Shown here: positions 1 to 64,000 of the stretch, in pieces
How the letters are laid out: every line of letters begins with the position of its first letter
Numbering within the stretch: position 1 is the stretch's first letter
Origin: an uncultured Candidatus Saccharibacteria bacterium
GTDB taxonomy: Bacteria > Patescibacteriota > Doudnabacteria > UBA920 > 2-02-FULL-46-11
DNA length: 64,000 nucleotides
Assembly (NCBI GenBank): GCA_964609765.1
Contig: CAZSSD010000001.1
Span: 45,282-109,281 of the forward strand
Direction: 5' to 3'
The notes under the pieces: model-generated
Told to the model about the DNA's origin: nothing
What the model saw: the letters and a program-made list of their open reading frames with translations, nothing else
Databases searched by the model: none
Translations under genes and position numbers: made by a program

Positions 1-2
1 AG

Positions 3-722
3 AGCGCCGATGAATTCGAAGATTATTATGACCATTTGGTAAATTTTTGGGTCTGTTTGAACTCGTTTATTTATGAAATAAGCGATAGTGAGACGATTGA
101 TAAAGGTATACGAAATTGGCTCGGTGATTTCCGCAAAAAAACGGAAAAGCACACTGAAAAATTAAGCTCACTTTTGACTGATTTTCTAAGAACTCAATCA
201 ACCCTTAAAGAATTGGTTCATTTTATTACTAAAGATGAAGCAGTGGCCTTACTTCATGGCAAGATGGGCGATGTAGATAGATTAGAAATAACAAATAGGG
301 GGAAAGGCTGCTTTATGTTCAATGGCACTATTTATTTGTTAGACCAACTTGATGATGTTCTTAGCGAGCACAATCTATCTTTGGAAAATTTTAGCGCTAA
401 CGCCACTGAAATAAAGGGAAGCTCCGCTTTTTCTGGAGTCGTAAAGGGAAATGTAAAAGTTGTAGAAGGGTTTAACGATTTAAATAAAATAACAGCGGGC
501 GACATTCTTGTCACACAAATGACCTCACCGAAATATTTAGGAATTATGACAAAGGTTGGCGGGATAGTTACTGACCAAGGAGGCACGCTTTGCCATGCCG
601 CTATTACCGCACGAGAATTAAAAATTCCCTGCGTTATTGGCACTAAAATCGCTACGCAAGTATTAAGAGACGGAGATTTGGTGGAAGTGGATGCGGATAG
701 GGGGATAGTGAGAAAATTATGA
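3..722 (+). CDS. PEP-utilizing enzyme mobile (phosphohistidine swivel) domain protein, 5'-partial (reading frame open to window start; listed ORF starts at TTG 36)
   Basis: C-terminal motif ILVTQMTSPKYLG...VTDQGGTLCHAAITARELKIPCVIG matches the PEP-utilizers swivel domain with the catalytic His in GGxxxHAAI. The frame has no stop between nt 3 and 36. Confidence 0.7.
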   Translation, partial: SADEFEDYYDHLVNFWVCLNSFIYEISDSETIDKGIRNWLGDFRKKTEKHTEKLSSLLTDFLRTQSTLKELVHFITKDEAVALLHGKMGDVDRLEITNRGKGCFMFNGTIYLLDQLDDVLSEHNLSLENFSANATEIKGSSAFSGVVKGNVKVVEGFNDLNKITAGDILVTQMTSPKYLGIMTKVGGIVTDQGGTLCHAAITARELKIPCVIGTKIATQVLRDGDLVEVDADRGIVRKL

Positions 723-778
723 AAAGAAGATAACGGATTAACTATTCTTAAATTCTTAAGAACATTGGAATAGGTAAG

Positions 779-1882
779 ATGATAGATGATAAATTAAAGT
801 ATCAAAGAATTTTTCACGTGCCGGGTTTACGGCTTTTTATTGATGATATCTGGATGGATCATTATAAAAAGCTTGACGCAATGGTCACTTACCTAAATAA
901 CGAATATACCAGTTATTTACCTATAAATGTGATAAAGCGAACCAATAAGACCGGTCTGAAGCTTCTGAAAAGCGAAATCCAATTTAGGGGCTTCGTTAAA
1001 AACTTCGAAAATAACATGAAGCGAGTTGATGCTGCGTATAACACTATACAGCCTAAAAATATTTTAAAGAAGGCAGAAGTAGAAAATTTTTTAAAGCCTG
1101 CAGCTCGATTATTTTATTTTTACTCCAAGACCGAATTTTTCTATACCGATCTTGCCTATAAAAGATTTACCGAGACCAAAAACCCAAAACTTCAGAAAAA
1201 TTTAAAAGCAATGGGTGTCTTAAAGGAGGATGCCCGAAAACATTTAAACAAAATTTTCTTCGGCCAAAACGCTTACCTCAATGTTTTATTAAGAAAAATT
1301 TCGAGCCAGTTTAACGTGGATTTAAACAATTTATTACAATACAAGCAAAAAGAAATATTGGGTTTATTTGAAGGAAAATTGGTAAGCAGAACAGAAATTG
1401 CAAAACGAAATAAAGCCATTCTTTTGGTAGGTAAAAAAGGGACGCTATTTATAGAAACAGGTGCAAAGGCCGAAGCGGTAATAAAGAAATTTATTAAACA
1501 TAGAGAAACTGCACGGAGTTCGAGAAAATTACATGGTGTTGGCGTTAGCAAAGGGCTCGCCAGGGGCAGAGCCCGAGTAATAGTTTCGGGGTATGATAAT
1601 TTTGATCAGTTGAGAAAAATTATTTCGAGTATGAGAAAAGGCGATGTATTGGTAGCAGAAACTACATCACCGGAGCTTGCCGGTGCTTGCAAAAAGGCGG
1701 CTGCAATAGTCACTAATCAGGGCGGTCTGCTTTCCCACGCCGCCATTATCTCAAGAGAATTAAAAATTCCCTGCGTGGTTAATACTCAAAACGCTACTAG
1801 TTTAATTAAGAATGGTGATTTAGTGGAAGTTGACGGCAGTCGGGGACTCGTTACAATTATAAAAAGAAAGGTAAAGAGATAA
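779..1882 (+). CDS. PEP-utilizing enzyme mobile-domain protein (paralog 2); N-terminal ~250 aa of unknown fold
   Basis: ATG start. C-terminal VLVAETTSPELAGACKKAAAIVTNQGGLLSHAAIISRELKIPCVV is a swivel-domain signature. Confidence 0.7.
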   Translation: MIDDKLKYQRIFHVPGLRLFIDDIWMDHYKKLDAMVTYLNNEYTSYLPINVIKRTNKTGLKLLKSEIQFRGFVKNFENNMKRVDAAYNTIQPKNILKKAEVENFLKPAARLFYFYSKTEFFYTDLAYKRFTETKNPKLQKNLKAMGVLKEDARKHLNKIFFGQNAYLNVLLRKISSQFNVDLNNLLQYKQKEILGLFEGKLVSRTEIAKRNKAILLVGKKGTLFIETGAKAEAVIKKFIKHRETARSSRKLHGVGVSKGLARGRARVIVSGYDNFDQLRKIISSMRKGDVLVAETTSPELAGACKKAAAIVTNQGGLLSHAAIISRELKIPCVVNTQNATSLIKNGDLVEVDGSRGLVTIIKRKVKR

Positions 1883-1887
1883 ATATT

Positions 1888-2778
1888 ATGCCCAAACGTG
1901 AAGGTACGCCCCGAGACCCACATGAAAACAATCAAGATGAATCCGCTAAAGAGCCGTCTGATATTAGCTTATTCAGGCATAGCCTCTCTTCTTACCGAAC
2001 ATATCGAGATATCGCTGGCTCGGAAAACCCTTTGCGAGCCCTCGATCCAGAAAATCAACTCGGTCCAGATTTAACGGAAAAAGGTGCAGAATTTGCGAGA
2101 GAAGAGGCAGAAAAGTTTTTTGACGCGCTTGATCCAAAGCAAGATATTTTATTTTTTGCCTCCAGTAACGAACTGCGCGCGATCGAAACGACCAATATAT
2201 ATCGACAAGTGGCACACCAACGCGGTTTTGAAGTTATTAAGGTTGCCAACCCAAGAAGCGGACATGCCCTGGAAATAGGTAATGGCGAAATAAGAGTTGT
2301 AAAAAACTTATCGCTATACCCGAGAAATAAAAGTAATGTTGTTATTGATAGCGTTTTAGGTCCGCCCCATCAAAGACCGCCAATTAATTGGGAGGCGATT
2401 GCTGACCCTGAACTAAAGGCAAGGTACGAGCAAGCCGCAGCGATAATTGCTGCTGATGATCGCGGCTCCTTTGGCGCTAACCTGTTGGCCCACAGCGAAA
2501 AGATCAAAAAATTATTTCCAGAATTATCCTCGGCCACTGATCTGTATAGGCAATTTAAAAATATTGTTCGGTTAGTGCGTTTTGGCATTGAGAAAGCGCG
2601 AGCATCAGGACTTAAGAAAAGAGTGAAAATATTGGCGTTTGGCCATGAAAACTATTTGCTGCCTGCGCTTGAGGAATTATTCCAAGAAGAGGAGATCAGG
2701 AATTGTGAAATTATTGATTTTTCATTGAGAGAAGATAGTATTATGGCGCGCTTCAGAGGCAAAGATAGGGAAATCTAA
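1888..2778 (+). CDS. hypothetical protein (296 aa) embedded in the PEP-utilizer paralog array
   Basis: Long ORF with ATG start, tightly spaced with its neighbours. No motif recognised by eye. Confidence 0.5.
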   Translation: MPKREGTPRDPHENNQDESAKEPSDISLFRHSLSSYRTYRDIAGSENPLRALDPENQLGPDLTEKGAEFAREEAEKFFDALDPKQDILFFASSNELRAIETTNIYRQVAHQRGFEVIKVANPRSGHALEIGNGEIRVVKNLSLYPRNKSNVVIDSVLGPPHQRPPINWEAIADPELKARYEQAAAIIAADDRGSFGANLLAHSEKIKKLFPELSSATDLYRQFKNIVRLVRFGIEKARASGLKKRVKILAFGHENYLLPALEELFQEEEIRNCEIIDFSLREDSIMARFRGKDREI

Positions 2779-2793
2779 TATGGATACGTATTT

Positions 2794-4209
2794 ATGAAAA
2801 AAACAGAGTATGTGTTTTTATGGGGAAATACGCAAAGCTGCTTTACTTTTGAAGGCAATACAAATTGCTTGGTTAGATTTCCGGACAATCCTTGGAATAA
2901 AGCGCTGGAGGCGATGATAACGGTTGTTAAAGATAACAAAGCATCTTGTTATGTTTCTCAAAAAAGCATAGATAACAATATTAAGTTAGGTAGGCAGTTT
3001 TTAGATGCGAGATACGTAAAAATATTTCTCCAAAATATTCACCGTGTTACGGTCCGACATGATCGACTATTTAAGGAGTTAGACAAACTTAATTATAGAA
3101 GCCTCGGTGACGAAGAACTGCTAAATTATTTTATAAAAATATTAAATCAATGGTCAGATACCATTGGCTATTTTCGCGGTACGCAAATGGAGGGCACCCA
3201 AGTATTAGCTAATAAAATTAATAAATTAGTCGGGCCCGAAGAAGCGGCTACGCTGATTTTGCCAACAGACCTGGATCCGGTAAACCGGGAAGAAAAAGAT
3301 TGGCGAAAGCTACTCAAAAGGCCATTTAGTAAAAAAAGTATTTTTAATCATCTGCAAAAATACCCATGGCTTGTTCCTTATCACGTTGCGCTTGATCAGG
3401 CTTACCGGACTATGCAAGACCGCTACAAGCAAGGTAGGGGAGTCTTTGAGAATCGGGATATCAGAAAGGAAAAGGCCGATCTTAAAAGAAAACAGGGCGC
3501 AATATTTAAACAGTACCCTAACGCGGAAAGGCTGGTGAAGCTTATGCAGCAATTGGCTCTGGCCAGGATAAATCTGAAATCCTATTGGGGTGGCACCGAC
3601 TTTTATTTAATGCCTTTGTACGCAGAAATGGCCAGGCGCAGCGGTGAGCCGATAGCTGATATCTTTAACTATTATTTGATTGAAGAATTGAAAGCATTGT
3701 TGAATAGAAGAAAGCTGACAAGGGAAGAAAAGCAAAATCGAAAAAGATGCTTTGTATTTTTATGGAAAAAAGGGAAAATTATTATACGCTCTGGTGATGC
3801 GGCTGAAAAATTATCTAAGAAAGAGTTGGGAAGCCTAACCGAAACGGGAAACGCAAATGAGCTTAAGGGCTTTTGCGCCAATCCGGGTAAAATTACTGGC
3901 GTTGTCAGAATTTTTGAGGCCAATAATTATAAAAAAGCAAATGCTTTGCGTAAATCATTTGGAAGCGGCGAAGTATTGGTAACTCAAATGACTCAGCCAA
4001 ATATAGTTGATATTGCCAAAAAAGCGGTGGCCATTATTACTGACGAGGGCGGTATGCTTTCCCATGCCGCTATTATCTCAAGGGAGTTTGGCATTCCATG
4101 TGTGGTGGGGACCCATATTGCTACGCAAGTCTTAAAAGACGGCGATTTGGTGGAAGTTGACGCTAATAAAGGATTGGTTAAAATTTTGAAGCGGAAAAAT
4201 GCCAATTGA
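2794..4209 (+). CDS. PEP-utilizing enzyme mobile-domain protein (paralog 3)
   Basis: C-terminal VLVTQMTQPNIVDIAKKAVAIITDEGGMLSHAAIISREFGIPCVVG. Confidence 0.7.
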   Translation: MKKTEYVFLWGNTQSCFTFEGNTNCLVRFPDNPWNKALEAMITVVKDNKASCYVSQKSIDNNIKLGRQFLDARYVKIFLQNIHRVTVRHDRLFKELDKLNYRSLGDEELLNYFIKILNQWSDTIGYFRGTQMEGTQVLANKINKLVGPEEAATLILPTDLDPVNREEKDWRKLLKRPFSKKSIFNHLQKYPWLVPYHVALDQAYRTMQDRYKQGRGVFENRDIRKEKADLKRKQGAIFKQYPNAERLVKLMQQLALARINLKSYWGGTDFYLMPLYAEMARRSGEPIADIFNYYLIEELKALLNRRKLTREEKQNRKRCFVFLWKKGKIIIRSGDAAEKLSKKELGSLTETGNANELKGFCANPGKITGVVRIFEANNYKKANALRKSFGSGEVLVTQMTQPNIVDIAKKAVAIITDEGGMLSHAAIISREFGIPCVVGTHIATQVLKDGDLVEVDANKGLVKILKRKNAN

Positions 4210-5704
4210 TTTTAAAAAATGGCAGTTTGAATTTACGCAGCGCAACAGCCACCCTATTTTAATGGCTGATTTTTGGACGCGCGCCATGTATCATTACTTC
4301 CCCGAGGAAATAAAGTTACCTTTGGGGGGCCGTGATTACATATATACTGGGAAAAACAGTGGTTATGTAAAGAAAAATCAAAAGCAGGAGCTCTTAAAGA
4401 TACTTAAAAACGCCGTTTCAAGAGAGCCATATTTGCATTATGTTTATAAAAAGACACTGGCTCGGGTGGCGCAATTCGAAAAAGTTGCCGATGATATTTC
4501 TAAACAACTAAATGGCCAAATAAGCCAGAAGGACATTTTAAATTTTTGGTTAAGATTTGATGATCATTTTTGTAAGTTAATTCCGTGGTTTTTTATACCC
4601 TATTACATTACCGAAGAAAATTTTTTAGTTGATAAAATCAAACAAAGGCTGGAAAACTACAAAAAAGAGGTTGAGGAAATAACAGATTTTAACAACGCCT
4701 TGGCCATACTCGTTCAGCCCAGAATAAAAATGTATTTTCAGCAAGAGCAATATGACTTTTATAAATTGGTATCATATGCTGAAAAGTATAAAAATTTTGA
4801 AAAAGACAGAAAATTTACTGAACTAGCCAATAAGTATTTAGTTAAATATGGCTGGACCAGTACGTATCTAGTTCTGCCCTTGGTGCCACTATCACTAAAA
4901 GTGTTAATTAAACGAGTTCACGCCGCTCTAAAAAATAAATTTACGCGCCAGTATTTACTGCAAAGACAAACCGCGGTTAAAAACAAAAGAGTGGCAGCGA
5001 AATTGTTAAAATTATTGGCGCGCGATAAAGGGCTCCTAAAAAACATCAACTGGGCGCAAAAATATGCTTGGCTACTCACAGCCAGCGTAGAACGATCCCT
5101 TATCGCCACTTTTAAGCTGCAGAATTTTTACAGATTGATCAGCCTAGCCGCCGGCATTAAATATGCCGATTGGATTCATCTAACGTCTGTCGAAATTAAA
5201 CAGGCTCTGGCCGGAAGCCTAAAGATTTCCATGCAGGAAATTGCTAAAAGAAAAAGCGGATATTTTTATATTTTTGAAAATGGCAAGCCAAGCTTGTACA
5301 CTGGCGCTAAGGCCAGAGCGCTAACTAAGCAACTTGAACGTGCTACTGCGGCATTGCCAACAAAAACAGATCAAATAGTCGGCCAACCGGCCTCCCCGGG
5401 CCAGGTTACTGGCAGGGTCAGGATTTGCCGATCAGCCGCCGAGGCGGCCAAATTGGGGCCCGGTGAGATATTGGTGGCTGTTATGACGACTCCGGACTAT
5501 GTACCGGCCATGAAACAGGCTGCGGCTATTGTAACAGACGAGGGCGGCCTTTTATCCCACGCCGCCATTGTATCTAGAGAACTAGGCAAGCCTTGTATAG
5601 TTGGGACAAAAATAGCAACTAGGTTGCTAAAATATGGCGATATGGTGGAAGTTGATGCCGGGAGCGGTATCGTAAAATTATTGGGTCATACCCTAAAACG
5701 TTAG
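4199..5704 (+). CDS. PEP-utilizing enzyme mobile-domain protein (paralog 4)
   Basis: C-terminal ILVAVMTTPDYVPAMKQAAAIVTDEGGLLSHAAIVSRELGKPCIVG. Overlaps the previous gene by 11 nt, suggesting translational coupling. Confidence 0.7.
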   Translation: MPIDFKKWQFEFTQRNSHPILMADFWTRAMYHYFPEEIKLPLGGRDYIYTGKNSGYVKKNQKQELLKILKNAVSREPYLHYVYKKTLARVAQFEKVADDISKQLNGQISQKDILNFWLRFDDHFCKLIPWFFIPYYITEENFLVDKIKQRLENYKKEVEEITDFNNALAILVQPRIKMYFQQEQYDFYKLVSYAEKYKNFEKDRKFTELANKYLVKYGWTSTYLVLPLVPLSLKVLIKRVHAALKNKFTRQYLLQRQTAVKNKRVAAKLLKLLARDKGLLKNINWAQKYAWLLTASVERSLIATFKLQNFYRLISLAAGIKYADWIHLTSVEIKQALAGSLKISMQEIAKRKSGYFYIFENGKPSLYTGAKARALTKQLERATAALPTKTDQIVGQPASPGQVTGRVRICRSAAEAAKLGPGEILVAVMTTPDYVPAMKQAAAIVTDEGGLLSHAAIVSRELGKPCIVGTKIATRLLKYGDMVEVDAGSGIVKLLGHTLKR

Positions 5705-5727
5705 AAAACGTGCTATTATAAAACCAT

Positions 5728-6798
5728 ATGCTTGTGACAATTTTAGCTTTCTTTTTAGTTTTATTAGTGCTGGTAATCGTCCATGAATGGGGGCATTTTT
5801 ATGCCGCCAAAAAGACCGGCATGGTTGTGGAAGAATTTGGCTTTGGTTTTCCGCCGCGAGCGGCTTCTATTAAGCACAAGGGCACGCGCTATTCGTTTAA
5901 CTGGCTGCCTTTGGGCGGATTTGTAAAAATTCAGGGTGAGAATGGCGATGACGATCGCACAGGATCTTTTAGCACAAAATCAATTCCAAAAAGGTTTATC
6001 GTGCTTGCTGCCGGCTGTATTATGAATTTGGTTTTGGCCTGGGTGCTATTAAGCATTTCTTTGGCCGCCGGCACGCCGCAGCCAATCGGTGAGGTTAATA
6101 AGGATGCGATAAGGGAAAACACCAGAGTAATCGTGGGTTTGGTAGGCGCCGGCTCACCAGCCGAAGCGGCCGGATTTAAATCTGGTGATGTGGTTTTGAA
6201 AATAAATAATATGCCTGTTTCTTCTTTCCAAGTTTTTCAGGAGCAGACCCGTGCCCATGCTGGTAAAAATGTAGAATATACGGTGCAGCGAGATGGCGAA
6301 ACTAAAACCTTAAATGCTGTCCCGCGTGAAAATCCACCGGCCGGGCAAGGCATGATAGGCGTGCAGCTATCCGAATGGGCAGAGGTGTCTTACCCCTGGT
6401 ATTCCTCGGCTTGGAAAGGTTTAGTTCTCACTTGGGATTTTTTGAAAATGACTTTGGACGGTTTTGGCCAACTTATTGGTCAATTATTCGGCGGACCAAA
6501 AGTGGCCGGTGAAGTGGCTGGACCAATTGGCATTGCCGTACTTACGGGGAAGTTTGCCAAGATGGGTATTGTCGCGTTGCTGCAATTTACAGCACTGCTT
6601 AGTATCAACCTCGCCATTATTAACGCTTTGCCGATCCCGGCTTTAGACGGTGGCAGAATTTTGTTCCTGTTGGTTGAGGGTATACGCGGCAAAAAGGTGC
6701 GGGCTAAGGTTGAGCAGTGGTCGCATGCCATTGGCTTTGCCCTGCTTTTGGCCTTGATGGTGGTGGTAACGATCAAAGATATACGCAATTTATTTTAA
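5728..6798 (+). CDS. rseP: RseP-like site-2 protease (M50 zinc metalloprotease with PDZ domain)
   Basis: HEWGH zinc motif in the first TM helix, a central PDZ-like segment, and a C-terminal LDGG motif. Confidence 0.85.
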   Translation: MLVTILAFFLVLLVLVIVHEWGHFYAAKKTGMVVEEFGFGFPPRAASIKHKGTRYSFNWLPLGGFVKIQGENGDDDRTGSFSTKSIPKRFIVLAAGCIMNLVLAWVLLSISLAAGTPQPIGEVNKDAIRENTRVIVGLVGAGSPAEAAGFKSGDVVLKINNMPVSSFQVFQEQTRAHAGKNVEYTVQRDGETKTLNAVPRENPPAGQGMIGVQLSEWAEVSYPWYSSAWKGLVLTWDFLKMTLDGFGQLIGQLFGGPKVAGEVAGPIGIAVLTGKFAKMGIVALLQFTALLSINLAIINALPIPALDGGRILFLLVEGIRGKKVRAKVEQWSHAIGFALLLALMVVVTIKDIRNLF

Positions 6799-6860
6799 CC
6801 TTCGAATTCGCAAATTGGGACGAATTCGCGAATATTTACGAATAAAAACTCGCTAAATCT

Positions 6861-6883
6861 AAAGCCGCCTAAGGGGCGGCTTT
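6861..6883 (+). terminator. hairpin AAAGCCGCC-TAAGG-GGCGGCTTT after rseP
   Basis: Perfect 9-bp GC-rich stem flanked by A/T runs. The trailing T-tract is short. Confidence 0.5.
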
Positions 6884-6889
6884 AAGATG

Positions 6890-7654
6890 TGTGGATGACA
6901 CGACAACTGTTTTGGGTGTAGGATTTATTTATCAGCGCGAAGTTAGCGCTAAAGGACCGGGCCCGATAACGGGCTTGGAGGTAGGCACGAGTGCCAACGC
7001 TTAGGGTGTCCTGCCGCGAGTCTTCCGGCAGGCCAAGCGGCGACCGCGTGCCGAAGGTGTGAGAGCGGGGGAGCATGGCGCTAAACCGCCAAAGAAGTTT
7101 CCCCGGCAGCCAGTCTGGCCCTCCGGGCGGATTAGACACCCGCCAGCAGTCGGGGGTACACCAGCCACACCCGCCTGGACCTTAGCCCAGCTATTCTGGT
7201 GTTTGCACCAACCAAGGGCTTGCGTCTGCCTTGGCACCAGAAGAGAACCGTGCAGGCCGCCATCCCGCCGCAGGGGCTTTGACAAATACTGCGTAGCGGC
7301 TGCGCTGGAGAAGGTCCGAAGTGCTCAAGCAGTTGTTTTATATAAATGGCGGCTGACCACCCCACGGACAGATGCACGCATCTGATCCGCGAGGTAGGTC
7401 GCCGCCACCGGCTTGCCGCCAAATTCTGGGTTAGGTATTTTCCTCCCCGGGGAGACGCCGACATTCAGGGTTCGCGCAAGGGGCACCAGGAATCCCGCCG
7501 AGCGCACTTGCTTGGTCCTGGCGCTGGCAGCAAGTCGGGTCGTATTTCGAAGCAGGGCTAAGGAGGAAGGCTCGATGTTGTGAGCGAGCGGTGTGTTCGC
7601 GTGTCCAAGGTGCCCGGCGGGCATCACAAACTACGCGGACCCGTATACTCCTTA
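6890..7654 (+). ncRNA. GC-rich structured ncRNA locus, candidate RNase P RNA (rnpB)-like, possibly two RNAs
   Basis: About 770 nt that is much more GC-rich than its flanks. It has only overlapping junk ORFs on both strands and is bounded by terminators. It contains CTAAAGGACCGGGCCCG (resembles RNase P CR-I GGAAAGUCCGGGCUCC), GAGTGCCAACGCTTAGGG (resembles the P15 GUGCCAGGUAACGCCUGGG) and GGTGTGAGAGCGGG (resembles GGUAAGAGCG). Confidence 0.35.
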
Positions 7655-7691
7655 GCCCTGCTTCTATCGGAAGCAGGGCGATTTCTTTTTT
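7655..7691 (+). terminator. rho-independent terminator (CCCTGCTTC-tatcg-GAAGCAGGG plus T-tract)
   Basis: 9-bp stem followed by CGATTTCTTTTTTT on the + strand. Confidence 0.65.
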
Positions 7692-7820
7692 TAGGGCATT
7701 TTTGTTATAATCCCAGTAGTAGAAATTCGATATTTCAACTTCCTTGCGGAATAAAAGGTAAGTTGAAATAGGAAAAAGAGATCGAATTTCACTACTGGGT
7801 GTTTGTATTTTTAAGAAAGT

Positions 7821-9299
7821 ATGACAATGAAAAAAAACCTTACAAGCCGGGCGGACGATTATGCCGAGTGGTACCAGGATGTTATCGAAGCAGCGGATTT
7901 AGCCGAACACTCTCCGGTGCGCGGTTTTATGGTTATTAAGCCGTACGGTTACGGTATCTGGGAAAATATCCAAAAAGTTTTAGACGCAAAAATTAAGGAA
8001 ACGGGCCACGTAAATGCTTACTTCCCCTTGCTTATCCCAAAGTCTTTTATCGCGCGCGAGGCCGAGCATGTGGAGGGTTTTGCCAAGGAGAGCGCGGTGG
8101 TTACTCATCACCGTTTAGTCTCGGATCCAAAAGAAGGTTTGGTGGTAGATCCGGAAGCTAAACTTGATGAAGAATTAATCATCCGCCCGACTTCGGAGAC
8201 TATAATTTATTCAATGTTTAGCCGCTGGATTCAGTCTTGGCGGGATCTGCCGATGCTCATAAACCAGTGGGCGAACATAGTGCGTTGGGAAATGCGCACA
8301 AGGCTGTTCCTGCGCACATCTGAATTTTTATGGCAGGAGGGGCATACCGCCCACACTACTGAAGAAGAGGCGGAAGAGGAGGCGCTGAAAATGCTCGGCG
8401 TATATAAAGATTTGGCCGAAAATTATTTGGCCATTCCCGTAGTGTCTGGCCGCAAGAGCGAATCGGAAAAGTTTGCCGGAGCGCTCCGAACCTACACGAT
8501 CGAGGCTATGATGCAAGATGGCAAAGCGCTGCAAGCCGGCACTTCGCACAACCTGGGCCAGAATTTCGCCAAGCCGTTTGAAGTTAAATTTTTGGATAAA
8601 GATAACGAGCAAAAATATGTTTGGCAGACAAGCTGGGGGGTATCCACGCGTTTAATCGGGGCTTTAGTCATGGCCCATGGCGACAATTTGGGTCTGGTAT
8701 TACCGCCAAAGATGGCGCCTATAAAAATTGTGATTGTGCCGATTTGGAAGGATGACAGTGAAAAAGAAAAAGTGCTGGAACATGCTCAAGAATTGCGTGG
8801 ACGCCTGCAAGTGCTTGACGGTAACGTAAAAGTAGACGATCGAGATTATCTTACCCCCGGGGCTAAGTTTAATGAATGGGAAAAGAAGGGCGTGCCGATA
8901 AGGGTAGAAATAGGGCCAAAAGATATTGCCAATCATGAGGTGGTTATGGTGCGCCGCGATAAGGGCGAAAAAAAAGTAATTTCTATGCACAATTTAGTTG
9001 AGATTTTGGAAGATGAGTTGGATATTATGCAATCGGACTTGTTGAACCGCGCGCGTGAATTTATGGCTGAACATAGTTACGAAGTGGATGATTACGAAAA
9101 GTTTAAGTCCATTATTGAAGAAAAACCCGGATTTGTTTATGCCCATTGGTGCGGATCTGATCAATGTGAAAGAGAGATTAGCGATGAGACTAAAGCCACC
9201 ATCCGCTGCATCCCGCTTAGCCAAGCATCTGAACAAGGCAAGTGTATAAAGTGCGGCGCCGCGTCGGGCCAAAGAGTGGTGTTTGCAAAGGCTTACTAG
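7821..9299 (+). CDS. proS: prolyl-tRNA synthetase, archaeal/eukaryotic-type (class II, C-terminal Zn-binding domain)
   Basis: N-terminal ...EWYQDVIEAADLAEHSPVRGFMVIKPYGYGIWENIQ... and a C-terminal CIKCG Zn motif. About 490 aa, typical of the short ProRS form. Confidence 0.9.
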   Translation: MTMKKNLTSRADDYAEWYQDVIEAADLAEHSPVRGFMVIKPYGYGIWENIQKVLDAKIKETGHVNAYFPLLIPKSFIAREAEHVEGFAKESAVVTHHRLVSDPKEGLVVDPEAKLDEELIIRPTSETIIYSMFSRWIQSWRDLPMLINQWANIVRWEMRTRLFLRTSEFLWQEGHTAHTTEEEAEEEALKMLGVYKDLAENYLAIPVVSGRKSESEKFAGALRTYTIEAMMQDGKALQAGTSHNLGQNFAKPFEVKFLDKDNEQKYVWQTSWGVSTRLIGALVMAHGDNLGLVLPPKMAPIKIVIVPIWKDDSEKEKVLEHAQELRGRLQVLDGNVKVDDRDYLTPGAKFNEWEKKGVPIRVEIGPKDIANHEVVMVRRDKGEKKVISMHNLVEILEDELDIMQSDLLNRAREFMAEHSYEVDDYEKFKSIIEEKPGFVYAHWCGSDQCEREISDETKATIRCIPLSQASEQGKCIKCGAASGQRVVFAKAY

Positions 9300-9300
9300 T

Positions 9301-10362
9301 ATGTTTCGGACATTTGATAAGTTGTACGAAAAATTCGCCTATGATATTGGTGTCGATTTGGGCACAGCCAATACCCTTGTCTACGTAAAAAACAAGGGTA
9401 TTGTTATCAATGAGCCATCGGTGGTGGCCATAAATTCGCGCACGAAGCAGATTCTGGCTATCGGCAACGAAGCCCGCCGCATGGTCGGCCGTACGCCGCC
9501 GCATATCGTGGCTACAAGGCCCTTAGTGGACGGGGTTATTTCTGACTTTGAAGTGACGGAACAAATGCTACGTTACTTTATTGGCCGGGTGCAGGCTAAG
9601 GGTTTGTCTTTTTTGCGCCGGCCGCGCGTGGTGGTAGGTATTCCTTCGGGCGTGACGGAAGTGGAAAAAAGGGCCGTGGTCGATGCCACGCTTTCCGCGG
9701 GCGCGCGGCAGGCTTTTTTAATTGAGGAACCTATGGCCGCGGCCATCGGGGCAAGATTACCGGTGGAAGATCCGGCCGGCAGTATGATTGTCGATATTGG
9801 CGGCGGTACTTCTGAAATCGCGGTCATCTCATTGGGCGGTATTGTGGTATCGCGCAGTTTGCGCATTGCCGGCGATGAGATGAATCAAAACATTGTTCAA
9901 TATGTTCGTGACGAATTTAACTTACTGCTGGGCGAGCGTACGGCCGAGGAAGTTAAAATTGCGATCGGCTCGGCTAAAAGTTTGGAGCAGCCTTTAGAAA
10001 CAATTATTCGGGGCCGGGATTTAATTTCGGGACTGCCCAAAGAGGTAAAAATAAATGATTCGCATGTGCGCACCGCCATGGCCCGTTCGGTTAGAATTGT
10101 TGTTAACAATATTAAAACAGCCATTGAAGAAACTCCGCCGGAATTGGTGGCGGACATTATGAACCGCGGCATTGTTTTGGCGGGCGGGGGAGCCTTACTT
10201 CGCAATTTGGATAAGTTGGTGGAAGAAGAAACCAAAATGCCGGTGCGCGTGGCCGAAGATCCCTTGACAGCCGTGGCCCGCGGCGCGGGCATGGTTTTGG
10301 AAGAAATAGACGGTCTGGCCTCGGTGCTGGTGGATACGGAGTTTGAAAAAGTACCTAGATAA
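9301..10362 (+). CDS. mreB: rod shape-determining protein MreB (actin homolog)
   Basis: MFRTF...FAYDIGVDLGTANTLVYV phosphate-1 motif; DIGGGTSEIAVISLGG. Start placed at ATG 9301 rather than at the ORF-track 9283. Confidence 0.9.
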   Translation: MFRTFDKLYEKFAYDIGVDLGTANTLVYVKNKGIVINEPSVVAINSRTKQILAIGNEARRMVGRTPPHIVATRPLVDGVISDFEVTEQMLRYFIGRVQAKGLSFLRRPRVVVGIPSGVTEVEKRAVVDATLSAGARQAFLIEEPMAAAIGARLPVEDPAGSMIVDIGGGTSEIAVISLGGIVVSRSLRIAGDEMNQNIVQYVRDEFNLLLGERTAEEVKIAIGSAKSLEQPLETIIRGRDLISGLPKEVKINDSHVRTAMARSVRIVVNNIKTAIEETPPELVADIMNRGIVLAGGGALLRNLDKLVEEETKMPVRVAEDPLTAVARGAGMVLEEIDGLASVLVDTEFEKVPR

Positions 10363-10375
10363 GCTTCGCTTAAAA

Positions 10376-10480
10376 TCCCAAACCCCAATGCTCAATGACC
10401 AATCAAATTTCAATTCCTAAAATCCCAATTGGCCATTAAGTCATTGAGTAATTTATTGAGCATTAGGGTTTGGTTATTGG
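10376..10480. repeat. long imperfect inverted repeat / stem-loop between mreB and mreC
   Basis: CCCAAACCCCAATGCTCAATGAC ... GTCATTGAGTAATTTATTGAGCATTAGGGTTTGG. About 25-nt arms around a ~40-nt loop; an AAAATCCCAA motif occurs twice. Confidence 0.4.
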
Positions 10481-10496
10481 GAATTCAAAATTTTTT

Positions 10497-11291
10497 ATGC
10501 TTCTTAACACCAAAACGAAATTATTCATAGTCATCGTTATCGTTATTGTTGTTTTTGGCCGTTTGGGCTGGCTTAATCCGGTAGAGAATTTTTTTATCTG
10601 GGTTACCCGTCCCGTTTTTAATGTATCGCGCAATGCCAGTCTGGGTGTCGTAAATTTTTTTTCTAATGTTTTTACGATCGGAGATTTGGAAAACGAAAAC
10701 GCGGATCTCAAACAAAAATTGGTTTTGCTGGAAACCGAAAATGCCAGATTAAAAATTGCCGCCGCCGAAGTGGAAAAATTAGGGCAAGCCCTAAATTTAA
10801 AGGCAAGAACAGGTTTTGTTTTAACGGGGGCAAGGGTGGTCAGTGTGGATCCGACCAGTTTAAATCAAACTTTAGTGGTAGACCGGGGCAGCAATAGCGG
10901 CGTGGTGCTTGCTCAGGCGGTGGTGGACGCCAGCGGGGCCTATGTCGGCCAAGTTACCCGAGTATTAACGAATACGGCCGAAATAACCCTTATTTCCGAT
11001 TTTAGCAGCCGATTGCCGGCCGAAGTGGCTGAAACGGGCGCCAGGGGCATTATCACCGGCCAGCACGGGCTTTCGGTGGCCCTAATTGAGGTCCCGCAGG
11101 GCCAATATTTAAAGGAGGGTGGACGGGTAGTCACTACTGGTTTTACGGTGGGTGTCCCGGCCGGGCTTTTTATAGGATATGTTGATAAATTAAGGACTGG
11201 CGGCAGCGACCTTTTTCAGGAGGCTAATATCGCGCCGGCAGCTGATCTTCGCCAGCTGCGCACGGTTTTTATAATCACCGGCAGCAATTGA
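10497..11291 (+). CDS. mreC: rod shape-determining protein MreC
   Basis: N-terminal TM segment, a coiled-coil (LKQKLVLLETENARLKIAAAEVEKL) and a beta-rich C-terminal domain. Conserved position after mreB. Confidence 0.75.
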   Translation: MLLNTKTKLFIVIVIVIVVFGRLGWLNPVENFFIWVTRPVFNVSRNASLGVVNFFSNVFTIGDLENENADLKQKLVLLETENARLKIAAAEVEKLGQALNLKARTGFVLTGARVVSVDPTSLNQTLVVDRGSNSGVVLAQAVVDASGAYVGQVTRVLTNTAEITLISDFSSRLPAEVAETGARGIITGQHGLSVALIEVPQGQYLKEGGRVVTTGFTVGVPAGLFIGYVDKLRTGGSDLFQEANIAPAADLRQLRTVFIITGSN

Positions 11292-11295
11292 CCGT

Positions 11296-11748
11296 ATGAA
11301 ATATTGGTTTTATATATTTAGCGTTATTGCGCTTCTTATTTTACAGACTGCCATTCTACCTGTTCTATTTAGGAGTTGGCCAACACCGAATATTTTATTG
11401 GTGGCCAGTCTGCTTATTATCCTGATGCATGATCGCGAAGAGCATTTATACACGGCTCTCCTTTGCGGACTGCTTTTAGATTTTATAACACCCGTCCCGA
11501 ACGGCACCTACGCTTTGCTTTTTGTGGGCGCGGCGGCAGTGATGAAGTTTATCTCGAGGCATTGGATCGATCCCGGTCTAAATCTTAAAAGTCTGGGCTT
11601 GATATTGTTCCTGGCGACCGTGGTCTCGCCACTCACAGTCGCCCTGGTTACCGCCGGCTCCCTCTCTTTGGTTTATATTCTTGAACTCGCTTTGCTGACC
11701 CTGCCAACGATATTCATCCTAAGCAAATTACTTTATGTTCGAGCCTGA
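11296..11748 (+). CDS. mreD: rod shape-determining protein MreD (polytopic membrane protein)
   Basis: 150-aa hydrophobic protein in the mreB-mreC-mreD-PBP2 order. Confidence 0.55.
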   Translation: MKYWFYIFSVIALLILQTAILPVLFRSWPTPNILLVASLLIILMHDREEHLYTALLCGLLLDFITPVPNGTYALLFVGAAAVMKFISRHWIDPGLNLKSLGLILFLATVVSPLTVALVTAGSLSLVYILELALLTLPTIFILSKLLYVRA

Positions 11749-13645
11749 CGGTATTGATAATTTAAGCACGCCTGACCTCAACCGGATTTCTATCGAGGAG
11801 GTTTTATTAGATACTGATGCCGACGTGGTACACAGCTCTCTCGAATCCGGCCATAGAAATACCACCAATATCAAAATTTTCGCGGCCCTGGTGTTGGTTG
11901 GATTGCTGGTTATCAGCGGACAACTTATTAATTTGCAAATAGGCCGTGGCGACGATTACAGCGCCGCCGCTGAAAATAATCGCGTGCGCACCATACGCAA
12001 ATTCGCGCCGCGCGGTTTAATTACGGATCGGTACGGCGAGCCCCTGGTTCGCAATATACCAAGTTTTGAATTAGTGGCCATACCGATTGATTTGCCCAAA
12101 GATAATGAAGCGCGCACAGCCCTTTTTAGCGCCGCCGGTCAGGTTATTGGCATAAGCGCTCAAGAAATAGCAGAAAAACTCAATAGTGCCAGCGCCAATT
12201 CTATTGAACCTTTTTTAATTAAGCAATCATTAAGCCAGGATGAGGCTCTTAAACTTGAGGGCTTGGTCCAAAACACGCCGGGCTTCCAAATACAGAGCAC
12301 GCCGATCCGGGAGTATTTAAACGGCCCCGCCTTTTCCAATATTCTCGGTTTTACCGGCAAATTAACGCAGGAGGAATGGGAACAAAAAAGAGCGCAAAAA
12401 TATTTTTTTAATGATATTCTGGGCAAAACCGGCGTGGAGTTGGTATTTGAAGATACTTTGCGCGGCCGCCATGGCGGTACCGAAGTGGAGGTGGACGCCA
12501 GCGGTAAAATTGTCAAAAAAATAAGAGAAGTTGAGCCGCAGACCGGGCATGATGTAACGCTTACCGTAGACGCCGGCTTGCAGCTTTTTATTTATAATGC
12601 TTTGCAGGAAATGCTGGCCGCCCGCCCCGCTTCTTTGGGTGCGGCGGCGGTGGCCTCCAATCCGAAAACGGGCGAGATATTGGCCTTGGTTACCCTGCCC
12701 GGTTTTGATAATAATCTATTCGCCAAAGGTATTAAAACCAGGGAGTATAACGCCCTGGTTTCGAATAAAGCCAAACCAATGTTAAACCGGCCGCTGGCCG
12801 GCTTGTACCCGCCGGGCTCTACCATCAAGCCTTTAATCGCGGCCGCGGCCTTGCAAGAAGGGGTTATTACGCGCCAAACCAAAATAAACGATGAAGGCGT
12901 GATTACGGTCGGCAGTTTTAATTTTTACGGCTGGAAGCGGGAAGGCTTAGGCGTGATGGATGTTATTTCGGCGATTGCCTGGTCATCCGATCCTTTTTTC
13001 TATGTGGTCGGCGGCGGCCATGAAGCCTATGGGATCAGCGGTTTAGGCGTAGATCGCTTAGTGGCCTACTTGCAGAAATTTAATTTTGGGCAGCCCAGCG
13101 GCATTTCATTGCCTGGCGAAGAATCGGGTTTTGTCCCAAGCCAAGCTTGGAAGAAACAAAGGTTTGCCGGCACAGACGAACAGAACTGGTACTTGGGAAA
13201 CACTTATCATCTAAGTATTGGCCAGGGTTATTTTCTGGTTACGCCCCTTCAATTGAATATGTATATTGCGGCCTTGGCCAATGACGGTAAAATGATGAAG
13301 CCGGTTATTGCCGCTACTGAATCGCCGCAACTGCTTAGAGAGGTGGGGATAGAGCAAAAAAATTTGGAGATCGCCCAAGCGGGCATGCGTGAAGTCATTT
13401 TGTCTGGCACGAGCCAGAGCTTAAAGAGCCTGCCGGTTTCGGCGGCGGGCAAAACGGGCACGGCCCAATTTGATGCGAGCGATCTTTCGCGCACTCACGC
13501 TTGGTACACGGCCTACGCACCTTACGAAGATCCGGAAATAGCCATCACCGTGATTGTCGAGGGCGGCGGTGAAGGCAGCTCGACTTCAGTGCCCATTGTG
13601 CGCGAAGCCTTGCGTTGGTATGCGGAACATAGATTGGCAGACTAG
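11735..13645 (+). CDS. mrdA: penicillin-binding protein 2 (elongasome transpeptidase)
   Basis: N-terminal TM segment, dimerisation domain, and transpeptidase motifs STIKP (SxxK), SSD and KTGTA. Follows mreD. Confidence 0.85.
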   Translation: MFEPDGIDNLSTPDLNRISIEEVLLDTDADVVHSSLESGHRNTTNIKIFAALVLVGLLVISGQLINLQIGRGDDYSAAAENNRVRTIRKFAPRGLITDRYGEPLVRNIPSFELVAIPIDLPKDNEARTALFSAAGQVIGISAQEIAEKLNSASANSIEPFLIKQSLSQDEALKLEGLVQNTPGFQIQSTPIREYLNGPAFSNILGFTGKLTQEEWEQKRAQKYFFNDILGKTGVELVFEDTLRGRHGGTEVEVDASGKIVKKIREVEPQTGHDVTLTVDAGLQLFIYNALQEMLAARPASLGAAAVASNPKTGEILALVTLPGFDNNLFAKGIKTREYNALVSNKAKPMLNRPLAGLYPPGSTIKPLIAAAALQEGVITRQTKINDEGVITVGSFNFYGWKREGLGVMDVISAIAWSSDPFFYVVGGGHEAYGISGLGVDRLVAYLQKFNFGQPSGISLPGEESGFVPSQAWKKQRFAGTDEQNWYLGNTYHLSIGQGYFLVTPLQLNMYIAALANDGKMMKPVIAATESPQLLREVGIEQKNLEIAQAGMREVILSGTSQSLKSLPVSAAGKTGTAQFDASDLSRTHAWYTAYAPYEDPEIAITVIVEGGGEGSSTSVPIVREALRWYAEHRLAD

Positions 13646-13708
13646 CTCTTGACACATGGGTTTTCTGCCCCTATCATTACTCCAGCATAATTTTTGGGAG
13701 GGCTAAAC

Positions 13709-14170
13709 ATGATGACAAAAAAATATTATTTGACCGCCGAAGGACTTTCTAAACTCAAAGAAGAGTTGGATTATCTGATCAACGAGCGGCGCCAGGAAAT
13801 TATAGAGCGCATTCAGGAGGCGGTTGCCCACGGCGACCTGTCCGAGAATGCGGACTATGCGCAGGCTAAGGAAGAGCAAGCCTTTGTGGAAGGCCGCATT
13901 CAAGAGCTCGAAGAAATGATTCGCAACGCGGAAATCATTACCCATACCGAGGGCGATCAGGTTAGCATAGGTTCAACCGTAAAAGTGAGTATTGATGGCA
14001 AGGAGTACGAATATACAATTGTCGGTTCCAATGAAGCCAATCCGCGCGAAGGCAAAATTAGTAACGAGTCTTTGGTCGGCCGGGCTATTTTGGGCCGCAA
14101 AAAAGGCGACAAGGTGGAAGTGGCCACACCGGCCGGAGTAAAGGTGTGTGAGATTATAGAAAACTCCTAG
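13709..14170 (+). CDS. greA: transcription elongation factor GreA
   Basis: MMTKKYYLTAEGLSKLKEELDYL...DLSENADY... A GGGAGGG RBS lies upstream of ATG 13709. Confidence 0.9.
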   Translation: MMTKKYYLTAEGLSKLKEELDYLINERRQEIIERIQEAVAHGDLSENADYAQAKEEQAFVEGRIQELEEMIRNAEIITHTEGDQVSIGSTVKVSIDGKEYEYTIVGSNEANPREGKISNESLVGRAILGRKKGDKVEVATPAGVKVCEIIENS

Positions 14171-14204
14171 CCAATATCCCGTGGTCTGTGGTTCGTACAA
14201 AAAC

Positions 14205-14223
14205 AGCCTTAACGGCTTTTTTG
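14205..14223 (+). terminator. greA terminator (AGCCTTAACGGCT plus TTTTTT)
   Basis: Short hairpin followed by a T-run. Confidence 0.6.
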
Positions 14224-14230
14224 TTATTGT

Positions 14231-14259
14231 TTGACATCTTAAAATTTTTCAAGTTTAAT
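14231..14259 (+). promoter_or_regulatory. sigma70-like promoter TTGACA-17 nt-TTTAAT
   Basis: Near-consensus -35 box with 17-nt spacing. Sits upstream of the high-GC ORF. Confidence 0.5.
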
Positions 14260-14417
14260 AACAAGTAAACTCAAGAAGGATTTATGTATTGTTTCAGTCG
14301 GCTGGGCCGCCGACCTGCTGTCGAAAGGCAGACTTACATCCCAACGGGTGGCGATAAGCTGCCCGAGCGAACACCAAACTCGCTCCAAGGGCGTGAGGCC
14401 CTGGAAGGGAGAACAAC

Positions 14418-14903
14418 ATGAGCAGACGAAAGAGCTGGAGAACGAACGGGATCGGCAGCGACCTCTATGCCGTGGTCGAAGCGATCGTCAACCTGAACGC
14501 CTACCTTGGCGGGATCTGGGTCGGCGTGCCGACGCATGGTCTCAGGGTTGAAGAATTCAGAAGCGGCAACCCTTCCGTACTTCGCGTTCGGTTTCCACGC
14601 TGGACCGAGCAAGAGTGGATCGAGCTCGTGCTCTCGGAAGACCAGGAGAATCCCGAACACGCCCGCTGTATCCAAAGGGGCCGGGTGCGCTGCCCTGCGT
14701 TCGGAAAGAGAGTTGGTGAGAAGCAATGGCTGGGATTCGCGTTCGATAACCTCGCCAACTGGTATGGGGGGGCCAGGTTTTTCGACTTCATCAATGCAGA
14801 CAGCGAGGCTCTCGTGCGTCAAGCTTTTGAGGGCCGGGCAAGTGTGCTCGAGCATTGCCACAACATTGCTCTGACAACTCTGGCAGAACTCGAGGGGTTC
14901 TAG
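14418..14903 (+). CDS. hypothetical protein (161 aa) in a high-GC island; probable horizontally acquired ORFan
   Basis: Strong GC3 bias (about 75% G/C at third codon positions) in this frame only. Has a GGAAGGGAG RBS, an upstream promoter and a downstream terminator. The minus-strand ORF 14334..14861 lacks these signals. Confidence 0.5.
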   Translation: MSRRKSWRTNGIGSDLYAVVEAIVNLNAYLGGIWVGVPTHGLRVEEFRSGNPSVLRVRFPRWTEQEWIELVLSEDQENPEHARCIQRGRVRCPAFGKRVGEKQWLGFAFDNLANWYGGARFFDFINADSEALVRQAFEGRASVLEHCHNIALTTLAELEGF

Positions 14904-14934
14904 CAGTAAGTGGCCCGCTGACTGAAACGTACGG

Positions 14935-14968
14935 CACCCGCAGGAAGTCCCTGCGGGTGCGCGTGTTT
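14935..14968 (+). terminator. rho-independent terminator (CACCCGCAGG-aagtc-CCTGCGGGTG plus GCGTGTTTTA)
   Basis: 10-bp GC stem followed by a T-tract. A TATAAT -10 box for lysS follows at 14973. Confidence 0.6.
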
Positions 14969-14985
14969 TATGTTATAATTATTTT

Positions 14986-16467
14986 ATGTCTACACGTCAA
15001 CAGAGCTTGCGGGAGGACAGGTTAAAAAAGATTGAGGATTTAAAAGCGCGCGGGGTTGACCCTTATCCCGTTGATGTTTCGGATGACCGCGAGCCGATTG
15101 GTGATGTATTGTCCGAATTTAAAGATGTGGCCGGTGAACCTGGGTCGACCTTGAACAAACTTGCTACCATCGCCGGCCGGGTGCGATCGATGAGATTGCA
15201 CGGGAAAGTTGCATTTGTTGATTTGGAGGACCAATCAGGCCGCATGCAGGCTATGTTTCGCGCCGATGATGTTGGCGAAGAACAATTTAATGTTTTTGTT
15301 AATGATGTCGATGAGGGTGATTTTATTGAAGCAAGCGGCAGTTTGGGTATCAGCAAAACCGGCGAAAAGTCTATTTTCGCCAACGGTTGGCGGATGCTCA
15401 CAAAATCGATTCGGCCGATCCCGTCTGAATACTACGGCTTAAAGGACGTCGAACAGAGGTTGCGTAAGCGCTATCTTGATTTAATCGCCAACCCGGAAAC
15501 GCGTGAAATGTTCAGGCAAAAATCGAAATTTTGGCAAAGCCTGCGCCAATTTTTGCTGGACAACGGCTTCATGGAAGTGGAGTTGCCGGTTTTGGAATCA
15601 ACGCCCGGCGGCGCCGAAGCCGAGCCTTTCGTTACCCATCATAACGCTCTTGATCGTGATTTTTATCTGCGTATCTCCTTAGAGCTGCCGCTTAAACGGC
15701 TTTTGGTGGGCGGTTATGAAAAAGTTTTTGAAATCGGCCGCATCTTTCGTAACGAAGGTATTGATGCCGAACATCTGCAGGATTATACACAAATGGAGTT
15801 TTATTGGGCTTACGCCGATTATCAGGATTTGATGGTCTTTTTGCGCAAGATGTACCAATATGTAATAGAAAATACTTTCGGTACCCTCAAAACCACTTAC
15901 GACGGTAAGGAAATCGATTGGTCAGGCGAATGGCCGGTGGTCGATTTTTACGATTTATTTGAAAAATATGCCGGCGCTTCACCGGATTTAAGCGAGGCGG
16001 AATTGCGCACGGTGGCCGAGAAAAATGGCATTGATGTCAGCGAAATTTACGGTAAGGGTAAGGTTATCGACGCAATCTATAAACGCAAAGTGCGGCCAAA
16101 TCTAGTCCAACCGCAATTTATGATTAGGCCGCCGGTGGAAATGGAACCGCTGGCCAAGCGCGATCCCGAATTTCCCAACCGCGTGCAGCGTTTGCAGATC
16201 ATGGCCGGCGGTACCGAGCTGGGCAAGGGTTTTTCCGAGCTTAATGACCCTCTTGACCAGCGTGCGCGTTTTGAAGAGCAAATGAAGCTGCGCGAAGTTG
16301 GCGATAAAGAAGCGCAGATGCTGGATGAGGATTACGTGGAAGCTTTGGAGTATGGCATGCCGCCAGCGGCAGGTTTTGGCATATCCGAACGACTATTTGC
16401 GGTGTTGGTTGATAAACCAATCAGAGAGATAGTTTTCTCTCCGCCAATGAAAGACCCCGGGAACTAG
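14986..16467 (+). CDS. lysS: lysyl-tRNA synthetase, class II
   Basis: N-terminal OB-fold anticodon-binding region and class II motifs (FRNEG..., GGxELGxGFSELNDP). Confidence 0.9.
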   Translation: MSTRQQSLREDRLKKIEDLKARGVDPYPVDVSDDREPIGDVLSEFKDVAGEPGSTLNKLATIAGRVRSMRLHGKVAFVDLEDQSGRMQAMFRADDVGEEQFNVFVNDVDEGDFIEASGSLGISKTGEKSIFANGWRMLTKSIRPIPSEYYGLKDVEQRLRKRYLDLIANPETREMFRQKSKFWQSLRQFLLDNGFMEVELPVLESTPGGAEAEPFVTHHNALDRDFYLRISLELPLKRLLVGGYEKVFEIGRIFRNEGIDAEHLQDYTQMEFYWAYADYQDLMVFLRKMYQYVIENTFGTLKTTYDGKEIDWSGEWPVVDFYDLFEKYAGASPDLSEAELRTVAEKNGIDVSEIYGKGKVIDAIYKRKVRPNLVQPQFMIRPPVEMEPLAKRDPEFPNRVQRLQIMAGGTELGKGFSELNDPLDQRARFEEQMKLREVGDKEAQMLDEDYVEALEYGMPPAAGFGISERLFAVLVDKPIREIVFSPPMKDPGN

Positions 16468-16641
16468 GGAACCGAAGGTTCCCTTCCAGCGATCCTGCAC
16501 CCTCCTTGCAAGGTGCCCTCGTCAGGACTCGGGCTAGCCTCGAATAAGCCGCCGCAGCAAAGCTGCTTACCGTCTTATTCTCGGCATTAAACAGCTCGCT
16601 TCGCAAATTAACTTGCTTGCTCGTTTTACTCAAGGAGAATC

Positions 16642-16920
16642 ATGGTGAATTTATCGATTGAACAAATCGCGGAGGAGTTGGGAGCGGGAACAAGATGGCA
16701 GATTCATGATGCCAAACTGTCGGGCAGCTTTATATTTAAAGATTTTAGTGAAGCTTTATCTTTTGTGAACAAGGTATCTTCCGCCGCGCGGGCGGCGAAT
16801 CATCATCCAAATATTTTTATTGAATATAATAGAGTAACGCTAACGCTATGGACGCACAGTGAGAATGGTATCACCGAAAAGGACATTGCGTTAGCTAAAG
16901 AAATTGATAAATATGCTTGA
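16642..16920 (+). CDS. pterin-4a-carbinolamine dehydratase (PCD/DCoH family)
   Basis: ...EALSFVNKVSSAARAANHHPNIFIEYNRVTLTLWTHSENGIT... matches the PCD signature. AAGGAGAA RBS. Confidence 0.8.
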   Translation: MVNLSIEQIAEELGAGTRWQIHDAKLSGSFIFKDFSEALSFVNKVSSAARAANHHPNIFIEYNRVTLTLWTHSENGITEKDIALAKEIDKYA

Positions 16921-18244
16921 TATTAAGTTTATACGCGAAAATCCGGAGGTGGTGAAAAAGGGGATTGCCAGCAAAGGCGCCAATCCCGACTTAATTGATC
17001 GTGCCATAGATGTCGATGCCAGACGGCGCAGTTTGCAAACCCAACTTGATCAAATTAAGGCCGAGAAAAATAAGCTGGGTAAAGAAATAAATAATTTGAG
17101 CGCGGAAGAACGCGACGCCCGCATTGCCGCCCTGCGCGCCCAGGATGTTAAGTCTGAAAGCCTCGAGGACGATCTTAAGAAAGCCCAGGCCGAGCTTAAC
17201 GATTTGCTTTATAATATACCCAATCTACCTGATCCTGATGTGCCGGTTGGCGAAAGCGAGGACCAAAACGTGGTTATCAAAACCGTAGGCGAACCCGCTG
17301 TATTTGATTTTGAATTTGCCGACTATATGGAATTGGCGGGAGAAATGGATCTGGTTGATACGATCACCTCCGCTAAAGTTTCTGGCAGCCGCTTCGGTTA
17401 TATTAAAGGTGCTCTGGCCCGCCTGCAGTTCGCTTTGGGGCAGTTGGTTTTAGACACTCTGACCAATCCCCAGATTGTGGCTCAAATTGCGAACTCGGTT
17501 GATCCGCAGTTGAGCAAAGCCCCGTTTGTGCCGGTGGTACCGCCGGTGATGATTCGGGAAGATGTGTATCTTAAAACAGCGCGTATGGATGCGGATGCCA
17601 AAGAAGAAAGATATTATATTCCCAAGGATGAGCTTTATCTAATTGGCAGCGCTGAACATACTTTAGTGCCGATGTACATGGATGAGGTGATTGATGAATC
17701 TCTGCTGCCTTTACGTTTTATCGGTTATTCTACGGCCTTCCGCCGCGAATCGGGCACTTATGGCAAGGACACCAAGGGCATATTGCGCGTGCATCATTTT
17801 GATAAGTGGGAGATGGAGGTCTTTGCGGATCCAGTTTCGGCGCGCAAAGAGCACGAATTTGCAATCGCTTGTGAAGAGTACTTGGTAAATTTGCTGGAAC
17901 TTCCCTATCAAGTTGTCAATAAGTGTGCGGGCGACATTGGTGGCCCTAACGCGCGCGGCGTAGATATTAACGTCTGGCTGCCCGGCGAAAATAAATACCG
18001 GGAGACGCATACCGCTGATTATATGAGTGACTATCAGGCTCGTCGGCTTAATACCAGAGTACGGCGCAAAGACGGCAGTCTCGAGTTTCTGCATACCATC
18101 GACGCTACGGCATTTGCCATTGGCCGTACCCTCATCGCCATAATCGAGAATTATCAACAGGCAGACGGCAGTATCAAGGTGCCCGACGCTCTTAAACCAT
18201 ACATGCCCACCGATGTTATAAAAGGACCGTGGGGGATGGGATAA
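16913..18244 (+). CDS. serS: seryl-tRNA synthetase
   Basis: MLDIKFIRENPEVV... N-terminal coiled-coil arm; class II core (FRRESGTYGKDTKGILRVHHF). Confidence 0.9.
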   Translation: MLDIKFIRENPEVVKKGIASKGANPDLIDRAIDVDARRRSLQTQLDQIKAEKNKLGKEINNLSAEERDARIAALRAQDVKSESLEDDLKKAQAELNDLLYNIPNLPDPDVPVGESEDQNVVIKTVGEPAVFDFEFADYMELAGEMDLVDTITSAKVSGSRFGYIKGALARLQFALGQLVLDTLTNPQIVAQIANSVDPQLSKAPFVPVVPPVMIREDVYLKTARMDADAKEERYYIPKDELYLIGSAEHTLVPMYMDEVIDESLLPLRFIGYSTAFRRESGTYGKDTKGILRVHHFDKWEMEVFADPVSARKEHEFAIACEEYLVNLLELPYQVVNKCAGDIGGPNARGVDINVWLPGENKYRETHTADYMSDYQARRLNTRVRRKDGSLEFLHTIDATAFAIGRTLIAIIENYQQADGSIKVPDALKPYMPTDVIKGPWGMG

Positions 18245-18245
18245 T

Positions 18246-19190
18246 ATGCCTGTACGTTTAACCGGAAGGAGTGCTCCCACTTACCGATCAGGGCGTACCA
18301 GCCCGTACGTCCGTTTTCGGCGTTCCGGACTGCAGGAACGCGTAGAACAGAAGAAGACGAATCACAAAAACCGCGCTTATCGCCATAGCCATTGGCTCGG
18401 TTTATTGACGCCGGTTGGCCTCACCACTAGCTTGGCTGTTCTTTTGTTACTGGTGGGCGGTCTGTGGTTTTTTGTTTTCAGCACCTCTTTTTTGATCGAT
18501 GAAGTCAAAATTGTTGGCCCGACTTCTTTAACGCGCAGCCAAATTAACAAGGTGTTTTACGCGTTGCAGGACAAGCGCGTATTGTTTTTTATTCCAGCTA
18601 ACCACGTAGTTTTTTTAAGTAAAAAAAGGATGGCCGGTGAGCTGAAAAATTCTTATCCTCATATCGCTGAAGTATCCCATTACGACCGCACCTTACCTAA
18701 CCAGATTTCCTTTGCGGTTTTGGAGAAGAAGCCGGCGTTTGTCTTGACCGCCGATAACGGATCCCGCTATCTCCTGGATGAAGACGGCTTCAGTTTGGGT
18801 GAAGCGCTTTCGGCGCTGCCTGCCCAGAGTATAGATATCAGAGGAAATTTATCCACCCAGGCGGAAGCAGGGACCCAAATTGTCGGGGTTCCGGTCTTGA
18901 GTTTTGCCAGTTCGGTGCAAAAAAAATGGCCGGCGGACTGGAGTTTTAGGCCGGTTCAGTACGAGATATTAACGGAGGTCGGTTCGGGCGAGTTTAAAAT
19001 TTTGCTTAATGAAGGCTGGTTTGTTAAAGCGGCTGGCGCCAATAGCGCGGAAAGTTTGGTCGCCAACGTACAAACTATCCTGGCTAACGAGTTTGATACT
19101 GACGAAAAACGCCGGCAGCTTTCATATATCGATTTGCGCCTTACGAGCCGAGCTTTTTATTGTCTGAAAGATAAACCCTGCGCCAAATAA
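18246..19190 (+). CDS. FtsQ/DivIB-like cell division protein (cytoplasmic tail, one TM segment, POTRA domain)
   Basis: Basic N-terminus, a TM helix (LAVLLLLVGGLWFFVF) and a POTRA-like FLIDEVKIVGPTSLTRSQINKVF. Confidence 0.5.
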   Translation: MPVRLTGRSAPTYRSGRTSPYVRFRRSGLQERVEQKKTNHKNRAYRHSHWLGLLTPVGLTTSLAVLLLLVGGLWFFVFSTSFLIDEVKIVGPTSLTRSQINKVFYALQDKRVLFFIPANHVVFLSKKRMAGELKNSYPHIAEVSHYDRTLPNQISFAVLEKKPAFVLTADNGSRYLLDEDGFSLGEALSALPAQSIDIRGNLSTQAEAGTQIVGVPVLSFASSVQKKWPADWSFRPVQYEILTEVGSGEFKILLNEGWFVKAAGANSAESLVANVQTILANEFDTDEKRRQLSYIDLRLTSRAFYCLKDKPCAK

Positions 19191-19259
19191 TCTTTATACA
19201 ACAAAATCCGTAATTACAGTTTTTATTGTTTTAGGTTCTGGGCTGCGGTTAAAAATTAA

Positions 19260-20777
19260 CTAATTAACCGAATATCTGGTTAGGTAAATATCTCCCCGGT
19301 AAAGAAATACATCGGGGATTTTTTGTTCTTCTATTTGCAGCCAATTGGCCGGCACCTCCGGCTTGCTTCCGCCAAAGCCGGTTGTCCAGAGAAGCCAGAT
19401 GGTTTCGCCGCTCTGACCATAAGTTTTGAGATCACCAATAAAGTCGCCGTCATTTAAAAGGGCAGTACCGGAAAAGTGCGGCAGTTGCTCGGTCTGGGTG
19501 ATGCCCTTAAGGTAAAGAAGGGGATATGCTGGGGGGTTGGCCGCGCCCCATTGCTGATAATAATATTTGTAGCTGAAGTAAATGAAGGTCGAAGCGACGA
19601 CTATTTTGTCGCTAGGCTGATAATTGCCAAACAAGTATTCAGAAGTGGCTCGCATACCGGGGTGATTTTTTACATCCAGTTGCTGCCATCTATCCGCAAA
19701 GAAAATGACACTGGCCAGTATAAGCAGGATGAGCAGGCCGGAGCCTAAGCGCTGCCATTTAATACTAGCCAGAGCGAGCGCGATGAAAGCTACGATAAAT
19801 ACGGCCGCAAAAATAAAATATCGATCAAGATAAAGAGCGGTCCGCAATGAAATAAGGATGGCCAGTACAAATGGGACAAAGCCCATCAGCACAAGCAGGA
19901 TTTTGTCGAGTTTGCGATAGCGCCAAAGATAAACCAAAAGCAGAAACACGAAAGCGACCGAAGCGACAATTAAAATATTATTGGCGATGCCCTGCCAACC
20001 ACTGATCAGTATTTTCCAAATTGTCGCGGGTACGCTCCAACGCTCCATTTCGGGAATCCAATAATTTTGCTCGACCTGACTGAACTGGCGCCAAAAAGTA
20101 GGCAGCCACCAGCTTGAGAGCACTCCGGCCAGAATAAATGACGCGGCCCATTTTAGATTTTGCCTGGCTAGAACGGGACGGTATTTTTTTAGCCACCAAA
20201 TTAAAATAAATAGGCCTTGGGCGGCAAGAGAAAAGAGTAAGAAATAATGTGTGAGCGCCGAGGCGCTGGTCAGTATGGCAAAGGCTAGCCACCATGGCCA
20301 CCGATTTGTGCGCAAAGCTTTAAGCATCACCCAGGTTCCCAACACTATTAAAAAAGTCCCCAGCGTGTACATGCGTGCTTCCAAAGAATATTGAATATGG
20401 AAGGCGTTAACGGCTAAAAGCGCGGCCGCGCCCCAGGCCAGTTTTTTACCTTCGTCCGCTGGATAATCTTTAAATATTTCCCTGACTAATACATAGAGCA
20501 GCCAGACGGTAGCCACGCCAAAAAAAACCGAAAAACCGCGCAAAGATTCCAAACTGTGTCCAAAGACGCTGGCCCAGACCCGTAACAACCAATAATAAAA
20601 AGGCGGATGCACATCCAAGGCAATGCGCTGCATCATTTCGCTAAAGGGCATGCGGATAAGCAAAGCCGAAAATGCCTCGTCGTGCCAAAGGGCGAGAGCG
20701 GTATAATCCCATAGCCTGACTACTAAAGCGGTCGCTAAGATAAAGGGCAGCAATAGTTTGTTAAGAAGGTTGTTCAT
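19260..20777 (-). CDS. GT39-family (PMT/ArnT-like) membrane glycosyltransferase
   Basis: Polytopic, with LWHDEAFSAL (DE motif in the first periplasmic loop), typical of family 39 / ArnT-type transferases. Confidence 0.75.
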   Translation of the reverse strand: MNNLLNKLLLPFILATALVVRLWDYTALALWHDEAFSALLIRMPFSEMMQRIALDVHPPFYYWLLRVWASVFGHSLESLRGFSVFFGVATVWLLYVLVREIFKDYPADEGKKLAWGAAALLAVNAFHIQYSLEARMYTLGTFLIVLGTWVMLKALRTNRWPWWLAFAILTSASALTHYFLLFSLAAQGLFILIWWLKKYRPVLARQNLKWAASFILAGVLSSWWLPTFWRQFSQVEQNYWIPEMERWSVPATIWKILISGWQGIANNILIVASVAFVFLLLVYLWRYRKLDKILLVLMGFVPFVLAILISLRTALYLDRYFIFAAVFIVAFIALALASIKWQRLGSGLLILLILASVIFFADRWQQLDVKNHPGMRATSEYLFGNYQPSDKIVVASTFIYFSYKYYYQQWGAANPPAYPLLYLKGITQTEQLPHFSGTALLNDGDFIGDLKTYGQSGETIWLLWTTGFGGSKPEVPANWLQIEEQKIPDVFLYRGDIYLTRYSVN

Positions 20778-22461
20778 AAATTTCCATAATTACTTCTCCA
20801 AAACGATTATATTCCCGTTTTATGAGTTTGGCGTCGGGATAATACCGTTGGAAGGCTTGGCTGTCATACAGACTCGACTGTGTAAAAACAACCTGATCGC
20901 CGGGAAGGAGCTGCAGGCCAAATCTTTCATGCTCGTAGCGTCCGATGCGTACCTGATCGGGTCCCTGCCAAAGACTGGCCGGGTCGACAACTTGATAGGG
21001 CTGTTTGGTTTGTGTGGTCAGATACTGGGGCGTTTGTTCGGAGAACCAATCGATAACCAAATAGGTTTTTTCTTTATGGGCGCGCTCATTTAAATACTGG
21101 CTGACTGCGGTCAGATCAGAACGAAAAGCGTAAGCGTAGGCCGGTGAGTTGCCGGCGACCCCGAAATAAAGGTTGATGCCATAAACTGCTTCGGCGCCTA
21201 ACAGCACGATTAGCAAAAGGGCGGCTAGTTTTTTTCTAATGGTCCAGCCCAGGCCTTGTTCGTGCGGAAAAGTGGTTAATATTTCCTCGATAAAAAGGGC
21301 GGCTATGACAAAGGTAATCGGAATCACGCCAATTAAACGCAGCCCATGGGGAATGCCTTCGGCCGTGAGTAATTCCGGGACCAGCATTAAGTAGAACCAG
21401 AGCGCCATGACGAAAAATGTCAATCTTTTTAAATTGATGGCATATGCTATTTTTTCGCGGTGTTTGCGGAAAGCTTGAACGAAAAATATAACCGCCTGCA
21501 CGGTGACGGCCAGCAGTCCGACTACAAAAAGCGGCGCGATCAGATAAGAAAGAAAGGGATACCCCGATACATTGTGCCGCCAGTTCAGATCTCCGCCGGT
21601 GATGAAGCCAAGGGCCGTCTTTTTAAAAACGACCAGAAAGGTGCCGATTAAATCGCCCTGGTTCAGTTCAGGGGAAAAAATGGAAACCTGGCCGGTGCGG
21701 CCGGCCAGCCATTCCGGTTTTCTTATAAAATAAAGGGCGAGCGGAACGAGAGCGGCGGCGAAACTGATGGTCCCGGCCAAAACCGCCGGCCAGTAGCGCC
21801 TCGCGAGCTGCCATTTTGGTTGGTTGCGCAGGTCGATAATTATAAGCATGACCAAAGCCAGCCCGACCAGGGGAATCATCATGCGGTATGAAATATAGGT
21901 ATAAAAACCCAATCCAAAAGCCAGGCCAGAAAAAACAGCGCAGGTCCAATACTCCAGACGCGATTTGGCTTGGGCAACCCGGGTCGCAAAGTAGAAAAAT
22001 AGTAAAGTAAAAAGCGGCGCCGTGTTGGCGCGAAATGCGGTGCGGCTCAAAGTGATATACCAGCCGCTTACGGCTGTCAGAAACGCGGCCACAAAGGCCA
22101 GGCGCGCGTTAAACCAACGCCGTATTAAAAGATAAGTCAAAAGTACAACCAGTACGCCCATGGTCGCAGACACTAAATGGTGGGCTAAAGGCGTCCGGCC
22201 CAAAATGGCGACGGCCGGCGTGAGCAAATAAAAAAAGAGCGCTTCACGCCCGTTGCCGCGTTCGTAGAACGGCTGCAGCTTGCCGTTTAAGATACTATTT
22301 ATATCGAGCCCATTGGCCGCTTCGTCCGGAAATAAGCCGCCGGGCAAACTGCCCAACCCGGTGTAACGCAGAATCGCCGCCACAGAAACCAGAATCAACA
22401 ATGGCCCGTAGTTTTTTAACCATTTTTTGCCTTCATGATAGGCCCCTTTTAAGTTTTCCAT
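20761..22461 (-). CDS. GT39-family (PMT/ArnT-like) membrane glycosyltransferase, tandem paralog
   Basis: Polytopic, with ...GLFPDEAANGLD... as the DE motif. Overlaps the downstream paralog by 17 nt. Confidence 0.75.
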   Translation of the reverse strand: MENLKGAYHEGKKWLKNYGPLLILVSVAAILRYTGLGSLPGGLFPDEAANGLDINSILNGKLQPFYERGNGREALFFYLLTPAVAILGRTPLAHHLVSATMGVLVVLLTYLLIRRWFNARLAFVAAFLTAVSGWYITLSRTAFRANTAPLFTLLFFYFATRVAQAKSRLEYWTCAVFSGLAFGLGFYTYISYRMMIPLVGLALVMLIIIDLRNQPKWQLARRYWPAVLAGTISFAAALVPLALYFIRKPEWLAGRTGQVSIFSPELNQGDLIGTFLVVFKKTALGFITGGDLNWRHNVSGYPFLSYLIAPLFVVGLLAVTVQAVIFFVQAFRKHREKIAYAINLKRLTFFVMALWFYLMLVPELLTAEGIPHGLRLIGVIPITFVIAALFIEEILTTFPHEQGLGWTIRKKLAALLLIVLLGAEAVYGINLYFGVAGNSPAYAYAFRSDLTAVSQYLNERAHKEKTYLVIDWFSEQTPQYLTTQTKQPYQVVDPASLWQGPDQVRIGRYEHERFGLQLLPGDQVVFTQSSLYDSQAFQRYYPDAKLIKREYNRFGEVIMEIYEQPS

Positions 22462-22496
22462 TTTTTGTTTAGAAGTGGTAGAATAGAGCTAAAGTT

Positions 22497-22898
22497 ATGC
22501 GAAATTTCAGTAATTTTAAAAGATTTTTATCTTTTGGGCACTGGGCGCGTTTAAAGCCCCGTTCGGCTTCGGTCAAAGACGGCATTATTTTTTGGGGCAC
22601 TTGTTTGAGTTTCCTCCTGATAATCATACTAATTGTTTTAATTGTCTTCAAGTTAAGGCCGTCGTCGGAATTAACATCCGTTCACTACAATATTTTAATT
22701 GGCGTAGATGAAGTGGCCAACGGTCTGCAAATATACGGTTTTGCTCTGGTGGCGGTCTTGGTGTTGATTTATAATTTAATGTTGGCTAAAAAGTTTTATC
22801 GTTTTGAACCGTTTGCCTCGTATTTATTAGTGATTGGTTCCGTGTTGGTTTCGGCTGTTTTGCTCGGGGCCGTAATATCGCTTACTCATTTGCCTTAA
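22497..22898 (+). CDS. small membrane protein (133 aa), hypothetical
   Basis: Three predicted TM helices. Divergent from the GT39 pair and upstream of the GT2 gene. Confidence 0.4.
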   Translation: MRNFSNFKRFLSFGHWARLKPRSASVKDGIIFWGTCLSFLLIIILIVLIVFKLRPSSELTSVHYNILIGVDEVANGLQIYGFALVAVLVLIYNLMLAKKFYRFEPFASYLLVIGSVLVSAVLLGAVISLTHLP

Positions 22899-22946
22899 TT
22901 TGTTTGTGAAGTATCAATAAAGCGGCCGGGCAGGGCCTTTTGTATT

Positions 22947-24638
22947 ATGTCGGCACCACTCATGCATCAAAGTCGTAATCCACACCGCCAACGCTCCGCC
23001 CGAGAGAGGGTTTTTGAGATTATACCGGCGGCATTAGTCTGGTTGAGTTTGGGTTTGGCGGTTTATTTTTCCTTTACACATCCGGCTTGGGCCGCCGTCT
23101 ATATTATTGTCTTTGACGTTTATTGGGTTTTAAAGGCCATTAATACCACCCTGCATCTTTTGTCGTCCTATAACCATTACCAACATGATCTAACGATGGA
23201 TTGGTTTGCGGGGGTAAAAATGTTGAGGCACAAAGAGGACCTGATCCGTGTTTTAACAGAGCGGAAAGCCCAAGCGCGGCGAGCCTGGCGCGGTCTGATT
23301 AGCCGCGAAATCGAAAGAGTAAACGCCGCGCAAATCAAACGGGACTATGATCAGATTTACCACGTTGTCCTGTTCCCCTTTGTTGATGAAAGCTTTGAAC
23401 TTTTACGGACAAGCGTTGAAGCCATACGTCAGAGCAATTACCGGCTTGATCGCGTGATTATCCTGCTGGCGGCAGAAGAGCGAGCGGCGGCACAGGCCCA
23501 AGCTACGGCCCAAAAATTGCATGATGCTTATCAAGATGTTTTTCGCGGCTTTTTAGTAAGCACGCATCCCGACAACTTGCCGGGCGAAATCAGGGGTAAA
23601 AGCGCCAATGCCAGTTTTGCCACAGAACATGTTTTGTTACCATGGCTCGCGCAAAACAATATCCCGCTCGAAAATGTCATAATGAGCAATTTAGATTCGG
23701 ACACGGTGGTCCACAGGCAGTATTTGGCCAGAGTGACTTATGAATGGCTTTTAGCGGCTGATCCTCATCGCCGCAGTTACCAGCCAATCACCTTGTATAA
23801 CAACAATATGTGGGACTCGCCGGCCTTGGTGCGGGTAGTGGCGGTGGCTAACTCTTTCTGGCAATTTATGGAATCTTCGCGGCCCGACCGCTTGCGCACT
23901 TTTTCGAGCCACAGCATGAGCCTGAAGACTTTGCGCGAGGTTGGTTTTTGGAAAAAAGAAATCGTCAACGAGGATGGTTTTATTTTTTGGCAATGTTACC
24001 TGCATTTTAACGGCCAGTATAGCACGGTGCCGTTATTTATTCCGGTGTCCATGGACACTTGCGTGGCGGAAGACTACAAGCAGACCTTGATTAATCAGTA
24101 CAAGCAAAAGCGGCGCTGGGCATATAATGTTGAATATTGGCCGCATCTGGTGCCAAAATTGTTGGGCAATAAAAAGATTCCTTTGCCTGACCGGCTTTAT
24201 AAATTTTGGCAGTATGTTGAAGGTAATTATAACTGGGCTACTGCCAGTATTGTCATTGCCACCATGGGCTTTTTACCGTCTTTCTTGGGCGACAATTTCA
24301 CGGGTACGGTTTTGGGCTACAATTTGCCCTATGCCACGCGCTTAATGATGAACATCGCCCTTGTTTTCTTGATTGCCTCGGTGTACGTGAATATGATTTT
24401 GCTGCCGCCCCGGCCTGCGAAATACAAATGGACGCGCACGGCGGCTATGTACGCGCAATGGGTTTTAGTGCCTTTTATCTCAATCATCTGGGGCTCAATT
24501 CCTTCTTTAGAAGCCCAGACGAGGCTGGCTTTGGGGAAATATATGGAATTTTGGGTGACACCGAAGCCGCGATCCGTGATCGAAAAATCCGAAATTCGAA
24601 TATCGAAACCCGAAACTGCCTTAAATTTAAAAAATTAA
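22947..24638 (+). CDS. processive family-2 glycosyltransferase (cellulose/chitin-synthase-like)
   Basis: N- and C-terminal TM helices; DxD (NLDSDTV), an ED-like motif (VNEDGF) and QKRRW (QxxRW). Confidence 0.65.
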   Translation: MSAPLMHQSRNPHRQRSARERVFEIIPAALVWLSLGLAVYFSFTHPAWAAVYIIVFDVYWVLKAINTTLHLLSSYNHYQHDLTMDWFAGVKMLRHKEDLIRVLTERKAQARRAWRGLISREIERVNAAQIKRDYDQIYHVVLFPFVDESFELLRTSVEAIRQSNYRLDRVIILLAAEERAAAQAQATAQKLHDAYQDVFRGFLVSTHPDNLPGEIRGKSANASFATEHVLLPWLAQNNIPLENVIMSNLDSDTVVHRQYLARVTYEWLLAADPHRRSYQPITLYNNNMWDSPALVRVVAVANSFWQFMESSRPDRLRTFSSHSMSLKTLREVGFWKKEIVNEDGFIFWQCYLHFNGQYSTVPLFIPVSMDTCVAEDYKQTLINQYKQKRRWAYNVEYWPHLVPKLLGNKKIPLPDRLYKFWQYVEGNYNWATASIVIATMGFLPSFLGDNFTGTVLGYNLPYATRLMMNIALVFLIASVYVNMILLPPRPAKYKWTRTAAMYAQWVLVPFISIIWGSIPSLEAQTRLALGKYMEFWVTPKPRSVIEKSEIRISKPETALNLKN

Positions 24639-24667
24639 GTTTCTTGAACTTGTTTTATGCTTCGCCT

Positions 24668-24687
24668 GCCTGCCGGCAGGCAGGGAT
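24668..24687. promoter_or_regulatory. perfect 20-bp palindrome CCTGCCTGCCGGCAGGCAGG (terminator or operator)
   Basis: 10-bp perfect inverted repeat with no loop, lying between the GT2 gene and the GT4 gene. Confidence 0.4.
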
Positions 24688-24707
24688 TTAGAATTACGAA
24701 TTTAAAT

Positions 24708-25772
24708 ATGATAATTTTCTTTTGGATATTTCTGCTGGCGTTAGCGGTTTCCGTTTTGGCCACCGCCATCGTTCGAAAAATTTCTATCAAAAAAGGAGTT
24801 TTCGATTTGCCTAATGTGGAGCCCGCCCGGCGGGCGCACGATAAACCCAAACCGCTGCTGGGCGGCCTGGGTTTAATTCTCACTTTTGACGTTCTAACCG
24901 CACTGCTTTATTTTTTATTGCCCCTCTTGAAAGATAATATTCCTTTGGTAAGTATGCTTGCCATTTGGGCCGGCAGCCTCATTCTTGGTTTGGGCGGCGC
25001 CATCGATGACATTAAGAACCTAAAGCCGGGCCAACAGTTGTTTTTTACAATTCTGGCCGTACTGGCCGTGGTTGTTTCGGGCATGGGCGTGCCTCATATC
25101 ACTAATCCCTTAGGCGGCAAAATACCCCTTACCGGTCCGGCCATTGGCGGTATTGGGCTGGTTAGCGCCGCCTTTGTCTTTTTCTGGATTTTGGGCATGA
25201 TTTATACGACTAAATTTTTAGATGGCTTAGACGGGCTCGCTTCAAGCATTAGTTTGGTAGCCACTCTTTCTTTGTTTGCCCTATCGTTTACGCCGCAGGT
25301 TATGCAACCTTATACGGCCGTGCTGGCCGCGGTGTTGGCCGGCAGCCTGCTCGGGTTTTTGATATTTAACTGGTACCCATCGAAAATATTTTTGGGCGAG
25401 GCCGGCAGTACGTTCCTCGGTTTTATTTTGGGAATTCTGGCCATTATTGCCGGCGGAAAAGTGGCCACAGCCTTCTTGGTTATGGGTGTGCCCATTTTGG
25501 ATGTGGCTTGGGTAATTTTGCGCCGAATTTATACCGGCCAATCTCCGTTTAAGGCCGATCGCCTGCATTTGCATTTCCGTCTTTTAGATCTCGGCTTAAG
25601 CCACCGGCAAACCGTGGCCGTCTTTGTATTGTTTTCGGCTGCATTTGGCGGCACGGCCGTACTTTTGCAATCCTTTGGCAAGTTTATATCCCTTTTGATA
25701 TTACTACTTGTCATGCTGGCTTTCGGTCTGTTCGTGGTTTACTTAACCCGCCGCCGACGCTTGACCCCGTAA
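24708..25772 (+). CDS. GT4-family polyprenyl-phosphate HexNAc-1-phosphate transferase (WecA/TagO-like), not MraY
   Basis: DDIKN... and ...FNWYPSKIFLGEAGSTFLGF... are MraY/WecA superfamily motifs. It lacks the MraY HHH motif (has LHLHFR). Start placed at ATG 24708, downstream of the palindrome. Confidence 0.7.
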   Translation: MIIFFWIFLLALAVSVLATAIVRKISIKKGVFDLPNVEPARRAHDKPKPLLGGLGLILTFDVLTALLYFLLPLLKDNIPLVSMLAIWAGSLILGLGGAIDDIKNLKPGQQLFFTILAVLAVVVSGMGVPHITNPLGGKIPLTGPAIGGIGLVSAAFVFFWILGMIYTTKFLDGLDGLASSISLVATLSLFALSFTPQVMQPYTAVLAAVLAGSLLGFLIFNWYPSKIFLGEAGSTFLGFILGILAIIAGGKVATAFLVMGVPILDVAWVILRRIYTGQSPFKADRLHLHFRLLDLGLSHRQTVAVFVLFSAAFGGTAVLLQSFGKFISLLILLLVMLAFGLFVVYLTRRRRLTP

Positions 25773-25979
25773 TACAACCTCGATAATTCTCCTACGTTTT
25801 GATGAACAGCATTATATAAAACTGTTAGATATCTGATTACAAAAGCAGTATTAATACCGAGTCGAATTGATGGAATTCAAAACGATCGAGGTTGATATCC
25901 GGGGTTGACTAAGGAAGCGCAATCCACTACTATTACGTAGTCTTTAATACCTTAATTTATAATTGAATTTTTAGAGAAT

Positions 25980-26291
25980 ATGTTCGCGATTATCCAAACC
26001 GGTGGCAAGCAATACACTGTTTCACCTGAACAGACCGTCAAAATAGAAAAGCTCAAGGCTGAAAAAGGGGAAACCGTTACGTTCGATAAGGTTCTTTTGG
26101 TGGCTGATGACGATAGTGTTAAAGTGGGGAAGCCGTTTGTAGCCGGGGCGAGTGTTTCCGGGCAGGTTTTGACCCAAGCCAAGGATAAAAAAATCAGGGT
26201 TTTTAAGTATAAGGCCAAATCTAAGTATCGCCGTACCGCTGGGCACAGGCAGGCTTATACGGCCGTAAAAATCGGCGAGATTAAGGTCTAG
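25980..26291 (+). CDS. rplU: 50S ribosomal protein L21
   Basis: [14 protein letters not shown]... Confidence 0.9.
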
Positions 26292-26315
26292 TTCCGAAAA
26301 AAAGCACTTAATTTC

Positions 26316-26344
26316 AACCACCAAGAGCCGGTGGTTGTTTTAGT
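26316..26344 (+). terminator. rplU terminator (CAACCACC-aagagcc-GGTGGTTG plus TTTTAG)
   Basis: 8-bp stem followed by a T-run. Confidence 0.6.
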
Positions 26345-26345
26345 A

Positions 26346-26373
26346 TTGACTATTTCTTTTAATGTTGTAAAAT
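26346..26373 (+). promoter_or_regulatory. sigma70-like promoter TTGACT-16 nt-TAAAAT driving the downstream ncRNA/tRNA region
   Basis: Near-consensus boxes immediately after the rplU terminator. Confidence 0.5.
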
Positions 26374-26382
26374 ATGATACAC

Positions 26383-26905
26383 GGACATTAAGTTCTGGTT
26401 TGGGTAGCCTTAACGTCTAAGTCCAACTAGCGGACTCGCACGGAGGATCGGCCGATCTACCATGGCCTCCGTATGGAAAGCTTGAGGACCCTTAGGTGTT
26501 AACCCACTCCCAACTAACGTCAGCCAGGCCTGCTCACCTCGTTCCGATCGCAAGGTGCGTGGTAAGCGGGTTCTGCAGTTAGGGCGGAGCGCGGAGTACG
26601 AGGCGCGAAACCGGGGAAGAACCAAATCTTGGGCGGGAAACAAACCAAACTCGTCGCTGTGGGAGGTTTGCGATCAAACAAGAAATGGTTCAACGTTGGC
26701 GTAGCCCACAGCCGGTAACCAGTCTTTTGGGGGGACTGGGGATGGCGGCAGGCGTTGGTAAAGCGAGCAGTGCTGGAACGGAGAGATGCTGAATGGGTTC
26801 GGGAGTTGTTCGCCACTAGTGTGCGGCAACTTACCTTGAGCGGCTCGGTCGATCCGGTAGGGCATTGTAAGGTTTGCGAATTGCTTGCGTGGAGCCCAAA
26901 CCAGA
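26383..26905 (+). ncRNA. unclassified GC-rich structured ncRNA candidate (~520 nt)
   Basis: Promoter-proximal, GC-rich, and carries only overlapping junk ORFs on both strands. Many local helices. Weak CR-IV/CR-V-like strings (GGTGCGTGGTAAGCGGG; CACAGCCGGTAACC). Confidence 0.3.
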
Positions 26906-26909
26906 TATT

Positions 26910-27015
26910 GGGGCTGGACCTCGGGTGTGAGGCACGGGGGAATTCATCCTCCCCCCGTGGCGCTGTTCGCGGTCTTTGCTCGCGACAGGGTCGGGTTCGA
27001 TTCCCGTCAGCTCCA
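26910..27015 (+). ncRNA. atypical 106-nt tRNA-like element with a tmRNA/tRNA-Ala-type acceptor stem
   Basis: 5' GGGGCTG and 3' CAGCTCC-A acceptor strands with a G3:U70 pair. T-arm CGGG-TTCGATT-CCCG. 4-nt D-loop (CCTCG-GGTG-TGAGG). An 8-bp hairpin CACGGGGG/CCCCCGTG with an 11-nt loop containing UUCAU. A long extra arm (CTGTTCGCG...CGCGACAG). Confidence 0.4.
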
Positions 27016-27017
27016 TT

Positions 27018-27110
27018 GGAGAGGTAGCCAAGCGGCCAAAGGCGCCGGGGTGTTACTCCGGTGATCGGGTCAATACCTGGTCTGCGTGGGTTCGAATCCC
27101 ACCCTCTCCA
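27018..27110 (+). tRNA. class II (long variable arm) tRNA, Tyr/Ser-like D-arm; the anticodon loop reads gUGUUAc (apparent GUU)
   Basis: Acceptor GGAGAGG/CCTCTCC plus discriminator A. D-arm GCC-AAGCGGCCAAA-GGC. Anticodon stem CCGGG/TCCGG. 24-nt variable arm. T-arm GTGGG-TTCGAAT-CCCAC. No encoded CCA. Confidence 0.75.
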
Positions 27111-27285
27111 TGAAGTACTGGGCAGTGGTCTCCCTTCCGTTGCCTAGAGTTGGAGGAGTAATTCCTTTTCGGAGCGCAGTGCCTCGCGTGGTGACGGGTG
27201 AAACCCGGGACTCCCAAGCCTAGAGCTTGGGAATAATACCGGGGAGTAAGTCCCGATCCAGCGAGCCTGCCCCTCCGGGCACAAA

Positions 27286-27330
27286 AAGCCGTAGCGTTGC
27301 ATGAAACACGCTACGGCTTTACCTTTTATT
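27286..27330. terminator. bidirectional terminator hairpin (AAGCCGTAGCGT...ACGCTACGGCTT) between the tRNA region and recR
   Basis: 12-bp stem with an A-run on one side and a T-run on the other. Confidence 0.55.
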
Positions 27331-27341
27331 GGTGGGTTTTA

Positions 27342-27947
27342 CTATTTTCCGTACTCCCGACGGCCCTCGAGGGCGGAGGTGAGCGTGACTTCGTCCGCGT
27401 ACTCAAGTTCGCCGCCAATGGGCAAGCCCCTCGCGATGCGCGTTACGCGCACACCTATCTCTTTAAGCTGCTTGGCGATGTACATGGCCGTGGTCTCGCC
27501 CTCAAGATCGGCGTTGGTGGCGAGAATGACTTCTTTAACGGTTCCGTTTTGGACCTTGGCCAGGAGTTCATTTATTTTTAAATCTTCAGGGCCCACGCCG
27601 TCAATGGGGGCAATGCTGCCGCCCAAGACATGGTAAACTCCCTGATAATCGCCGGTTGATTCCAAGGCCACTACATCGAGGGGTTTTTCCACCACGGCAA
27701 TTATGCTCTTATCGCGCCGGCTGTCGCGGCATATTTCGCAAACACTGCCTTCAGACATCGTGTAGCACTCACGGCAATAGTCTATGCCGCCTTTGAGCTC
27801 TGATATGGCAGCACCAAACTCTTTCAAATCCGACTCGGCCCAGTTAAGCATGGCAAAAGAAAGACGGCCGGCGGTTTTAGGGCCGAGGCCGGGTAGTTTA
27901 GTGAACTGATCAATGAGTTTTTGTAGGGCTTTAGGCAGCTTAGACAT
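27342..27947 (-). CDS. recR: recombination protein RecR
   Basis: HhH motif (LPGLGPKTAGRL), a C4 zinc finger (CRECYTMSEGSVCEIC) and a Toprim domain. Confidence 0.9.
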   Translation of the reverse strand: MSKLPKALQKLIDQFTKLPGLGPKTAGRLSFAMLNWAESDLKEFGAAISELKGGIDYCRECYTMSEGSVCEICRDSRRDKSIIAVVEKPLDVVALESTGDYQGVYHVLGGSIAPIDGVGPEDLKINELLAKVQNGTVKEVILATNADLEGETTAMYIAKQLKEIGVRVTRIARGLPIGGELEYADEVTLTSALEGRREYGK

Positions 27948-29354
27948 TTAGAACGGACTGATTGTTTCCATCGCGGGCGGCGGCCCCGATGGCGTATCTT
28001 TGCCCAGGTTATGGAAAGTGACTTTTTCGGGGTCGAAGAATAATTCAACATCGCCGGTCGGGCCATTGCGGTGTTTTTTGATGAGTATCTGGGCCACGTT
28101 GGGTTTTCTGGATTCCGCGCCTTTGTAATAGTCTTCGCGGTAAATAAACATAACTACGTCAGCGTCTTGTTCAAGTGAGCCTGATTCGCGCAGATCAGAA
28201 AGCATGGGAATGGCCGGGTTGCGCTGTTCGGGGGCGCGGCTAAGCTGCGAGAGAGCCAAGACCGGGACATTAAGCTCGCGGGCGAGGGCTTTAAGCGATC
28301 TGGAAATTTCAGACACTTCCTGGACGCGATTGTCGGTGCCGGACATGCCGCGCATGAGCTGCAGATAATCGATAATAATTAAACCTAATTCGTGGTCGGC
28401 CTGCAGGCGGCGGGCTTTGGTGCGCAGCTCCATAACATTGGCCGAAGCGGTATCGTCAATAAAGATGGGCGCTTCCGCCAACCGGCCCATCGCGTGTTGA
28501 ATTTTAGCAAAGTCGTTATCGGGGCCCTCTTCGGAAAGTCTGCCGGTGCGCATCTTCCACATGTCTATGGCAGCCTCCGAAGCCAGCAATCTATCTACCA
28601 ACTGGTCGCGGCTCATTTCTAAAGAAAATATGGCTACGCCCACGCCGGCATGCGCGGCGTGTCTGGCCATATCCAGGGCCAGGCTTGTTTTACCCATCGA
28701 AGGCCTGGCCGCCAAAATAATCAGGTCCGATTTTTGCAGGCCGCCCAGCGTCCGGTCTAGATCGATGAAGCCGGTGGTAATACCGCGCAGTTTGCCTTTT
28801 TCGCGATGCAGTTCGTCAATGCGTTCAAAGGTTTCGTTCAGGGCCTCGGAGAGGTGAATAAAATTTTGCTTGAGATGCTTTTGCGAAACCGAGAAAATTT
28901 TCGTTTCGGCTTGGTCTAAAATTGTGCTGACGTCGCGTTCCTCATCATAGGCGATATTGGTGATATCGCTGGAAACTTTTATTAATTTGCGCAGCGTGCC
29001 TTTGCGTTTGACAATTTGCGCATAGTGAACCACGTGCGCGGCCGTGGGCACGGAATTAACGAGTTGGGTAAGGTAGGTGGTGCCACCCACGCCTTCCAGT
29101 TTGCCAAGATCGGTCAGGCGGTTGCCCACCGTGAGCACATCGATGCTGGATTTGGCTTGATATAAATCAAGCATGGCCCGATAGATAATGATGTGCTTGT
29201 CATAGTAAAAATCGTCCGCATCGATCAGATCGGCAACTTTAATAATGGCGTCTTTGTCTAACATTAAAGAGCCCAAAACCGACTGTTCGGCTTCAACATT
29301 TTGAGGAGGAATGCGCGGCGAGGCTACGCTGTAGTTTTGATTTTCTTGGGCCAT
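27948..29354 (-). CDS. dnaB: replicative DNA helicase DnaB (no intein)
   Basis: Walker A ARPSMGKTSLAL, an H4 motif, and a RecA-like C-terminal domain. Confidence 0.9.
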   Translation of the reverse strand: MAQENQNYSVASPRIPPQNVEAEQSVLGSLMLDKDAIIKVADLIDADDFYYDKHIIIYRAMLDLYQAKSSIDVLTVGNRLTDLGKLEGVGGTTYLTQLVNSVPTAAHVVHYAQIVKRKGTLRKLIKVSSDITNIAYDEERDVSTILDQAETKIFSVSQKHLKQNFIHLSEALNETFERIDELHREKGKLRGITTGFIDLDRTLGGLQKSDLIILAARPSMGKTSLALDMARHAAHAGVGVAIFSLEMSRDQLVDRLLASEAAIDMWKMRTGRLSEEGPDNDFAKIQHAMGRLAEAPIFIDDTASANVMELRTKARRLQADHELGLIIIDYLQLMRGMSGTDNRVQEVSEISRSLKALARELNVPVLALSQLSRAPEQRNPAIPMLSDLRESGSLEQDADVVMFIYREDYYKGAESRKPNVAQILIKKHRNGPTGDVELFFDPEKVTFHNLGKDTPSGPPPAMETISPF

Positions 29355-29410
29355 ATATAGCTTCAGTTTAGATCAGCGCCAGAATAGCTCAAAATGGGGA
29401 TATGTGGATA

Positions 29411-30793
29411 TCATTTAGGCCTGATTTTAGTGCCTTCTGGGGTGTCCTCGACGTTAAAACCGAGGTTTTCGATTTGGCCGCGGAGCGTATCTGATTCTTC
29501 CCAATTCTTGGCAACGCGGGCCTGATCCCGCTTTTTTGCAAGTGCATGCACTTCAGGCGGTATGGGCCGGGGTTTGAGGTTCGCCAAATCCAGGCCCAGC
29601 ACTTTTTCCATTTCATTAATGGTTGCTCTCTTGACGCTGTTGGGCAGTTGTGATTCGCGTATCAGTTCCCAAAGCAGAGCAATGGCGCCCGGCGTATCGA
29701 GGTTGTTTTCCAAAATCGCTCGAAAGCGTGCCAAAACGCCTTCGTCTGGCTCTGAAGGATCGTCGTATTCGGCAATGGCGGCGCGCAGGGCAGATCGGGC
29801 TTGTGATGCGGCGCGCAATCCTTCCCACGTGAAGTTTAATTTGTTTTGGTAGTGAGAGGTAAGGACTAAATACCTAAAATCAAAAGCACTAAAGCCCTTG
29901 GCTTTGAGATCGCTTAAGGTAAATAAATTACCGCGCGATTTGCTCATCTTTTGTCCCTCCACCAAAAGATGTTCGCCGTGCAGCCAGTAATTTGCAAGCG
30001 GTACCCCAAAGGCCGCCTCCGACTGGGCAATTTCGTTGGGGTGATGAGGGAACAAATGGTCGACGCCCCCGGTGTGAATATCAAAAGGTTGGCCCAAGAA
30101 TTTGCGGCTGATGGCCGAGCACTCAATGTGCCAGCCGGGAAAACCCTCTCCCCAAGGCGACTGCCAGCGCATAGCGTGATGCTCAAACCGCCCTACTGTT
30201 TTAAACCAGAGGGCAAAATCAGCGGGGTGTTTTTTGGAAGTTTCGGTGACAACTTCCTCGCGCGCGCCCTTAAGCATATTTTCAAATTTTTGGCCGATGA
30301 GCAATTCGTATTTTGGGAATTTAGCGATGTCAAAATAGATTGCTTCCGGCGTTTCGTAGGCCGAATTATTGTCCAGAAGTTTTTGCACAAGCTCGATTAT
30401 TTCCGGAATATGGCCGGTGGCTGGCGTAAGAATTTCCGGCCTGATCATATTCAGATCCGCCGTATCTTTGAGAAACACGTCAGTATAATGTTGGGCCACT
30501 TGCCAAACCGTTTTGTTTTGGATCCTGGCCCCTTTTTCGAGTTTGTCTTCGCCCTCATCCGCATCGGAAGTAAGGTGGCCAACGTCGGTAATATTCATAA
30601 CGCGCTTAACTCGGTAGCCCAGGTGTGCGAGTACCCGGTGAAGAATGTCGTAGAACAAAAAAGTGCGCATGTTGCCGATATGCGGATCAAGATAGACCGT
30701 CGGCCCGCACGTGTAAAGACGAACTTCATTGGCGGCAATCGGTATAAATTCGACAATCTCTTTTTTGTACGTATCGTATAATTTCAAGGCCAT
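29411..30793 (-). CDS. cysS: cysteinyl-tRNA synthetase
   Basis: HIGN (HIGH) and KMSKS motifs. Confidence 0.9.
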
Positions 30794-30914
30794 GCGCTAA
30801 TTGTATCTGTATTTTTTATTTTTTGCCATCCACTTGGCGTACGCGGTATCTTTTATGGTATAATAAAATCAGATTTTAAATATCCGAAACTAAGGAAAAT
30901 TATCACAAACCAAA

Positions 30915-33584
30915 ATGAGAAAGTTTAGGCCGGGAGCCGGAGACGGAAAAGACGAACAAGACGAAGGAGTTCGCTTTTGGGATCCGGAAGGCAAGCTGAA
31001 AAAAGTAACACCGGGCCGAATACGGGAAAAAGAGGGCAAAGAACCAAGCAGGCCTATTTTTATTAGAGGGTCCATGGAGAAGCCGGAATTTTTTCCCTAT
31101 GGCTACGACCAGCCATGGTTATCAGAACGCACCGCCGGCCTAGACAAGCTAACAGTACCCGAGCTTGAAGTCGAATTGAGCAAACTTGAACTCCTTTTGG
31201 AAGGCCTTAACCGCGGTGAAGCCCAAAGAAAGGGCAGTTTCCGAGAGCAATTATTGCTGGCTGAACGGATAAGCGCGATTAAGGCATTATTGGCAACCGC
31301 TGATAGAATCAAGCCCATGGCCGCGGAAAGTAAGGTTGCAGATACGTCATCTGTTGTTGAGCAGGTTTTCGAGCATCCAGAAGTTATTGAACAAGAGCCC
31401 ATACTCGTCGAGCTTATTAGAAAACATGTAATTCAAGACCTTAAGGAATTAAGCCAAAAGGAGCTCGATATGGAGGCCACGGCGATGGTTCAGGAGATAA
31501 GGGCCTTGGGTCTGCGTAAAAAAATTGAACCGCGGTTAGAGCAGGCCTACGAGTGGGTCTTGGCTGAAAAGGAGAACCGCCTCAAGGCCAACAGGCTTGA
31601 GGGTGATGATTTTACGCCTCCGGTTGATGCCACAGAGCGTTTTGTGATCCCGGCCGCATATTTGAGCAATCCTGATTTGGCGTTGTATCCCGCCGCCTTG
31701 GTTCGCGAATCAGACCAAGCCGAATTGGAGGGCTTGCGGGACCATGTTGCCAGTCAGATTAAAGATGCGGAAGAATGGCCGGACTCTAAGAAAAAAAGGG
31801 CAATGTTTGCCATACTCAAGAGGCGCCTAGAACAACTGGAATCTGAAATACAAAGTCGCCTGCAGCGACTGGAATCTCAAAAACAAAGGCGTGATGCCAA
31901 AATAAGAGCTGAAGAAGAAAAGTATTGGCACGGGCCAAAAATCCTATATGATGGCCGTGAAAAAGAACTGACTCTGGAAGAGCAAGTTGCCTGGTTGGCC
32001 AGCGAGATTAGGCATGCGAGCACCCGGATGCTGAAAACCAAAGCACAAGTGGAGCCGCGCGAGCGATACATTTCCCAACTTAAAAAAGCACTTATCAGAA
32101 AACAAGAAGAGTTGGTTGTAACCAAACGATATGTGGGCGAACCAAATGGCGAGCCTGCGGCCGAGCCCGCGGGGGAAGCGGGCGAGGTGGCTAGACCCGC
32201 GGCCATAGATTGGCGCGCTGACTTAAGCGACGAAATCGAGCGGGGTACCATCAATCTCCCTTCTGCGCAGGAGTTGGAGGGCTCCACGCCCGATCAGCTC
32301 AACGGCATTGTCACTAAAGTATTGCCCTCTATTCGAAGGCGGCTGACCCGCGATCATCAGGAGGACCCGGCCGAACTGCGTAGAAAATTAGATGCGGTTA
32401 CGGCCTATGAGGAGCAGGTTTTAGCGCCTGTTTTGCAAGTGGTTCAGGACCGAGCCAACCAAGCTAAAAGCAAGCCGGCGACCGAAGCGCGGGCTGAAAA
32501 TGACGCTACTCCCGTTACTGAAAAACCTACTCCTGCCAGCCGAGGGCGCGGCCGGCCTCGAAAGGAAGTCCAAGCAGAAGATCAAAGCACCGTTAGACTT
32601 CGCCAAAAACTCGCTGATCTGAATACAGAAATCGAAACCAGAGAGCGCCAGAAGGCAGAACTGGTAGAGCGGCAGAAGCGGCTGACCGCAGCTTTTGATA
32701 ATTTAAAGGAGTTGAGAGACTTTATAGATACAATCGAACTCGGCCAGGGCGAACCTACCGAGAAAGAAACGCAAGCGGTTGACCAACTTGTTCGCAAAGC
32801 CTTTGCCGCGCTTAACAGCCTGGTTCTGGTAGAATATACATCACTTGACTACCGCAAAAAAATAGAAAAAGGCAAAAAGGAAATTCTAAAGTTAAGGTTG
32901 GAACCGGGCAAGTTAATAGATGTTGATTTTGTCAAAATGGAAGCTCGCGCCGAAAACGGCGATTTATTGGATACACTATTCGTTTCCGCGGACGGACAAC
33001 TGGGGCTCAACAGACCAAAGCAAAAGCCTATCCGGGAGGTGGAAGCCATGCGTATTATTTTGGGCGATCTTAGGGCGATCGCATTGAATTTTAGAGATTT
33101 GGTTGGCAGTGAAAGGGTTCAAGTTCGTAGGGAACTTGGTTATTTGGGGGATAAGGTGCTTGCACCACTTTATGCGGCGCGCGATAAATTTATCGGCATG
33201 CTCGCTACCCGAAGACCCGAGCAGGCAGCGGCAGGAGAAAAAGGTAAAAGTGGGCGACCGGGTAAGCGCGAGGGCAGAAAAGAAGTTCCGCCTCGTTCCG
33301 CGCAAGCTGTTCCGGCCGAGACTCCTCCAGCACCCGAAGCTCGAGCCAGCGGCAATGAAACCGATGCCGAGAAAATCCGCAAAAGCTTCGCTTCGTTATT
33401 TGCGGTAGCGGCGCGGCGAGCCGGTGGGGTGGGCAAAACTTTTAGCATCCAAGGGCCGCAAGGTGTTATTAGTGGTGAAATGTTGGACATGCATAGTATT
33501 TCGGTGGCGCGTAAAACTCCCGAAGGCCAAGAGGTCGAAAAAGGCATCATTACCAACGACGGGCACTTTATTCCCAGCAAGTAA
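30915..33584 (+). CDS. giant hypothetical protein (889 aa), highly charged coiled-coil with an AT-hook-like GRGRPRK
   Basis: Extended-TGn -10 box TGGTATAAT at 30855. K/E/R-rich heptad-like segments and an RGRGRPRK motif. First gene of a co-directional cluster. Confidence 0.6.
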   Translation: MRKFRPGAGDGKDEQDEGVRFWDPEGKLKKVTPGRIREKEGKEPSRPIFIRGSMEKPEFFPYGYDQPWLSERTAGLDKLTVPELEVELSKLELLLEGLNRGEAQRKGSFREQLLLAERISAIKALLATADRIKPMAAESKVADTSSVVEQVFEHPEVIEQEPILVELIRKHVIQDLKELSQKELDMEATAMVQEIRALGLRKKIEPRLEQAYEWVLAEKENRLKANRLEGDDFTPPVDATERFVIPAAYLSNPDLALYPAALVRESDQAELEGLRDHVASQIKDAEEWPDSKKKRAMFAILKRRLEQLESEIQSRLQRLESQKQRRDAKIRAEEEKYWHGPKILYDGREKELTLEEQVAWLASEIRHASTRMLKTKAQVEPRERYISQLKKALIRKQEELVVTKRYVGEPNGEPAAEPAGEAGEVARPAAIDWRADLSDEIERGTINLPSAQELEGSTPDQLNGIVTKVLPSIRRRLTRDHQEDPAELRRKLDAVTAYEEQVLAPVLQVVQDRANQAKSKPATEARAENDATPVTEKPTPASRGRGRPRKEVQAEDQSTVRLRQKLADLNTEIETRERQKAELVERQKRLTAAFDNLKELRDFIDTIELGQGEPTEKETQAVDQLVRKAFAALNSLVLVEYTSLDYRKKIEKGKKEILKLRLEPGKLIDVDFVKMEARAENGDLLDTLFVSADGQLGLNRPKQKPIREVEAMRIILGDLRAIALNFRDLVGSERVQVRRELGYLGDKVLAPLYAARDKFIGMLATRRPEQAAAGEKGKSGRPGKREGRKEVPPRSAQAVPAETPPAPEARASGNETDAEKIRKSFASLFAVAARRAGGVGKTFSIQGPQGVISGEMLDMHSISVARKTPEGQEVEKGIITNDGHFIPSK

Positions 33585-33598
33585 TTTACCTACTCAAA

Positions 33599-36199
33599 AT
33601 GTCAGATCCTATTCAACCGGGTTCGCCAATTGATCCTACTTCAGCCGAGACAGGCAGTGAGCTTTCTGACGCAGCTCATCTAGTCTCTAGTTTGCGTCAA
33701 AACATTGAAGAGGTTTCGGCTATGGTTGCCGGCGTTTCCGCAAAGAAAGCGCCTTTGGCTGATTTTTTCCCCATTTGGCAGCGTGTTAAGCAGATACGTG
33801 AACAATTTAAACAGTTACCTGATGTCCCGCTTTGGCAGGACGAACAAACGCAATTATACGAGGCCTATGAAGCCATTCGTTATGGCCGCTATCAAGAATT
33901 TTTACGCGGTGCACTTGCTGACGCCCTTCAAGAGCTAAATCCCGATTGGCCTGAATCAGAAGTAAATCGCTACCGCAACACAATGTCTTTGCCAGAAATG
34001 CAGGATAAAGTTCTCAATGCTGCAAGACTGGTACGTAGATTGAACGAGAATTTAGATTTTCTCCGGGGCGTACTATCTCACGCACCCGAGCTTAAAATTT
34101 TGGAAAATATGGAGACTTTGCTCGCGGCCCAAAGCGAAATTGAAGACATTATAGATCAGTTGCAAAGCACTCTTGAAAGCGGCACCACGCCAATCAATAC
34201 GGGCTTAGTGGCGGAGTTGCGCGAGCGCGTTAATAATGTAAAAAAAGACCTCGCAGATTTAAACCGAAAAGCATCAGAGGAGGGTCAAGTTCAGCCTGCT
34301 GCAGAGTCGGCGCCAGTGGAAACAGAACAGCCAGTTCCGGCTGTAGTTACTGTCGAGCCGTCTGCGGCAACGCCGTCGGCGGAGCGGGAAGCCATTGAAA
34401 TAACCGGTTCGCTGGCTAAAAAAATGGAAAATATTTACGCCAACTTGCAGGACAAGGGTGTTAATGTTCCATATGGGTTATACCATTTTGAATTTAACGG
34501 GACCGATGTAGCTTTCTATGTAACTGCTGATTTTGAGGGTCAGGGCCGGTATGTGGGAATAACATCTACCGAAAAAGGACGCTCGGTACAGGTTGATTTC
34601 CGGCTCTATCTTGATTTGGGCAAAGTTGAATTACGTAAAGGAAGCGACAAACAAATTGTAACCGGCGAGCCGGCCATGGCTACGCTCGAGGACCTATTGG
34701 TTAAGCTGGAAAGCGGTACGGGTAAAAAATTTATAAGCGAACCGGCCCGGACTGTGGCGGAAACCCAAGAGCCTTCGCCCACGGATTTGGACGCAGCTTT
34801 GCTACACGAGCAGGAGGAACCGGCTATGCCCGAGGCCGCGGTAACAGAGGCAAGAGAAATTGGGCGGCCGCAGCCTGCTGAAATTGCCGCATCGGGATGG
34901 GAGAATCTTGTTATGCCGTCAACTTCGCTGCGGGCGCCGCTCAATGTTATAGAGCGATCGGACGGCACCCATGCTATCTACATCAGAGCAGGCGCGGAAA
35001 TAGACCACATAGCTGTCGGCGGCATCAGACATAATTTATTTCCTGAAGCCGAGGCTTATGAAAGATTAGAAACAATTGAACCGGCCATAGTGCGCATTCA
35101 GCCCACCACAACCGCCGGCGAAGTCACCTATAGCGTGGTCAAGCAAGGCGTGGTCAAGCAAGCTGGAGAAGCTGAACTAAGACCGGCCTCTCCCTCTGGC
35201 CTGGCCGCGCAACCCGCTTTGGGCGCAGAAATAATTGCGGAAGCGCCGACAACCGAGATGGAACCGGCGCCGGTTGAGGCGACTCCGACCCCGCAAGCCC
35301 CACCTGCTCCCGAGGAACGCGAAGAAGATGTAGCGGCAGTTCCTGATGCTGCCCAACCCGAACCAGAACCCCAACCAGAACCAGAACCTATTAGACCGGA
35401 ACGGCAGCAAACTTTTGATATGGCGGAATTTGCCGCGCTGGCGGCTGAATTCGCGCGGGAGGCGGATAAAGAAGATTATTACACCTGGGAAATGGGTCTT
35501 GCCCGCTTACCCCAAGAGCTTATCGACAGTTCAGAAGAGAGATTAAAACGAATCAGAGTGATTATTGATGAGTTTGGGCATTTAATTGGGCTAGAGGCAA
35601 AAGTTAAAGATGATTTAGGTTACGAGCTTCGTATTTCTGTTCAAAAAAGCGCTTTCAGTAGTTCGGCAAAAGACGGCGTGCGGGTAGTTTTAAACTTTGC
35701 CGACAAGGATATGAAAAGCATAACCTGGAATTTTGTCGACGATGGCTATATTTCTTTTAGCGGATGGTTGGGTAAAGACCCTTTACCTGATTTTGCCAGC
35801 AAACACAATCTGACTAGTGTCCAAAAGGATGCTCTGGCTGTTTCTGAATTTGAAAGATTGATTATGCCCCTAAAGGGGCGGCTTGAGGAAGTTGATAAAC
35901 AAAAACAGATAGCCGCCGCCGAAGCAGAACTAGAAAAAGAAAGAGAAAAAGAAAGAGACGACTATGAGCCGATAACTAGGGAGCAGAGATTAGTAAATCA
36001 AACGAAGTATAATAGGTTAGCGCCGCTTGCGGCTAAAGCTAAAAACGGCAGACTTGAACTTCCTAATGGACAAGTTTTGGAATTCTTGCCCGAGGCGGGC
36101 GAGAGCAGGCACAGAAATATTTTAGTAATTAACGAGGCAGATGGGACCTATGTAGTTATTGACGAAGAAGGCCATCGTCTGGCTATTGATTTAGAATGA
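33599..36199 (+). CDS. giant hypothetical protein (866 aa) with a PEPEPQPEPEP low-complexity linker
   Basis: 15-nt gap after the previous gene. Acidic, with a Pro/Glu repeat encoded by a CCAGAA tandem repeat at about 35346-35400. Confidence 0.6.
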   Translation: MSDPIQPGSPIDPTSAETGSELSDAAHLVSSLRQNIEEVSAMVAGVSAKKAPLADFFPIWQRVKQIREQFKQLPDVPLWQDEQTQLYEAYEAIRYGRYQEFLRGALADALQELNPDWPESEVNRYRNTMSLPEMQDKVLNAARLVRRLNENLDFLRGVLSHAPELKILENMETLLAAQSEIEDIIDQLQSTLESGTTPINTGLVAELRERVNNVKKDLADLNRKASEEGQVQPAAESAPVETEQPVPAVVTVEPSAATPSAEREAIEITGSLAKKMENIYANLQDKGVNVPYGLYHFEFNGTDVAFYVTADFEGQGRYVGITSTEKGRSVQVDFRLYLDLGKVELRKGSDKQIVTGEPAMATLEDLLVKLESGTGKKFISEPARTVAETQEPSPTDLDAALLHEQEEPAMPEAAVTEAREIGRPQPAEIAASGWENLVMPSTSLRAPLNVIERSDGTHAIYIRAGAEIDHIAVGGIRHNLFPEAEAYERLETIEPAIVRIQPTTTAGEVTYSVVKQGVVKQAGEAELRPASPSGLAAQPALGAEIIAEAPTTEMEPAPVEATPTPQAPPAPEEREEDVAAVPDAAQPEPEPQPEPEPIRPERQQTFDMAEFAALAAEFAREADKEDYYTWEMGLARLPQELIDSSEERLKRIRVIIDEFGHLIGLEAKVKDDLGYELRISVQKSAFSSSAKDGVRVVLNFADKDMKSITWNFVDDGYISFSGWLGKDPLPDFASKHNLTSVQKDALAVSEFERLIMPLKGRLEEVDKQKQIAAAEAELEKEREKERDDYEPITREQRLVNQTKYNRLAPLAAKAKNGRLELPNGQVLEFLPEAGESRHRNILVINEADGTYVVIDEEGHRLAIDLE

Positions 36200-39100
36200 G
36201 CAGTCACAACCAAGATTCCGAATTGGATGAATTAGAAAGAATGGCGCGCGAAGCGTTGCGAGCTCAAGGCGTGGACCCGGATGCTGCGTCGTCTGACGCT
36301 GAAGTTCCTTTATCGCCAAGCGAGCCGGCAAAGCCGCGCCGAAGGCGCGCAAGTGGCGCTGCGGCGGACGCCTTAGTGGCGCGGGCAGGGACCAGTTCGG
36401 GTTTATCCGAACCAGCGGTTCCGCCTGTACCCGAGGCAGCCCCGATGCCGCAAGCAGCGCCAAAGCGTAGGAGGGCTAGTGGTCAGGAAGCGGACGATCT
36501 GGTCAGCAGGGCTGGCGCTCCTACCGCCCAGCCGCCGAGAGTGAGAGTAGCAGAAACCAAGTCGGAGCCAACAATACCCGAGCCCGTGCCGGTCGCTCCC
36601 ATACCGCGTATAGAAAGTCCGTGGCTTGAGCCCGCGGCCGCCAAACCGCCGGAGCAAAAGACGGCCGGGGATGAAGAAATTATTGATCGCGAAACAATGG
36701 AGGAGATGCGCGGGCGCATTGAATCGGACCTCTCAACCCTGTCTCAAATGTCCGAGCCCGAGCTTGATCGGGTAAAGATTTCTATCGAGTCTTTTCAGAG
36801 ATTTACGGCTGATAAGGATTTACAGACAATTGAGCTGCATTGTTTTATAGCGGACGCGCTTTCACGGGTGGAAAGCGCGCGCCTGAAATTGAGAAATGGC
36901 GGAGATAAGAGATTGCCAGCGGAACAGGAGCCAACCAGGCCAGAAACGGAACTGGAAAGAGAATTGCGAGGCGTCATGGCTGAAGTTTTGTCTGAAGTCG
37001 GTTTAAGGCCAGATGAGGTCAAGGCCATAGATTTTGGAAAAATCTGGGCCTACCTTAAGAAAGTTGGGGGAACAAAAATAGATCTTAAAGATATGCTGAT
37101 TGCCGGCGGTCCGGCCATCGTTGTTGCGGGTATTTTGCGCTGGACATTACGGACTAAACTGGGCTGGGCACCGGAAACAGCCGGCGCCGTGGTGGGCGGC
37201 CTGTTCGGCTTGGCCAGGGGTATAAGCGCCGAAGATAGGCGCCAGCAGACGCGCCGGACAAAATATCAGGAAATTCTGCACGAGTTTACGGCCACGGGCG
37301 GATTTGACGGCTTGTGGGCAATGGCTGATAAGGATATTTTAAAGGCCATGACTACGGTTTTGGCCATGCGCAAGACAGTGGAAAAGGCCGAGGGCGAGCT
37401 TGACCCGGCACGTTATCAGGAATTGACGGATTTAATCACCAAGCAGGAGATTTTACTATTGCGCCGGAAAGAGTTGCGGGAGAGCCAAGGCGTGGAACGC
37501 TTGGTTAAATTTATGGCGGTGACGCGCGGTGTAAACCTTGATGGCTTGCAAAGCCAGCGTAAATTACTGCTGCACCGTTTTATTCTAGACCGGACTGTCG
37601 GCGCTGAAGTAAAAATAGCGGCCGGACAGCGGCGGGATTATAAAGCCGTGGCCGGCAAGGCCGTGGCCGGTGCGGCCATTGGCTGGAGCATGGCGGCTTT
37701 GACTGATTTGCTCTTTGATTGGGCAAGAGTCCGATTTTTTAGCGGTGCCCCGGCCGAAGCGGCGCCGGAGGGTGCCGGACCGAGTGAAGCACCAACCGGA
37801 GCGGAAGGAGCGCCTGCCGAGCCAACCACACCTCCGGCTGAAACAACTGACACGTCAACTGCGCCCACTCCCACAGAGCAGCCGCCAGCGCCGAAACCAG
37901 ACATAAAAGCAGCACCGGCGCCCGCCGCGGCTGAACCGGCTGAACCTACTACGCCCGCTGCCGGCGACTTAGAGCGTGCTTTAACGGCCGCGTCGGACCG
38001 AGCCCAAGACATAGTCAAAGAAGCGCGCGAAGCGGCCGCCGCCGCGCGCGCGGCCATGGCCAATGCGCCGAGCGAACAAGCTCGTACCGCTGCTGAACTC
38101 GCGGCCCAAAAAGCGGAGGCCGCCGCCCAAGCCGCCGAGCGAGCCGCGGCTGAAGTAGGCAGGGCCACTACGCGCGAAGCGGCGCAAAAGGCGCTTCGGG
38201 AAGTGGCCGGCAAAGTGGCGGAAGCGCAAATGGAGCAGCAAGCGGCCGAGGCGGCCACGGCCGCAGGCAAGGCCATTGAAATTGCGGGCGAAAAGATTGT
38301 GATACCCGGGACGCTCATGGATGTCACGAGCGAGGCCGGCAAAAACGGCATCTCCTATCTGGTGCGGGATCAGCTTGAATATATTGCCGACCAAGTTAAG
38401 GGTAATGCGGAAGTGTTGCAAAAGATATTCGGTCCGAGCATTGATGCCGCGGATGTGGCCGAGCGATCGGCGGACTTTAGGCAGGCTTTGCGGGAAAAAA
38501 TGTTTGCGGTTTTGGAAAACAATGAGGTGGACGGTAAAACCATTCTTAAGTTAGATGAGGCAGGGAAGGTAATTTCTGAAGTACGTTTAGGCGCCGCTGA
38601 TGTTAATACCGTGTCCATAGAATACGACCCCTCTAATCCGAGTGGCTTTGCGGTGAAGGTCGAACCGCCGACCTATGTTGAACCTGTTGCGCCGGCCCAA
38701 CCTCTCGCGCCGCCAGCAGAAGCGGCGGCGTCACCGGCCGCCTGGCCGAGGAAATTTTCGCTTGAAGACTTACTGAAGTTCAGAGAGGCCGTTAATTCGC
38801 CCAATTTCCCGGAGTCGGTAGATAAATTGGGCGGGCATTTTAATCTTCAAGAGCCGTCCTTGCCGCCGGACGGAGTTCCGCAGCCGCCTGATTATTTGCG
38901 CGAGGATTTCTGGCAGGGCCACGCGCCAACTAAAATGGGTCTTTTATTCGAGGCGCCCACGACAGCCATGGCCGCGGCGCGCCTGTGGTTTTTAGGAAGT
39001 ATGGTCAGCGCCGGACTTTACGGCGCGCATGAGGCCACTCAAGCCGTCGTCTCCCGAGTCTCGTCAAAGACTGAAAAAACTCCCGGGGCCGGCCTTGCCC

Positions 39101-39501
39101 CGGAGGCGAAAAAGTTTGTCAGATTGCGCGAGCGCCTCAAAGCCAAAGATAAATCACGCATGAGCAGCCGCGAAAAAGTGGTCACGGCCTTAATTTATCT
39201 CAATCCCAAAGATTTTGTTAACCCCGGCGAGCGCACCCTGACGCCTTTGGAATTTTACGGCGATAAAGAAACGCCGGGCGTTTATCGCTTAATTAAAAAT
39301 CACAACTGGCCGGCGGTATTTAATAGGCTATTGGCTTTGAAACTTGAGAAAGGCCCGGAAAAACGTGAGCTTATTGATGAGGCCGCGGCCTTGCTGGGCG
39401 ATTTGGAAGGCGCCCGCGTGGCCTATATCAATTATAAAAACGGTCGCCAGTCTAAAGAGACGGCCGCCATTGATCGCGGCGCGTCGCGGCTCGCGGCCTA
39501 A
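36196..39501 (+). CDS. giant hypothetical membrane protein (1101 aa) with Ala/Pro/Thr-rich linkers
   Basis: 4-nt overlap with the upstream gene. Internal TM helices (GGPAIVVAGILRW; AVAGAAIGWSMAALTDLLF) and a long APAEPTTPPAETTDTSTAPTPTEQPPAPKP region. Confidence 0.6.
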   Translation: MSSHNQDSELDELERMAREALRAQGVDPDAASSDAEVPLSPSEPAKPRRRRASGAAADALVARAGTSSGLSEPAVPPVPEAAPMPQAAPKRRRASGQEADDLVSRAGAPTAQPPRVRVAETKSEPTIPEPVPVAPIPRIESPWLEPAAAKPPEQKTAGDEEIIDRETMEEMRGRIESDLSTLSQMSEPELDRVKISIESFQRFTADKDLQTIELHCFIADALSRVESARLKLRNGGDKRLPAEQEPTRPETELERELRGVMAEVLSEVGLRPDEVKAIDFGKIWAYLKKVGGTKIDLKDMLIAGGPAIVVAGILRWTLRTKLGWAPETAGAVVGGLFGLARGISAEDRRQQTRRTKYQEILHEFTATGGFDGLWAMADKDILKAMTTVLAMRKTVEKAEGELDPARYQELTDLITKQEILLLRRKELRESQGVERLVKFMAVTRGVNLDGLQSQRKLLLHRFILDRTVGAEVKIAAGQRRDYKAVAGKAVAGAAIGWSMAALTDLLFDWARVRFFSGAPAEAAPEGAGPSEAPTGAEGAPAEPTTPPAETTDTSTAPTPTEQPPAPKPDIKAAPAPAAAEPAEPTTPAAGDLERALTAASDRAQDIVKEAREAAAAARAAMANAPSEQARTAAELAAQKAEAAAQAAERAAAEVGRATTREAAQKALREVAGKVAEAQMEQQAAEAATAAGKAIEIAGEKIVIPGTLMDVTSEAGKNGISYLVRDQLEYIADQVKGNAEVLQKIFGPSIDAADVAERSADFRQALREKMFAVLENNEVDGKTILKLDEAGKVISEVRLGAADVNTVSIEYDPSNPSGFAVKVEPPTYVEPVAPAQPLAPPAEAAASPAAWPRKFSLEDLLKFREAVNSPNFPESVDKLGGHFNLQEPSLPPDGVPQPPDYLREDFWQGHAPTKMGLLFEAPTTAMAAARLWFLGSMVSAGLYGAHEATQAVVSRVSSKTEKTPGAGLAPEAKKFVRLRERLKAKDKSRMSSREKVVTALIYLNPKDFVNPGERTLTPLEFYGDKETPGVYRLIKNHNWPAVFNRLLALKLEKGPEKRELIDEAAALLGDLEGARVAYINYKNGRQSKETAAIDRGASRLAA

Positions 39502-39503
39502 AA

Positions 39504-39818
39504 TTGGACAAAAAAATGGACACACCCAAACAAATTGCGGACAAATTATTCAAGGAACTCAATTTGCAGAACCAGCCGCCCAAACGCCAACAGGAAGTGC
39601 TGGAAGAGCTGGTTGAACATTTTTCGCAGGTCATCATTACAACCATGCTGCGCCAAGTTAATGACGAGCAGTTTGCCGATTTGGAAAAGGCGCTCAACTC
39701 GACCGATTGGCAAAATGAGGTTTTGCGCATTGCCGGGGAGGTTCCCGGCCTGGCCGAAGCCATAGAAAACAACATTCAGAGCGAATATGATATGATGAAG
39801 ACGGTTATGAACTCTTAA
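39504..39818 (+). CDS. small acidic helical hypothetical protein (104 aa)
   Basis: Tightly packed between giant gene 3 and the next ORF. TTG at 39504 or ATG at 39516. Confidence 0.45.
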   Translation: MDKKMDTPKQIADKLFKELNLQNQPPKRQQEVLEELVEHFSQVIITTMLRQVNDEQFADLEKALNSTDWQNEVLRIAGEVPGLAEAIENNIQSEYDMMKTVMNS

Positions 39819-39824
39819 AACAAA

Positions 39825-40487
39825 ATGTCGTCAATATTTAATCGCAGCGAGCAAAAAGATTATAAGGTTGAACCGATTGCGCCGCCCCCGCGTCCGCACT
39901 TGGAACAGGACCCGGACAAGCTTAAGGCACCCGGCCGGGCAGAGCTTGAAAATTTCGCGGCCCAAGGCTGGCTGGATAAAGCCAACATCTTTGCCTACGA
40001 GCGCGGCGGCGAAAGTGGCTGGGTCTTTTATACAACCGATGTTTTGAAAGATAAAATGGCCGCCGAGCTGCGCGCGGCCGGTTACAATGATATTCATATT
40101 GTCGCTATCAGTGAAAACGAATATGCCATTTATATCGCTAATCCGGCGGTGCGGGCCAGGCGTGAAGGCGAGAATTGGTTTCGCATGCGCGAGCGGCGCG
40201 TATCCACCGAGGCCGTCGCGGCGAGTAGTCTTGATCATCCAGCCGCTAACGCCGGCCCGGAAAGGTTGGCCGGCCCGGGCAGCCAAGATTTAAGTGACGT
40301 TGAACCTCCGCCTGCGCGGCCGGCAAGCGAGACGCAAAAGACGGTAATTGAAAAAATCGGCCCCGAAAATTTTTTACGCTTAACCATAAACCGGTTTAAT
40401 TCAAGCCGCGATCCCGGCTTTGACGAAGTTGACCTGGAGCAAGCTTTTTTTACGGCCCGGGCATATATTGAACAGAAACAAAATTAA
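39825..40487 (+). CDS. hypothetical protein (220 aa)
   Basis: ATG start; 2-nt gap before the downstream ATPase gene. Confidence 0.5.
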   Translation: MSSIFNRSEQKDYKVEPIAPPPRPHLEQDPDKLKAPGRAELENFAAQGWLDKANIFAYERGGESGWVFYTTDVLKDKMAAELRAAGYNDIHIVAISENEYAIYIANPAVRARREGENWFRMRERRVSTEAVAASSLDHPAANAGPERLAGPGSQDLSDVEPPPARPASETQKTVIEKIGPENFLRLTINRFNSSRDPGFDEVDLEQAFFTARAYIEQKQN

Positions 40488-40489
40488 AT

Positions 40490-43048
40490 ATGTTTGAAGA
40501 TTCGCCCACAAATTATTACGCAGCAAACGGCGGCGGCGCCGACTGGCTTTGGTATTTGGTTTTAGTTATAGGTTTGGTGTTCTTGGCTATGGTTTTTTGG
40601 AAACGCCGGGCAATCTTAAGCCGGGCCAAACTATTCCGTTCGCTTGATCTTGTTTTTTTTGAAGTTCTCATGCCCCGCGAAACCGCGGAAGATAAATTCG
40701 GCCAAGAATCCACCAAACAAAACGAAAAAGAAATAATCGGTATCGCCGAACAACTTTATACCACGGTTTATTATCCGTCGCCGCCCTGGTACAAGCGGTT
40801 TTGGACCGGGACGGATTCAATATCATTTGAGATTTCCGCTTTCCAAAAAAAGATCCATTTTTATGTAACCTGCCCCCGGGCGCTGGTGGGCGCGGTGGAG
40901 AGGCAGATACACGCGCAGTATCCCAAAGCGGCGGTTGAAGAAATAACCGGCTATCAGATATTTCGCAAGGGCAATTTTGTGGCGGCCACCGAGCTTAAAC
41001 TGCAAAAAAATTACGTCTATCCGATTAAGACTTACGCCGAACAAAATTCTGATCCGCTTGACGCCATTACTAATGCCATGAGCAAATTGACGGGCGAGGA
41101 GTCCATGTCGTTGCAGCTCACGCTCATACCCGCGCACGCTAAGTGGGGCAGGCGGCCGCGCCAATATGCGTCCGAAATTCAGCAAGGCAAACGGCCGGGC
41201 CATGTTATTATCCACCCCGCCCATAAAGTGGCCAGGGAGCTTGGCAAAACGGTGGGACAAGGCGTGGGGCAGCTTTTTGGCGCGACCGATAAAGCCGGCA
41301 ATTTGCCGGATCAAGACAACAAGCCCATCAATCTTACGCCCATGCAGCAAGAGATTGTAAAAAAACTTGAGGAAAAGGCGAGCAAAATATCCTGGCATGC
41401 CAATATCAGGCTAATTGCCGCATCGGAAACAAAGGTTATGGCCGAGAGCCACCTCAATACTTTGTTGGCGACTTTTACCCAGTACAGTATGCCGCCTTTT
41501 AACGGTTTTAAAATTCGCCACAAGAATGTAAAAAGAATTACCAAAGACTTTATTTTGCGCAATTATAACAGGAGCAAGATGATTCTGAATACGGCGGAAC
41601 TGTCTTCAATCTGGCATCCGGCCACCAAGTTTATGGAGACGCCCAATATTCAGTGGTTGACGAGCCGCAAAGCGCCGCCGCCGCCCAACTTGCCGGACAG
41701 CGGCACCCTTTTGGGCATTAACGTTTACCGTGATGTGGAGACTCCGGCTTACATCCTCGATGAAGATCGAATGAGGCACGTTTATATTATCGGCCGCACC
41801 GGCGTTGGTAAAACCGAGATTATGCAGAATATGGCCATTCAGGATATCCGCGCCGGCAAGGGTGTTTGCGTGGTTGATCCGCACGGCGAGTTTATCGAAA
41901 ACGTTCTGTACGCCATACCCAAGGAAAGGGCCGAAGATGTTGTCCTTTTTGAGCCAGCCGATATGGCCCGCCCGTTTGGTTTAAATATGCTTGATGTCAA
42001 GAATGAGGCGCAAAAGGACTTTGTGGTGCAGGAGATGATCGCCATTTTCGAGAAACTATTCCCGCCGGAGGTGATCGGCCCGATGTTTGAACATAATATG
42101 CGCAATGTTATGCTGACCCTCATTGCCGATCACAATGATCCGGGCACGCTTGTTGAGATACCGCGCATGTTTACTGATCCGGCTTTTCAGCGTATCTATA
42201 TCAATCGGGTTAAGGATCCGACCGTACTTTCTTTTTGGGAACAGGAAATGGCCAAGACCAGCGATTTTCATAAGTCTGAAATGCTGGGTTATCTTATTAG
42301 CAAGGTGGGCCGTTTTGTGGAGAATACGATGATGCGAAATATTATCGGCCAAAAGCGCAACTCCTTCGATTTCAGGGAAATAATGGATAACGGCAAGATT
42401 TTATTGGTCAATCTTTCAAAAGGCAAGATTGGCGAGCTTAATGCCAAGCTTTTGGGTTTAATTATCGTCAGCAAACTGCAAATGGCGGCGCTCTCACGGG
42501 CCGATCAGCCCGAGGCCGAGCGTCGCGAATTTTACCTTTATGTGGATGAGTTCCAGAATTTTGTGACCGACTCATTCGCCACCATACTTTCCGAGGCCAG
42601 AAAATACAAACTGGGGTTAAATATTGCCCACCAATACCTTTCGCAGCTAACCGCCGAAAAACCCGGCTCGTCCGCGCAGGATACCAAGGTGCGCGACGCC
42701 GTTTTTGGCAATGTCGGCACGATGGTGGCCTTCAGAATAGGCGTGGAAGATGCCGAGGTCATGGCCAAGGAATTTGCGCCGACGTTTTCCGAATTTGACG
42801 TTGTTAACATTGAACGTTTTAACGCCTACATTAAATTAATGGTTCATAATACGGTCACGCGTCCGTTTAGCATCAAAACGCTGAAGAGCGAAAAGTTTAA
42901 TGATCGGGAAACCGTGGAAGCTATCAGACGATTGTCGCGCTTGAAGTACGGACGCCCGCGCGAGCAGGTAGAAGCGGATATTCTTGAGCGCAGCCAGCTG
43001 CAAAAAATATCTCTGGAACCCAAAGACGTAAGAGGCCAATTTGCCTAA
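40490..43048 (+). CDS. membrane-anchored FtsK/HerA-superfamily P-loop ATPase (DUF87/VirB4-VirD4-like conjugation/secretion ATPase)
   Basis: N-terminal TM helix (WLWYLVLVIGLVFLAMVFW). Walker A IIGRTGVGKTE followed by VVDPHGEF (HerA/TraG-type motif). Walker B FYLYVDEFQNF. A C-terminal ...RKYKLGLNIAHQYLSQL as in TraD/TraG/VirB4 C-termini. Confidence 0.65.
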   Translation: MFEDSPTNYYAANGGGADWLWYLVLVIGLVFLAMVFWKRRAILSRAKLFRSLDLVFFEVLMPRETAEDKFGQESTKQNEKEIIGIAEQLYTTVYYPSPPWYKRFWTGTDSISFEISAFQKKIHFYVTCPRALVGAVERQIHAQYPKAAVEEITGYQIFRKGNFVAATELKLQKNYVYPIKTYAEQNSDPLDAITNAMSKLTGEESMSLQLTLIPAHAKWGRRPRQYASEIQQGKRPGHVIIHPAHKVARELGKTVGQGVGQLFGATDKAGNLPDQDNKPINLTPMQQEIVKKLEEKASKISWHANIRLIAASETKVMAESHLNTLLATFTQYSMPPFNGFKIRHKNVKRITKDFILRNYNRSKMILNTAELSSIWHPATKFMETPNIQWLTSRKAPPPPNLPDSGTLLGINVYRDVETPAYILDEDRMRHVYIIGRTGVGKTEIMQNMAIQDIRAGKGVCVVDPHGEFIENVLYAIPKERAEDVVLFEPADMARPFGLNMLDVKNEAQKDFVVQEMIAIFEKLFPPEVIGPMFEHNMRNVMLTLIADHNDPGTLVEIPRMFTDPAFQRIYINRVKDPTVLSFWEQEMAKTSDFHKSEMLGYLISKVGRFVENTMMRNIIGQKRNSFDFREIMDNGKILLVNLSKGKIGELNAKLLGLIIVSKLQMAALSRADQPEAERREFYLYVDEFQNFVTDSFATILSEARKYKLGLNIAHQYLSQLTAEKPGSSAQDTKVRDAVFGNVGTMVAFRIGVEDAEVMAKEFAPTFSEFDVVNIERFNAYIKLMVHNTVTRPFSIKTLKSEKFNDRETVEAIRRLSRLKYGRPREQVEADILERSQLQKISLEPKDVRGQFA

Positions 43049-43109
43049 ATCCGGGGCTAAGACTATAATATATGATGAATTGGGACTAGGACTTGGCTAA
43101 TCTTAGTAC

Positions 43110-43138
43110 TTGACAATACCTCTAAAAGAAACTAAAAT
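43110..43138 (+). promoter_or_regulatory. sigma70-like promoter TTGACA-17 nt-TAAAAT, followed by a ~170-nt GC-rich structured leader
   Basis: Consensus -35 box with 17-nt spacing. The leader contains the hairpins CTGTGGC-tttg-CCACGG and GGGAAAAC...GTTTTCCC. Confidence 0.45.
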
Positions 43139-43315
43139 AAATCAGCTTATATTTGGTTTTGAAAAAATATTACTAAATAATAAAAAGATCCGTTTTGCGA
43201 GCCTGTGGCTTTGCCACGGCGAGCAATCCTTACCGAAAGGGAGGGAACGTAGCGAAGCGGAGTTGGGAAGGGAAAACGCAGGCTCGTAGAGCCGCAAGGT
43301 TTTCCCTCACAAAAA

Positions 43316-43993
43316 ATGTCTGATATTTCAAATTTGGCGCGCATTCAGCAGCTGCTGGAAAGCGCCGAGCAAGAGCTGCAGTCGGCCAAACAACTTTTAC
43401 AGCAAGTGATGGGCGAAATTCCAGAAGCTGGTAGTTCGTCCGATCCAGACGTGCTGATATCTAAAGCTAGGACGCTTTCTGTTTCGGAGGGCGGTAAGAT
43501 TATTGAAGGTATTTTCGACGGTCAGAATATGGTTGGCCCGGATGGCCGCATGTATCCTGTGCCCGCTAATTACGCTTCTAAAAGCAAACTGGTGGAAGGT
43601 GATGTCTTAAAACTGACCATTGCCCCGGACGGCAGCTTTATTTACAAGCAAATCGGACCGGTTGAGCGCAAGCGGGTGGTGGGCATATTGGTGCAGGACG
43701 AAAAGGGTGATTATCGGGTGGTGGCCGAGGGCAAGTCTTATCGGGTTTTATTGGCTTCCTTGACTTACTACAAATCAGAACCGGGGGACCAGGTGACTTT
43801 ATTGGTACCAACAGAGCATGAGTCAGCTTGGGCGGCGGTTGAAAACGTTATTAAAAAGGGCGCCGAAGAATTTCCTCAAACCACCGGTCCGCAGTATCAA
43901 ACCGAAGCTTCTCCAGACGAAGCCCGGCCCCAAGACGAAGGTTCGCGACAGGTTAGGATTTTAACTGACGACGATGATCTGTTGGGGGAATAG
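43316..43993 (+). CDS. hypothetical protein (225 aa), N-terminal coiled coil
   Basis: ATG start downstream of the structured leader. Confidence 0.5.
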   Translation: MSDISNLARIQQLLESAEQELQSAKQLLQQVMGEIPEAGSSSDPDVLISKARTLSVSEGGKIIEGIFDGQNMVGPDGRMYPVPANYASKSKLVEGDVLKLTIAPDGSFIYKQIGPVERKRVVGILVQDEKGDYRVVAEGKSYRVLLASLTYYKSEPGDQVTLLVPTEHESAWAAVENVIKKGAEEFPQTTGPQYQTEASPDEARPQDEGSRQVRILTDDDDLLGE

Positions 43994-44002
43994 CCATTCG
44001 GA

Positions 44003-44482
44003 ATGCTCAATATAAATCTATTTAAACAGTTTTTGAAATTTGGCGCGGTCGGGGTGCTCAACACTTTGGTTGATCTAGGCGTGCTTACTATTTTGATTTA
44101 TTTTGAGCCTACGGGCAAGGCGGGTTTGCTTTATGCGCTTTTTAAGGCCATCGCATTTATTGTGGCTAATATTAACAGCTACGTCTTTAATAAATTTTGG
44201 ACGTTTCGTGAGGATGGCGGGCAAAAGCGCACAACGGTTGAGTTTTCGGAATATTTTTTGGTTAGTCTGATTGGCATGTTGATTAATGTAAGCGTGGCTT
44301 CGCTTGTGGTTAATTATTTCCTGATCTATGAATACCATCCGGTTCTGGCGGTATTGCAAAAGCCCTGGCCGCAGATATCGGCGCTCTTTGGCACTGCCTT
44401 TGGCCTGGTCTGGAATTTTCTGGGCTATAAATTCCTTGTATTTACCCGCAAAAATAAGCCCGCGCCAGCGCCTAAATACTAA
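44003..44482 (+). CDS. GtrA-family small membrane protein (polyprenyl-sugar flippase-like)
   Basis: FLKFGAVGVLNTLVDLGVL...NKFWTFRE is a GtrA-family signature. Four TM helices. Confidence 0.7.
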   Translation: MLNINLFKQFLKFGAVGVLNTLVDLGVLTILIYFEPTGKAGLLYALFKAIAFIVANINSYVFNKFWTFREDGGQKRTTVEFSEYFLVSLIGMLINVSVASLVVNYFLIYEYHPVLAVLQKPWPQISALFGTAFGLVWNFLGYKFLVFTRKNKPAPAPKY

Positions 44483-44561
44483 AAATAGAACATCAATTTA
44501 TGTTTGGTTCGGACCAATCCAAGTTCGGGCTTTTTTATTTTTAGTCTGCTATAATATGGGT

Positions 44562-46031
44562 ATGTCTAAAGCGCTTTATCGGCTATACCGCCCCCAAAAA
44601 TTTTCAGATGTGGTTGGCCAGGAACATGTTATTACTACCCTCGCCAATCAGGTTAAAAGCGGTCAAATTGGCCATGCTTATTTATTTACCGGCTCGCGCG
44701 GTGTCGGCAAAACCTCGGTGGCGCGCATTTTAGCGCGGGCGGCCAATTGTCAATCTCCCGCTATTTTTGAACCAGATAACGCCTGCGACGCCTGCCAGGA
44801 CATACTTCAAGGCAAAAGCTTGGATTTGATGGAAATAGACGCCGCTTCGCATACCGGCGTGGACAATATACGGGAAATTATCGATCACCTAGCTATCCCG
44901 CCAAGCCGTGCCAAATATCGTACTTATATTATTGACGAGGTGCATATGCTCTCACGCGGCGCTTTTAATGCGCTCTTAAAAACTCTTGAAGAGCCGCCCG
45001 CGCACGCTTTGTTCATATTGGCTACGACCGAGGCGCATAAGGTGCCGGCGACCATTATTTCGCGCACGCAAAGATTTGACTTTAAAAAACTGACCGACGC
45101 CGAAATTGCCAAACAGCTGAATTTAATTGTCCAAAAAGAGGGCTTGGCAATTAAAGCCGAGGTTTTAGAGGCCATTGCCCAGTCTGTTGACGGAAGCTTG
45201 CGCGACGCTCTGGTCCTGCTGGAAAAGGCCATTCATTTGGCCCGGTCAGAGCACACCACCGCCGACGATATTCAAAAACTGCTCGGGATTACGCCCATTC
45301 GTTTCCGCCAAGAATTTTTGACACTCGTTAAAGAGAAAGACTTGGCCAAAACTGCCAAATTCTTGAGAGATTTGTCCGAGCAGGGTTATAATTTAGAGCA
45401 GTTCACGCGCGATTTTTTGGAATATGTGCGCAATGCCTTAACCGCAAACATGGATCGCGAATTGGCAAAGCTCGCCGATTATTTCTTGGAAAGTTATGCG
45501 CAATTAAGAATCAGTCCGGTGCCGGAGCTGCCCTTGCTCGTGGCGGCCGTAAAGTTTGCTGAAAGTTCAGGAGAGGCGGCAAAGATTGAGGCCGAGCCGA
45601 ACGAGTCAAGCAGCGGGTCCGTCCCAAAAGCCGCCGCCAATAATAAGGAAGAAACGAAGGTGGTTTTAAATCAGGCCAAAGTTTCCGAGCACTGGCTTGA
45701 AATACTGGAAAGAGTGCGGGCCTATAATCAATCGCTTTTAACGGCGCTTAAGTTGGCTAAACCGGTCGGCCATGTTAATGGTACGATTACTATCGCTTTT
45801 CCTTATAAATTTCATGCGGACACAGTGAACGCCGCTAAAAACCGTTTGATAATCGAACGCGTTTTGGAAGAGCTTTTTGGCCACAAGATGCAGGTAAGAT
45901 GCGTGACGGAAAAAGAGGCGGGTATGGCTGGCCATGAGCATAGGCAGGCAGAAACGGAAAACAAGAGCCGGATGAACAATGATTTGCTCAACAGCGCCTT
46001 AGATATTTTGGGCGGGGAAGTCGTTAATTAG
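44562..46031 (+). CDS. dnaX: DNA polymerase III subunit gamma/tau
   Basis: LYRLYRPQKFSDVVGQEHV...GSRGVGKTS (Walker A), a C4 Zn module (CQSPA...CDACQ) and an SRC motif. A TATAAT box at 44549 supports the ATG 44562 start rather than the 44328 ORF start. Confidence 0.85.
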   Translation: MSKALYRLYRPQKFSDVVGQEHVITTLANQVKSGQIGHAYLFTGSRGVGKTSVARILARAANCQSPAIFEPDNACDACQDILQGKSLDLMEIDAASHTGVDNIREIIDHLAIPPSRAKYRTYIIDEVHMLSRGAFNALLKTLEEPPAHALFILATTEAHKVPATIISRTQRFDFKKLTDAEIAKQLNLIVQKEGLAIKAEVLEAIAQSVDGSLRDALVLLEKAIHLARSEHTTADDIQKLLGITPIRFRQEFLTLVKEKDLAKTAKFLRDLSEQGYNLEQFTRDFLEYVRNALTANMDRELAKLADYFLESYAQLRISPVPELPLLVAAVKFAESSGEAAKIEAEPNESSSGSVPKAAANNKEETKVVLNQAKVSEHWLEILERVRAYNQSLLTALKLAKPVGHVNGTITIAFPYKFHADTVNAAKNRLIIERVLEELFGHKMQVRCVTEKEAGMAGHEHRQAETENKSRMNNDLLNSALDILGGEVVN

Positions 46032-46091
46032 GACTTTTCAAAAGCGAAATTTTCTGTTAAAATATAAAGGCTTTTACGGCCTTTTAATTAT

Positions 46092-46165
46092 TCCGGGATC
46101 GTCTAACGGCAGGACACCACCCTTTGGAGGTGGGTATCTTGGTTCGAATCCAAGTCCCGGAACCA
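46092..46165 (+). tRNA. tRNA-Gln (anticodon UUG), CCA encoded
   Basis: Acceptor TCCGGGA/TCCCGGA. D-arm GTCT-AACGGCA-GGAC. Anticodon stem CCACC/GGTGG with loop CTTTGGA. T-arm CTTGG-TTCGAAT-CCAAG. Discriminator A plus CCA. Confidence 0.8.
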
Positions 46166-46168
46166 TAA

Positions 46169-46198
46169 AAAAACACCATCTAGAGATGGTGTTTTTTA
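46169..46198. terminator. bidirectional terminator (ACACCATCT-aga-GATGGTGT plus TTTTTT)
   Basis: Hairpin followed by a T-run on the + strand and an A-run on the other side. Abuts the end of the minus-strand gene at 46196. Confidence 0.6.
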
Positions 46199-46801
46199 GT
46201 GCTCGGTTAGTTTCCCGGCTTCGATTTCGATAGGATCAGCCGGGCGCAAATTGCGAATTTGCTTTGGCGTCAAAATGGGATAATGAGGACAGGCGTCAAG
46301 ATCATCGGAAATATGCCAGAGATGCTCTTTGGCCATGATCCAGCCTACGCCATATTTGCGTAAGTCAAAAGGGCGCGAGAAGGAGCGCATCGTTTTATGG
46401 CCGGTATTTAAAAAATATTCATGAAAATAAGACATGGCTAGCTCGCGCATAGTCTTGTAAACCGGTTCCCGATAGCGCAACACGGCATGATTGGTTTTGC
46501 TGATAGCGCCCCAGCCATTATCTTCCTTAAAAAGGGCCACCACATGCTCTAAATCATTGTTGCTGGTTTTTAAATCCAAAAGCAGCGGTTTTCGGCCATG
46601 GTACCAGAGCGCGGCCGCTGCCAAGAGGGCGCCTTCCAGACATTGAGCCTTGTTTTTTTGAAAGACCAGCAGGGGAGAGTAAACGGTGTGTCCGTGCCTT
46701 TCAAAGTTGATGGGGAGTTTGTTCAAAAAGTCTTGGATTTTGCGCGGCGTGTTCAGGCTTTTAAGATTTTTAGCCAACCCTTCGTCAAGTTTTTGTTTCA
46801 T
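46196..46801 (-). CDS. hypothetical protein with a possible papain/transglutaminase-like Cys-His fold
   Basis: QCLEGALLAAAAL (candidate catalytic Cys) and a downstream DLEHVVALF (candidate His). The assignment is tentative. Confidence 0.45.
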   Translation of the reverse strand: MKQKLDEGLAKNLKSLNTPRKIQDFLNKLPINFERHGHTVYSPLLVFQKNKAQCLEGALLAAAALWYHGRKPLLLDLKTSNNDLEHVVALFKEDNGWGAISKTNHAVLRYREPVYKTMRELAMSYFHEYFLNTGHKTMRSFSRPFDLRKYGVGWIMAKEHLWHISDDLDACPHYPILTPKQIRNLRPADPIEIEAGKLTEH

Positions 46802-46922
46802 ATTTAAGCCTCTTTCTAATTATAGCCCATCTTTTGTGTAAAAGTCTTTAACAGCCCCTAAATGTGGTGTAGACGCAGGGTGTGGGCTTTGCTAGTATAA
46901 GCAGGTAATAAAGCTTCAACAT

Positions 46923-47336
46923 ATGAACATCAAGGATCAAAAATTTTGGGGAAGCATTATAGCGCTCGCCATTATCCTGGGCGGCATTGTTTACTTTGCC
47001 GACCAGAACCGCAATTACGACGCTGCTGATAACGGTGACAAGAATGACTCTCAATCCCTTAGTGGCGATGAAGCCTCGTCAGCGGAAATTCAGTATAAAG
47101 TTGACCAAGAGGATGCCGGCAAAACAGCCCTGGAACTTTTGAAAGCCAAGTATACTGTTGAGACCAAGGAGTTTGCCGGGTTGGGCGAGTTTGTTACTGC
47201 CATCAACGGCGTGGCGGCCGACGACAAGCATTTCTGGGCTTTTTACATCAATCAAGAAATGGCCCAGGTTGGCGCCAGCCAATATGCGGCTAAATACGGC
47301 GATCAGATTGTCTGGAAACTGGAGGAAATTAGATAA
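46923..47336 (+). CDS. hypothetical exported/anchored protein (137 aa)
   Basis: N-terminal TM/signal segment, then an acidic region. Confidence 0.45.
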   Translation: MNIKDQKFWGSIIALAIILGGIVYFADQNRNYDAADNGDKNDSQSLSGDEASSAEIQYKVDQEDAGKTALELLKAKYTVETKEFAGLGEFVTAINGVAADDKHFWAFYINQEMAQVGASQYAAKYGDQIVWKLEEIR

Positions 47337-47338
47337 AC

Positions 47339-47866
47339 ATGAATTCATTGGCCTACTTTCTAATTCTGTTGGGCGCGATTTTGCGTATTTTGCCGCACCC
47401 CGGGAATTTTGCGCCGATTGCCGCCATCGCTTTGTTCGGCGGCGTTTATTTGTCTAAGAAGCACGCGCTTTGGCTGCCTCTCTTGGCCATGTTTTTGTCC
47501 GACATTTTTATTGGTTTTGATTCACTGGGTTCGCGTTTGATTGTTTATGGCTCTTTTTTACTGGTCGGGCTGATCGGGCTCTGGATCCGCGAAAATAAAA
47601 GCGTCGGCCGAGTGGCGGGGGGCACCCTTCTCGGCTCTTTGGTGTTTTATTTAATTACTAATTTTGCCTATCTGTATCCGCCAACCATGTATAGCCATGA
47701 CTTGAACGGGGTGGTCGCTTCCTACATCAATGCGCTGCCTTTTTTCCGTAATTCTCTATTCGGCGATCTGTTTTACGTCGGTGTGTTATTTGGCGCTTAT
47801 GAACTGGTTGTTTTTTATAAAACCAAAAGAGCGAGCCGGGGAGTTGAGATGGAGATCCATGGCTAA
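47339..47866 (+). CDS. polytopic membrane protein, possibly an ECF-transporter S-component-like protein
   Basis: About 5 TM helices in 175 aa, with an HPGNFAPIAAIALFGG motif. Functional call is weak. Confidence 0.4.
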   Translation: MNSLAYFLILLGAILRILPHPGNFAPIAAIALFGGVYLSKKHALWLPLLAMFLSDIFIGFDSLGSRLIVYGSFLLVGLIGLWIRENKSVGRVAGGTLLGSLVFYLITNFAYLYPPTMYSHDLNGVVASYINALPFFRNSLFGDLFYVGVLFGAYELVVFYKTKRASRGVEMEIHG

Positions 47867-48488
47867 ATCAAAATACACTAAGATTGCCGTTTTTGGCGAC
47901 AGTATTGCCTGGGGCAAAGGTGACACGGAATTGGGCGGTTGGGTTAACCGCCTAAAAATTGAACTCAACCGCCGAAACAGCTATTGCGAAGTGCTGGATG
48001 TTTGTGTACCGGGCGACACTACCCGCAATCTTTTAGCCCGTTTTGAGAGCGAAACAGCGGCCAGGTCGCCCGACATAGTTATCTTCGCGATCGGTATCAA
48101 CGACAGCCAATATATAAAAACACCCGACCGTTTTAAGGTGCCGCCGGACGAGTTTGCCGGAAACATCAAGACGCTTATCGGTCTGGCTCGAAAGTCCACA
48201 AATACTATTGGCATAGTCGGTTTGAGCCGGGTTGACGAATCAAAAACGTGTCCCATTTATTCGACCAGCTGCTACTACACTAATGAGAATGTCAAAAAAT
48301 ACGATCAGATTTTGGCCGAGGCCGCTTCGGCGCAAGGCATCCTTTTTATACCCCTATTCGACATTATCGGGCCGGCAGACCTCCCTGACGGTCTGCACAT
48401 TGCCGCCGCCGGCCATCAGAAAATTAGCGACCAGGTAAAAATGGCGCTGCTGGCGCAATTTCCAAATCTTTTGTATACTAGTGACTAG
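47859..48488 (+). CDS. SGNH/GDSL-family hydrolase
   Basis: IAVFGDSIAWG (GDS block I) and a C-terminal DGLHIAAAGHQKI (DxxH block V). GGAGAT RBS before ATG 47859. Confidence 0.7.
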   Translation: MAKSKYTKIAVFGDSIAWGKGDTELGGWVNRLKIELNRRNSYCEVLDVCVPGDTTRNLLARFESETAARSPDIVIFAIGINDSQYIKTPDRFKVPPDEFAGNIKTLIGLARKSTNTIGIVGLSRVDESKTCPIYSTSCYYTNENVKKYDQILAEAASAQGILFIPLFDIIGPADLPDGLHIAAAGHQKISDQVKMALLAQFPNLLYTSD

Positions 48489-48491
48489 TTT

Positions 48492-50150
48492 ATGGCCGTA
48501 CGCAAAGTAAAGAAAAGCAAAGACAAACCAAAGTATATTTTCGTTGTCGGCGGAGTGATGTCCAGTGTCGGCAAGGGCGTGGCCGCCGCCGCTATCGGCA
48601 AAATACTCCAAGCCAGAGGCTTTCGGGTGGCCAACCTGAAAGCCGATATGTATTTAAATGTGGATGCGGGCACTATTCGCCCGGCCGAGCACGGCGAAGT
48701 TTTTGTGGGCGAAGACGGCATTGAGGCTGACCAGGATTTGGGCAACTACGAGAGGTTCACTGGCCAGGCTTCCACTAAAGACGACTACATTACCAACGGC
48801 CAAATATATCATGAGCTGATCCGGCGCGAGCGCAATCTTGAATTCGCCGGCGAAGATGTTGAGATTGTGCCGCATGTGCCGCTTGAGATTATCCGGCGCA
48901 TCGAGCAGTGCCAAAAAAAGAACAAGGCGGAAATTACAATTGTCGAGCTCGGGGGCACCGTGGGCGAATACCAAGTCCTGCTTTTTTTGGAAGCGGCCCG
49001 CATCATGAAGGCCAGGCAGCCGGCCGACGTCGCTTTTGTTTTGGTAAGCTACTTGCCAACACCCAGTCTTTTGGGCGAGCAAAAATCGAAGCCAACCCAA
49101 TACGCCATACGCACGTTGAACTCGGCTGGTATTAACCCCGACTTTATTATTTGTCGAGCGGAAAAGCCGGTGGCCGAAAACATTAAGCGTACCATTAGCA
49201 CGGTTTGTAGCCTGCCGGCCGAACGCATTATTTCGGCGCCCGACGTCTACTCAATCTATGACGTGCCCCTGATTTTTGACGATCAGAAACTCGATCAAAA
49301 CATTCTTGAACTATTGGGACTAAAGCCTCGCCGGAAAGATTTGGCGGATTGGCGAAAGTTGTCGCGCAAGGTTAGAAATTTGCCAAAGGAAGTGGCCATC
49401 GGCATTGTTGGTAAGTACTTTAATTTTAAATCGGCCAAGGATACTTATATTTCCGTGATCGAAGCTATTCAACACGCGGCTTGGTCGGTTAACCGCAAGC
49501 CCAAAATTGTTTGGCTTGACTCGGAAAAGTACGAGCGCGAGCCCGCGCTTTTAAAGGAATTGAATGATTTCGGCGGTATTATTGTGCCGGGAGGTTTTGG
49601 GGTTCGAGGCGTTGAGGGAAAAATTAAGGCCATCAACTATTGCCGAAAAAATAAAATTCCATATTTCGGATTATGTTACGGCATGCAGTTGGCCGTAATT
49701 GAATACGCGCGCGCTGTTTTGAAGCTGAAGGATGCCCACACCAGTGAGGTTGACGCGCACGCGCGCCATCCGGTCATAGACGTCATGCCCGAGCAAATTG
49801 AGAAGCTGGCTAAAAAAACGTACGGCGCAACCATGCGTTTAGGCGCCTACCCGGCCAACTTGCAGCCGGGCTCAACCGCGGCCAAGGCCTATCAGGCTCT
49901 CAAAATATCCGAGCGCCATCGGCATCGCTACGAAGTTAACCCAAAATATATTGAACGGCTGGAGAAGGCCGGGTTGGTGTTTTCCGGCAAATCGCCGGAC
50001 CGGATCCTCATGGAAATAGCTGAACTTCCCGCCAAAGCGCATCCTTTTTTCCTGGGCACTCAATTTCACCCGGAATTCAAGTCTCGGCCTCTGGCGCCCC
50101 ACCCCTTATTTTTGGCATTTGTTAAGGCCGCTATAAGAAAAAATGTCTAA
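48492..50150 (+). CDS. pyrG: CTP synthase
   Basis: N-terminal YIFVVGGVMSSVGKGV and a C-terminal glutamine-amidotransferase region (GLCYGMQLAVIE). Confidence 0.92.
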   Translation: MAVRKVKKSKDKPKYIFVVGGVMSSVGKGVAAAAIGKILQARGFRVANLKADMYLNVDAGTIRPAEHGEVFVGEDGIEADQDLGNYERFTGQASTKDDYITNGQIYHELIRRERNLEFAGEDVEIVPHVPLEIIRRIEQCQKKNKAEITIVELGGTVGEYQVLLFLEAARIMKARQPADVAFVLVSYLPTPSLLGEQKSKPTQYAIRTLNSAGINPDFIICRAEKPVAENIKRTISTVCSLPAERIISAPDVYSIYDVPLIFDDQKLDQNILELLGLKPRRKDLADWRKLSRKVRNLPKEVAIGIVGKYFNFKSAKDTYISVIEAIQHAAWSVNRKPKIVWLDSEKYEREPALLKELNDFGGIIVPGGFGVRGVEGKIKAINYCRKNKIPYFGLCYGMQLAVIEYARAVLKLKDAHTSEVDAHARHPVIDVMPEQIEKLAKKTYGATMRLGAYPANLQPGSTAAKAYQALKISERHRHRYEVNPKYIERLEKAGLVFSGKSPDRILMEIAELPAKAHPFFLGTQFHPEFKSRPLAPHPLFLAFVKAAIRKNV

Positions 50151-50274
50151 ATAGCCGTTGAGGCGCGCTTTTACAACAAAACCCCCTTTGGGGGCTTTTT
50201 TGTTGTGATAAGAGTCCAAGTATGAATGTTTGAATTTTTTAGACAATTATGGTGCGCTGGACACGCAAAACTAA

Positions 50275-51750
50275 ATGAGCAACGCATATTTGAACGATTT
50301 GACCGGCTTTTTTGAATATACATTAACTCCCATGTCTTTTTCACTCGTAACTTTTATTTTAGCCGTTGGTTTTGGCGCCGCGGCCCTTTTATTATTAGTT
50401 AATTTATACCGCAACGGATTTTTGCGGGGAAATATTCTTGGCGTAGCGGTCTCGGTGGTATTTCTGGCGACGGCGATCACATTTTTTTCACACATTTTTT
50501 TGACGCAAAGCAGCGGTTTTTCTTATTGGCTTTATGTTTCGGTAAATATTTTGCTAGCCATGGCCATCTATGGATTTATTCTTTTAAGCCTGAAAAGCCG
50601 CTTTGTGATCGGCGGTTACCACGCCCTGGCGGCGGCCCGCAAAGCTCTGGCCCAGCACGAAAGATGGATGCAAATTATGCAGGAGAGCATGACAGACGGC
50701 CTGGCCGTTTTTTCCACTAACGGCAATTTACTTTATATCAATCCGGCCGCTCTGAACCTTTTGGCCGTATCGGAAACCACGATGACGAGAAGGGCGAATA
50801 TGATGTTCGGGATTGGCTACAAAACCGATCTGGAGATCGCGGATTTCAAATTGCGGGTCTTAAAAAAACATGAGGTTAAAAGCCAAATAGTTATGAATGC
50901 CGGTACCGAACACGAAAAGGTGGTGGAAGTTAAACTTTCGCCGGTCATCAGTAAGTTGCGCAGAGTGATTGCGATCACGGCAACTTATCGCGACGTCACG
51001 GAATTGTATGAGCTCGAGCGCGCTAAGCAAGAATTCATTCAGATTGCCAGCCACGAATTAAGGACGCCCTTGACCGCCGTGCGCGGCTACCTCTCGCTTT
51101 TGCAGATGGATCGCTATGGTAAACTATCGGCCAAACAGCGCGAACTAATCGACAAGGCTTTTTTCGCCTCGGCCAGACTCTCGAAACTCGTCGATAATCT
51201 GCTGGTCGTCGCCCGCATCGAAGAGAACCGGGTTGTTTTTATGCCGGAGCTGGTCGACTTGGACAAAATCGTAGATACGGTCGTGCAGGAGTTAGCCGGG
51301 GAGGCTGATCGCTGTTCTATTAATTTGCGCCGGCTGACAAATGTGAAAAAACTACCGGAAATTTTAGCCGATAAAGAAAAATTGGAACAAATTATCACTA
51401 ATTTGGTCGGGAATGCCATTAAATATACGCCAGCCGGCGGACATATTTTCGTGGAAACACGGCTTAAAAATGGTAATATAGAGTTAAGTGTCAGTGACAC
51501 GGGCGTGGGGATTGCCAAGAGTGACCTGGTAAAATTATTCCGCAAATTTGAGCGTATCAAAAATCAGCGTTCCGTACAGGTTGGCGGTTCCGGCCTGGGC
51601 CTGGTCATTGTTAAGTCTTTTACGGAAATGCATGGCGGCAAGGTTACGGTCAGTTCAAGCGAAGGGCACGGCAGTATTTTTACGATTATTTTGCCGGTTA
51701 AAACCTCGGTCCGGCAGGACCAGCCCATACATCTAAGCGATTATGCCTAA
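50275..51750 (+). CDS. membrane sensor histidine kinase with a PAS-like region
   Basis: N-terminal TM helices. H-box SHELRTPLTAVRGY. N/G boxes (LVGNAIKYT; GGSGLGLVIV). Confidence 0.8.
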   Translation: MSNAYLNDLTGFFEYTLTPMSFSLVTFILAVGFGAAALLLLVNLYRNGFLRGNILGVAVSVVFLATAITFFSHIFLTQSSGFSYWLYVSVNILLAMAIYGFILLSLKSRFVIGGYHALAAARKALAQHERWMQIMQESMTDGLAVFSTNGNLLYINPAALNLLAVSETTMTRRANMMFGIGYKTDLEIADFKLRVLKKHEVKSQIVMNAGTEHEKVVEVKLSPVISKLRRVIAITATYRDVTELYELERAKQEFIQIASHELRTPLTAVRGYLSLLQMDRYGKLSAKQRELIDKAFFASARLSKLVDNLLVVARIEENRVVFMPELVDLDKIVDTVVQELAGEADRCSINLRRLTNVKKLPEILADKEKLEQIITNLVGNAIKYTPAGGHIFVETRLKNGNIELSVSDTGVGIAKSDLVKLFRKFERIKNQRSVQVGGSGLGLVIVKSFTEMHGGKVTVSSSEGHGSIFTIILPVKTSVRQDQPIHLSDYA

Positions 51751-52108
51751 GAATATTCAAAAAAATATTTTATTGATTGAAGACGACGTCTTGCTTTCGG
51801 AAATGTATGCCATGGTTTTGCAAGATGAGGGTTTTAAGGTCAGCCAGGTTAGAGACGGCAGGGCCGCCATTGCCAAAGATACGCATGACGTGGATTTGGT
51901 TTTGCTTGATATTCGCATACCCGAAGTGGATGGTTTGGAAGTTTTGCGTTTTTACCGGCAGAAAGGATTTAAGAAACCCATTCTGGTTTTGACTAACAGT
52001 CCGCAGGTTAACCTGACGCAAGCCCTTGAGCTCGGCGCCGACGGCTTTATGATTAAAAGCCATACCGATATCGATGAAGTGTTGCGAGTGATATACAAGC
52101 ACATCTAA
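51743..52108 (+). CDS. stand-alone response regulator receiver domain (CheY-like)
   Basis: ILLIEDD...LVLLDIRIPEVDG...LTNS; 121 aa with no output domain. Confidence 0.8.
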   Translation: MPKNIQKNILLIEDDVLLSEMYAMVLQDEGFKVSQVRDGRAAIAKDTHDVDLVLLDIRIPEVDGLEVLRFYRQKGFKKPILVLTNSPQVNLTQALELGADGFMIKSHTDIDEVLRVIYKHI

Positions 52109-52207
52109 CCAAACATAAAAGCTAAAGTTCAAATTGCAGAACTGACGGATCTACTGGACTCTGGTTAGGCCGGGGTTAAATTTGTTATAATAAACATAAG
52201 CATTTAC

Positions 52208-52624
52208 ATGAAACCCAAAACAAAAACAAAAGGCTTTGCCATTATTGATACTATCGTCGCTATTGCTTTAGTCGGTCTGGCGACGATTGTGGTGGGTTTG
52301 ATTTATCCGGGCATGCGCATTTCCGAGCAGAGCCTGGCTCGGGTGCGCGCTTTAAGCATAGCCGAAAAGAAAATGGAAGAATTAAAAGCCGCGCAGTTCG
52401 AGGCTTTAGCCCTCGCCGCCAATACCGCTTTTTCGGATGCTGATTTAAACAAGTTAAAAAACGGATCAGCCCTTTACTCGGTGACGGCCCATGACGGCGA
52501 TAATGACGGCAATGTTGAGAATGATCTTAAAAAAATAACCGTGACGGTGAACTGGACTTATCAAAGTGAGAGTAAGGCTGTGACTCTAAATAGTTTGGTC
52601 AGTAAATATGGTTTGGCAAAGTAA
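52208..52624 (+). CDS. type IV pilin / pseudopilin (prepilin N-terminal methylation motif)
   Basis: KGFAIIDTIVAIALVGL: class III signal peptide plus a hydrophobic helix. Confidence 0.65.
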   Translation: MKPKTKTKGFAIIDTIVAIALVGLATIVVGLIYPGMRISEQSLARVRALSIAEKKMEELKAAQFEALALAANTAFSDADLNKLKNGSALYSVTAHDGDNDGNVENDLKKITVTVNWTYQSESKAVTLNSLVSKYGLAK

Positions 52625-53189
52625 GATAGAGAATACTAAAAATGGTTTTACTTTGGTCGAGGTGTTGGTTGTGATTGTCTTGCTTGGCATTATTGTCATT
52701 GGCGTGAGCGGCCTTTACCTTGGGCAGATTAGATTGACTGGCAATGAGTTTAAAGAGAGCGAAGTTGAAATCAAAACGGCCGCTGTTTTAAACGATATTT
52801 TCCGTATTGCCAACCAGGCCACCACCATACTTGCGTCCGCGACCATTAATAGCAATAACTACCTAACTGGCCCCAACACGGTGGTGCTTTCCCTGCCCAG
52901 TCTTGACGGGGCCAACAACGCCATTGAAGGTTCTGATGACATTTTAGTATACCGAAAAAATGCCGGTAGCGACCTGGAGCTGATTATTGATCCCGCGGCC
53001 GGGAGCAGCCGGACGGCGGGCGCTAAGATTATGCTTAGCGACATCGCCGATCTTGAGTTTGGCTATGAAAACGAATTAGATCCGGTTCAAAGCGGGTGGC
53101 TAAACGTTAAGATCAGCCAAAATGTGGAACTTTCAACAGGCAGCAAAAGTCTTGACCTGACTTACACTATTGTCTTGAAAAATAAATAA
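52608..53189 (+). CDS. type IV pilin / pseudopilin
   Basis: NGFTLVEVLVVIVLLGIIV prepilin motif. Confidence 0.65.
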   Translation: MVWQSKIENTKNGFTLVEVLVVIVLLGIIVIGVSGLYLGQIRLTGNEFKESEVEIKTAAVLNDIFRIANQATTILASATINSNNYLTGPNTVVLSLPSLDGANNAIEGSDDILVYRKNAGSDLELIIDPAAGSSRTAGAKIMLSDIADLEFGYENELDPVQSGWLNVKISQNVELSTGSKSLDLTYTIVLKNK

Positions 53190-54479
53190 ATGGATTTACG
53201 ATATAGGCCAGCACAGAGAGGATATGCCACTTTGATCGCCGTGGTTTTTGTGAGCATTATGCTGATAATCGCCCTGGGCTTTTTAAATTATGTTTTTTCA
53301 GCGCGCAAATCGGCAGTTAATATCACGAGTGGTGTTCAGGCGCGCTATCTCGCCGAAACGGGATTAGAGAAGGCAGTTTGGCAGTTAAACCAGGATGATG
53401 GCTTTGCCGGAGAAAGCGCTGTTGACTTTGGCGGCGGCCAGTATACAACCGTCATTACGGCCGTCGATAGCAACACTAAAAAAGTTGCGGCCACGGGCGC
53501 GGTGCCCAGTTTTAATTCAAATCGTTCCATTCAGCAAAGTTTATCGGCCCTGGTCAGCATTGATAAAAATTTAATTGCTTTTAATTACGCCGTTCAAGTG
53601 GGTGAGGGCGGTTTTCATCTCGAAAACAATGCCACCATTGAGGGCAACATTTATGCCAACGGCGCCATTATCGGAACGGGCGGAAACATTATCACGGGCG
53701 ACGCTATCTCTGCCGGCAATAATGGTAAAATAGAGGGCGGCAACGGTGCCAACAAAATTCAAGTTACGGGCCATGCGCGCGCCAAAGAGTTAAAAAATTG
53801 CCAGGTGGGGGGTAATGGCTATTATCAAATCATTAGCAGCTGTACAATTGGCGGGACCGCCAGTCCGGGCTCGCCCAATCCGGAAACGCGTGATTTGCCG
53901 GTAACCACAGAGCAAATCAATCAATGGAAGGCCGACGCAGAAGCGGGCGGCATCAATAACGGCGATCTGACCATTAACAATAATGCGACTTTGGGCCCGA
54001 AAAAAGTAGCCGGTAATTTAGTGGTTGGCAGTAATGTGACCCTCACCTTAACGGGACGGGTCTGGGTGACAGGGCAGATAACCATGAATAACGGCGCCAT
54101 TTTGGAGTTAACTGAATCTTACGAGGATGATTCCGAAGTTATTTTGGCTGACGGCAGAATTGTCATCAATAACAATGTCGTCATTCGCGGTACATCAGAT
54201 CCCGAGAGTTATATAATTGTGCTGTCGGAATCAAGTTCATTGGATCAAAATTCGCCGGCCGTAGACGTCAATAATAATACTTCGTCGGCGCTTTTTTATG
54301 CGCGGTTTGGCGTGGTAAGATTGCGTAATAATGTTGAGATTGCCGCGGTCACGGCAAATAAGGTCTGGATGGATCAAAATGTGAACTTGGTTTATAGCGC
54401 GGGCTTGGCCGACGCGTCGTTTAGCTCGGGGCCGGGCGCCGCTTGGGCTTTTGCGCCCGGCACTTATGTTAGTGAATGA
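53190..54479 (+). CDS. PilX-like minor pilin / large pilus-associated protein with beta-helix-like repeats
   Basis: N-terminal hydrophobic helix (YATLIAVVFVSIMLIIALGF) followed by G/N-rich repetitive segments. Confidence 0.5.
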   Translation: MDLRYRPAQRGYATLIAVVFVSIMLIIALGFLNYVFSARKSAVNITSGVQARYLAETGLEKAVWQLNQDDGFAGESAVDFGGGQYTTVITAVDSNTKKVAATGAVPSFNSNRSIQQSLSALVSIDKNLIAFNYAVQVGEGGFHLENNATIEGNIYANGAIIGTGGNIITGDAISAGNNGKIEGGNGANKIQVTGHARAKELKNCQVGGNGYYQIISSCTIGGTASPGSPNPETRDLPVTTEQINQWKADAEAGGINNGDLTINNNATLGPKKVAGNLVVGSNVTLTLTGRVWVTGQITMNNGAILELTESYEDDSEVILADGRIVINNNVVIRGTSDPESYIIVLSESSSLDQNSPAVDVNNNTSSALFYARFGVVRLRNNVEIAAVTANKVWMDQNVNLVYSAGLADASFSSGPGAAWAFAPGTYVSE

Positions 54480-54577
54480 TTACATAGACAAGAAGTCCGA
54501 ATGCCCTATGATATAATAACCAATTCAGTTTCTAGCACTCTATTGACTGGAGTGCCAGAAGGCCATAAAATAGTCAT

Positions 54578-56962
54578 ATGCCGACATCCGCCCAAAACGA
54601 ATCAACACAATCTCTCCCCTTGATCCCTTTGCGGGATACTGTTTTGTTTCCGGAAATGTCTCTCCCCGTCGTGGTTGGCCGCAGTAAATCATTGGCGGCT
54701 TTAAAGGCGGGTCTTAACGAGGGCCGCCAGGTCATTTTGACGAGTCAAAAAAATCCGGATGTGGAAGACCCTGTTTTAAAAGATCTCTACCAGGTTGGTG
54801 TTCTCGCCAAAGTCTTGGATGTTTCACCTTTGGATCAGGAACCGGTGCAGGCTTATGTTGAAGTGACTGAACGCGTCAAGATAGGCGAGGTGGTTTTAGA
54901 CGATCCATATCTCGAAGCAACCTTCCAAATTTTAAAAAGCCTGCCGCATGAAGCAAGCCCCGAAGTCGAAGCCTTAGCCCGAAGTGTTAAGGAGCGTTTT
55001 CAGGAAGTGGTTTTTATCGGCAAAACCGTACCGCTGGAACTGACTTTTGGCGTCTTAAAAGAAGGCGTTGAACCGGAAAAACTGTCTTATATTTTGCCGC
55101 AGGTCTTAAACCTCTCGGTTGAAGATAAGCAGGAAATATTGGAAACATTGGATGTGGCGAAGCGGTTGCGCTTAATCATGCAGCTTTTGAGCAAAGAATT
55201 GGAAGTTATCAACGTACAGGAGAAAGTTAAAAAAGAAACCACCGAGCAGCTTTCCAAAATGCAAAGGGAGGTGATTCTGCGCGAGCAGCTTAAGGCTATT
55301 GAAAAAGAACTGGGTATTCAGGACGAGCGTGAAGACTATCTGGAATTGGCCAAAAAGATCAGTGAAGCCGGTATGCCCAAGGAGGTCGAGCAAAAAGCCA
55401 AAAACGAATTGGCCCGGCTGCGCAAAATGACTTCATTATCACCGGAGGCCTCGTATATCCGCACTTATTTGGAATGGCTGGTCGATTTGCCTTGGAGTAA
55501 ACAGACTTCAACCGCGATCGATATCGAGAAGGCCAAGGATATTTTGGAAAGGGATCATTATGGTCTGGAAAAAGTCAAAGAGCGTATTTTGGAATACCTG
55601 GCCGTTCAAAAGCTCTCGAATAAGCTGAAGGGTCCAATTTTATGTTTCTTTGGTCCGCCCGGTGTGGGTAAGACTTCAATCGGTCAGTCAATCGCTAAAT
55701 CACTGAACCGCAAATTTGTGCGAGTTTCTTTGGGCGGTGTGCGCGATGAAGCCGAAATCCGCGGCCATCGGCGTACTTATGTGGGCGCGTTGCCCGGCCG
55801 CATCATTCAGGGCATCAAAAACGCGGGTACCAATAATCCGGTGTTTATGCTCGATGAAATTGATAAGGTCGGCGCCGATTTTCGCGGTGATCCGTCTTCG
55901 GCCTTGTTGGAAACCCTGGACCCGGAACAGAACAACACTTTTTCCGATCATTATCTGGAAGTACCTTTTGATCTTTCTAACGTTTTGTTCATTACGACCG
56001 CCAACACTCTGGACACCATCCCTCCGGCCCTGCGTGATCGTTTGGAAGTTATAGAATTTACGGGTTATACCATCAATGAAAAAGAGGCGATTGCCAAGCA
56101 GTATTTATGGCCCAAGGTTGTGGAAAGCCATGGTCTTGACGCTGGCCTTAAGCTTGCCGATGAAGCTTTGCAGCTGGTGGTGGTCAAATACACCAAGGAA
56201 GCCGGTGTTAGAAATTTAGAGAGACTGTTAGCGACCGTGGCCAGAAAACTGGCTCGCCAGAAAGTAGAGGGTAAAGAACTGCCCGAAGAAATTACGCCGG
56301 ATATTGTGCGCGAAAGTTTGGGAGCGGAAAAATTTCCAGAAACGCTTTCCCAAGCGACCGATGAGGTGGGTGTTTCTACCGGCCTCGCTTGGACGCAGGC
56401 AGGCGGTGAAATCCTATTTATTGAGGCCAATTTGATGCCAGGCAAGGGTAACCTGCTTTTGACGGGCCAACTGGGCGACGTGATGAAGGAATCGGCCCAG
56501 GCGGCGCTTTCCTATATACGCTCAAGGGCTACGGATTTAGGGCTTGAAGAGCATTTTTTGGAAAAAAAGGACGTTCATGTCCACGTGCCCGCCGGCGCCA
56601 TACCTAAGGATGGCCCTTCGGCAGGCATTGCTATCGCCACGGCCATCGCTTCGGCGGTTACTAAAATGCCAGTCAGAAAAGAAGTCGGTTTAACCGGCGA
56701 AGTGACTATTCGCGGCCGCGCTTTGGAGATCGGCGGTATTAAGGAAAAGTTGATTGCCGCTTCCCGCGCGGGCGTGAAAGAAGTAATCATACCGGCCGAA
56801 AATAAGAAAAATCTTGAAGATGTGCCGGCAGACGTGCTGAACAAACTCAAAATTCATTGTGTTGAAAATATGGATGAAGTTCTGCCGCTGGCGTTCTTGA
56901 AAAAAACCAGCAGATCGCGAAGCGAGAGCTCGTCATCCACCAAGACGCAGCCAATGGTTTAG
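54578..56962 (+). CDS. lon: ATP-dependent Lon protease
   Basis: Walker [10 protein letters not shown] and catalytic [10 protein letters not shown] (Ser-Lys dyad). Confidence 0.92.
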
Positions 56963-57149
56963 GGCTTTGGGTAAAGCCTGCCGGACATGCTAAAATAAAA
57001 AGGCAATGATCGGATATATCATAAGCGGTGTGCTTATAGCTTTATACGTTTTTCTGACCCTGGCTTTTCAGATCCAGTCTGGTTTTGTGGCTTTGCTTTT
57101 GCCTTTGGGTTTTTTAGTTCTCGGTGTCACCATGTTTTTCCCTCGGTAG

Positions 57150-57420
57150 GGCGCGCCCAGTATTACTGGGTGTGGATGACTTACTTGCGTCATTGTGGTA
57201 CCATAGATTTGCAAACAAAAGGTTTGCAAAAAAGAGGGACAAGCCCCCATACCACTTTTTACGCAGTCGATTGAAAGTTGGTATGGGGGCTGTCTTTAAC
57301 TCGGGAGGAGACACCTGCGGTTTCTCCTCCAGCGGTCCTCCACTTCCCTTAGTGGTTTCACTCGAACTGGCAAAGCCAGATTCTCGCGACCAATTATTAG
57401 TTGAGAGTCCCAATGAACAG
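57150..57420. ncRNA. hairpin-dense non-coding stretch (candidate small structured RNA); strand unknown
   Basis: Six consecutive stem-loops (CCCAGTA/TACTGGG; GCAAAC/GTTTGC; AGCCCCCATACCA/TGGTATGGGGGCT; GGAGGAGA/TCTCCTCC; CTGGC/GCCAG). Only junk ORFs on both strands. Confidence 0.25.
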
Positions 57421-57741
57421 TAAGATCAAACCTTATTTTACTTACATAATAATCTTTGCGGTAACTTACTTAATTGCGGGTCTGCTGACGCCGGTTTTTG
57501 CGGATATGACTTTTGCCTCTTTTATCGACAATGTGGGTAGAGGCATCAGCGCCGCTTCAGCCGGAGTACGTTAAAAGATTATTTAGGGAATAGGCTAGTC
57601 CCTCGAGAAAAACGTCGCGCAGGGCGAGCTGCTAGGCTTCGATGAAGTCGAAAGCGAGCCCGAGCGAGAAGAAAAACTTGCCGCAGAGCAAGTTTATTCT
57701 GTTTTTTCGAGAGGAGCTAGACTATTCTTTTTAAGGGTAAT

Positions 57742-57769
57742 TTGAGAATAAATATTTTTACACTATAAT
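57742..57769 (+). promoter_or_regulatory. sigma70-like promoter TTGAGA-16 nt-TATAAT upstream of trxB
   Basis: Consensus -10 box 15 nt before ATG 57785. Confidence 0.45.
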
Positions 57770-57784
57770 GATCTAGTAATATAT

Positions 57785-58705
57785 ATGATAGAACGAAATT
57801 TGATTATTATTGGTTCGGGACCGGCCGGGCTAACCGCCGCCATCTATGCGGCGCGAGCCAATTTATCGCCGCTGGTTATCTCTGGATTGCAACCCGGTGG
57901 GCAGTTAACCCAAACCACGGAAGTGGAAAACTACCCGGGTTTCCCCGAAGGCATTCTAGGGCCGGAATTAATGGACAAGTTTAAAAAGCAGGCCGGCCGT
58001 TTTGGCGCTGAATTTGTCGATAGCGCCGTAGAAAGCGTAGATTTCGCAAGGCAGCCTTTTAAGGTAAAGGTGGCTGCTACGGAGTATAGCGCCAAGGCAG
58101 TTATTATTGCCACTGGCGCTTCCTCAATCTGGTTAGGTTTGCCTAAAGAGCAAGAATTAATAGGGCACGGCGTTTCATCCTGCGCCACCTGTGATGGCTT
58201 CTTTTTCCGGAATAAGGACATAATTGTGGTGGGTGGGGGCGACAGCGCCATGGAAGAGGCCACTTATTTAAGCAAATTTGTCAAAAGTATTAAAGTTGTG
58301 CATCGCCGCGGCGAACTAAAAGCCAGCAAAATTATGCAGGAGCGGGCCATGAATGACCCTAAAATTTCTTTTATCTGGAATACGGTGGTAGAAGAGTTGG
58401 TGGGCGATACTAAACTAGCGGGCGTCAAGCTGCGCAACGTGGAAACCAATAAAATTACGGAAATGCCGATCGATGGAATGTTTGTGGCTATCGGACATAA
58501 GCCCAACACCGGGGTGTTCAAGGGCCAGATAGATTTAGATGAGGTAAAAGGTTATATTAAAGTCCATGATCATACCAGGACCAACATTGAGGGCGTTTTT
58601 GTGGCGGGGGATGTGCATGACCATCATTACCGCCAGGCCGTGACCGCGGCCGGCTTTGGCTGCATGGCGGCGATGGACGCGGAGAAGTATCTGGGCTCGC
58701 GTTAG
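57785..58705 (+). CDS. trxB: thioredoxin reductase
   Basis: GSGPAGLTAAIYAAR (FAD), CATCDGFF (redox CxxC) and GGGDSAME (NADPH). Confidence 0.9.
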   Translation: MIERNLIIIGSGPAGLTAAIYAARANLSPLVISGLQPGGQLTQTTEVENYPGFPEGILGPELMDKFKKQAGRFGAEFVDSAVESVDFARQPFKVKVAATEYSAKAVIIATGASSIWLGLPKEQELIGHGVSSCATCDGFFFRNKDIIVVGGGDSAMEEATYLSKFVKSIKVVHRRGELKASKIMQERAMNDPKISFIWNTVVEELVGDTKLAGVKLRNVETNKITEMPIDGMFVAIGHKPNTGVFKGQIDLDEVKGYIKVHDHTRTNIEGVFVAGDVHDHHYRQAVTAAGFGCMAAMDAEKYLGSR

Positions 58706-58979
58706 CCTGTCGGTCTCCCGCCTAGCACCCTTCGAAAAACCGTCCTCAACTTTCTCCGGCGGAAAGTTGGGACTTAGCACTCGGACTCGCTCTTGCTTCG
58801 CAAGACCAAGCAGCTCGTCCTCCGTGAAATTTTTCTCAGGCCCTAGGCAGAGGCCTTAGCGTCCTATCCTCGCTCACCCCTAAGGAAAACTGAAAAAGTT
58901 GACGAATAGCGCCAAAAGCGCTACTTTTTAATGTTACACCGCGCCCGGCGATCCGGGTACCAGTGCTAGAGGAGGCATC

Positions 58980-59468
58980 ATGTCAGAGCCACTGTTCAGC
59001 CAAAACGGCCGGCGCATTACGTTCTACTGCGGTCTGGGCAGTACGAACTGCTACGCCAGGCAGGGTAGCAATGAGGAGCTGATCATCACGGACGGCGATG
59101 TGTTGACCGCACTTGGGCTGGTCTTCGCAGCCCGCGCGGATCTCGCCGATGTCTTCGAGCAGGCGCATTGGACCCGGAGCTACGCGCAGGAGACCGCCGA
59201 CATACTCGGCGCGGTCAGGTTCCAGGGCACCTCGTCCTCTCAGCCCAGGGTTAAGATAGATGTCGACGTGTCGGAATGCCGTTTGGAGTTCTATGGCGAG
59301 TTTCTGAAGGTAACCCTGCCGACTCACTGGTTCCTCAACAGGCTGCTTGACTTCCTTGCAAGGCACCCGCAACTTCCCGAGATCAGTGCGGCCCGGTTGA
59401 ACGCAAGCGCTTTGCGCGAGGGCTGGGCGGAGTTTGCCCGCACCCGATCGTCGCCTAGCGGCCGCTGA
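58980..59468 (+). CDS. hypothetical protein (162 aa) in a second high-GC island; probable horizontally acquired ORFan
   Basis: GGAGG RBS 5 nt before the ATG. High GC3 in this frame only. Strong terminator downstream. Both flanks are AT-rich. Confidence 0.5.
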   Translation: MSEPLFSQNGRRITFYCGLGSTNCYARQGSNEELIITDGDVLTALGLVFAARADLADVFEQAHWTRSYAQETADILGAVRFQGTSSSQPRVKIDVDVSECRLEFYGEFLKVTLPTHWFLNRLLDFLARHPQLPEISAARLNASALREGWAEFARTRSSPSGR

Positions 59469-59491
59469 ACAGCCGAGTTATGCCTCTTAAG

Positions 59492-59530
59492 GCCACCGGA
59501 GCCACGCGCCCGGTGGCTTCGGATTTTTTG
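59492..59530 (+). terminator. rho-independent terminator (GCCACCGG...CCGGTGGC plus TTCGGATTTTTT); an adjacent opposite-strand hairpin at 59536-59560 terminates trxA
   Basis: 8-bp GC stem followed by a T-tract. The second hairpin, AAACCACCC-gac-GGGTGGTTT, has its A-run on the + strand. Confidence 0.6.
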
Positions 59531-59565
59531 GGGACTAAAAAACCACCCGACGGTGGTTTGTTTGC

Positions 59566-59886
59566 TTAGAAATGGGCTTTGAGTTTTGCTTCAATAATAC
59601 TTTTGGGAACGACACCGATCACTTCGTCTACAACCTCGCCGTTTTTGAAAATTTTTAAATTTGGAATAGACATAATATTATAACGGCCTGCTACCTCGGG
59701 GTTCTCGTCCACATTTAGCTTGGCAATTTTAACTTTTTCGGCGTGTTCCGCGGCAATCTCGTCAAGCACCGGCGCGATTACCCGGCAAGGCGCGCACCAT
59801 TCGGCCCAAAAGTCTACCAACACTAATTTGTCAGAGCCGGTCACTTCACTGTCAAAACTTTGATCGGTCACAGTCACAGCATTCAT
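59566..59886 (-). CDS. trxA: thioredoxin
   Basis: FWAEWCAPCR active site; 106 aa. Confidence 0.9.
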   Translation of the reverse strand: MNAVTVTDQSFDSEVTGSDKLVLVDFWAEWCAPCRVIAPVLDEIAAEHAEKVKIAKLNVDENPEVAGRYNIMSIPNLKIFKNGEVVDEVIGVVPKSIIEAKLKAHF

Positions 59887-60001
59887 GTTTTTTTAGCTTT
59901 GTTAATAATAGCTTTAACAACATAACAAAAGTAAAACGGCTTGGCAACTGTTTCCCAACTTACAAAAAATTCATTATAATAAACAAAGTAGGTAAAGCAA
60001 A

Positions 60002-60985
60002 ATGGATACAAATCTGACGCCGGACCACCCAAAATTGGCAATACTCAAAAGAGCCCTGCAAGGCAAGAATCTTGCTATTTTAGTATTCATTCTTATTTTG
60101 TTGCTTTTCTTCTATGGTCGCGGCGAAGAGGGTATTGTCGAGAGTGCCGCTTCCGCTCAAACTATGAGCAGTCACCCGCCCTTACCTGTTCAAAATTCCA
60201 TTTTAGAATCGCGGCCGGCGCTCAAAAATGGCATTGAGCCAAATTCAATAACCTTAACGGCCAGAGCTGGAATTGTCTACGAACTGGATTCCCAAAAAGT
60301 GCTCTACAGCAAGAATATTGAGCAACCTTTGCCCGTCGCGAGTTTGACCAAACTGACCACGGCTTTGCTGGTTTCCAGGCATTTATCGCCCGAGCAGGTT
60401 GTTACGGTAGACAACCAAAAATTGTCGGATATTGCTGACCCAAAACTTGATCTCGTTTACGGCGAAAAGATCCGAGTCGGCGATTTGGTAGAGGGGATGC
60501 TCGTGGCTTCGGCTAATGACGCGGCCGAGGTCTTGGCCGAGGCTGTGGGTAAAGGGGATAGGCAGAAGGCCGTTGTCATGATGAACTCATTGGCTTCCAA
60601 TCTAGGCCTTAAGAGCACTCATTACGCCAATCCGACTGGCTTTGACCACCCAAGTGGGTATTCCACAATCCTGGACGTCCTGACCGTAGTTTTTGAAGTT
60701 GAGCGTACGCCTTGGTTGATGTCTTTATTGTCCGAAAGCAGGGGAGAAGTGCGGTCCGTTGATGGAAAGCTTACACATCGCTTTAATACGACCAACCGAT
60801 TATTGAGCACTGATTATGTCACGGGCGGTAAAACCGGGTTTACCGACGGCGCCCTGGGCAATTTAGTTGTTTTTGCCAAAAGCCCCAACCAGTCGCCGCT
60901 CGTGGCTATTATTATCGGCAGTGAAGACCGCGAGGGTGAAATGCAAAGGCTGCTGGAATGGACCTTTGCCTCCTATAATTGGTGA
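60002..60985 (+). CDS. D-alanyl-D-alanine carboxypeptidase (S11, PBP5-like), membrane-anchored
   Basis: N-terminal TM segment; ASLTKLTT (SxxK), SANDAA (SxN) and KTGFT (KTG). Confidence 0.8.
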   Translation: MDTNLTPDHPKLAILKRALQGKNLAILVFILILLLFFYGRGEEGIVESAASAQTMSSHPPLPVQNSILESRPALKNGIEPNSITLTARAGIVYELDSQKVLYSKNIEQPLPVASLTKLTTALLVSRHLSPEQVVTVDNQKLSDIADPKLDLVYGEKIRVGDLVEGMLVASANDAAEVLAEAVGKGDRQKAVVMMNSLASNLGLKSTHYANPTGFDHPSGYSTILDVLTVVFEVERTPWLMSLLSESRGEVRSVDGKLTHRFNTTNRLLSTDYVTGGKTGFTDGALGNLVVFAKSPNQSPLVAIIIGSEDREGEMQRLLEWTFASYNW

Positions 60986-61008
60986 GTTATAATTTAGTGG
61001 CTTAAAAT

Positions 61009-62073
61009 ATGACCGAACAATTTTTTCCAATCGTCAGAATACTTTTTTTTACATTCGTTGCTTTTAGCTTAAGTTTTTGGGCGACTCCGCTTTTGACCCA
61101 CTTTTTGTACAAATACAAATTTTGGAAACCCAAGGTGCGCACGCTGGGGCTTGACGGCCAACCGACGCCGATTTTTTCAAAACTGCACGCCGATCGGGAA
61201 ATAAATACTCCCCGCATGGGCGGAGTTTTAATTTGGGTGATATCGGGGCTAGTGGTTTTGGCCGGATTTATTATTTCTCGCTTTTCTTCAAATGCTGAAT
61301 TTTGGAATGTTTTAGACAGAGGCCAAACTTGGCTTCCCCTCTTCACGCTCCTTACGGCTGGCGTGATCGGCGCCCTTGACGACGTACTGGTCATCAAGTC
61401 CCGGGGCGCTTATGTGGGCGGCGGGCTGGCTATGAAATGGCGTCTGCTTTTGGTGGCCATTATTGGCTTAATCGGAGCCTGGTGGTTTACCTCAAAACTC
61501 GGTTTTAGCGAGATCTTTGTGCCCTTCGTAGGCAATCTTGATATTGGCTGGCTTTACGGACCCCTTTTTGTGATTGTGCTCTTCGCCACGTTTTCATCCG
61601 GCGTCGTGGACGGATTAGACGGCCTTTCCGGCGGGGTCTTTGCCACTATATTTTTGGCCTACGCCGCCATCGCTTACTCGCGCGGTCAATTTGAGCTCGC
61701 CACCTTTTGCGCGATTTTACTCGGCACCATGTTGGCCTATTTATGGTTTAATATACCGCCGGCGCGCTTTTATATGGGCGAAACCGGCATCCTCGCTTTA
61801 ACTACCACGTTAACCGTGGTCGCTTTTCTGACTAATGCGGTGCTGCTCCTGCCAATTGCGGGCATCATTTTGGTGGCCGAAACCGGGTCAGTAATTATAC
61901 AATTGCTCTCGAAAAAGTTTCGTCACGGCAAGAAAGTATTTTTGTCCGCGCCGCTGCACCATCATTTTGAAGCCCAAGGCTGGCCCCATTACAAGGTGAC
62001 TATGCGGTTTTGGGTAATTTCGGCTGTTTTTTGCCTGTTGGCGCTGCTTATTTATTTGGTCGGCCCTCGATAG
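61009..62073 (+). CDS. mraY: phospho-N-acetylmuramoyl-pentapeptide transferase
   Basis: NTPRMGGVLIW (the MraY KxGTPTMGG-type motif), DDxxD-like motifs, and PLHHHFE. Confidence 0.85.
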   Translation: MTEQFFPIVRILFFTFVAFSLSFWATPLLTHFLYKYKFWKPKVRTLGLDGQPTPIFSKLHADREINTPRMGGVLIWVISGLVVLAGFIISRFSSNAEFWNVLDRGQTWLPLFTLLTAGVIGALDDVLVIKSRGAYVGGGLAMKWRLLLVAIIGLIGAWWFTSKLGFSEIFVPFVGNLDIGWLYGPLFVIVLFATFSSGVVDGLDGLSGGVFATIFLAYAAIAYSRGQFELATFCAILLGTMLAYLWFNIPPARFYMGETGILALTTTLTVVAFLTNAVLLLPIAGIILVAETGSVIIQLLSKKFRHGKKVFLSAPLHHHFEAQGWPHYKVTMRFWVISAVFCLLALLIYLVGPR

Positions 62074-62129
62074 CTTGTGGTAAAATAGAAGAGCGCGCAA
62101 TCGTTTAGAAATCAAAATTAAATGCTGCC

Positions 62130-63734
62130 ATGCTGGACGTTCTGATAAAAAACGGTATTGTCTTTGACGGCACTGGCCAGGGCCATGGCGTGCGCCGCGA
62201 CATCGGCGTCCAAAATGGCGCAATTGTTTCGCTGGGCGATACGCCGCGGGCTAACGCCCATGAGGTAATCGATGCCGAGGGTCTTTATGTGGCCCCGGGC
62301 TTTATTGATATTCAGAACCATTCTGATAGCCATGGTTTGATCTTAAATAAGCCGGGGCTTGAGAGTATGGTCGCCCAGGGCGTGACCACGATTTGTGTTG
62401 GCCAGTGCGGCGCGTCTTTGGCTCCTTTGCCCGTTCTTTCTTCAATCAAATCTCTTCAAAAATGGGGCGGGTTCGAGGGTATTAATGCCGATTGGCGGTC
62501 CTTCGCGGAGTTTAGAGACCGCTTGGGTCCTAATTTATTTGGCGCCAATATTGCCAGTTTTGTCGGACACGGCACTTTGCGCAGGGCTTTTACCGGCGAC
62601 TCGGCGCGCGAGTTAACTCCCGACGAAATTAACCAGCTGGCCCTGATCCTGCGCCAAGCCTTAAACGAAGGCGCATTTGGCGTGTCTTTCGGTTTTCAAT
62701 ACGGCCACGAGATTAAAACAAGCGTGGCCGAGGTTTTAGCTCTGCTATCGGTGGCTAAGGAATTTGAGAGTATTTTTAGTCTGCATTTGCGCTCACAAGA
62801 TGAATCTTTACTGCAGTCAATTTCCGATGTTTTAGAAATCGCCCGGGCCGTGGGTGTTAAAACCAAGATCTCGCATCTCAAAGTGGAAGGCCTCAAGAAT
62901 AAGCACCAACTCGATCAGGGTTTGCGGCTCATTGAAAACGAATATCAGGCCGGTACGCCGATCCGGTTCGATGTTTATCCCTACACCACCACCTGGCGGT
63001 CACTTTACACTTACTTGCCCAGCTGGGCCTACGAGGGGGGCTTTCAGCCGATGCTCGAAAGGATGAAGCAGAAATCAGGAAAAATGCGCATATTAACACA
63101 GCTTGGCGAGAACCGCAGGCATTTGGCTGATTTGCTGGTCACAACCAGTCCCAAAGTTTACGGGTTTGTCGGCAAAACCGTGGCTCAAATCTCACACGGC
63201 CAGGGCTTAACACCCGAACAGGCCGTGTTGAACATTCTTTCGGCTAATCATGGCCAGACTGTTGTTTTTGATCATAATGTTGACCCCGGCCAGGTGACGT
63301 CTTTGCTTAAACACCCCTTGTCTTTTGTCGCTAGCGATGGCGTTGGTTATCCTTTTAACGAGCCTCTCGAATCAGAACTGCCCCATCCCCGTTGTTTTGG
63401 CACTTTTCCGCGTTTCCTGCGCATGCTCCGCAACGATAATGATGAGACTAATACCCTGCCGCTCTTGTCCTGGGCCGAGGGCTTGGCCAAAATCACGGGT
63501 TGGCCCGCTCAATTTTTAGGCTTAAGCAACCGCGGCTTTATTAGGAAAAATTATCGGGCCGACATCGTTGTTTTTGATCCCGACAATATTTCTGATTTGG
63601 CCACGTATACCAACCCCTTTAAGGCGCCGCAGGGCGTGCGTTATGTGCTTAACAACGGCAAGATCAGTCTTTTTGAAGGTCAGCTCACGGGTGTTTACGG
63701 TGGCCGCCTACTTAAGACTGCGAGCGCGGCTTAA
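62130..63734 (+). CDS. D-aminoacylase-family amidohydrolase (N-acyl-D-amino-acid deacylase-like)
   Basis: LDVLIKNGIVFDGTG...VIDAEGLYVAPGFIDIQNHSDSHG is the classic N-terminus of the D-aminoacylase/Amidohydro_3 family. Confidence 0.75.
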   Translation: MLDVLIKNGIVFDGTGQGHGVRRDIGVQNGAIVSLGDTPRANAHEVIDAEGLYVAPGFIDIQNHSDSHGLILNKPGLESMVAQGVTTICVGQCGASLAPLPVLSSIKSLQKWGGFEGINADWRSFAEFRDRLGPNLFGANIASFVGHGTLRRAFTGDSARELTPDEINQLALILRQALNEGAFGVSFGFQYGHEIKTSVAEVLALLSVAKEFESIFSLHLRSQDESLLQSISDVLEIARAVGVKTKISHLKVEGLKNKHQLDQGLRLIENEYQAGTPIRFDVYPYTTTWRSLYTYLPSWAYEGGFQPMLERMKQKSGKMRILTQLGENRRHLADLLVTTSPKVYGFVGKTVAQISHGQGLTPEQAVLNILSANHGQTVVFDHNVDPGQVTSLLKHPLSFVASDGVGYPFNEPLESELPHPRCFGTFPRFLRMLRNDNDETNTLPLLSWAEGLAKITGWPAQFLGLSNRGFIRKNYRADIVVFDPDNISDLATYTNPFKAPQGVRYVLNNGKISLFEGQLTGVYGGRLLKTASAA

Positions 63735-63741
63735 ATCTAGC

Positions 63742-64000
63742 CATGACCAAGCCAAATTTAAGCAATCCCAATTATGCCCTGCTAAGCTTGATTGTAGTTT
63801 TTCTGTTTTTGGGCATCACCGCCATCGCCTCGGCCTCATCGGTTATCTCTTGGAATAACCACGCCAATACCTATTACTATCTCGTGCACCAAATTCTTTT
63901 TGGCATAGTGCCCGGGATTATTTTGATGTTTATCGCGAGTCGTATCAATTATCGTTTTTGGCGGGCGATTTCGCCCTTTTTGCTTTTGCTGGCGCTTTTT
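63742..64000 (+). CDS. SEDS-family protein (FtsW/RodA), 3'-partial at the window end
   Basis: N-terminal TM helices (ALLSLIVVFLFLGITAIASASSV...). The position after mraY favours FtsW. Confidence 0.6.

Follow-up and report, generated by a model that had tools for sequence, protein, structure and literature searches.

Large structured bacterial RNAs without a known function, such as OLE, GOLLD, ROOL, raiA and others, are few to our knowledge, and they have repeatedly revealed new biology. OLE RNA is thought to serve as a ribonucleoprotein (RNP) scaffold. In Bacillus, a T-box leader is located between rasP and proS. In the CPR/Patescibacteria, genomes measure about 1 Mb and contain hardly any noncoding DNA, and we are aware of almost nothing that is known about their noncoding RNAs (ncRNAs).

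In the window, by which the whole 64,000-nucleotide stretch of DNA analyzed here is meant, a predicted RNA gene is present between rseP and proS (approximately 6931-7692), which is noncoding, lies on the + strand, is conserved above the level of silent sites, falls outside all Rfam families and has a sporadic distribution. With moderate confidence, it is considered to represent a new family of large structured ncRNA that stands alone, is dispensable and restricted to its lineage, and would act in trans through its folded structure. Literature searches turned up no account of such a large ncRNA at the rseP-proS locus in CPR bacteria.

The spacer between rseP and proS

The upstream gene (5728-6798, with its stop at 6798) encodes a protein with Peptidase_M50 and PDZ domains that is called RseP by several sources, and the downstream gene is proS (7821-9299, TIGR00408). 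With about 50% identity between this RseP and proteins of Ca. Doudnabacteria, the host can be placed in the CPR/Patescibacteria. Exact look-ups of the RseP and ProRS sequences encoded in the window returned no record. This RseP also shares 61-75% identity with a handful of metagenomic proteins, whose contigs supplied the loci compared below (designated by L and a number).

The original prediction of a GC-rich and ORF-free region of ~800 nt at 6890-7691 was borne out by base composition, the ORF list, and Pfam and protein searches. In successive 200-nt pieces, G+C content ranged from 0.59 to 0.665 across 6900-7600 versus 0.45-0.49 in the flanks, and it amounted to 0.613 for 6931-7692 versus a mean of 0.486 for the window; just 0.7% of the pieces of this length elsewhere in the 64 kb had a G+C content as high, all of them inside one coding ORF of 1101 aa at 36-39 kb. 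The ORFs of 6890-7691 are all 110 aa or shorter and overlap one another on both strands, and their reading frames had no Pfam match. No homologue was detected for a concatenate of all stop-free frames (8000 word-sharing candidates from 5.8 billion proteins) or for a 126-aa frame on the + strand (1.84 billion cluster representatives), the use of such spurious-ORF "proteins" for fishing out homologous loci being probably weak, with the ORF called on the homologous locus L165 not retrieved either.

The boundaries of the region are also as had been claimed: a hairpin precedes it and an intrinsic terminator ends it on the + strand. The following features were assigned.

6860-6884, + strand: hairpin after rseP, UAAAGCCGCC-UAAGG-GGCGGCUUUA, with a short U-run
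6895-6924, + strand: predicted RNA-gene promoter from a promoter scan, -35 ATGACA (6895-6900), 18-nt spacer, -10 TAGGAT (6919-6924)
6931-7692, + strand: predicted ncRNA transcript, ~760 nt, 61% G+C
6935-6949 and 6957-6978, + strand: two 5' hairpins, from RNAalifold and the alignment with L165
6979-7176, + strand: 5' multi-branch domain, closed by 6979-6982/7173-7176, from RNAalifold of the window and L165
6984-7001/7036-7052, 7010-7016/7026-7032, 7056-7061/7166-7171 and 7067-7073/7098-7104, + strand: helices of the 5' domain
7076-7080/7087-7091, 7120-7125/7151-7156 and 7126-7130/7140-7144, + strand: further helices of the 5' domain
7177-7317, + strand: most conserved sub-domain, closed by GGACCUUAGCC/GGAGAAGGUCC
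7319-7348, + strand: small hairpin (7319-7334) and AU-rich linker, the site of a domain insertion in L165
7349-7405, + strand: long irregular hairpin of 21 bp
7409-7500, + strand: branched domain, closed by 7409-7412/7497-7500
7549-7664, + strand: 3' module, a perfect 17-bp helix (7549-7565/7648-7664) around 82 nt
7655-7692, + strand: intrinsic terminator, GCCCUGCUUC-UAUCG-GAAGCAGGGC followed by GAUUUCUUUUUUU
7703-7711, + strand: predicted proS promoter with the extended -10 element TGTTATAAT, 3' of the RNA terminator; it lies outside the RNA and delimits the RNA gene

Transcription would begin at the gene's own sigma-70-type promoter (ATGACA-18-TAGGAT), with a predicted start at about 6931, and would end at its own intrinsic terminator, whose hairpin (7655-7679) comprises 10-11 bp, seven of them G-C, ahead of a T-run at 7682-7692. 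The hairpin at 6860-6884 is probably the rseP terminator; at the corresponding position after rseP, L165 carries a distinct one that is easier to recognize. The presence of a promoter and a terminator of its own, together with the purifying selection described below, supports the earlier proposal of a noncoding, structured RNA locus on the + strand.

Several alternative pairings were noted in the predicted fold. Within the 3' module, a Shine-Dalgarno-like AAGGAGG (7560-7566) is paired to CUCCUU, and the 17-bp helix competes with the terminator for GCCCUGCUUC. The sequence GAAGCAGGGC is present twice in the element, and both copies compete for GCCCUGCUUC. Moreover, a 13-nt complementarity of 7180-7192 with 7551-7563 links both halves of the RNA. 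These modelled alternatives, the duplicated GAAGCAGGGC and the 7180-7192 complementarity, could be regulatory.

A TGnTATAAT motif closely precedes proS in the window, L081, L082, L167, L168 and L169, i.e., in six lineages, including those without the element, and it is situated only ~7 nt before the proS start codon in L168 and L169. In the element-bearing lineages, the element sits between the rseP terminator and this promoter, suggesting that it is a separate unit and neither an rseP untranslated region nor a proS leader. It is unlikely, then, that the element is a cis-acting leader or attenuator of proS, in which transcription from the upstream promoter would meet a conditional terminator, the 17-bp helix would serve as antiterminator, and read-through would raise proS expression upon a tRNA-Pro or proline signal, by analogy with the Bacillus T-box. 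Such a device would explain why the element is always upstream of proS on the same strand and why the slot is still occupied although proS has been replaced by a non-orthologous type, and the copies of GAAGCAGGGC vying for GCCCUGCUUC have an analog in L082 (CAAGGUC/CAAGGCC around GGCCUUG); however, no helix-terminator competition is found in L081, a length of 600-760 nt far exceeds that of any known aminoacyl-tRNA synthetase leader, and close relatives do without the element. The predicted proS promoter, which is conserved, comes after the terminator, and the ~7 nt before the ATG in L168 and L169 leave no room for a leader. In addition, the T-box sequence AGGGUGGNACCGCG is absent from the region with up to 3 mismatches, and the T-box model RF00230 had no match in the window (E<=10), in L165, L081, L082 and L083 (E<=5), or, at the gathering threshold, in the 14 other relatives scanned.

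Conservation, folding and strand of the RNA

A homologue of the element was identified in one other species, represented by L165 (L164 and L166 belong to the same species). Using blastn, the window and L165 are 88.6% identical over 411 nt (6935-7338) and 85% identical over 160 nt (7349-7506), the comparison covering the RNA up to this point because the L165 contig stops at the equivalent of 7506. The corresponding rseP genes are 75% identical at the amino-acid level and 71% at the nucleotide level, with 49% identity at third and 88% at second codon positions. An identity of 85-89% in noncoding sequence versus 49% at the third positions of rseP indicates conservation well above the silent-site level; judging by sequence divergence, this noncoding stretch appears to evolve about as slowly as the second codon positions of rseP. 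The most conserved part is the sub-domain at 7177-7317, which shows 9 substitutions and 3 gap columns over an alignment 144 columns long and is matched by our covariance model R1 only in the window, L165 and L164.

The similarity starts at the promoter, whose hexamers (TTGACA/TAGGAT in L165) and 18-nt spacing, the latter identical, are retained in L165. The spacer between the hexamers is mostly different, and a real promoter would be expected to show such a combination of kept hexamers and spacing with a changed spacer. Between the two species, no relationship is seen in the spacer next to rseP or in the rseP terminator. Their upstream neighbour genes differ as well, and no conserved partner gene adjoins the RNA. 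No further homologue was found near relatives of ProRS (80 loci, one genome per species) or near relatives of RseP in JGI metagenomes (80 loci), in most of which rseP abuts proS.

The window-L165 alignment contains many indels of 1-2 nt, which are incompatible with coding. It is very improbable that the element is the mRNA of a small protein or a degraded pseudogene. An ATG does follow AAGGAGG (7560-7566) after 8 nt, and ORFs of 27-51 codons follow the motif in L081 and L082; however, the ORF in the window reads ATG-TTG-TGA and thus has 2 codons only, no conserved ORF follows the block, and the L081 and L082 peptides are, by eye, dissimilar to each other and to the window. Neither translated similarity between the elements nor homologues of any frame were observed, the frameshifting indels are spread throughout the conserved part, and a pseudogene would not stay at 88% identity with silent sites at 49%.

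With respect to folding, the predicted transcript has an MFE z-score of -4.8 against dinucleotide shuffles, and the - strand also folds well (z=-6.1, 20 shuffles). RNAalifold of the window and L165 yielded 161 pairs (5' domain, 117; aligned 3' part, 44), of which 15 have a one-sided wobble-type change and none is broken, with no double compensatory changes between the two species; the consensus-paired columns carry 13 substitutions, all transitions, and the unpaired columns carry 47 (21 transitions and 26 transversions) and all 11 indel columns, these counts being partly circular because the consensus was chosen to fit both sequences. When the MFE structure of the window alone was used, which is independent of L165, the 5' domain had fewer broken pairs than expected from random placement of substitutions (P=0.017), and the 3' part gave no significant result (P=0.32). 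With column shuffling, the 5' domain had z-scores of -3.2 (+ strand) and -2.65 (- strand), and the 3' part had one of -1.3. The first 5' stem (6935-6949) is longer in L165 through paired changes.

All of the wobble changes (G-C to G-U and A-U to G-U) would become A-C mismatches on the - strand; in helix 7010-7016, for example, C-to-U changes retain the pairs as G-U on the + strand only. Since these changes are valid on the + strand only and both promoter and terminator are on this strand, the RNA appears to be read from the + strand. Overall, the structural evidence is real but modest (two species, with one contig incomplete), and the conservation evidence is strong.

L165 contains an extra domain of 130 nt, closed by a 10-bp helix, which is placed exactly at the AU-rich linker of the window (7335-7348). 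This bears on a suggestion of the original prediction, that a weak internal terminator-like site near 7335 might separate two adjacent RNAs. The site itself is present as a 5-bp hairpin (7319-7334) followed by GUUGUUUU; as a terminator it received no call in the + strand scan. Two RNA genes, a 5' one of ~400 nt (6931-7340) and a 3' one of ~340 nt (7349-7692), would fit the AT-rich TATAAAT next to this weak hairpin, the L165 insertion exactly at the junction, and the largely independent predicted folds of the halves. They are nevertheless rather improbable: no promoter was predicted at the junction either, neither the AT-rich stretch nor the U-run is kept in L165, and the 13-nt complementarity (7180-7192/7551-7563) spans both halves. 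With a self-contained, helix-closed domain inserted in L165 at this AU-rich linker and no conserved internal promoter, the site looks more like a variable junction of one RNA.

Contents of the slot in related lineages

In most CPR loci, rseP abuts a proS of ~420 aa. Among the closer relatives, the element is missing from L167 (spacer of ~230 nt, RseP 62% identical) and from L168 (spacer of ~50 nt), which shares 86-87% RseP identity with L083 and L169. Longer spacers are present in L081 (706 nt), L082 (656 nt) and L083 (more than 796 nt), with G+C contents above those of their own genomes; across hosts, the G+C content of the element tracks that of the genome at about +10 points or less. These slot elements fold beyond shuffled sequences (z=-7.2 for L081, -8.9 for L082 and -6.6 for L083) and end in terminators. 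Two other long spacers after rseP were set aside: that of L156 is strongly structured but holds a small zinc-ribbon protein gene, and that of L085 has short hairpins only and is not the same thing.

The elements of L081, L082, L083 and L169 showed no similarity to the window family in blastn, nhmmer, tblastn and R1 searches, the last including runs with filters off, and the same searches detected none among L081, L082 and L083. A MAFFT alignment of five 3' ends was unconvincing. RseP identities within the group of the window, L165, L082 and L081 are all 70-75%. For the L083 element, a homologue exists in L169 (RseP identity of 96%); the two elements share 86% identity over the first 330 nt, versus 62% at rseP third positions, with 2 fully compensatory pairs, and the remaining 3' two-thirds cannot be aligned except for a GAGCGGAGGAA block and the terminator. 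That the slot contents of close lineages are unrelated, structured or absent suggests that different constrained RNAs have been gained, remodelled and lost quickly.

A Shine-Dalgarno-like purine block recurs near the 3' end of these elements: AAGGAGG in the window (7560-7566), AAGGAGGAAGG in L081, AAGGAGG in L082, and GCGGAGGAA in L083 (twice) and L169. The blocks of the window, L081 and L082 pair with CCUCC located 70-80 nt downstream, directly before the terminator. The full pattern (AAGGAGG, 70-80 nt, CCUCC, terminator) is found in L081 and L082 (weaker U-run), with one occurrence elsewhere in 2.46 Mb of strands. Speculatively, the recurrent GGAGG block might interact with the 16S rRNA end that carries the anti-Shine-Dalgarno sequence, or with a factor binding the Shine-Dalgarno helix.

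A more far-reaching and rather doubtful possibility is that this CPR clade, to which Ca. Doudnabacteria are related, reserves the space between rseP and proS for "ornate" RNAs of a new class that are accessory, modular and fast-evolving, comprising at least four sequence-unrelated families (window/L165, L083/L169, L081 and L082) that share their architecture only. Close relatives would gain, swap or lose them. The common architecture consists of a G+C-enriched multi-hairpin body of 0.5-0.8 kb, a GGAGG within ~130 nt of the terminator (paired to CCUCC in three of the four families) and, mostly, an own promoter. If this were true, the slot RNAs of these organisms with minimal genomes could be regulators that bind the ribosome or the anti-Shine-Dalgarno sequence, or they could form an RNA-based conflict system; if confirmed, the changing slot contents would suggest that such RNA genes form a replaceable class.

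The loss of the element in L168 and L167 and the complete sequence turnover among lineages about equally distant by RseP are as compatible with an element that is dispensable or selfish as they are with a host function.

Alternatively, the element might be a selfish or recently transferred noncoding insertion without host function, its identity between species reflecting recent exchange and the spacer being a permissive hotspot. We consider this unlikely. Presence varies among close relatives (L168 is empty), lineages about equally distant by RseP have unrelated slot contents, the 3' two-thirds of L083 and L169 are unalignable despite 96% RseP identity, and a domain has been inserted in L165, all of which such an insertion would explain. 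On the other hand, the differences between the window and L165 avoid helices and are wobble-compatible inside them, and the promoter hexamers have been kept and the spacer has not. Recombination through the flanks is unlikely because the flanks are not conserved. No terminal inverted or direct repeats were seen at the element ends, neither the 64-kb window nor 1.17 Mb of related loci contained a second copy, two conserved 23-mers had no match in viral contigs, and the G+C content of the element follows that of its host.

A stand-alone structured RNA remains the favoured reading. By analogy with OLE, ROOL, GOLLD and 6S RNA, it would act in trans, most likely as a scaffold or partner of a protein or of a ribosome-associated complex, and its role would be accessory and not essential. 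An RNA gene of 760 nt under selection at the level of second codon positions in an adjacent gene of the essential type, in genomes as small as these, is unlikely to be idle.

Comparison with known RNA families

At the gathering score, Rfam 15 matched nothing in the window except two tRNAs, and ARAGORN likewise reported tRNA-Asn and tRNA-Gln only, with no tmRNA. A cmscan of 6750-7850 at E<=10 gave no match to RNase P, tmRNA, SRP, 6S, group I/II intron or T-box models, and none to OLE, GOLLD, ROOL, HEARO or raiA; it listed chance-level matches only (miRNA and leader models far below threshold). L165 had no match to a housekeeping-RNA covariance model at E<=5. A group I or II intron was also rejected, with no model match at E<=10 and the locus being intergenic and interrupting no gene.

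The three strings quoted in the original prediction of RNase P-like motifs are all present (CTAAAGGACCGGGCCCG from 6949, GTGCCAACGCTTAGGG from 6992 and GGTGTGAGAGCGGG from 7056), but the proposed relationship did not hold up in the Rfam scan that it called for, in which neither RF00010 nor RF00011 matched, nor did models for SRP, 6S, tmRNA or introns. CR-I (GAGGAAAGUCCGGGC) and CR-V (ACAGAANCCGGCUUA) are absent from 6890-7691 with up to 3 mismatches, and the string resembling CR-I pairs locally, as the 5' side of a hairpin (6957-6965/6970-6978, within the second 5' hairpin at 6957-6978). A divergent housekeeping RNA, i.e., RNase P with insertions, tmRNA, SRP or 6S, is thus extremely improbable. 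Size and G+C content are typical of structured RNA, and the resemblance of the strings to CR-I and P15 is superficial; against it stand the missing covariance-model matches (window E<=10, L165 E<=5), tmRNA and CR-I/CR-V. In addition, no alignable sequence was detected in lineages at a comparable RseP distance. The slot contains no element in L167 and L168 and an unrelated one in L081, L082 and L083, which would be unusual for an essential RNA, although rnpB could be located elsewhere in these genomes.

Compared with RNase P RNA (RF00010, RF00011), the element is similarly G+C-rich and structured, and its 12-nt string AAAGGACCGGGC resembles CR-I; however, it has no covariance-model match, CR-V or long-range P4, is twice the usual length and is missing from close relatives. 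The proS T-box of Bacillota (RF00230) occupies the same slot upstream of proS and also has an alternative helix competing with its terminator, whereas the element lacks the T-box sequence, Stem I and specifier architecture, and the proS promoter lies downstream of its terminator.

Like OLE (RF01071), the element is a taxonomically restricted bacterial ncRNA of 600-800 nt that is multi-domain, G+C-enriched and independently folded; OLE, however, is adjoined by its partner genes oapA/B/C and conserved across many Bacillota, whereas this family has no conserved partner gene, is seen in two species, and matches OLE in neither sequence nor structure. Like GOLLD (RF01998) and ROOL (RF03087), it is large and ornate, is distributed sporadically as an accessory RNA and varies in its peripheral domains; those RNAs are typically found in prophages or beside tRNA genes, whereas the element has no phage context and no covariance-model match. 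The element would represent a new family within a broader kind that is already known, that of large structured ncRNAs of bacteria, and its hotspot behaviour is the unusual aspect.

proS at the rseP-mreB position

A proS gene of either of two types is always flanked by rseP and mreB in the window and in five contigs of related CPR lineages (L081, L082, L167, L168, and L169), and comparison of the window with these relatives shows an in-place exchange of proS for a non-orthologous type. In the window and in L169, proS encodes the family-I enzyme (archaeal/Bacteroidota-like, about 490 aa, TIGR00408), whereas L081 and L082 encode a short family-II enzyme of 418-425 aa; judging from N-terminal sequences only, the proS genes of L167 and L168 also appear to be of the short family-II type.

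proS genes assigned to a type
Window 7821-9299: family-I proS (TIGR00408)
L169 3333-4802: family-I proS
L081 3622-4878: short family-II proS
L082 6329-7606: short family-II proS

Palindromes and hairpin on either side of the predicted ncRNA gene

The 5' UTR of the window's proS (within 7705-7808) is occupied, from the TGTTATAAT promoter to the start codon, by a long AT-rich imperfect hairpin whose outer arms are CCCAGUAGUAG/CUACUGGG; at the same site, L168 and L169 have a nearly leaderless proS. CGG, a triplet resembling a proline anticodon, occurs in the apical loop, and covariance-model matches to this hairpin were limited to miRNA models at chance level.

Window 7722-7741 and 7760-7790: arms of the proS 5' UTR hairpin

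Behind rseP, the palindrome CGAATTCG is present in two exact copies with a spacing of 18 nt (window 6803-6843), both of which belong to a 23-nt imperfect palindrome in the interval between the rseP stop codon and the terminator hairpin. No further exact copies were detected anywhere in the 64-kb window, and the arrangement looks like that of an operator. GCGAAT/ACGAAT repeats similar to these palindromes were also observed upstream of proS in L081.

Inserted domain and spacer features in relatives

The predicted ncRNA of the one other species in which a homologue was found, represented here by contigs L164 and L165, contains an inserted 130-nt domain closed by the helix GGGU(G/A)CACGG/CCGUGCACCC. 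This helix is perfect in L164 and has an A-C mismatch in L165, a difference that represents within-population variation.

In L156, a more distant CPR relative, a G+C-rich zinc-ribbon gene sits in the spacer downstream of rseP and accounts for the strong fold signal there. In two other relatives (L081 and L082), an FMN riboswitch precedes an EamA-family transporter gene.

L165 1898-2031: 130-nt domain, also present in L164
L156 2750-2962: zinc-ribbon protein gene (70 aa, two CxxC motifs)
L081 299-493: FMN riboswitch, 60.2 bits, slightly under the gathering score of 66.2
L082 1300-1460: FMN riboswitch, above threshold

Protein genes elsewhere in the window

In two large adjoining ORFs, no Pfam domain was detected at E<=1e-5, and the longer one is the G+C maximum of the window (up to 0.725 per 200 nt).

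Window 33599-36199: ORF of 866 aa
Window 36196-39501: ORF of 1101 aa
Window 4199-5704: gene for a 501-aa protein

The gene for the 501-aa protein, which includes a stretch of low G+C (0.30) around 4500-4800, was not found upstream of rseP in L165, L081, L082, or L083 (a further related CPR contig). The N-terminal 380 aa gave no NCBIfam match, and the protein is recognisable only towards its C terminus, where residues about 385-495 form a PEP-utilising 'mobile' domain.

Follow-up and report, generated by a model that had tools for sequence, protein, structure and literature searches.

What is the GC-rich island that lies between greA and lysS in this Patescibacteria genome, and does its composition mean that it arrived recently from a high-GC donor, as the first-pass annotation had argued? 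The window (the whole stretch of DNA analysed, 64,000 nucleotides) has a GC content of 48.5%, against 58% for the island, and the gene neighbours of the island are PBP2, greA, lysS and serS. An ORF of 161 codons does exist at 14418..14903 on the + strand, as claimed; its GC1, GC2 and GC3 are 61, 44 and 69%, with an overall value of 58.2% compared with 48.5% for the window. The GC3 had been put at about 75%, which is higher than the computed figure, and the ORF ranks second among the 50 genes of the window (mean GC3 0.52, sd 0.075), behind another ORFan at 58980..59468. By LysS, the nearest named relatives of the genome are Doudnabacteria MAGs. We consider that the island is probably a genuine, self-contained accessory gene cassette, subject to post-transcriptional gating and located in a variable slot of a Patescibacteria (CPR) genome.

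The compositional contrast is all that speaks for an assembly chimera with foreign DNA, and this reading is almost certainly wrong. Two independent assemblies (Logan, SRR12113420 and SRR12113384, from separate runs) were 100% identical to the window across both junctions, which excludes misassembly, and cassette, terminator and lysS promoter are arranged in the same way in the loci L150 and L151, which derive from other samples than the window.

Five parts make up the cassette: a sigma-70-like promoter, a leader that folds over about 150 nt, the coding region of a 161-aa cytoplasmic protein, a 3' arm able to pair with the leader, and an intrinsic terminator. The left edge of the slot is a weak hairpin resembling a terminator, with a T-run, that follows greA, AAAAACAGCC-TTAAC-GGCTTTTTT (14200..14222, + strand), which was read from the sequence and which the terminator scan omitted, the stem being too short. 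A promoter-like site, TTGACA-17 nt-TTTAAT, follows at 14231..14259 (+), with a perfect -35 at 14231-14236 and a -10 at 14254-14259 that lacks the conserved A at position 2; the consensus scan omitted the site for that reason. Both hexamers and the 17-nt spacer are therefore present as first described, but the term "near-consensus" was generous. This site aligns with TTGACA-17-TATAAT of the L150 cassette, and because the -10 of the window copy lacks the critical A, that copy may be poorly transcribed or decaying. The leader of about 150 nt is in place, as is the ribosome binding site, a Shine-Dalgarno-like GGAAGGGAG at 14403..14411 (+), 6 nt 5' of the ATG. Downstream of the ORF, the terminator scan and the minimum free energy (MFE) fold confirmed the intrinsic terminator at 14930..14969 (+), a G+C-rich hairpin then UUUU; the scan gives an 11-bp stem at 14934-14960, and the MFE fold widens it to 14930-14965 with the UUUU next. 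L150 has a terminator at the equivalent position but of different sequence. The right edge of the slot is the lysS promoter, TGTTATAAT with an extended -10 (14971..14979, +; read from the sequence), which stops 6 nt upstream of the lysS ATG (14986) and is kept in L144, L145, L146, L149, L150, L152, L153 and L157, whether the slot is filled or empty. The cassette thus has a promoter-like site, leader, ribosome binding site and terminator of its own, in agreement with the earlier view of it as a separate transcription unit. A consensus scan for promoters on the minus strand returned none within 14231-14968.

Among 112 greA->lysS loci from related genomes, the gap was shorter than 150 bp in 61, which bears out the proposal that the island is an accessory insertion. 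Such short gaps occur in the near relatives L149, L153/L154, L158 and L159, and the slot likewise reads as empty in L157 and L152; L156 and L168 stop too close behind greA to show its content. In four empty-slot loci (L149, L152, L153 and L157) the greA terminator is followed directly by the lysS promoter. Where the slot is filled, its content differs: an MBL-fold gene in L144, L145 and L155, an IS200-type Y1 transposase pseudogene in L150/L151, and, in L144 and L146, unrelated ORFans that are GC-rich and equipped with a promoter-like sequence, Shine-Dalgarno sequence and terminator of their own. The LysS of L146 is the closest to that of the window (81% over the 369 aa recovered), and its slot holds an unrelated ORF. 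The four cassette ORFs of this clade have a GC content of 54-61% and a GC3 of 0.67-0.77, with host GC at 47-54%. A scan of JGI metagenomes with GreA gave a best identity of 58% and no closer relative. The greA-lysS gap is a variable slot in which accessory content turns over.

The only cassette homologue that we could detect was found by synteny, in the identical slot of L150, a related Patescibacteria contig. The two ORF proteins are 26-32% identical, compared with 76% for GreA and 77% for LysS. BLASTP aligned them at 26% identity over 88 aa (E=1e-4), phmmer failed to connect them, and the case for homology was built on BLASTP, on Smith-Waterman scores with shuffles and on synteny. The Smith-Waterman score was 61, whereas 3000 shuffles had a mean of 29.7 (sd 4.8) and a maximum of 58. 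Besides the ORF, the promoter, leader block, blocks of the 3' arm, terminator and lysS promoter can be aligned between the two copies. These alignments show that the protein has diverged far faster than the adjacent housekeeping proteins.

Is the 161-codon frame a gene at all? The annotation had named a structured RNA with no conserved ORF as what might be there instead, and we weighed the possibility that the island is a structured non-coding RNA or RNA-level element whose open frame is an accident of high GC. The length of the ORF is insignificant by itself, as a frame of 161 or more open codons turns up in 8.9% of mononucleotide shuffles of the island, and an antisense frame of 175 codons is open too. 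The whole transcript folds better than its shuffles (z=-3.9), the leader and arms are the best-conserved parts, and ORF-free, GC-rich, strongly structured islands exist elsewhere in the same genome. Rfam gave no match that would identify such an RNA, but Rfam covers only described families. Against this, the body of the ORF has no excess structure (z=+0.14), the folding signal being confined to the leader, arms and terminator, and the ORF shows three-base periodicity (chi-square p=3.7e-5) with a position-1 G of 0.39, as in real genes, whereas an ORF-free GC-rich island nearby has no periodicity (p=0.76). Similarity to L150 also peaks in the annotated frame, which was the best of 18 frame pairs with its score of 61, the other 17 reaching at most 46. 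Both copies retain an intact ORF with Shine-Dalgarno sequence and ATG equally placed, and the start context and stop positions are conserved. We therefore regard a purely RNA-level element as very improbable. What we find instead is a conserved structured leader preceding an ORF that, by periodicity and frame-specific similarity, appears to behave as a protein-coding sequence (14418..14903, +; 161 aa), lineage-restricted and fast-evolving.

The product of this ORF had been described as having no recognisable motif, and every family and motif search agreed. No family was found at E<=1 in Pfam, NCBIfam, PHROGs or PADLOC with either the ORF or the antisense frame, the best match in a PDB sequence search had E=0.67, and the L150 protein had zero Pfam matches. 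A word-index search of 5.8 billion clusters returned the query protein alone. With phmmer (1.84 billion representatives), the matches to two giant repeat proteins were built up by adding 12 and 7 weak stretches that aligned with query residues 12-66; these proteins can be read as trimeric autotransporter adhesins, and the matches were judged a repeat artefact. The single-sequence AlphaFold2 model was unconfident (pLDDT 42.6), and Foldseek found nothing in the PDB at E<=0.001. The cassette was unmatched among phages, plasmids and IMG/VR viral contigs. The ORF is unrelated to the GC3-richest ORFan of the window (58980), to the 193-aa ORF of L146 and to the ORF of L016, and a two-sequence HMM built from the window and L150 proteins added zero new members when run against the 6798 ORFs of all loci. 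Hydrophobic stretches of the sort seen in membrane peptides are absent from the protein. The most likely guess for its function is a role in conflict, as a toxin-like or defence-like protein, because it evolves fast, is patchily distributed and would be tightly controlled at translation; this guess is weakly supported, with PADLOC, PHROGs, Pfam and NCBIfam unmatched and no antisense promoter found.

These searches bear directly on the idea that the gene was transferred recently from a cellular donor of high GC, for instance an actinobacterial host of which this organism would be an epibiont. The GC and GC3 of the ORF are outliers in the window and the slot is empty in most relatives, as such a transfer would have it, but the cellular genomes and metagenome protein sets searched yielded no homologue. 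Actinobacteria are densely sampled, and the billion-scale protein searches gave no true homologue in support of them as the source. Typical actinobacterial GC3 is well above 0.69, the modest value found here. The nearest LysS relatives are Doudnabacteria-type MAGs, and these comparisons gave no evidence of an actinobacterial host. The sole relative of the cassette is in Patescibacteria, at the same locus and with the same raised GC3 (0.68 in the L150 ORF against about 0.53 in host genes). Between the window and L150, the flanking genes agree at only 37-44% of third codon positions, which are thus saturated, and because L150 is equally GC3-rich across this saturated synonymous divergence, the high GC cannot be taken as a sign that the transfer was recent. 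Such an import is thus largely refuted, and we hold it to be highly improbable. The high GC3, shared by the two copies compared, is a standing property, one that has persisted or recurred within the clade. A GC-rich ORFan in this setting is therefore not proof of recent high-GC import, a tempting inference that the L150 comparison corrects. The case also indicates that synteny can recover homologues of "strict ORFans" that are missed by searches of billions of proteins.

A different form of import would be a GC-rich mobile pool, in which the window cassette, the L150 cassette and the other ORFans of the clade each arrived by itself, and fairly recently, from a source of about 60% GC that sampling has missed, such as a phage, plasmid or host, repeatedly entering the greA-lysS slot, the invariant leader block being the element's own recognition or recombination site. 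The four clade cassette ORFs are alike in GC and GC3 whatever the GC of the host, their distribution is patchy (L146, closest by LysS, has an unrelated ORF in the slot), an IS200-type tnpA adjoins the L150 copy, where neighbouring ORFs match PF01797, and an imperfect inverted repeat surrounds the window ORF. Neither a donor nor a further copy was found in proteins, phages, plasmids, viral contigs, the rest of the window or about 1.2 Mb of related loci, and at 26-32% identity any common source of the ORFs must be ancient or extremely diverse. The window copy has no target-site duplication, integrase or transposase, and the hairpins of the L150 IS (CCCCGG type) are unlike the cassette motif. We judge this pool to be unlikely. 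The inverted repeat could also mark the ends, at 14291-14310 and 14910-14928, of a non-autonomous transposable element (MITE-like or an IS remnant) with the ORF as cargo. The repeat (87% complementary over 15 nt, or 19 bp if G.U pairs are counted), the element size of about 640 bp and the IS200-family element in the same slot of L150 would fit. However, there is one copy in the 64-kb window and none away from the greA-lysS slot in the fetched loci, no target-site duplication was found, the ORF matched no transposase domain, Y1_Tnp or other, and the conserved unit reaches beyond the repeats to take in the promoter and terminator. The G.U pairs, moreover, make the repeat better as + strand RNA than as DNA. 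There is only a slim chance that the cassette is such an element, and flanking inverted repeats were not found in the other clade cassettes.

On the evidence of the two copies, the folded leader is the best-conserved part of the cassette, ahead of the ORF. The structured leader extends over 14266..14417 (+), about 150 nt, with a folding z-score of -2.6 to -2.7, and the structure that it shares with L150 comprises five helices (all +): helix 1 at 14275-81/14288-95, helix 2 at 14297-302/14309-14, helix 3 at 14340-42/14407-09, where an anti-Shine-Dalgarno strand meets the Shine-Dalgarno sequence, helix 4 at 14368-70/14380-82 and helix 5 at 14384-92/14398-405. The Shine-Dalgarno sequence is partly paired, in helices 3 and 5. 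This consensus has 26 pairs, 8 of them compensatory (5 of the 8 in the helix adjoining the Shine-Dalgarno sequence), with 100% of cells paired against 37-57% in slid controls; the covariation rests on one pair of sequences, the two family members, and the structure was derived from the same alignment. A block of the leader, GTTTCAGTCGGCTGGGCCGCCGAC (14291..14314, +), is identical in L150/L151 save for a 1-nt insertion; within it lie the hairpin of helix 2, GUCGGC-UGGGCC-GCCGAC, and the 5' arm of a predicted fold-back. These 25 nt are near-invariant despite flanking genes of 69-71% nucleotide identity with saturated third positions between the window and L150/L151.

The leader is also spanned by an upstream ORF of 45 codons (14284..14421, +), whose stop overlaps the main start as ATGA, and L150 has an analogous one of 39 codons (1387..1506) likewise ending ATGA. 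The AUGs that align with each other differ in frame, the peptides are unconserved, and the shared overlap is weak evidence for a leader peptide.

The 3' arm, GUGGCCCGCUGACUGAAAC (14910..14928, +), is complementary to 14291-14310 and is predicted to form a 5'-3' fold-back of 19 bp, including 2 G.U pairs and one bulge. This pairing is part of the MFE structures of both the window and L150 transcripts (z of about -3.9 for both), and the 3'-arm blocks GGCCC and CTGAAAC are kept in L150. With an invariant 5' arm, the fold-back shows zero compensatory changes, and in L150 its central part pairs less well.

We looked for further copies of the leader. Among the loci scanned, the exact leader motif occurred only in the window, L001/L002 and L150/L151, and a covariance model found zero further copies in 519 kb. 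Eight IMG/VR matches to an 18-mer of the leader lie inside high-GC phage coding sequence and were attributed to chance. At E<=1, Rfam gave only AaHKsRNA82 in 13600-15400, with 25 bits against a gathering score of 51.4, a match that covers the greA terminator and the promoter; at gathering scores, a scan of the whole window returned two tRNAs only.

Taken as a mechanism, these features suggest that expression of the cassette is gated post-transcriptionally. Upstream CCC/CUC would pair with the GGG/GAG of the ribosome binding site and close a multi-helix leader junction, while the invariant hairpin, or the DNA palindrome GTCGGC-N6-GCCGAC, might be the recognition site of a factor. The 19-bp pairing of 5' leader and 3' UTR could lock or stabilise the full-length mRNA, the terminator would shield lysS from read-through, and turnover of the slot most likely proceeds via recombination in the conserved flanking genes. 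It is tempting to speculate that CPR genomes contain a class of accessory genes, undescribed so far and gated post-transcriptionally, of which this cassette is the first to be seen. In such a class, a new cis-regulatory leader RNA (the invariant hairpin and the junction sequestering the Shine-Dalgarno sequence) and the 5'-3' fold-back of the mRNA would silence a fast-evolving, possibly toxic or defensive protein until a signal or processing event. The raised GC of the clade's ORFan cassettes would then be kept by selection on RNA and not inherited from a donor. We put this forward as a distinctly doubtful proposal. The cassette supplies a candidate new leader RNA that is small and testable, in a phylum in which almost no regulation has been studied, and the greA/lysS slot, as a compact insertion hotspot of Patescibacteria, could help in the study of gene gain and loss in reduced genomes.

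Several known systems resemble parts of this arrangement. In hok/sok, studied by the Gerdes laboratory, full-length hok mRNA is inhibited by folding back on itself, its 5' end base-pairing with the 3' fbi element, and translation of hok is coupled to that of the mok frame, which overlaps it. The cassette mRNA is similar in its predicted pairing of 5' leader and 3' UTR enclosing the ORF, its sequestered ribosome binding site and its overlapping upstream frame. Its product, however, is a soluble-looking protein of 161 aa and not a hydrophobic peptide of about 50 aa, and it differs further in having no antisense promoter (by consensus scan), no sequence or Rfam match and no in-frame conservation of the upstream ORF. 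IS200 (IS200/IS605 family) is about 700 bp long, with one ORF of about 150 aa and a structured 5' end that occludes the ribosome binding site. The cassette is comparable in size (about 640-750 bp), in ORF length, in its leader that hides the ribosome binding site and in having hairpins near both ends, but the window ORF does not contain Y1_Tnp (PF01797), the cassette is single-copy and its hairpins differ from those of the IS in L150. The integron attC core sites, RYYYAAC/GTTRRRY, were not matched at the 3' end of the cassette when read from the sequence: the 3' arm ends CTGAAAC and the 5' arm begins GTTTCAG, so that only the AAC/GTT ends agree with the consensus, and the hairpin between the 3' arm and lysS is an ordinary terminator with a U-run.

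Hotspots of horizontal gene transfer flanked by core genes have reportedly been described by Oliveira, Touchon, Cury and Rocha (in Nat Commun, 2017). As in those, the greA-lysS interval holds differing accessory content among relatives, including an IS element. It differs in being a slot of 1-3 genes only, with no integrase or tRNA, and in that several of its occupants are complete promoter-ORF-terminator units of raised GC. Moron is said to be the term of Hendrix and colleagues, used for temperate phages, for an additional gene of atypical composition that is inserted between conserved genes and carries a promoter and terminator of its own. The cassette resembles a phage moron in consisting of one small ORF, served by its own promoter-like site and intrinsic terminator, that is atypical in composition, lies between two conserved genes and is present or absent among relatives, but it is flanked by the cellular housekeeping genes greA and lysS and has no match to a phage family or viral collection.

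Vakirlis and Kupczok (Genome Res 2024; PMC11293555) reported that the GC of orphan genes tracks that of the host at approximately 1:1, including GC3s, and that phage-like or de novo orphan candidates are GC-poorer; the cassette, in contrast to those phage-like orphans, is GC-richer than its host. With the species-specific orphans of that study (PMC11293555), the ORF has in common that it is short, rare, unmatched by standard search and likely under some constraint. It departs from them in being approximately 10 points GC-richer and 17 points GC3-richer than the host, and so do three other ORFans of the clade.

The GC-rich island lies between greA (start at 13694 or 13709, end at 14170) and lysS (14986..16467), both confirmed by Pfam. 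A weak hairpin with a T-run 3' of greA (14200-14222) is followed by a promoter-like site (TTGACA at 14231-14236, a 17-nt spacer and TTTAAT at 14254-14259), a leader of about 150 nt, a Shine-Dalgarno-like (SD) sequence, GGAAGGGAG (14403-14411), 5' of the ATG, an ORF of 161 codons (14418..14903), a 3' UTR and an intrinsic terminator, a G+C-rich hairpin with a U-run placed at 14934-14960 by the prediction tool and at 14930-14965 by the minimum free energy (MFE) fold. The ORF, leader, SD and terminator are as described in the first-pass annotation. Its near-consensus promoter exists, but the quality was overstated; the conserved A is missing at position 2 of the -10, and for that reason the consensus scan did not list the site. 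The lysS promoter TGTTATAAT is found at 14971-14979, with 6 nt from its end to the lysS ATG. A conserved extended -10 (TGnTATAAT) precedes lysS in the window (14971-14988) and in the related contigs L144, L145, L146, L149 (as TACAAT), L150, L152, L153 and L157. In the window, L146 and L150 it ends 6-8 nt from the ATG with no Shine-Dalgarno sequence, which implies that the lysS mRNA is probably leaderless, or nearly so, in this clade.

The ORF is 58.2% GC, compared with 48.5% for the window, and has 61, 44 and 69% GC at the first, second and third codon positions. Its GC3 ranks second among the 50 window genes (mean 0.52, sd 0.075), and thus the high GC3 noted previously stands, although the value is below the claimed 75% or so. 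Three-base periodicity was detected (chi-square p=3.7e-5) and the first codon position is G-rich (0.39), as in greA and lysS, while a control, the ORF-free GC-rich island at 6880-7680, showed no periodicity (p=0.76). This composition supports the ORF being coding. One might propose an RNA element whose ORF is accidental, since folding of the full transcript is stronger than that of shuffles (z=-3.9 on the plus strand, -3.3 on the minus strand) and ORF length alone is not significant, with a frame of at least 161 codons open in 8.9% of shuffles. However, the ORF body has a z of +0.14 (average of 16 control segments at spaced window positions, most within genes, -0.6) and the leader a z of -2.6 to -2.7; the excess folding resides outside the ORF. 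Together with the periodicity and a frame-specific similarity to a relative described below, this makes the accidental ORF improbable, and the suspicion that the region might be a structured RNA with no conserved ORF was not borne out. An antisense frame of 175 codons is also open across the island; no SD-like sequence could be read upstream of it and the consensus scan found no minus-strand promoter there, and we regard it as a shadow frame of the sort that GC-rich genes usually have.

Two short contigs, from independent assemblies of SRR12113420 and SRR12113384, encode the exact 161-aa protein and are 100% identical to the window across both the greA-island and the island-lysS junctions. An assembly chimera, raised as a concern in the first-pass annotation, is thereby ruled out for all practical purposes.

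No Rfam family matched the island. In agreement with the earlier failure to recognize a motif, the 161-aa protein had no match among Pfam, PHROG, PADLOC and NCBIfam families or PDB sequences, and nothing was found in phage records, plasmids or IMG/VR. The protein itself was the sole result of a word-index search through 5.8 billion clusters. A phmmer search against 1.84 billion representatives added two giant repeat proteins (4307 and 2718 aa), whose matches were sums of 12 and 7 weak stretches, respectively; by sequence they read as trimeric autotransporter adhesins, and we rejected them as a repeat artefact. AlphaFold2 run without an alignment gave an unconfident model (pLDDT 42.6), and a fold search with it yielded nothing at E<=0.001.

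Among 185,579 species-representative genomes, the best LysS match (60% identical) was to Doudnabacteria-type Patescibacteria MAGs, in which lysS regularly follows greA. The gap between the two genes had a median of 126 bp over 112 loci, and was under 150 bp in 61, 150-350 bp in 23, 350-1000 bp in 21 and 1000 bp or more in seven. Unrelated genes fill the longer gaps, with ORFs that by sequence reading appear membrane-transporter-like, pilin-like and proline-biosynthesis-like, plus ORFans; the gaps of distant relatives are not GC-rich. In closer relatives (GreA 73-83% identical), obtained by protein search and contig look-ups, the slot is empty (L149, L152, L153/L154, L157, L158, L159) or holds an MBL-fold gene (L145, L155), an MBL-fold gene plus a GC-rich ORFan (L144), an unrelated GC-rich ORFan of 193 aa (L146-L148), or a pseudogene of an IS200-type Y1 transposase with a 173-aa ORF after it (L150/L151). 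The empty slots that were read (L149, L152, L153, L157) contain the greA terminator, then TGnTA(T/C)AAT and nothing else. All four occupants read through to lysS (window, L144, L146 and L150) have their own terminator directly before the lysS -10, which would explain why cargo is tolerated. The best supported reading is that insertions are tolerated between greA and lysS, in a putative slot with the greA terminator at one edge and the compact lysS promoter at the other. On this reading the island is an accessory ORFan cassette in a hotspot flanked by core genes, a kind of unit already known.

The ORFan units of L144 (5210-5640) and L146 (1760-2520) share no relationship with one another or with the window ORF. 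Both come with a promoter-like sequence, an SD and a terminator, and their GC content is 59-60%, compared with 49-54% for their hosts. The L144 protein (98 aa) is membrane-protein-like and its promoter is TTGACA-17-TATAAT. The IS200/IS605-type element of L150 (740-1310), also in L151, lies between greA and the cassette, has its transposase split into 92-aa and 57-aa ORFs, and carries its own CCCCGG-type hairpins at either end.

The L150 unit, in the same slot, is the only homologue of the island found, and the window and L150 are the only two cassette members known. Its promoter, TTGACA-17-TATAAT, aligns with that of the island; the leader block GTTTCA(A)GTCGGCTGGGCCGCCGAC is identical except for one inserted A; and the start context ACATGAGCA, AGTAA after the ORF stop, the 3' blocks GGCCC and CTGAAAC, and the order of terminator then lysS promoter are common to both. 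The proteins are 26% identical over 88 aa by BLASTP (E=1e-4, a single comparison). Their Smith-Waterman score of 61 exceeds 3000 shuffles (mean 29.7, sd 4.8, maximum 58) and the 17 other frame pairs (next best 46). Phmmer does not connect the two proteins, which is why the large searches missed the relationship. In each ORF's leader an upstream ORF (window 14284-14421; L150 1387-1506) has a stop overlapping the main start (ATGA); there is no conservation of the peptide, and the AUGs that align lie in different reading frames.

The flanking genes put this similarity in perspective: GreA and LysS are 76 and 77% identical in amino acids, greA and lysS 69 and 71% in nucleotides, and their third codon positions, 37-44% identical, are saturated. 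It follows from these comparisons that the 161-aa protein evolves much faster than its neighbours and that the 25-nt leader block is strongly constrained. Since the L150 ORF has a GC3 of 0.68 in a host near 0.53, the GC excess is maintained or recurrent and no footprint of recent transfer. The first-pass annotation had favoured recent import from a GC-rich donor, plausibly Actinobacteria; with the excess equally present in the homologue across saturated synonymous divergence, and no donor found in our searches, an actinobacterial transfer is very improbable. Repeated delivery of cassettes from a GC-rich mobile pool is rather unlikely.

For the window and L150 leaders, RNAalifold predicted a consensus structure of five helices totalling 26 base pairs, with all cells standard pairs and eight pairs changed on both sides yet still paired, a count that comes from only two sequences and from a structure derived from the alignment tested. 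When the 3' partners were slid 1-3 columns, pairing fell to 37-57% and double changes to 0-2; only 4 of 500 shuffles reached the observed values. Helix 5 (14384-92/14398-405), directly 5' of the SD, has five compensatory pairs out of eight. Helix 3 pairs CCC (14340-42) with the GGG of the SD (14407-09), becoming CUC with GAG in L150 by one compensatory change, and helix 2 (14297-14314) is an invariant hairpin, GUCGGC-UGGGCC-GCCGAC. The reading best supported by these models is that the leader RNA is the island's most constrained part and is predicted to hide the ribosome-binding site, making it a candidate new leader RNA. Scanning 519 kb of related loci with a covariance model of the leader revealed no additional copies.

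A helix of 19 bp, two of them G.U pairs, with one bulge is also possible between positions 14291-14310 and 14910-14928; this 5'-3' fold-back appears in the MFE structures of both transcripts and competes with leader helices 1 and 2. L150 retains 6 bp at the outer end and 7 bp at the inner end, with weaker pairing in the middle. Because the 5' arm is invariant there is no compensatory change, and the predicted fold-back of the mRNA is suggestive only. Such arms could alternatively be the ends of a MITE-like element, but the G.U pairs make a better helix as plus-strand RNA than as a DNA inverted repeat, no target-site duplication was found around the island, no second copy was found in the window or the related loci, and the clade's other cassettes have no similar flanking repeat; we consider this quite improbable.

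Several other features of the window were noted. The intergenic island at 6880-7690 (about 800 nt, 62% GC), between rseP-like (5728..6798; named by sequence reading) and proS-like (7821..9299) genes, has no Rfam match, lacks codon periodicity (p=0.76) and contains no ORF of more than 110 codons. Folding is predicted to be strong on either strand (z=-3.8 and -4.9), and the island, which has a terminator-like hairpin at its end (arms 7549-7565/7648-7664, then a T-run), is a candidate for a large structured non-coding RNA. Another strict ORFan of high GC content, 162 aa long (58980..59468, in region 58706-59530), lies between genes read as trxB-like and trxA-like, with the window's highest GC3 (0.77), its own promoter-like site, SD AGAGGAGG and terminator; the 5.8-billion-cluster search returned only itself, and it has no similarity to the 14418 ORF. 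The GC-rich stretch (about 60%) at 26300-27111, from an rplU-like gene (25980..26291) up to tRNA-Asn (27017-27111), has only open frames of 98 codons or fewer, and apart from the tRNA its Rfam hits were weak, far below gathering scores; the tRNA, unusually long at 95 nt, may carry an insertion. Five tandem genes occupy an AT-rich block at 36-5704 (GC 36-43%, GC3 0.34-0.41), and since four of them end in the PEP-utilising-enzyme mobile domain (PF00391) they form a paralogue array, with a composition unlike the rest of the window. The 1101-aa ORF at 36196-39501 has no Pfam domain and includes the window's most GC-rich DNA (65-69% segments, 37500-38500).

Taken together, the island is best supported as a genuine small-protein gene, fast-evolving and restricted to its lineage, that is organized as a self-contained transcription unit. 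For the protein we rank a conflict-type role first, on the indirect grounds of its rapid divergence, patchy presence, neighbouring IS element and tight predicted translational control. Its architecture is like that of a phage moron, although the island does not lie within a phage. Its possible fold-back and predicted hidden SD recall hok-type mRNAs, whose defining small hydrophobic toxin and antisense RNA gene were looked for and not found, and it is similar to IS200 in size and leader logic, although its ORF has no Y1 transposase. Prokaryotic orphan genes generally track the GC content of their host, with phage-like or de novo candidates being GC-poorer (PMC11293555); the island ORF departs from this pattern in being GC-richer than its host.

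Follow-up and report, generated by a model that had tools for sequence, protein, structure and literature searches.

In BcsA, CrdS, BgsA and RiGT2 the gating loop is characterised by the motif FxVTxK (PMC6821405, PMC10374906). Synthase systems commonly need an inner-membrane co-subunit such as BcsB, Alg44, PelE or PgaD, and PNAG production requires PgaD (PMC8892547). A class of pathways that is both synthase-dependent and lipid-primed has also been described (PMC2841628). Here we compare with these systems a locus of five genes, A to E, which lies in a 64,000-nucleotide stretch of DNA (the window) from a Doudnabacteria (Patescibacteria/CPR) MAG. With moderate confidence we read this locus as encoding a two-subunit synthase for an envelope glycan that is probably lipid-primed and decorated extracellularly by GT-C enzymes.

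Gene layout

Two GT-C glycosyltransferases of the PMT_2 family are encoded on the (-) strand: A (19260-20777, 505 aa) and B (20761-22461, 566 aa, GT-C_A fold), the latter overlapping the start of A by 17 nt. The (+) strand carries the small three-TM membrane protein C (22497-22898, 133 aa), the divergent GT2 synthase D (22947-24638, 563 aa) and E (24657-25772, 371 aa), a polyprenyl-phosphate HexNAc-1-phosphate transferase of the WecA/TagO type. An earlier note had claimed these five open reading frames; every one was found where it had been placed, and the family-level calls (PMT_2 twice, GT2, Glycos_transf_4) agree with Pfam. Directly upstream of C and overlapping the start of B, a consensus scan matched a promoter-like pattern on the (+) strand (TTTCCA, 18 nt, TG-n-TAGAAT; 22455-22484). 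As a pattern match it is a candidate promoter of the C-D-E operon; the region holds 19 such sites, while 11.1 ± 3.5 are expected from shuffles.

The GT2 enzyme D

D matches Pfam Glyco_trans_2_3 (1e-10) and no NCBIfam family. Its two N-terminal TM helices are followed by a GT-A domain, then by interface and TM helices and finally by a C-terminal gating-loop motif (FWVTPK, 535-540), such that the GT-A domain is placed between N- and C-terminal TM helices as in BcsA, CrdS, BgsA and RiGT2. The motifs (E148, E176-E177, K218-SAN, D250-S-D252, E342-D343 and Q387KRRW391) follow the order of the BcsA group, i.e. (D/E), KAG-like, DxD, TED, QxxRW and, about 125-150 residues further on, FxVTxK; unlike in that group, EE(R) takes the place of the first 'DD'. 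The DxD, ED and QKRRW motifs quoted in the earlier note are indeed present and vary little or not at all among 32 close homologues, and across 118 clusters (50% identity) D250xD252, E342-D343 and Q387KRRW391 are 95-99% conserved. The GT2 call was to be given up if proper alignment removed these motifs. In the alignment to E. coli BcsA all catalytic motifs are kept and in register (PFVDES with PTYNED, AEER with DDGG, GKSAN with AKAGN, DSD with DCD, NED with TED, QKRRW with QRIRW), so that the call stands.

Family-wide, [F/Y]xVTxK is found 7-30 residues from the C-terminus, with the K present in 114/118 and the T in 98/118 clusters. Since D stops right after this motif, it differs from BcsA in having neither the last two TM helices (TM7-8) nor the PilZ domain. 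D resembles solved synthases only remotely (10-14% identity, TM-score about 0.4), and HMMER searches against PDB chains, even from a profile, gave no match. In the structural model the C-terminal 30 residues, including the gating-loop motif, have a pLDDT below 50; by the positive-inside rule this end would face the cytoplasm. From fold and motifs we infer that D is a membrane-integrated, probably processive and exporting beta-glycan synthase of the BcsA/HAS kind. Its description in the earlier note as an 'elongation' enzyme fits poorly: rather than a soluble-type enzyme acting on a lipid-linked oligosaccharide, D has the architecture of a self-polymerising, self-exporting synthase.

That description belonged to a scheme, which we consider unlikely, where proteins or pilins are glycosylated by way of a lipid-linked oligosaccharide built step by step. 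There, E would form Und-PP-HexNAc, a non-processive D resembling PcManGT or archaeal Agl enzymes would add the next sugar(s), the glycan would be flipped, and the GT-C enzymes would glycosylate surface proteins as an oligosaccharyl- or O-mannosyl-transferase. The tight coupling of E to D agrees with this scheme, but D retains the QxxRW, TED and FxVTxK motifs typical of processive synthases. PcManGT from Pyrobaculum calidifontis (PDB 6YV7) has 346 residues in contrast to the 563 of D, 313 of them aligning at 10% identity, and we know of no partner gene of PcManGT equivalent to C.

Alternatively, D could be a processive glycolipid synthase that provides a glycosyl-diacylglycerol or similar anchor, on which the GT-C enzymes would decorate a lipoteichoic-acid-like polymer. 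GT2/GT21 lipid glycosyltransferases share the D,D,D,(Q/R)xxRW signature, PF13632 includes lipid glycosyltransferases as well, and by Kyte-Doolittle analysis D has only three strongly hydrophobic TM segments. Moreover, in some species YfhO-family genes lie inside the operon; YfhO glycosylates lipoteichoic acid in Bacillus, and Patescibacteria have a reduced lipid metabolism and may rely on modified membrane lipids. We nevertheless regard a glycolipid product as very improbable: D combines FxVTxK with interface and TM helices like those of BcsA/HAS (alignment over 375 residues), which are features of polymer-translocating synthases. To our knowledge neither this gating loop nor such helices have been reported for lipid glycosyltransferases, and no dedicated three-TM partner is known for glycolipid synthases.

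The small membrane protein C

C has three hydrophobic segments and, from hydropathy and charge, a predicted topology with the N-terminus inside and the C-terminus outside; a conserved motif, [A/P]L[H/R/K]YN[V/I]xxG, falls into the first outside loop. Searches of Pfam and NCBIfam with C gave no match. The earlier note had treated this gene as incidental. It is instead the constant partner of the GT2 gene: C lies directly upstream of D in 69/75 loci, where the C stop codon often overlaps the D start codon. At distant loci, where D is only 32-45% identical, a same-strand, multi-TM open reading frame of 80-200 aa precedes D in 63 of 70 cases, compared to 15 of 146 for other genes (Fisher p 1e-31). 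Profile comparison showed that the small proteins of close and distant loci are homologous (94% probability, E 1.4e-7). We therefore propose C as a co-subunit of the synthase.

Unlike cellulose synthase systems, the locus has no BcsB but a three-TM protein of 120-130 aa encoded upstream of the synthase, and BcsC- or BcsZ-type genes are absent from it. A membrane GT2 and a small integral membrane protein in one operon are also found in PgaC-PgaD and IcaA-IcaD. From these pairs the locus differs in several respects: C and D have no detected sequence relationship to them (no NCBIfam match), the small gene is located upstream rather than downstream, C has three predicted TM helices while PgaD and IcaD have two, there is no sign of c-di-GMP control, and D carries the glucan-synthase motif FxVTxK. 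In the mechanism we favour, C would either supply the membrane helices missing from D or serve as a 'co-polymerase' subunit in the manner of PgaD, IcaD or the BcsB anchor. Together, C and D would use a UDP-sugar to build a beta-linked polymer that is threaded through the membrane during growth.

The transferase E

E matches PF00953 (Glycos_transf_4) at 2.5e-31 and scores 105 bits with the TIGR02380 wecA model (cutoff 326) compared to 60 bits with mraY. Its motifs, D117-D118, K186xLDGxDGL194, F245xGxxGS251 and D301xxHxH306, are conserved at ≥95% in 66 orthologues. A separate MraY-type gene (61009-62073, 162 bits with the mraY model) is present in the window. The WecA-like assignment thus holds in the sense of WecA/TagO-type and not MraY. 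The accompanying label 'GT4' is right if it denotes Pfam Glycos_transf_4, the MraY/WecA family, and wrong as CAZy GT4.

The genetic coupling of a WecA-type initiating enzyme to a synthase-type GT2 resembles that of synthase-dependent, lipid-primed polymers, for which the Salmonella O:54 O-antigen, made by WecA and a processive synthase, is an example. Accordingly modelled, the chain would be started on, or finally attached to, a polyprenyl-diphosphate-HexNAc anchor, following the logic of synthase-dependent O-antigen and wall-polymer linkage units. C, D and E are also contiguous or overlapping in L087, L090, L093, L094, L106, L142 and L147, none of which has Doudnabacteria flanks. E stays joined to C-D in two or more flank contexts and follows D within one operon in Doudnabacteria and in one or more further lineages. 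In contrast to the lipid-primed systems, in most Patescibacteria lineages no E adjoins C-D (of about 84 distant loci, only about 10 have E beside D), such that lipid priming may not be general.

The GT-C enzymes A and B

A (Pfam PMT_2, 7e-14) has about 9-11 TM segments and an extracytoplasmic C-terminal domain of ~140 aa; B (PMT_2, 3e-10) combines about 11 TM helices with a C-terminal domain of 130 aa. The DE motifs quoted in the earlier note recur unchanged in the orthologues as WHDEAFSAL (31-39) in A and PGGLFPDEAANGLD (40-53) in B and are placed in the first predicted outside loop; DVHPPxYY (55-62) in A and TAEGIPHGLR (366-375) in B are likewise invariant. The two genes, classed as GT39 in the earlier note, had been called tandem paralogs. 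They are adjacent, but paralogy overstates their relation: BLASTP between them is not significant (E 0.8), and only profile-profile comparison links them, as remote homologues (97.6% probability, E 3e-12, 19% identity over the N-terminal ~240 columns). No sequence-level relative of either was found in the PDB, for A even with a profile. In structural comparisons, AglB, PMT and ArnT score essentially alike; A and B are GT-C fold PMT_2 proteins that structure does not distinguish from STT3, PMT or ArnT.

These data bear on protein glycosylation in both directions. The sole NCBIfam matches, Agl23 for A and archaeo_STT3 for B, are archaeal N-glycosylation models, and type IV pilin-like genes occur in the window (52608-54479). 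However, the scores lie far under the cutoffs (Agl23 28.8 of 126 bits, archaeo_STT3 21.8 of 450 bits, and Pfam STT3 for B 22.5 of 24.5 bits), AglB does not stand out structurally from PMT and ArnT, and the ~130-aa C-terminal domain of B is too small for a full STT3-type soluble domain. WWDYG is the motif typical of STT3. Furthermore, no flippase is found within the cluster, and the giant proteins at 30915-39501, put forward as APT-rich acceptors, are poor candidates: they are rich in E, A, L and R, have hydrophilic N-termini and contain no signal peptide or TM segment.

For the envelope glycan that we favour, the GT-C enzymes would decorate or branch the exported polymer using polyprenyl-phosphate sugar donors, modelled on YfhO/GtlB (teichoic acids) and Aft/Emb (arabinogalactan). 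Like these enzymes, ArnT (lipid A) and GtrC (O-antigen), A and B are multi-TM GT-C proteins whose first outside loop carries an acidic motif. As in such decoration systems, loci differ in their number of GT-C genes, some species have YfhO-family members, and a GtrA-family gene is present in the genome, elsewhere in the window (44003-44482, (+) strand, 159 aa, Pfam GtrA_DPMS_TM 2.5e-25). The encoded small membrane protein is a candidate flippase for the donors and may be linked to the cluster. Unlike in those systems, the locus has no GtrB/CsbB/DPMS-type donor synthase; no GtrB/DPMS-type polyprenyl-phosphate sugar synthase was found within the window, so the GT-C donors are not accounted for there.

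Conservation of the locus

A, B and E are kept around C-D in 47 of the 50 full-flank loci from Doudnabacteria species (A in 49), such that the five-gene arrangement is no chance juxtaposition. The entire neighbourhood is, however, syntenic across the class (SerRS, FtsQ-like, A, B, C, D, E, L21, RecR, DnaB). Adjacency by itself is therefore weak evidence, and the position of A and B could be inherited rather than functional. The genes could accordingly be neighbours by descent, C-D making a free exopolysaccharide, E priming an unrelated wall polymer, and A and B glycosylating proteins or lipids independently. The mixture of unrelated housekeeping genes in the block agrees with this, as does the rarity of E beside D at distant loci. 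GT-C genes adjoin the synthase only in Doudnabacteria, with none next to D in about 84 distant loci; that C-D mostly occurs without nearby E or GT-C also speaks against protein glycosylation.

We still judge mere inheritance improbable. The C-D-E junctions overlap or abut in lineages with quite different flanks, and in six Doudnabacteria species an extra GT-C gene (YfhO-type in L033, L046, L050 and L075; PMT_2 in L058 and L082) has entered the operon between D and E, same-strand and tightly joined to its neighbours. Such insertions are hard to account for without a shared pathway and support a link of the GT-C enzymes to the C-D-E operon. The earlier note's sequence of initiation, elongation and transfer to protein is thus upheld in its gene content and only partly as a pathway.

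The median identity of D across 80 species is 53.9%, compared to 54.5% for L21 and above the values for RecR and SerRS. With conservation at about the level of a ribosomal protein, D behaves like a core function. The C-D pair is a core module found across ultra-small Patescibacteria; E and the two ArnT-like transferases seem to have been added to it in particular lineages.

Organization of the cluster

The cluster comprises five genes in two divergent groups. Genes A (19260-20777, 505 aa) and B (20761-22461, 566 aa) are located on the minus strand and both match the Pfam family PMT_2, i.e. they belong to the GT-C glycosyltransferases. The plus strand carries the small three-helix membrane protein C (22497-22898, 133 aa) that has no Pfam match, the GT2 enzyme D (22947-24638, 563 aa; Glyco_trans_2_3) and the WecA-type transferase E (24657-25772, 371 aa; Glycos_transf_4). 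The five ORFs coincide exactly with the coordinates given in the earlier note. The window belongs to a Doudnabacteria (Patescibacteria/CPR) genome. The nearest relative of D, with 71% identity, was found in Candidatus Doudnabacteria RIFCSPHIGHO2_02_FULL_46_11, and the named matches of D belong to Doudnabacteria or Patescibacteria. No defence-system match was obtained with PADLOC for any of the five proteins.

The cluster is flanked by housekeeping genes: MreB, MreC, PBP2, GreA, a LysRS-type gene, SerRS and an FtsQ-like gene upstream, and L21, tRNA-Asn, RecR, DnaB and CysRS downstream. Between L21 and tRNA-Asn there is a GC-rich (~0.55) region of about 617 nt (26400-27016) without a long ORF. 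Its predicted fold is very stable (-249 kcal/mol) and carries a tRNA-like cloverleaf and T-arm at the 3' end. Neither Rfam nor ARAGORN (tRNA, tmRNA) reported anything for this region, and blastn gave no match in 80 related loci. The adjacent tRNA-Asn (GTT; 27017-27111) has a length of 95 nt versus 73 nt for the corresponding tRNA in the closest relative, which suggests an insertion or intron. At the start of the window five tandem ORFs (36-5704; 228, 367, 296, 471 and 501 aa) have a low GC content of 0.37-0.41 versus about 0.49 elsewhere. The swivelling phosphohistidine domain PF00391 (PEP-utilizers mobile domain) forms the end of four of them, the 296-aa ORF has no Pfam match; the usual kinase domains are absent from all five.

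Fold and motifs of the GT2 enzyme D

Searching the PDB by sequence with D alone or with a 32-sequence D profile did not return any chain. We compared an AlphaFold2 model of D (pLDDT 80, pTM 0.83) with PDB structures. The polyprenyl-phosphate GT2s reached scores of only 11-13 (DPMS 13.4, ArnC 11.5, GtrB 11.4), and a Foldseek search of the model against all PDB chains provided the same ranking. The three-component Gtr-like systems (GtrB/DPMS/ArnC) combine a PF00535-type GT2 of GtrB fold with a small GtrA-family partner, a description that D and its neighbour C do not fit.

Alignment of D to E. coli BcsA with hhalign gave a weak score, because one side was a single sequence, yet every motif was in register (D/BcsA: PFVDES/PTYNED, AEER/DDGG, GKSAN/AKAGN, DSD/DCD, NED/TED and QKRRW/QRIRW). 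D thus carries the BcsA-type catalytic signature (D, DxD, TED, QxxRW), with EE in place of the first DD. The earlier note had held that the GT2 keeps its catalytic motifs and had set their loss on alignment beforehand as the refuting test; since all motifs were in register, this test was not triggered and the claim held.

A further motif, FWVTPK at residues 535-540 of D, corresponds to FxVTxK, which marks the gating loop of beta-glucan synthases in both bacteria and plants (PMC6821405, PMC10374906). In the family, represented by 118 clusters at 50% identity, the motif [F/Y]xVTxK retained its K in 114 and its T in 98 clusters, and it was always located 7-30 residues from the C-terminus and ~150 residues past QxxRW. 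BcsA-type enzymes span the membrane with eight helices, carry PilZ at the C-terminus and are partnered by BcsB. D differs from this layout: behind two N-terminal TM helices come the GT domain, an interface helix with QxxRW and another two or three helices, while TM7-8 and PilZ are missing. The protein ends 23 residues beyond FWVTPK, had neither a PilZ nor an NCBIfam match, and no BcsB-like gene was present nearby. With the gating-loop motif so close to its end, D therefore resembles a BcsA that is cut off just past the gating loop. Judged from its sequence and predicted model, D looks like a very divergent synthase-type enzyme. We consider it improbable that D is a glycolipid or LTA-anchor synthase.

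Breadth and conservation of the D family

The D family is compact. A scan of 1.84 billion representative proteins gave 2338 matches at E<=1e-3, of which only 454 reached E<=1e-30. Its distant members mostly fall under the Pfam GT2 thresholds, as do most members outside Doudnabacteria. The D sequences of Doudnabacteria share a median identity of 53.9%, compared to 54.5% for L21, 50.5% for RecR, 35.9% for SerRS and 63.5% for DnaB. D evolves like a core gene, with a conservation about that of ribosomal protein L21.

The small protein C as partner of D

C has three hydrophobic segments and a basic N-terminus; a conserved [A/P]L[H/R/K]YN[V/I]xxG motif lies in the predicted first outside loop. In 69 of 75 loci C immediately precedes D, and its stop codon often overlaps the start codon of D. 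With a profile built from remote homologues of D, which share 32-45% identity with D of the window, we retrieved 80 metagenome loci, among them 70 with usable upstream sequence. As upstream partner we counted an ORF on the same strand that encodes 80-200 aa, has two or more TM segments and lies at -60 to +140 nt. Such a small multi-TM ORF preceded D in 63 of these 70 loci but only 15 of 146 other genes of the same loci (Fisher p 1e-31). The small proteins of close and distant loci matched each other in register in a profile comparison (94% probability, E 1.4e-7). Seven homologues of the C family had no Pfam match even at E<=5.

The four or five helices of D and the three of C add up to roughly the eight of BcsA. 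When we checked 150 family representatives for natural C-D fusions, only one (P0183) was extended at its N-terminus, by a stretch with three additional hydrophobic segments in which the C motif was not recognisable. Homology to the PNAG synthases, of D to PgaC/IcaA and of C to PgaD/IcaD, was not found (no NCBIfam match at E<=0.01), such that the likeness, as judged via NCBIfam models, is one of organisation only. We infer that C would be a stoichiometric co-subunit of D. As a rule, such synthases depend on a small co-polymerase in the inner membrane, for example BcsB, Alg44, PelE or PgaD (PMC8892547).

The WecA-type transferase E

E contains a PNPT superfamily domain (PF00953, 2.5e-31), and its Mg/sugar-phosphate motifs (DD, DGxDGL, GxxGS, DxxHxH) are at least 95% conserved in 66 orthologues. 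On the WecA model TIGR02380 it scored 105 bits, below the equivalog cutoff of 326 above which GlcNAc specificity would be implied. E was rejected as the MraY of the cell: it reached only 60 bits on mraY, and a separate MraY-type gene (61009-62073; TIGR00445, 162 bits) directly follows a D-Ala-D-Ala carboxypeptidase (PF00768), the pair spanning 60002-62073. The window therefore holds two PNPT paralogues.

In seven distant loci (L087, L090, L093, L094, L106, L142, L147) C, D and E remain next to one another, with their ends abutting or overlapping. E is followed there by genes for a zinc-ribbon protein and for ribosomal L25, instead of L21, RecR and DnaB. In most lineages C-D occurs alone, usually beside an NrdR-like gene; the recurrent downstream neighbour of D in distant loci resembles NrdR by its zinc ribbon and WRRR motif, judged by eye. 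The NrdR-like, zinc-ribbon and L25 neighbours were rejected as pathway genes; none of them is one. An alternative is that the genes of the cluster have separate functions and are neighbours by synteny alone. The contiguity of C-D-E despite entirely different flanks argues for a functional link, and we regard synteny alone as an unlikely explanation. Since most lineages have C-D alone, lipid priming is plausible, yet not as a general feature.

The GT-C proteins A and B

The assignment of A and B to GT39, proposed earlier, stood in part. In its favour, the GT39 Asp-Glu motif of the first extracytoplasmic loop is present just past TM1, where A reads WHDEA and B reads FPDEA, each without variation among orthologues. 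At E<=0.01, however, A and B matched only PF13231 (PMT_2) in Pfam and not the GT39 PMT model PF02366, to which some A/B orthologues showed weak matches while B showed none. No Pfam match to MIR domains, a luminal-loop feature of PMTs, was obtained for A or B; the outside loop in the model of B comprises about 60 residues. "GT39" is the name that NCBI gives to such PMT_2 proteins. Both share the conserved multi-TM core of the GT-C_A fold superfamily (ArnT, PMT, STT3, ALG). The STT3/AglB/PglB models stayed below their cutoffs (PF02516, 22.5 bits, cutoff 24.5; TIGR04154, 21.8, cutoff 450), and the C-terminal domain of B, with only about 130 aa, is too small for a full STT3-type soluble domain. 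No relative of A or B was found in the PDB by single-sequence or profile searches.

The two proteins had been described as adjacent paralogs in tandem. A recent tandem duplication was rejected, as BLASTP between A and B was not significant. Their profiles are related over the N-terminal ~240 columns at 19% identity, and by this comparison A and B are ancient relatives.

A, B and E were retained at 47 of 50 Doudnabacteria loci with full flanks. In about 84 distant loci no GT-C gene was detected beside D with our own HMMs, which have limited sensitivity. In six Doudnabacteria species a further GT-C gene, in the same orientation and tightly joined to its neighbours, is inserted between D and E. 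Its product belongs to the YfhO family in L033, L046, L050 and L075 (~806 aa) and to PMT_2 in L058 and L082 (545 aa). That GT-C genes were repeatedly recruited to the operon is the strongest argument for an action of the GT-C enzymes on the same product.

A GtrA/DPMS-TM family gene (44003-44482; PF04138, 2.5e-25) follows an unannotated 225-aa ORF (43316-43993) and overlaps the called start of DnaX. Its product could be a donor flippase; a GtrB/DPMS-type donor synthase was not seen in the window. In one distant relative (L086, 11751-15135) an Arn-like trio of a formyltransferase, a PF00535 GT2 and a UDP-glucose dehydrogenase lies 2-6 kb from D, with a further PNPT close by, a hint that some Patescibacteria may have aminosugar donors of the polyprenyl-phosphate type.

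Acceptors and proposed mechanism

The earlier note read the cluster as a stepwise lipid-linked protein-glycosylation pathway. The giant APT-rich proteins (30915-39501) that it offered as acceptor candidates were rejected, as they lack a signal peptide and have a coiled-coil-like composition. The only obvious exported glycosylation candidates in the window are a type IV pilin-like protein (N_methyl motif) and a GspK-like minor pseudopilin (52608-54479), 27 kb from the cluster. Overall we find this pathway doubtful.

The region 30915-43048 holds three giant E/A/L/R-rich ORFs (889, 866 and 1101 aa) without Pfam match or signal peptide, behind which lie an ORF of 220 aa and a coupling ATPase of the TrwB/VirD4 kind (852 aa). 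It may be a secretion or DNA-transfer module; in related Doudnabacteria an LCAT-domain protein takes its place downstream of DnaB.

The mechanism that we propose instead has gene content, folds, motifs and linkage statistics as its observed part. C and D would jointly act as a synthase, building a chain from a UDP-sugar and exporting it; a polyprenyl-PP-HexNAc supplied by E would serve as primer or anchor. Outside the cell, A and B as well as the additional GT-C enzymes would attach sugars using polyprenyl-phosphate donors. We hold this mechanism as a whole with moderate confidence.

Discussion

Each gene of the cluster is assigned to a known superfamily. The C-D unit as a whole combines a minimal BcsA-like GT2 that stops at its gating loop with a three-TM protein as obligatory partner, and it is conserved across Patescibacteria. 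As such it was not found in Pfam, NCBIfam, the PDB or the searchable literature, and we found no paper on the D family in the literature on glycosyltransferases, cellulose synthase or the cell envelope of Patescibacteria/CPR.

To our knowledge almost nothing is known about the envelope chemistry of Patescibacteria, even though it is through their surface that the few members in culture live as episymbionts. A broader reading, which we put forward tentatively, is that the minimal GT2 and the channel-completing three-helix protein constitute a hitherto unmodelled, housekeeping-grade two-polypeptide synthase of the ultra-small Patescibacteria for a major, possibly essential envelope glycopolymer, which in Doudnabacteria would be lipid-primed by the WecA-type enzyme and elaborated extracellularly by GT-C enzymes that vary in their set. 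If true, the Doudnabacteria polymer would be the CPR counterpart of teichoic acids or arabinogalactan. An L21-like conservation in genomes of less than 1 Mb, scores mostly under the Pfam thresholds outside Doudnabacteria and the constant pairing with an uncharacterised three-TM protein would together point to a core surface polymer that annotation pipelines have overlooked. As a naturally 'split', minimal cellulose/hyaluronan synthase machine, the C-D unit could reveal the membrane elements that are required for coupled polymerisation and export.

Follow-up and report, generated by a model that had tools for sequence, protein, structure and literature searches.

A probable large non-coding RNA joined to a tRNA-shaped element in the rplU/recR gap of Doudnabacteria-like bacteria

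In eukaryotes, RNase P cuts a tRNA-like structure that lies 3′ of a long non-coding RNA, as in MALAT1 (mascRNA) and MEN-beta. Bacteria and phages have large, ornate RNAs of their own, ROOL and GOLLD, both of which are Rfam families; ROOL averages 581 nt (PMC5737381, PMC12286853). These RNAs adjoin tRNA genes, and GOLLD can carry covalently linked tRNAs (PMC5737381, PMC12286853). Also relevant here are the (8/4) allo-tRNAs, some of which carry a G3:U70 pair and are alanylated in E. coli; they have been proposed to act as suppressors and/or as regulatory ncRNAs (PMC5389517).

The locus described here has points in common with each of these systems. It lies in a 64,000-nt stretch of DNA (the window) from a small soil CPR bacterium, which comparisons of L21 (71% identity to a Candidatus Doudnabacteria MAG) and RecR (72-76% identity to the nearest proteins) put in a Doudnabacteria-like lineage. 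The gene order cysS-dnaB-recR, gap, rplU-GT4-GT2 is conserved in this lineage. In the window, the gap contains a structured RNA (26374-26909) followed by two tRNA-shaped RNAs, and one distinct homologue of the large RNA was found, in another Doudnabacteria-like species (L085). The explanation we lean towards, with somewhat more belief than doubt, is a new and rare large ncRNA that is made from an RNA-only operon and freed by RNase P at a tRNA mimic. The large RNA is probably real and functional, with a family of two sequences. The features of the locus are as follows.

25980-26291: rplU (Pfam Ribosomal_L21p match on the identical called gene).
26315-26337, plus strand: intrinsic terminator hairpin of rplU, an 8-bp stem followed by TTTTAGTATT; this is the upstream edge of the unit.
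26346-26373, plus strand: sigma-70-type promoter, TTGACT-16-TAAAAT, matching 10 of 12 consensus positions.
26374-26393, plus strand: short 5′ leader with a CG-ACAU core that is conserved in the alignment with L085 (ACACGGACAU in the window, ACCGAACAU in L085).
26394-26405, plus strand: 5′ strand of the terminal helix P1, UCUGGUUUGGGU; 26394-26404 and 26895-26905 are an 11-nt perfect inverted repeat, 490 nt apart.
26408-26416, plus strand: 5′ strand of P1b, an extension of P1, pairing with 26887-26894.
26533-26596, plus strand: distal part of a second long hairpin domain (three stacked helices projected from L085).
26650-26717, plus strand: most conserved core, with CUCGUCGCUGUGGGAGG (26650-26666), CAAGAA (26679-26684) and the invariant UGGCGUAGCCCACAGCCGGUA (26697-26717).
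26834-26842, plus strand: conserved block CCUUGAGCG of the 3′ domain, identical in L085.
26887-26905, plus strand: 3′ strands of P1b and P1, GCGUGGAGCCCAAACCAGA.
26906-26909, plus strand: 4-nt linker UAUU, read from the sequence, between P1 and G1 of the tRNA-like element.
26910-27015, plus strand: tRNA-shaped element of 106 nt, recognised by its fold and 80% identical in L085.
27018-27110, plus strand: class II tRNA with anticodon GUU and an 8-bp variable arm (RF00005, 54.2 bits; tRNA-Asn in ARAGORN).
27111-27284, plus strand: structured, ORF-free 3′ trailer (z = -4.97), assigned to the same transcription unit.
27285-27333, bidirectional: intrinsic terminator common to this unit and recR, a 13-bp perfect inverted repeat with T runs on both strands.
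27342-27947, minus strand: recR, with its stop at 27342.

The boundaries of the unit are well marked. A sequence-only reading of this DNA had described the rplU terminator followed by a promoter, and both are present: a hairpin with its T run, then the two hexamers, which together with their 16-nt spacing are identical in L085. L085 also has an equivalent hairpin 3′ of rplU. Among the three promoter-like sites in 1.8 kb (1.3 expected), the one at 26346-26373 ranks best, and we predict that transcription starts at about 26379-26381. The same reading correctly gave an RNA part of about 520 nt that leads into a tRNA-like element and then a tRNA (the element without an ARAGORN call), but it let the ORF-free stretch end at 26905, whereas the ORF-free unit extends past this point to the terminator at 27285-27333, about 950 nt in all. 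The trailer had no Rfam match and was not alignable with relatives. The reading went astray in expecting rpmA at this place: rpmA lies directly 3′ of rplU in none of the related CPR genomes inspected, in most of which rplU converges directly on recR, and no L27 motif was found in the 64,000-nt window. The rpmA framing is irrelevant to this lineage, and the RNA is an insertion, not a replacement of rpmA.

The large RNA region has no coding potential. As described before, it is GC-rich (56.8% G+C over 26394-26905 against 48.5% for the whole window) and contains junk ORFs only: those of 26374-26909 are short on both strands and had no Pfam match at E<=1, and there are no gene calls in the RNA stretch on the identical Logan contig. 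In a six-frame comparison with L085, similarity was equally weak and stop-riddled in all frames on both strands, so the conservation is not protein-coding. A coding function was rejected on these absent Pfam matches and the absent frame-specific conservation. An RNA on the minus strand was also rejected, since promoter, tRNAs and G-U pairs alike point to the plus strand.

The RNA folds into a stable structure. A 637-nt segment (26380-27016) has a folding z-score of -5.41 against dinucleotide-preserving shuffles, and the L085 counterpart has z = -3.48. Promoter, non-coding character and fold stability support the predicted transcript, a single structured RNA that continues into the tRNA-like element and the tRNA, much as had been suggested. 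We also note that high G+C alone raises fold stability.

The terminal helix P1 (11-12 bp, 26394-26405 with 26894-26905) closes about 490 nt and carries two compensatory changes, CU/AG in the window to UC/GA in L085. When the L085 MFE helix corresponding to P1b is projected on the window, 7 of 8 pairs are kept, two with compensatory and four with one-sided changes; the latter are of the G-U/G-C kind and fit the plus strand. Of the 25 pairs projected for the distal hairpin at 26533-26596, 18 are kept, including 10 in which both sides have changed. Within the conserved core, a predicted helix pairs GCUGUGG (26656-26662) with CCACAGC (26706-26712) around a 43-nt interior; its pairs are invariant in both species and are thus uninformative for or against pairing.

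The L085 sequence is identical to those of L086 and L087, and the RecR and L21 proteins of this species are 74% and 79% identical to those of the window. The large RNA itself is about 45% identical overall, and the alignment includes identical blocks of 21/21, 13/13, 11/11 and 9/9 positions; because overall identity is so low, these blocks reflect selection. L085 keeps CUCGUCGCUGUGG, CAAGAA, the invariant block of the core (21/21), the conserved block of the 3′ domain, the promoter, the 5′ leader motif, P1, and the tRNA-shaped element. Folding the alignment of the two sequences gives a consensus structure with z = -4.22 relative to shuffled columns, and none of 100 shuffles does as well. In an independent test, projecting the L085 MFE structure on the window gives 62% canonical pairs (35-43% in slid controls), and of 45 pairs changed on both sides 33 remain canonical (11-21 in controls). 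In the other direction, with the window MFE structure projected on L085, the result is weaker, 51% canonical pairs against 30-41% in controls.

Comparative alignment, proposed earlier as a check, yielded compensatory changes between two species and a low z-score, with the limit that two distinct sequences make covariation statistics weak and do not allow the full secondary structure to be fixed. Most of the consensus structure is alignment-dependent, and alternative MAFFT settings and a pairing-profile-guided alignment gave no better consensus fold. The RNAalifold structure is 100% paired by construction, hence circular, and was not used as independent evidence. When the tRNA-like loops were compared with the large RNA for complementarity conserved in both species, one coincidence emerged, at alignment column 60; we estimate that about 0.5 would occur by chance.

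In both species the tRNA-shaped element follows P1 after a gap of 2-5 nt, and in the window the linker at 26906-26909 is a predicted RNase P leader, at the end of which cleavage may take place. The element's acceptor stem, with G3-U70 and A73, measures 8 bp. The element also has a D stem of 4-5 bp with a loop of 4-6 nt, a long variable arm, and a 4-bp T stem (CGGG/CCCG in the window, UGGG/CCCG in L085). Its 'anticodon' stem is 9-10 bp long and is capped by the conserved loop UUCAUCC, in which position 37 is C; in the window this loop can widen to 11 nt. Between window and L085, the eighth acceptor pair changes from G8-U to A8-U, there is an extra A-U pair in the anticodon stem, and two pairs in the variable arm are compensatory. 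ARAGORN did not call the element, and the Rfam tRNA-Sec model, whose gathering threshold is 47, gave 16.2 and 26.8 bits. The element's final 22 nt are the same as the 3′ ends of genuine tmRNAs called by ARAGORN. As modelled, the elongated anticodon arm counts against a role in decoding. The alanine-type identity marks make the element a candidate for charging by AlaRS. The class II tRNA begins 2 nt past the element and is absent from L085.

By its context, the large RNA resembles ROOL and GOLLD: it is of similar size (about 515-530 nt), multi-domain, highly paired and non-coding, and it adjoins tRNA genes, with which it is probably co-transcribed. We would nevertheless count it in neither family. 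The ROOL and GOLLD covariance models gave no match at E<=10. A phage or prophage setting is frequent for these families, if not obligatory, whereas the neighbours here are GT2, GT4, L21, RecR, DnaB, and CysS; the RNA is in a CPR chromosome in two species and has no matches in viral collections. The likeness to MALAT1/mascRNA is in the arrangement, a long ncRNA followed directly by a tRNA-shaped element that may not decode, and in the processing logic that we propose for it. The best non-tRNA match in cmscan, a weak one, is in fact to mascRNA-menRNA (19.7 bits, gathering threshold 42.5). The two systems differ in that there is no homology, a real tRNA and a trailer follow here, and cleavage here is only proposed. 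With the allo-tRNAs, the element shares a 12-bp acceptor branch (8+4), a long variable arm, G3-U70 and a weak resemblance to tRNA-Sec. It differs from them in its anticodon stem (9-10 bp against 5-6 bp), in a pyrimidine instead of a purine at position 37, in the phylum of its host, and in being fused to a large RNA.

Among all loci and collections searched, the large RNA was found in two Doudnabacteria-like species only. None of 80 L21-bearing genome loci had blastn similarity to it; among the contigs examined for RecR and L21 neighbours it is present only in L085, L086, and L087, and an nhmmer profile run against every fetched locus added no member. An 18-mer, GGCGTAGCCCACAGCCGG, had 21 matches in JGI metagenomes, all of them chance matches inside coding DNA. 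A spurious 172-aa antisense ORF of L085, called by the ENA pipeline, matched only itself in protein databases. In viral scans, including IMG/VR, one RNA motif had no match and a second only chance matches, and for the tRNA-like element the D-arm pattern had no match and the T-arm pattern matched tmRNA ends only. Phage records matched the tRNA alone (a phage tRNA-Ser) and not the large RNA; plasmid records gave no match.

The rplU/recR gap of relatives contains other inserts. In L001, L090, and L172 there is a small lipoprotein-like ORF and a tRNA-Thr, and in relatives with a plain tRNA-Thr in the gap other non-coding sequence lies upstream of it. In L088 and L166 the gap is occupied by another structured RNA with a promoter (z = -6.8 in L166, which carries a tRNA-like 3′ module of its own), a third is present in L092 (z = -4.0), and L169 has a fourth insert that is unstructured (z = -0.85). 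Homology among the relatives' inserts (types B, C, and E) was not detectable. With content that differs from lineage to lineage, the gap is an insertion hot spot and the RNA a lineage-specific acquisition, and rpmA was never to be expected. 'CPR-specific', one of the identities suggested for the RNA, is thus too broad a term. Since close relatives do without the large RNA, it is dispensable for the lineage and may have been acquired recently.

No catalogued family accounts for the large RNA. Rfam 15 covariance models were run on 26200-27400 at gathering thresholds and at E<=10, the check that the sequence-only reading had proposed, and returned no family for it in the window; nor did Rfam return one on L085, L088, L090, L083, L166, or L092. 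ARAGORN, with default and relaxed settings, gave only noise besides the one tRNA. We find it very improbable that the RNA has diverged strongly from a known large class, be it RNase P RNA, tmRNA, or a group I intron of Patescibacteria that Rfam misses. RNase P RNA is comparable in size range, in having its 5′ and 3′ ends joined by a terminal helix, and in closeness to tRNA substrates. Its models, among them RF00010 and RF00011, gave no match, whether on 26200-27400 (E<=10) or on L085 (E<=1). We take the P4 strands of RNase P RNA to be GGAAAGUCC... (CR-I) and ACAGAAnCCGGCUUA (CR-V). The window has the similar AUGGAAAGCUUGAGG at about 26472-26486, where L085 has AUGGUACCGGUUGCGG at the aligned place; ACAGCCGGUA is mid-molecule, within a local hairpin and away from the 3′ end, and GGAAAG (26475-26480) is not kept in L085. 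The P4, CR-I, and CR-V sequences are thus absent or unconserved between the homologues, and the 'unusual rnpB' that had been suggested finds no support. For tmRNA, the case is made by the acceptor stem GGGGCUG...CAGCUCCA with the tmRNA/tRNA-Ala marks G3-U70 and A73, by the T arm GGGUUCGAUUCCC, and by the tmRNA-identical 3′ end. One might think of a 'split' tmRNA with an mRNA-like domain upstream of a self-contained tRNA-like domain, and in our own reading one frame ends, suggestively, in GCG-UAG within the invariant block of both homologues (...STLA* in the window, ...HYVA* in L085). The register of this frame to CAAGAA differs between the homologues, however, and conservation continues for 15 nt past the stop. 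Unlike the tRNA-like domain of tmRNA, the tRNA-shaped element includes a D stem and a variable arm, its anticodon-like hairpin is closed, and it lacks the P2 helix and pseudoknots. It forms one uninterrupted piece in which a loop of 7-11 nt closes the central arm, so there is no P2 helix to the large RNA, which lies wholly 5′ of the element's G1. ARAGORN and Rfam found no tmRNA, in agreement with the sequence-only reading: relaxed ARAGORN gave unrelated tags in the window and L085, and of the RNase P, tmRNA (RF00023, RF01849-51, RF04321), and intron models only tmRNA_permuted scored at E=10 (12.5 bits, gathering threshold 47), on the T arm only. A group I intron was rejected because the 15-20 nt or so between the predicted start and P1 leave no room for a 5′ exon; the RNA has no exons, and the downstream tRNA-shaped element is already complete. 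RF00028 had no match at E<=10, a model that patescibacterial (tRNA) group I introns are reported to escape (PMC13011429).

Two other explanations concern the function of the RNA. The 520 nt may do no more than precede a small tRNA operon, as its structured 5′ leader or as a spacer, with the role, for example, of stabilising the tRNA-shaped element or timing its maturation, and with no function once cut off. This would suit the physical fusion to the element through a 2-5 nt linker in both species, the lack of detected homologues away from the element, and the relatives that have other non-coding sequence before a plain tRNA-Thr. We consider it unlikely: a spacer is not expected to keep a 21/21 block, a compensated P1, and distal hairpins between species with about 75% identity in their housekeeping proteins. 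A bacterial tRNA leader normally measures tens of nucleotides, a length that about 520 nt exceeds. As to the 'processed tRNA leader' once envisaged for this RNA, co-transcription with the tRNA-like element and release by RNase P are most likely, while the 21-nt block and the conserved helices argue for something beyond a spacer. The other explanation, the remains of a mobile or integrative element that is decaying in a neutral spacer between convergent genes, beside a tRNA-type attachment site, would make fold stability a by-product of G+C and the terminal inverted repeat a transposon-like end. The gap is a hot spot whose content differs by lineage, an 11-nt terminal inverted repeat is present, G+C is above the genome average, and the 3′ 22 nt of the element correspond to tmRNA 3′ ends. 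Such tmRNA 3′ ends are classic integration sites. Allo-tRNAs have moreover been reported near transposon-related genes and toxin-antitoxin systems (PMC5389517). We judge a mobile element improbable all the same. There is no second copy in the window, and integrase, transposase, and phage genes are absent nearby. The promoter is conserved, the changes in the terminal repeat are compensated and not one-sided, and the z-scores (-5.4 and -4.2) are low despite shuffles that preserve composition, which counts against a G+C by-product. A MITE was rejected on the single copy and the compensated terminal-repeat changes.

We return to the explanation that we prefer, a large ncRNA freed from an RNA-only operon. 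In this model, 26346-27333 would be an operon of RNAs only, inserted in the convergent rplU/recR spacer and transcribed from the conserved promoter. Its first and largest product would be a multi-domain ncRNA of about 515-530 nt from an uncatalogued family, with its 5′ and 3′ ends locked by the 11-12 bp of P1. RNase P would cut at G26910 and again at G27018, the G1 of each tRNA-shaped RNA, and so set the large RNA free with P1 protecting its two ends. Once mature, this RNA may be a stand-alone fold that either scaffolds a protein partner or assembles from RNA only, and the invariant block of 21 nt (26697-26717) may be a functional contact site.

A wider proposal, which we regard as quite doubtful, unites the large RNA with both tRNA-shaped RNAs downstream of it in a single functional system. 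Both tRNA-shaped RNAs would be chargeable at their acceptor ends, with anticodon arms that are closed or elongated, and the ornate RNA would work with non-decoding mimics of aminoacyl-tRNA. It might be a scaffold or ribozyme for tRNA-dependent chemistry outside decoding, or a split device resembling trans-translation.

Complex-fold bacterial ncRNAs of more than 500 nt are very few, and in the ROOL paper only rRNAs, GOLLD, and group II introns are larger among complex bacterial ncRNAs (PMC5737381). Every such class of large RNA has so far proved out of the ordinary in structure or biochemistry; OLE dimerises, and ROOL and GOLLD assemble into RNA cages (PMC12286853). Occurrence in two species limits what can be claimed at present. 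An example in a genome-reduced CPR bacterium would be a further candidate for structural and functional study, and its fusion to a tRNA mimic with alanine identity may be a bacterial parallel to the RNase P-dependent formation of long-ncRNA 3′ ends. If the large RNA and both tRNA-shaped RNAs do form one system, CPR bacteria would have a large functional RNA of a new class.

Beyond the large RNA, the convergent spacer between rplU and recR in the window holds the following elements.

Window 26910-27015: tRNA-shaped element of 106 nt, with 8/4 acceptor/T geometry and a long variable arm.
Window 27018-27110: class II tRNA, with a variable arm of 8 bp and a D stem of 3 bp.
Window 27111-27284: trailer with a strong fold (z = -4.97) and no ORF, lying after the tRNA and before the terminator shared with recR.

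The tRNA-shaped element carries the alanine identity marks G3-U70 and A73, and its anticodon-like stem of 9-10 bp is capped by a conserved loop, UUCAUCC. It resembles the (8/4) allo-tRNAs with G3:U70 (PMC5389517). The homologous locus of another Doudnabacteria-like species (L085) keeps the element, with compensatory changes, and the 3′ ends of tmRNA are identical to its 3′ 22 nt. ARAGORN made no call on it, and its Rfam tRNA-Sec score was below threshold. The trailer had no match in the Rfam search and could not be aligned with relatives.

In many CPR genomes (L003, L010, L011, L016, and L035), rpmA is not the next gene after rplU, which converges on recR-dnaB-cysS with tens of nucleotides in between. 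The 64-kb window contains no L27 motif. Elsewhere in the window, a Pfam search at E<=1e-5 matched none of three sizeable ORFs, at 30915-33584 (889 aa), 33599-36199 (866 aa), and 18246-19190 (314 aa).

At the same gap, relatives that lack the large RNA carry other content, and in L085 an ORF is called across the large RNA itself.

L166 2935-3572, minus strand: different promoter-driven, ORF-free RNA.
L088 3640-4480, minus strand: different promoter-driven, ORF-free RNA.
L092 1840-2338, minus strand: third promoter-driven structured RNA, unrelated (z = -4.0).
L001 4303-5740 (nearest named Doudnabacteria genome), also L090 and L172: ORF and tRNA-Thr(UGU).
L085 1701-2219, plus strand of the locus, antisense to the large RNA: 172-aa “gene” called in ENA assemblies.

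What the L166 and L088 RNAs have in common is limited to the promoter and the initial ~25 nt (AAAUCCGCAGUUUA.AAA). The L166 RNA (folding z = -6.8) has a tRNA-like module of its own at the end, whose acceptor is GGGAUUGG/CCAAUUCU and whose T arm is ACGGGUUCGAUUCCCGU, and the L092 RNA has three UAGCGGA repeats in a 3′ hairpin. In L001, the gap contains a 156-aa ORF with a lipoprotein-like signal peptide (MQKHFRRMGVLVALILAVVVVAC...), followed by ~280 nt of non-coding sequence and the tRNA-Thr(UGU); L090 and L172 likewise have a small lipoprotein-like ORF and a tRNA-Thr. The 172-aa call in L085 is a spurious antisense ORF; it has no Pfam match and no homologue among the 5.8 billion proteins searched.

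The class II tRNA of the window has no counterpart at the L085 locus; its nearest match in a phage search is a tRNA-Ser (72.8%). It has the D loop AAGCGGCCAAA and A73, and carries the Asn anticodon GUU despite its class II form. Pairing of G32-C38 and U33-A37 could shrink the anticodon loop to 3 nt. The molecule may be a missense tRNA, or one that does not decode.
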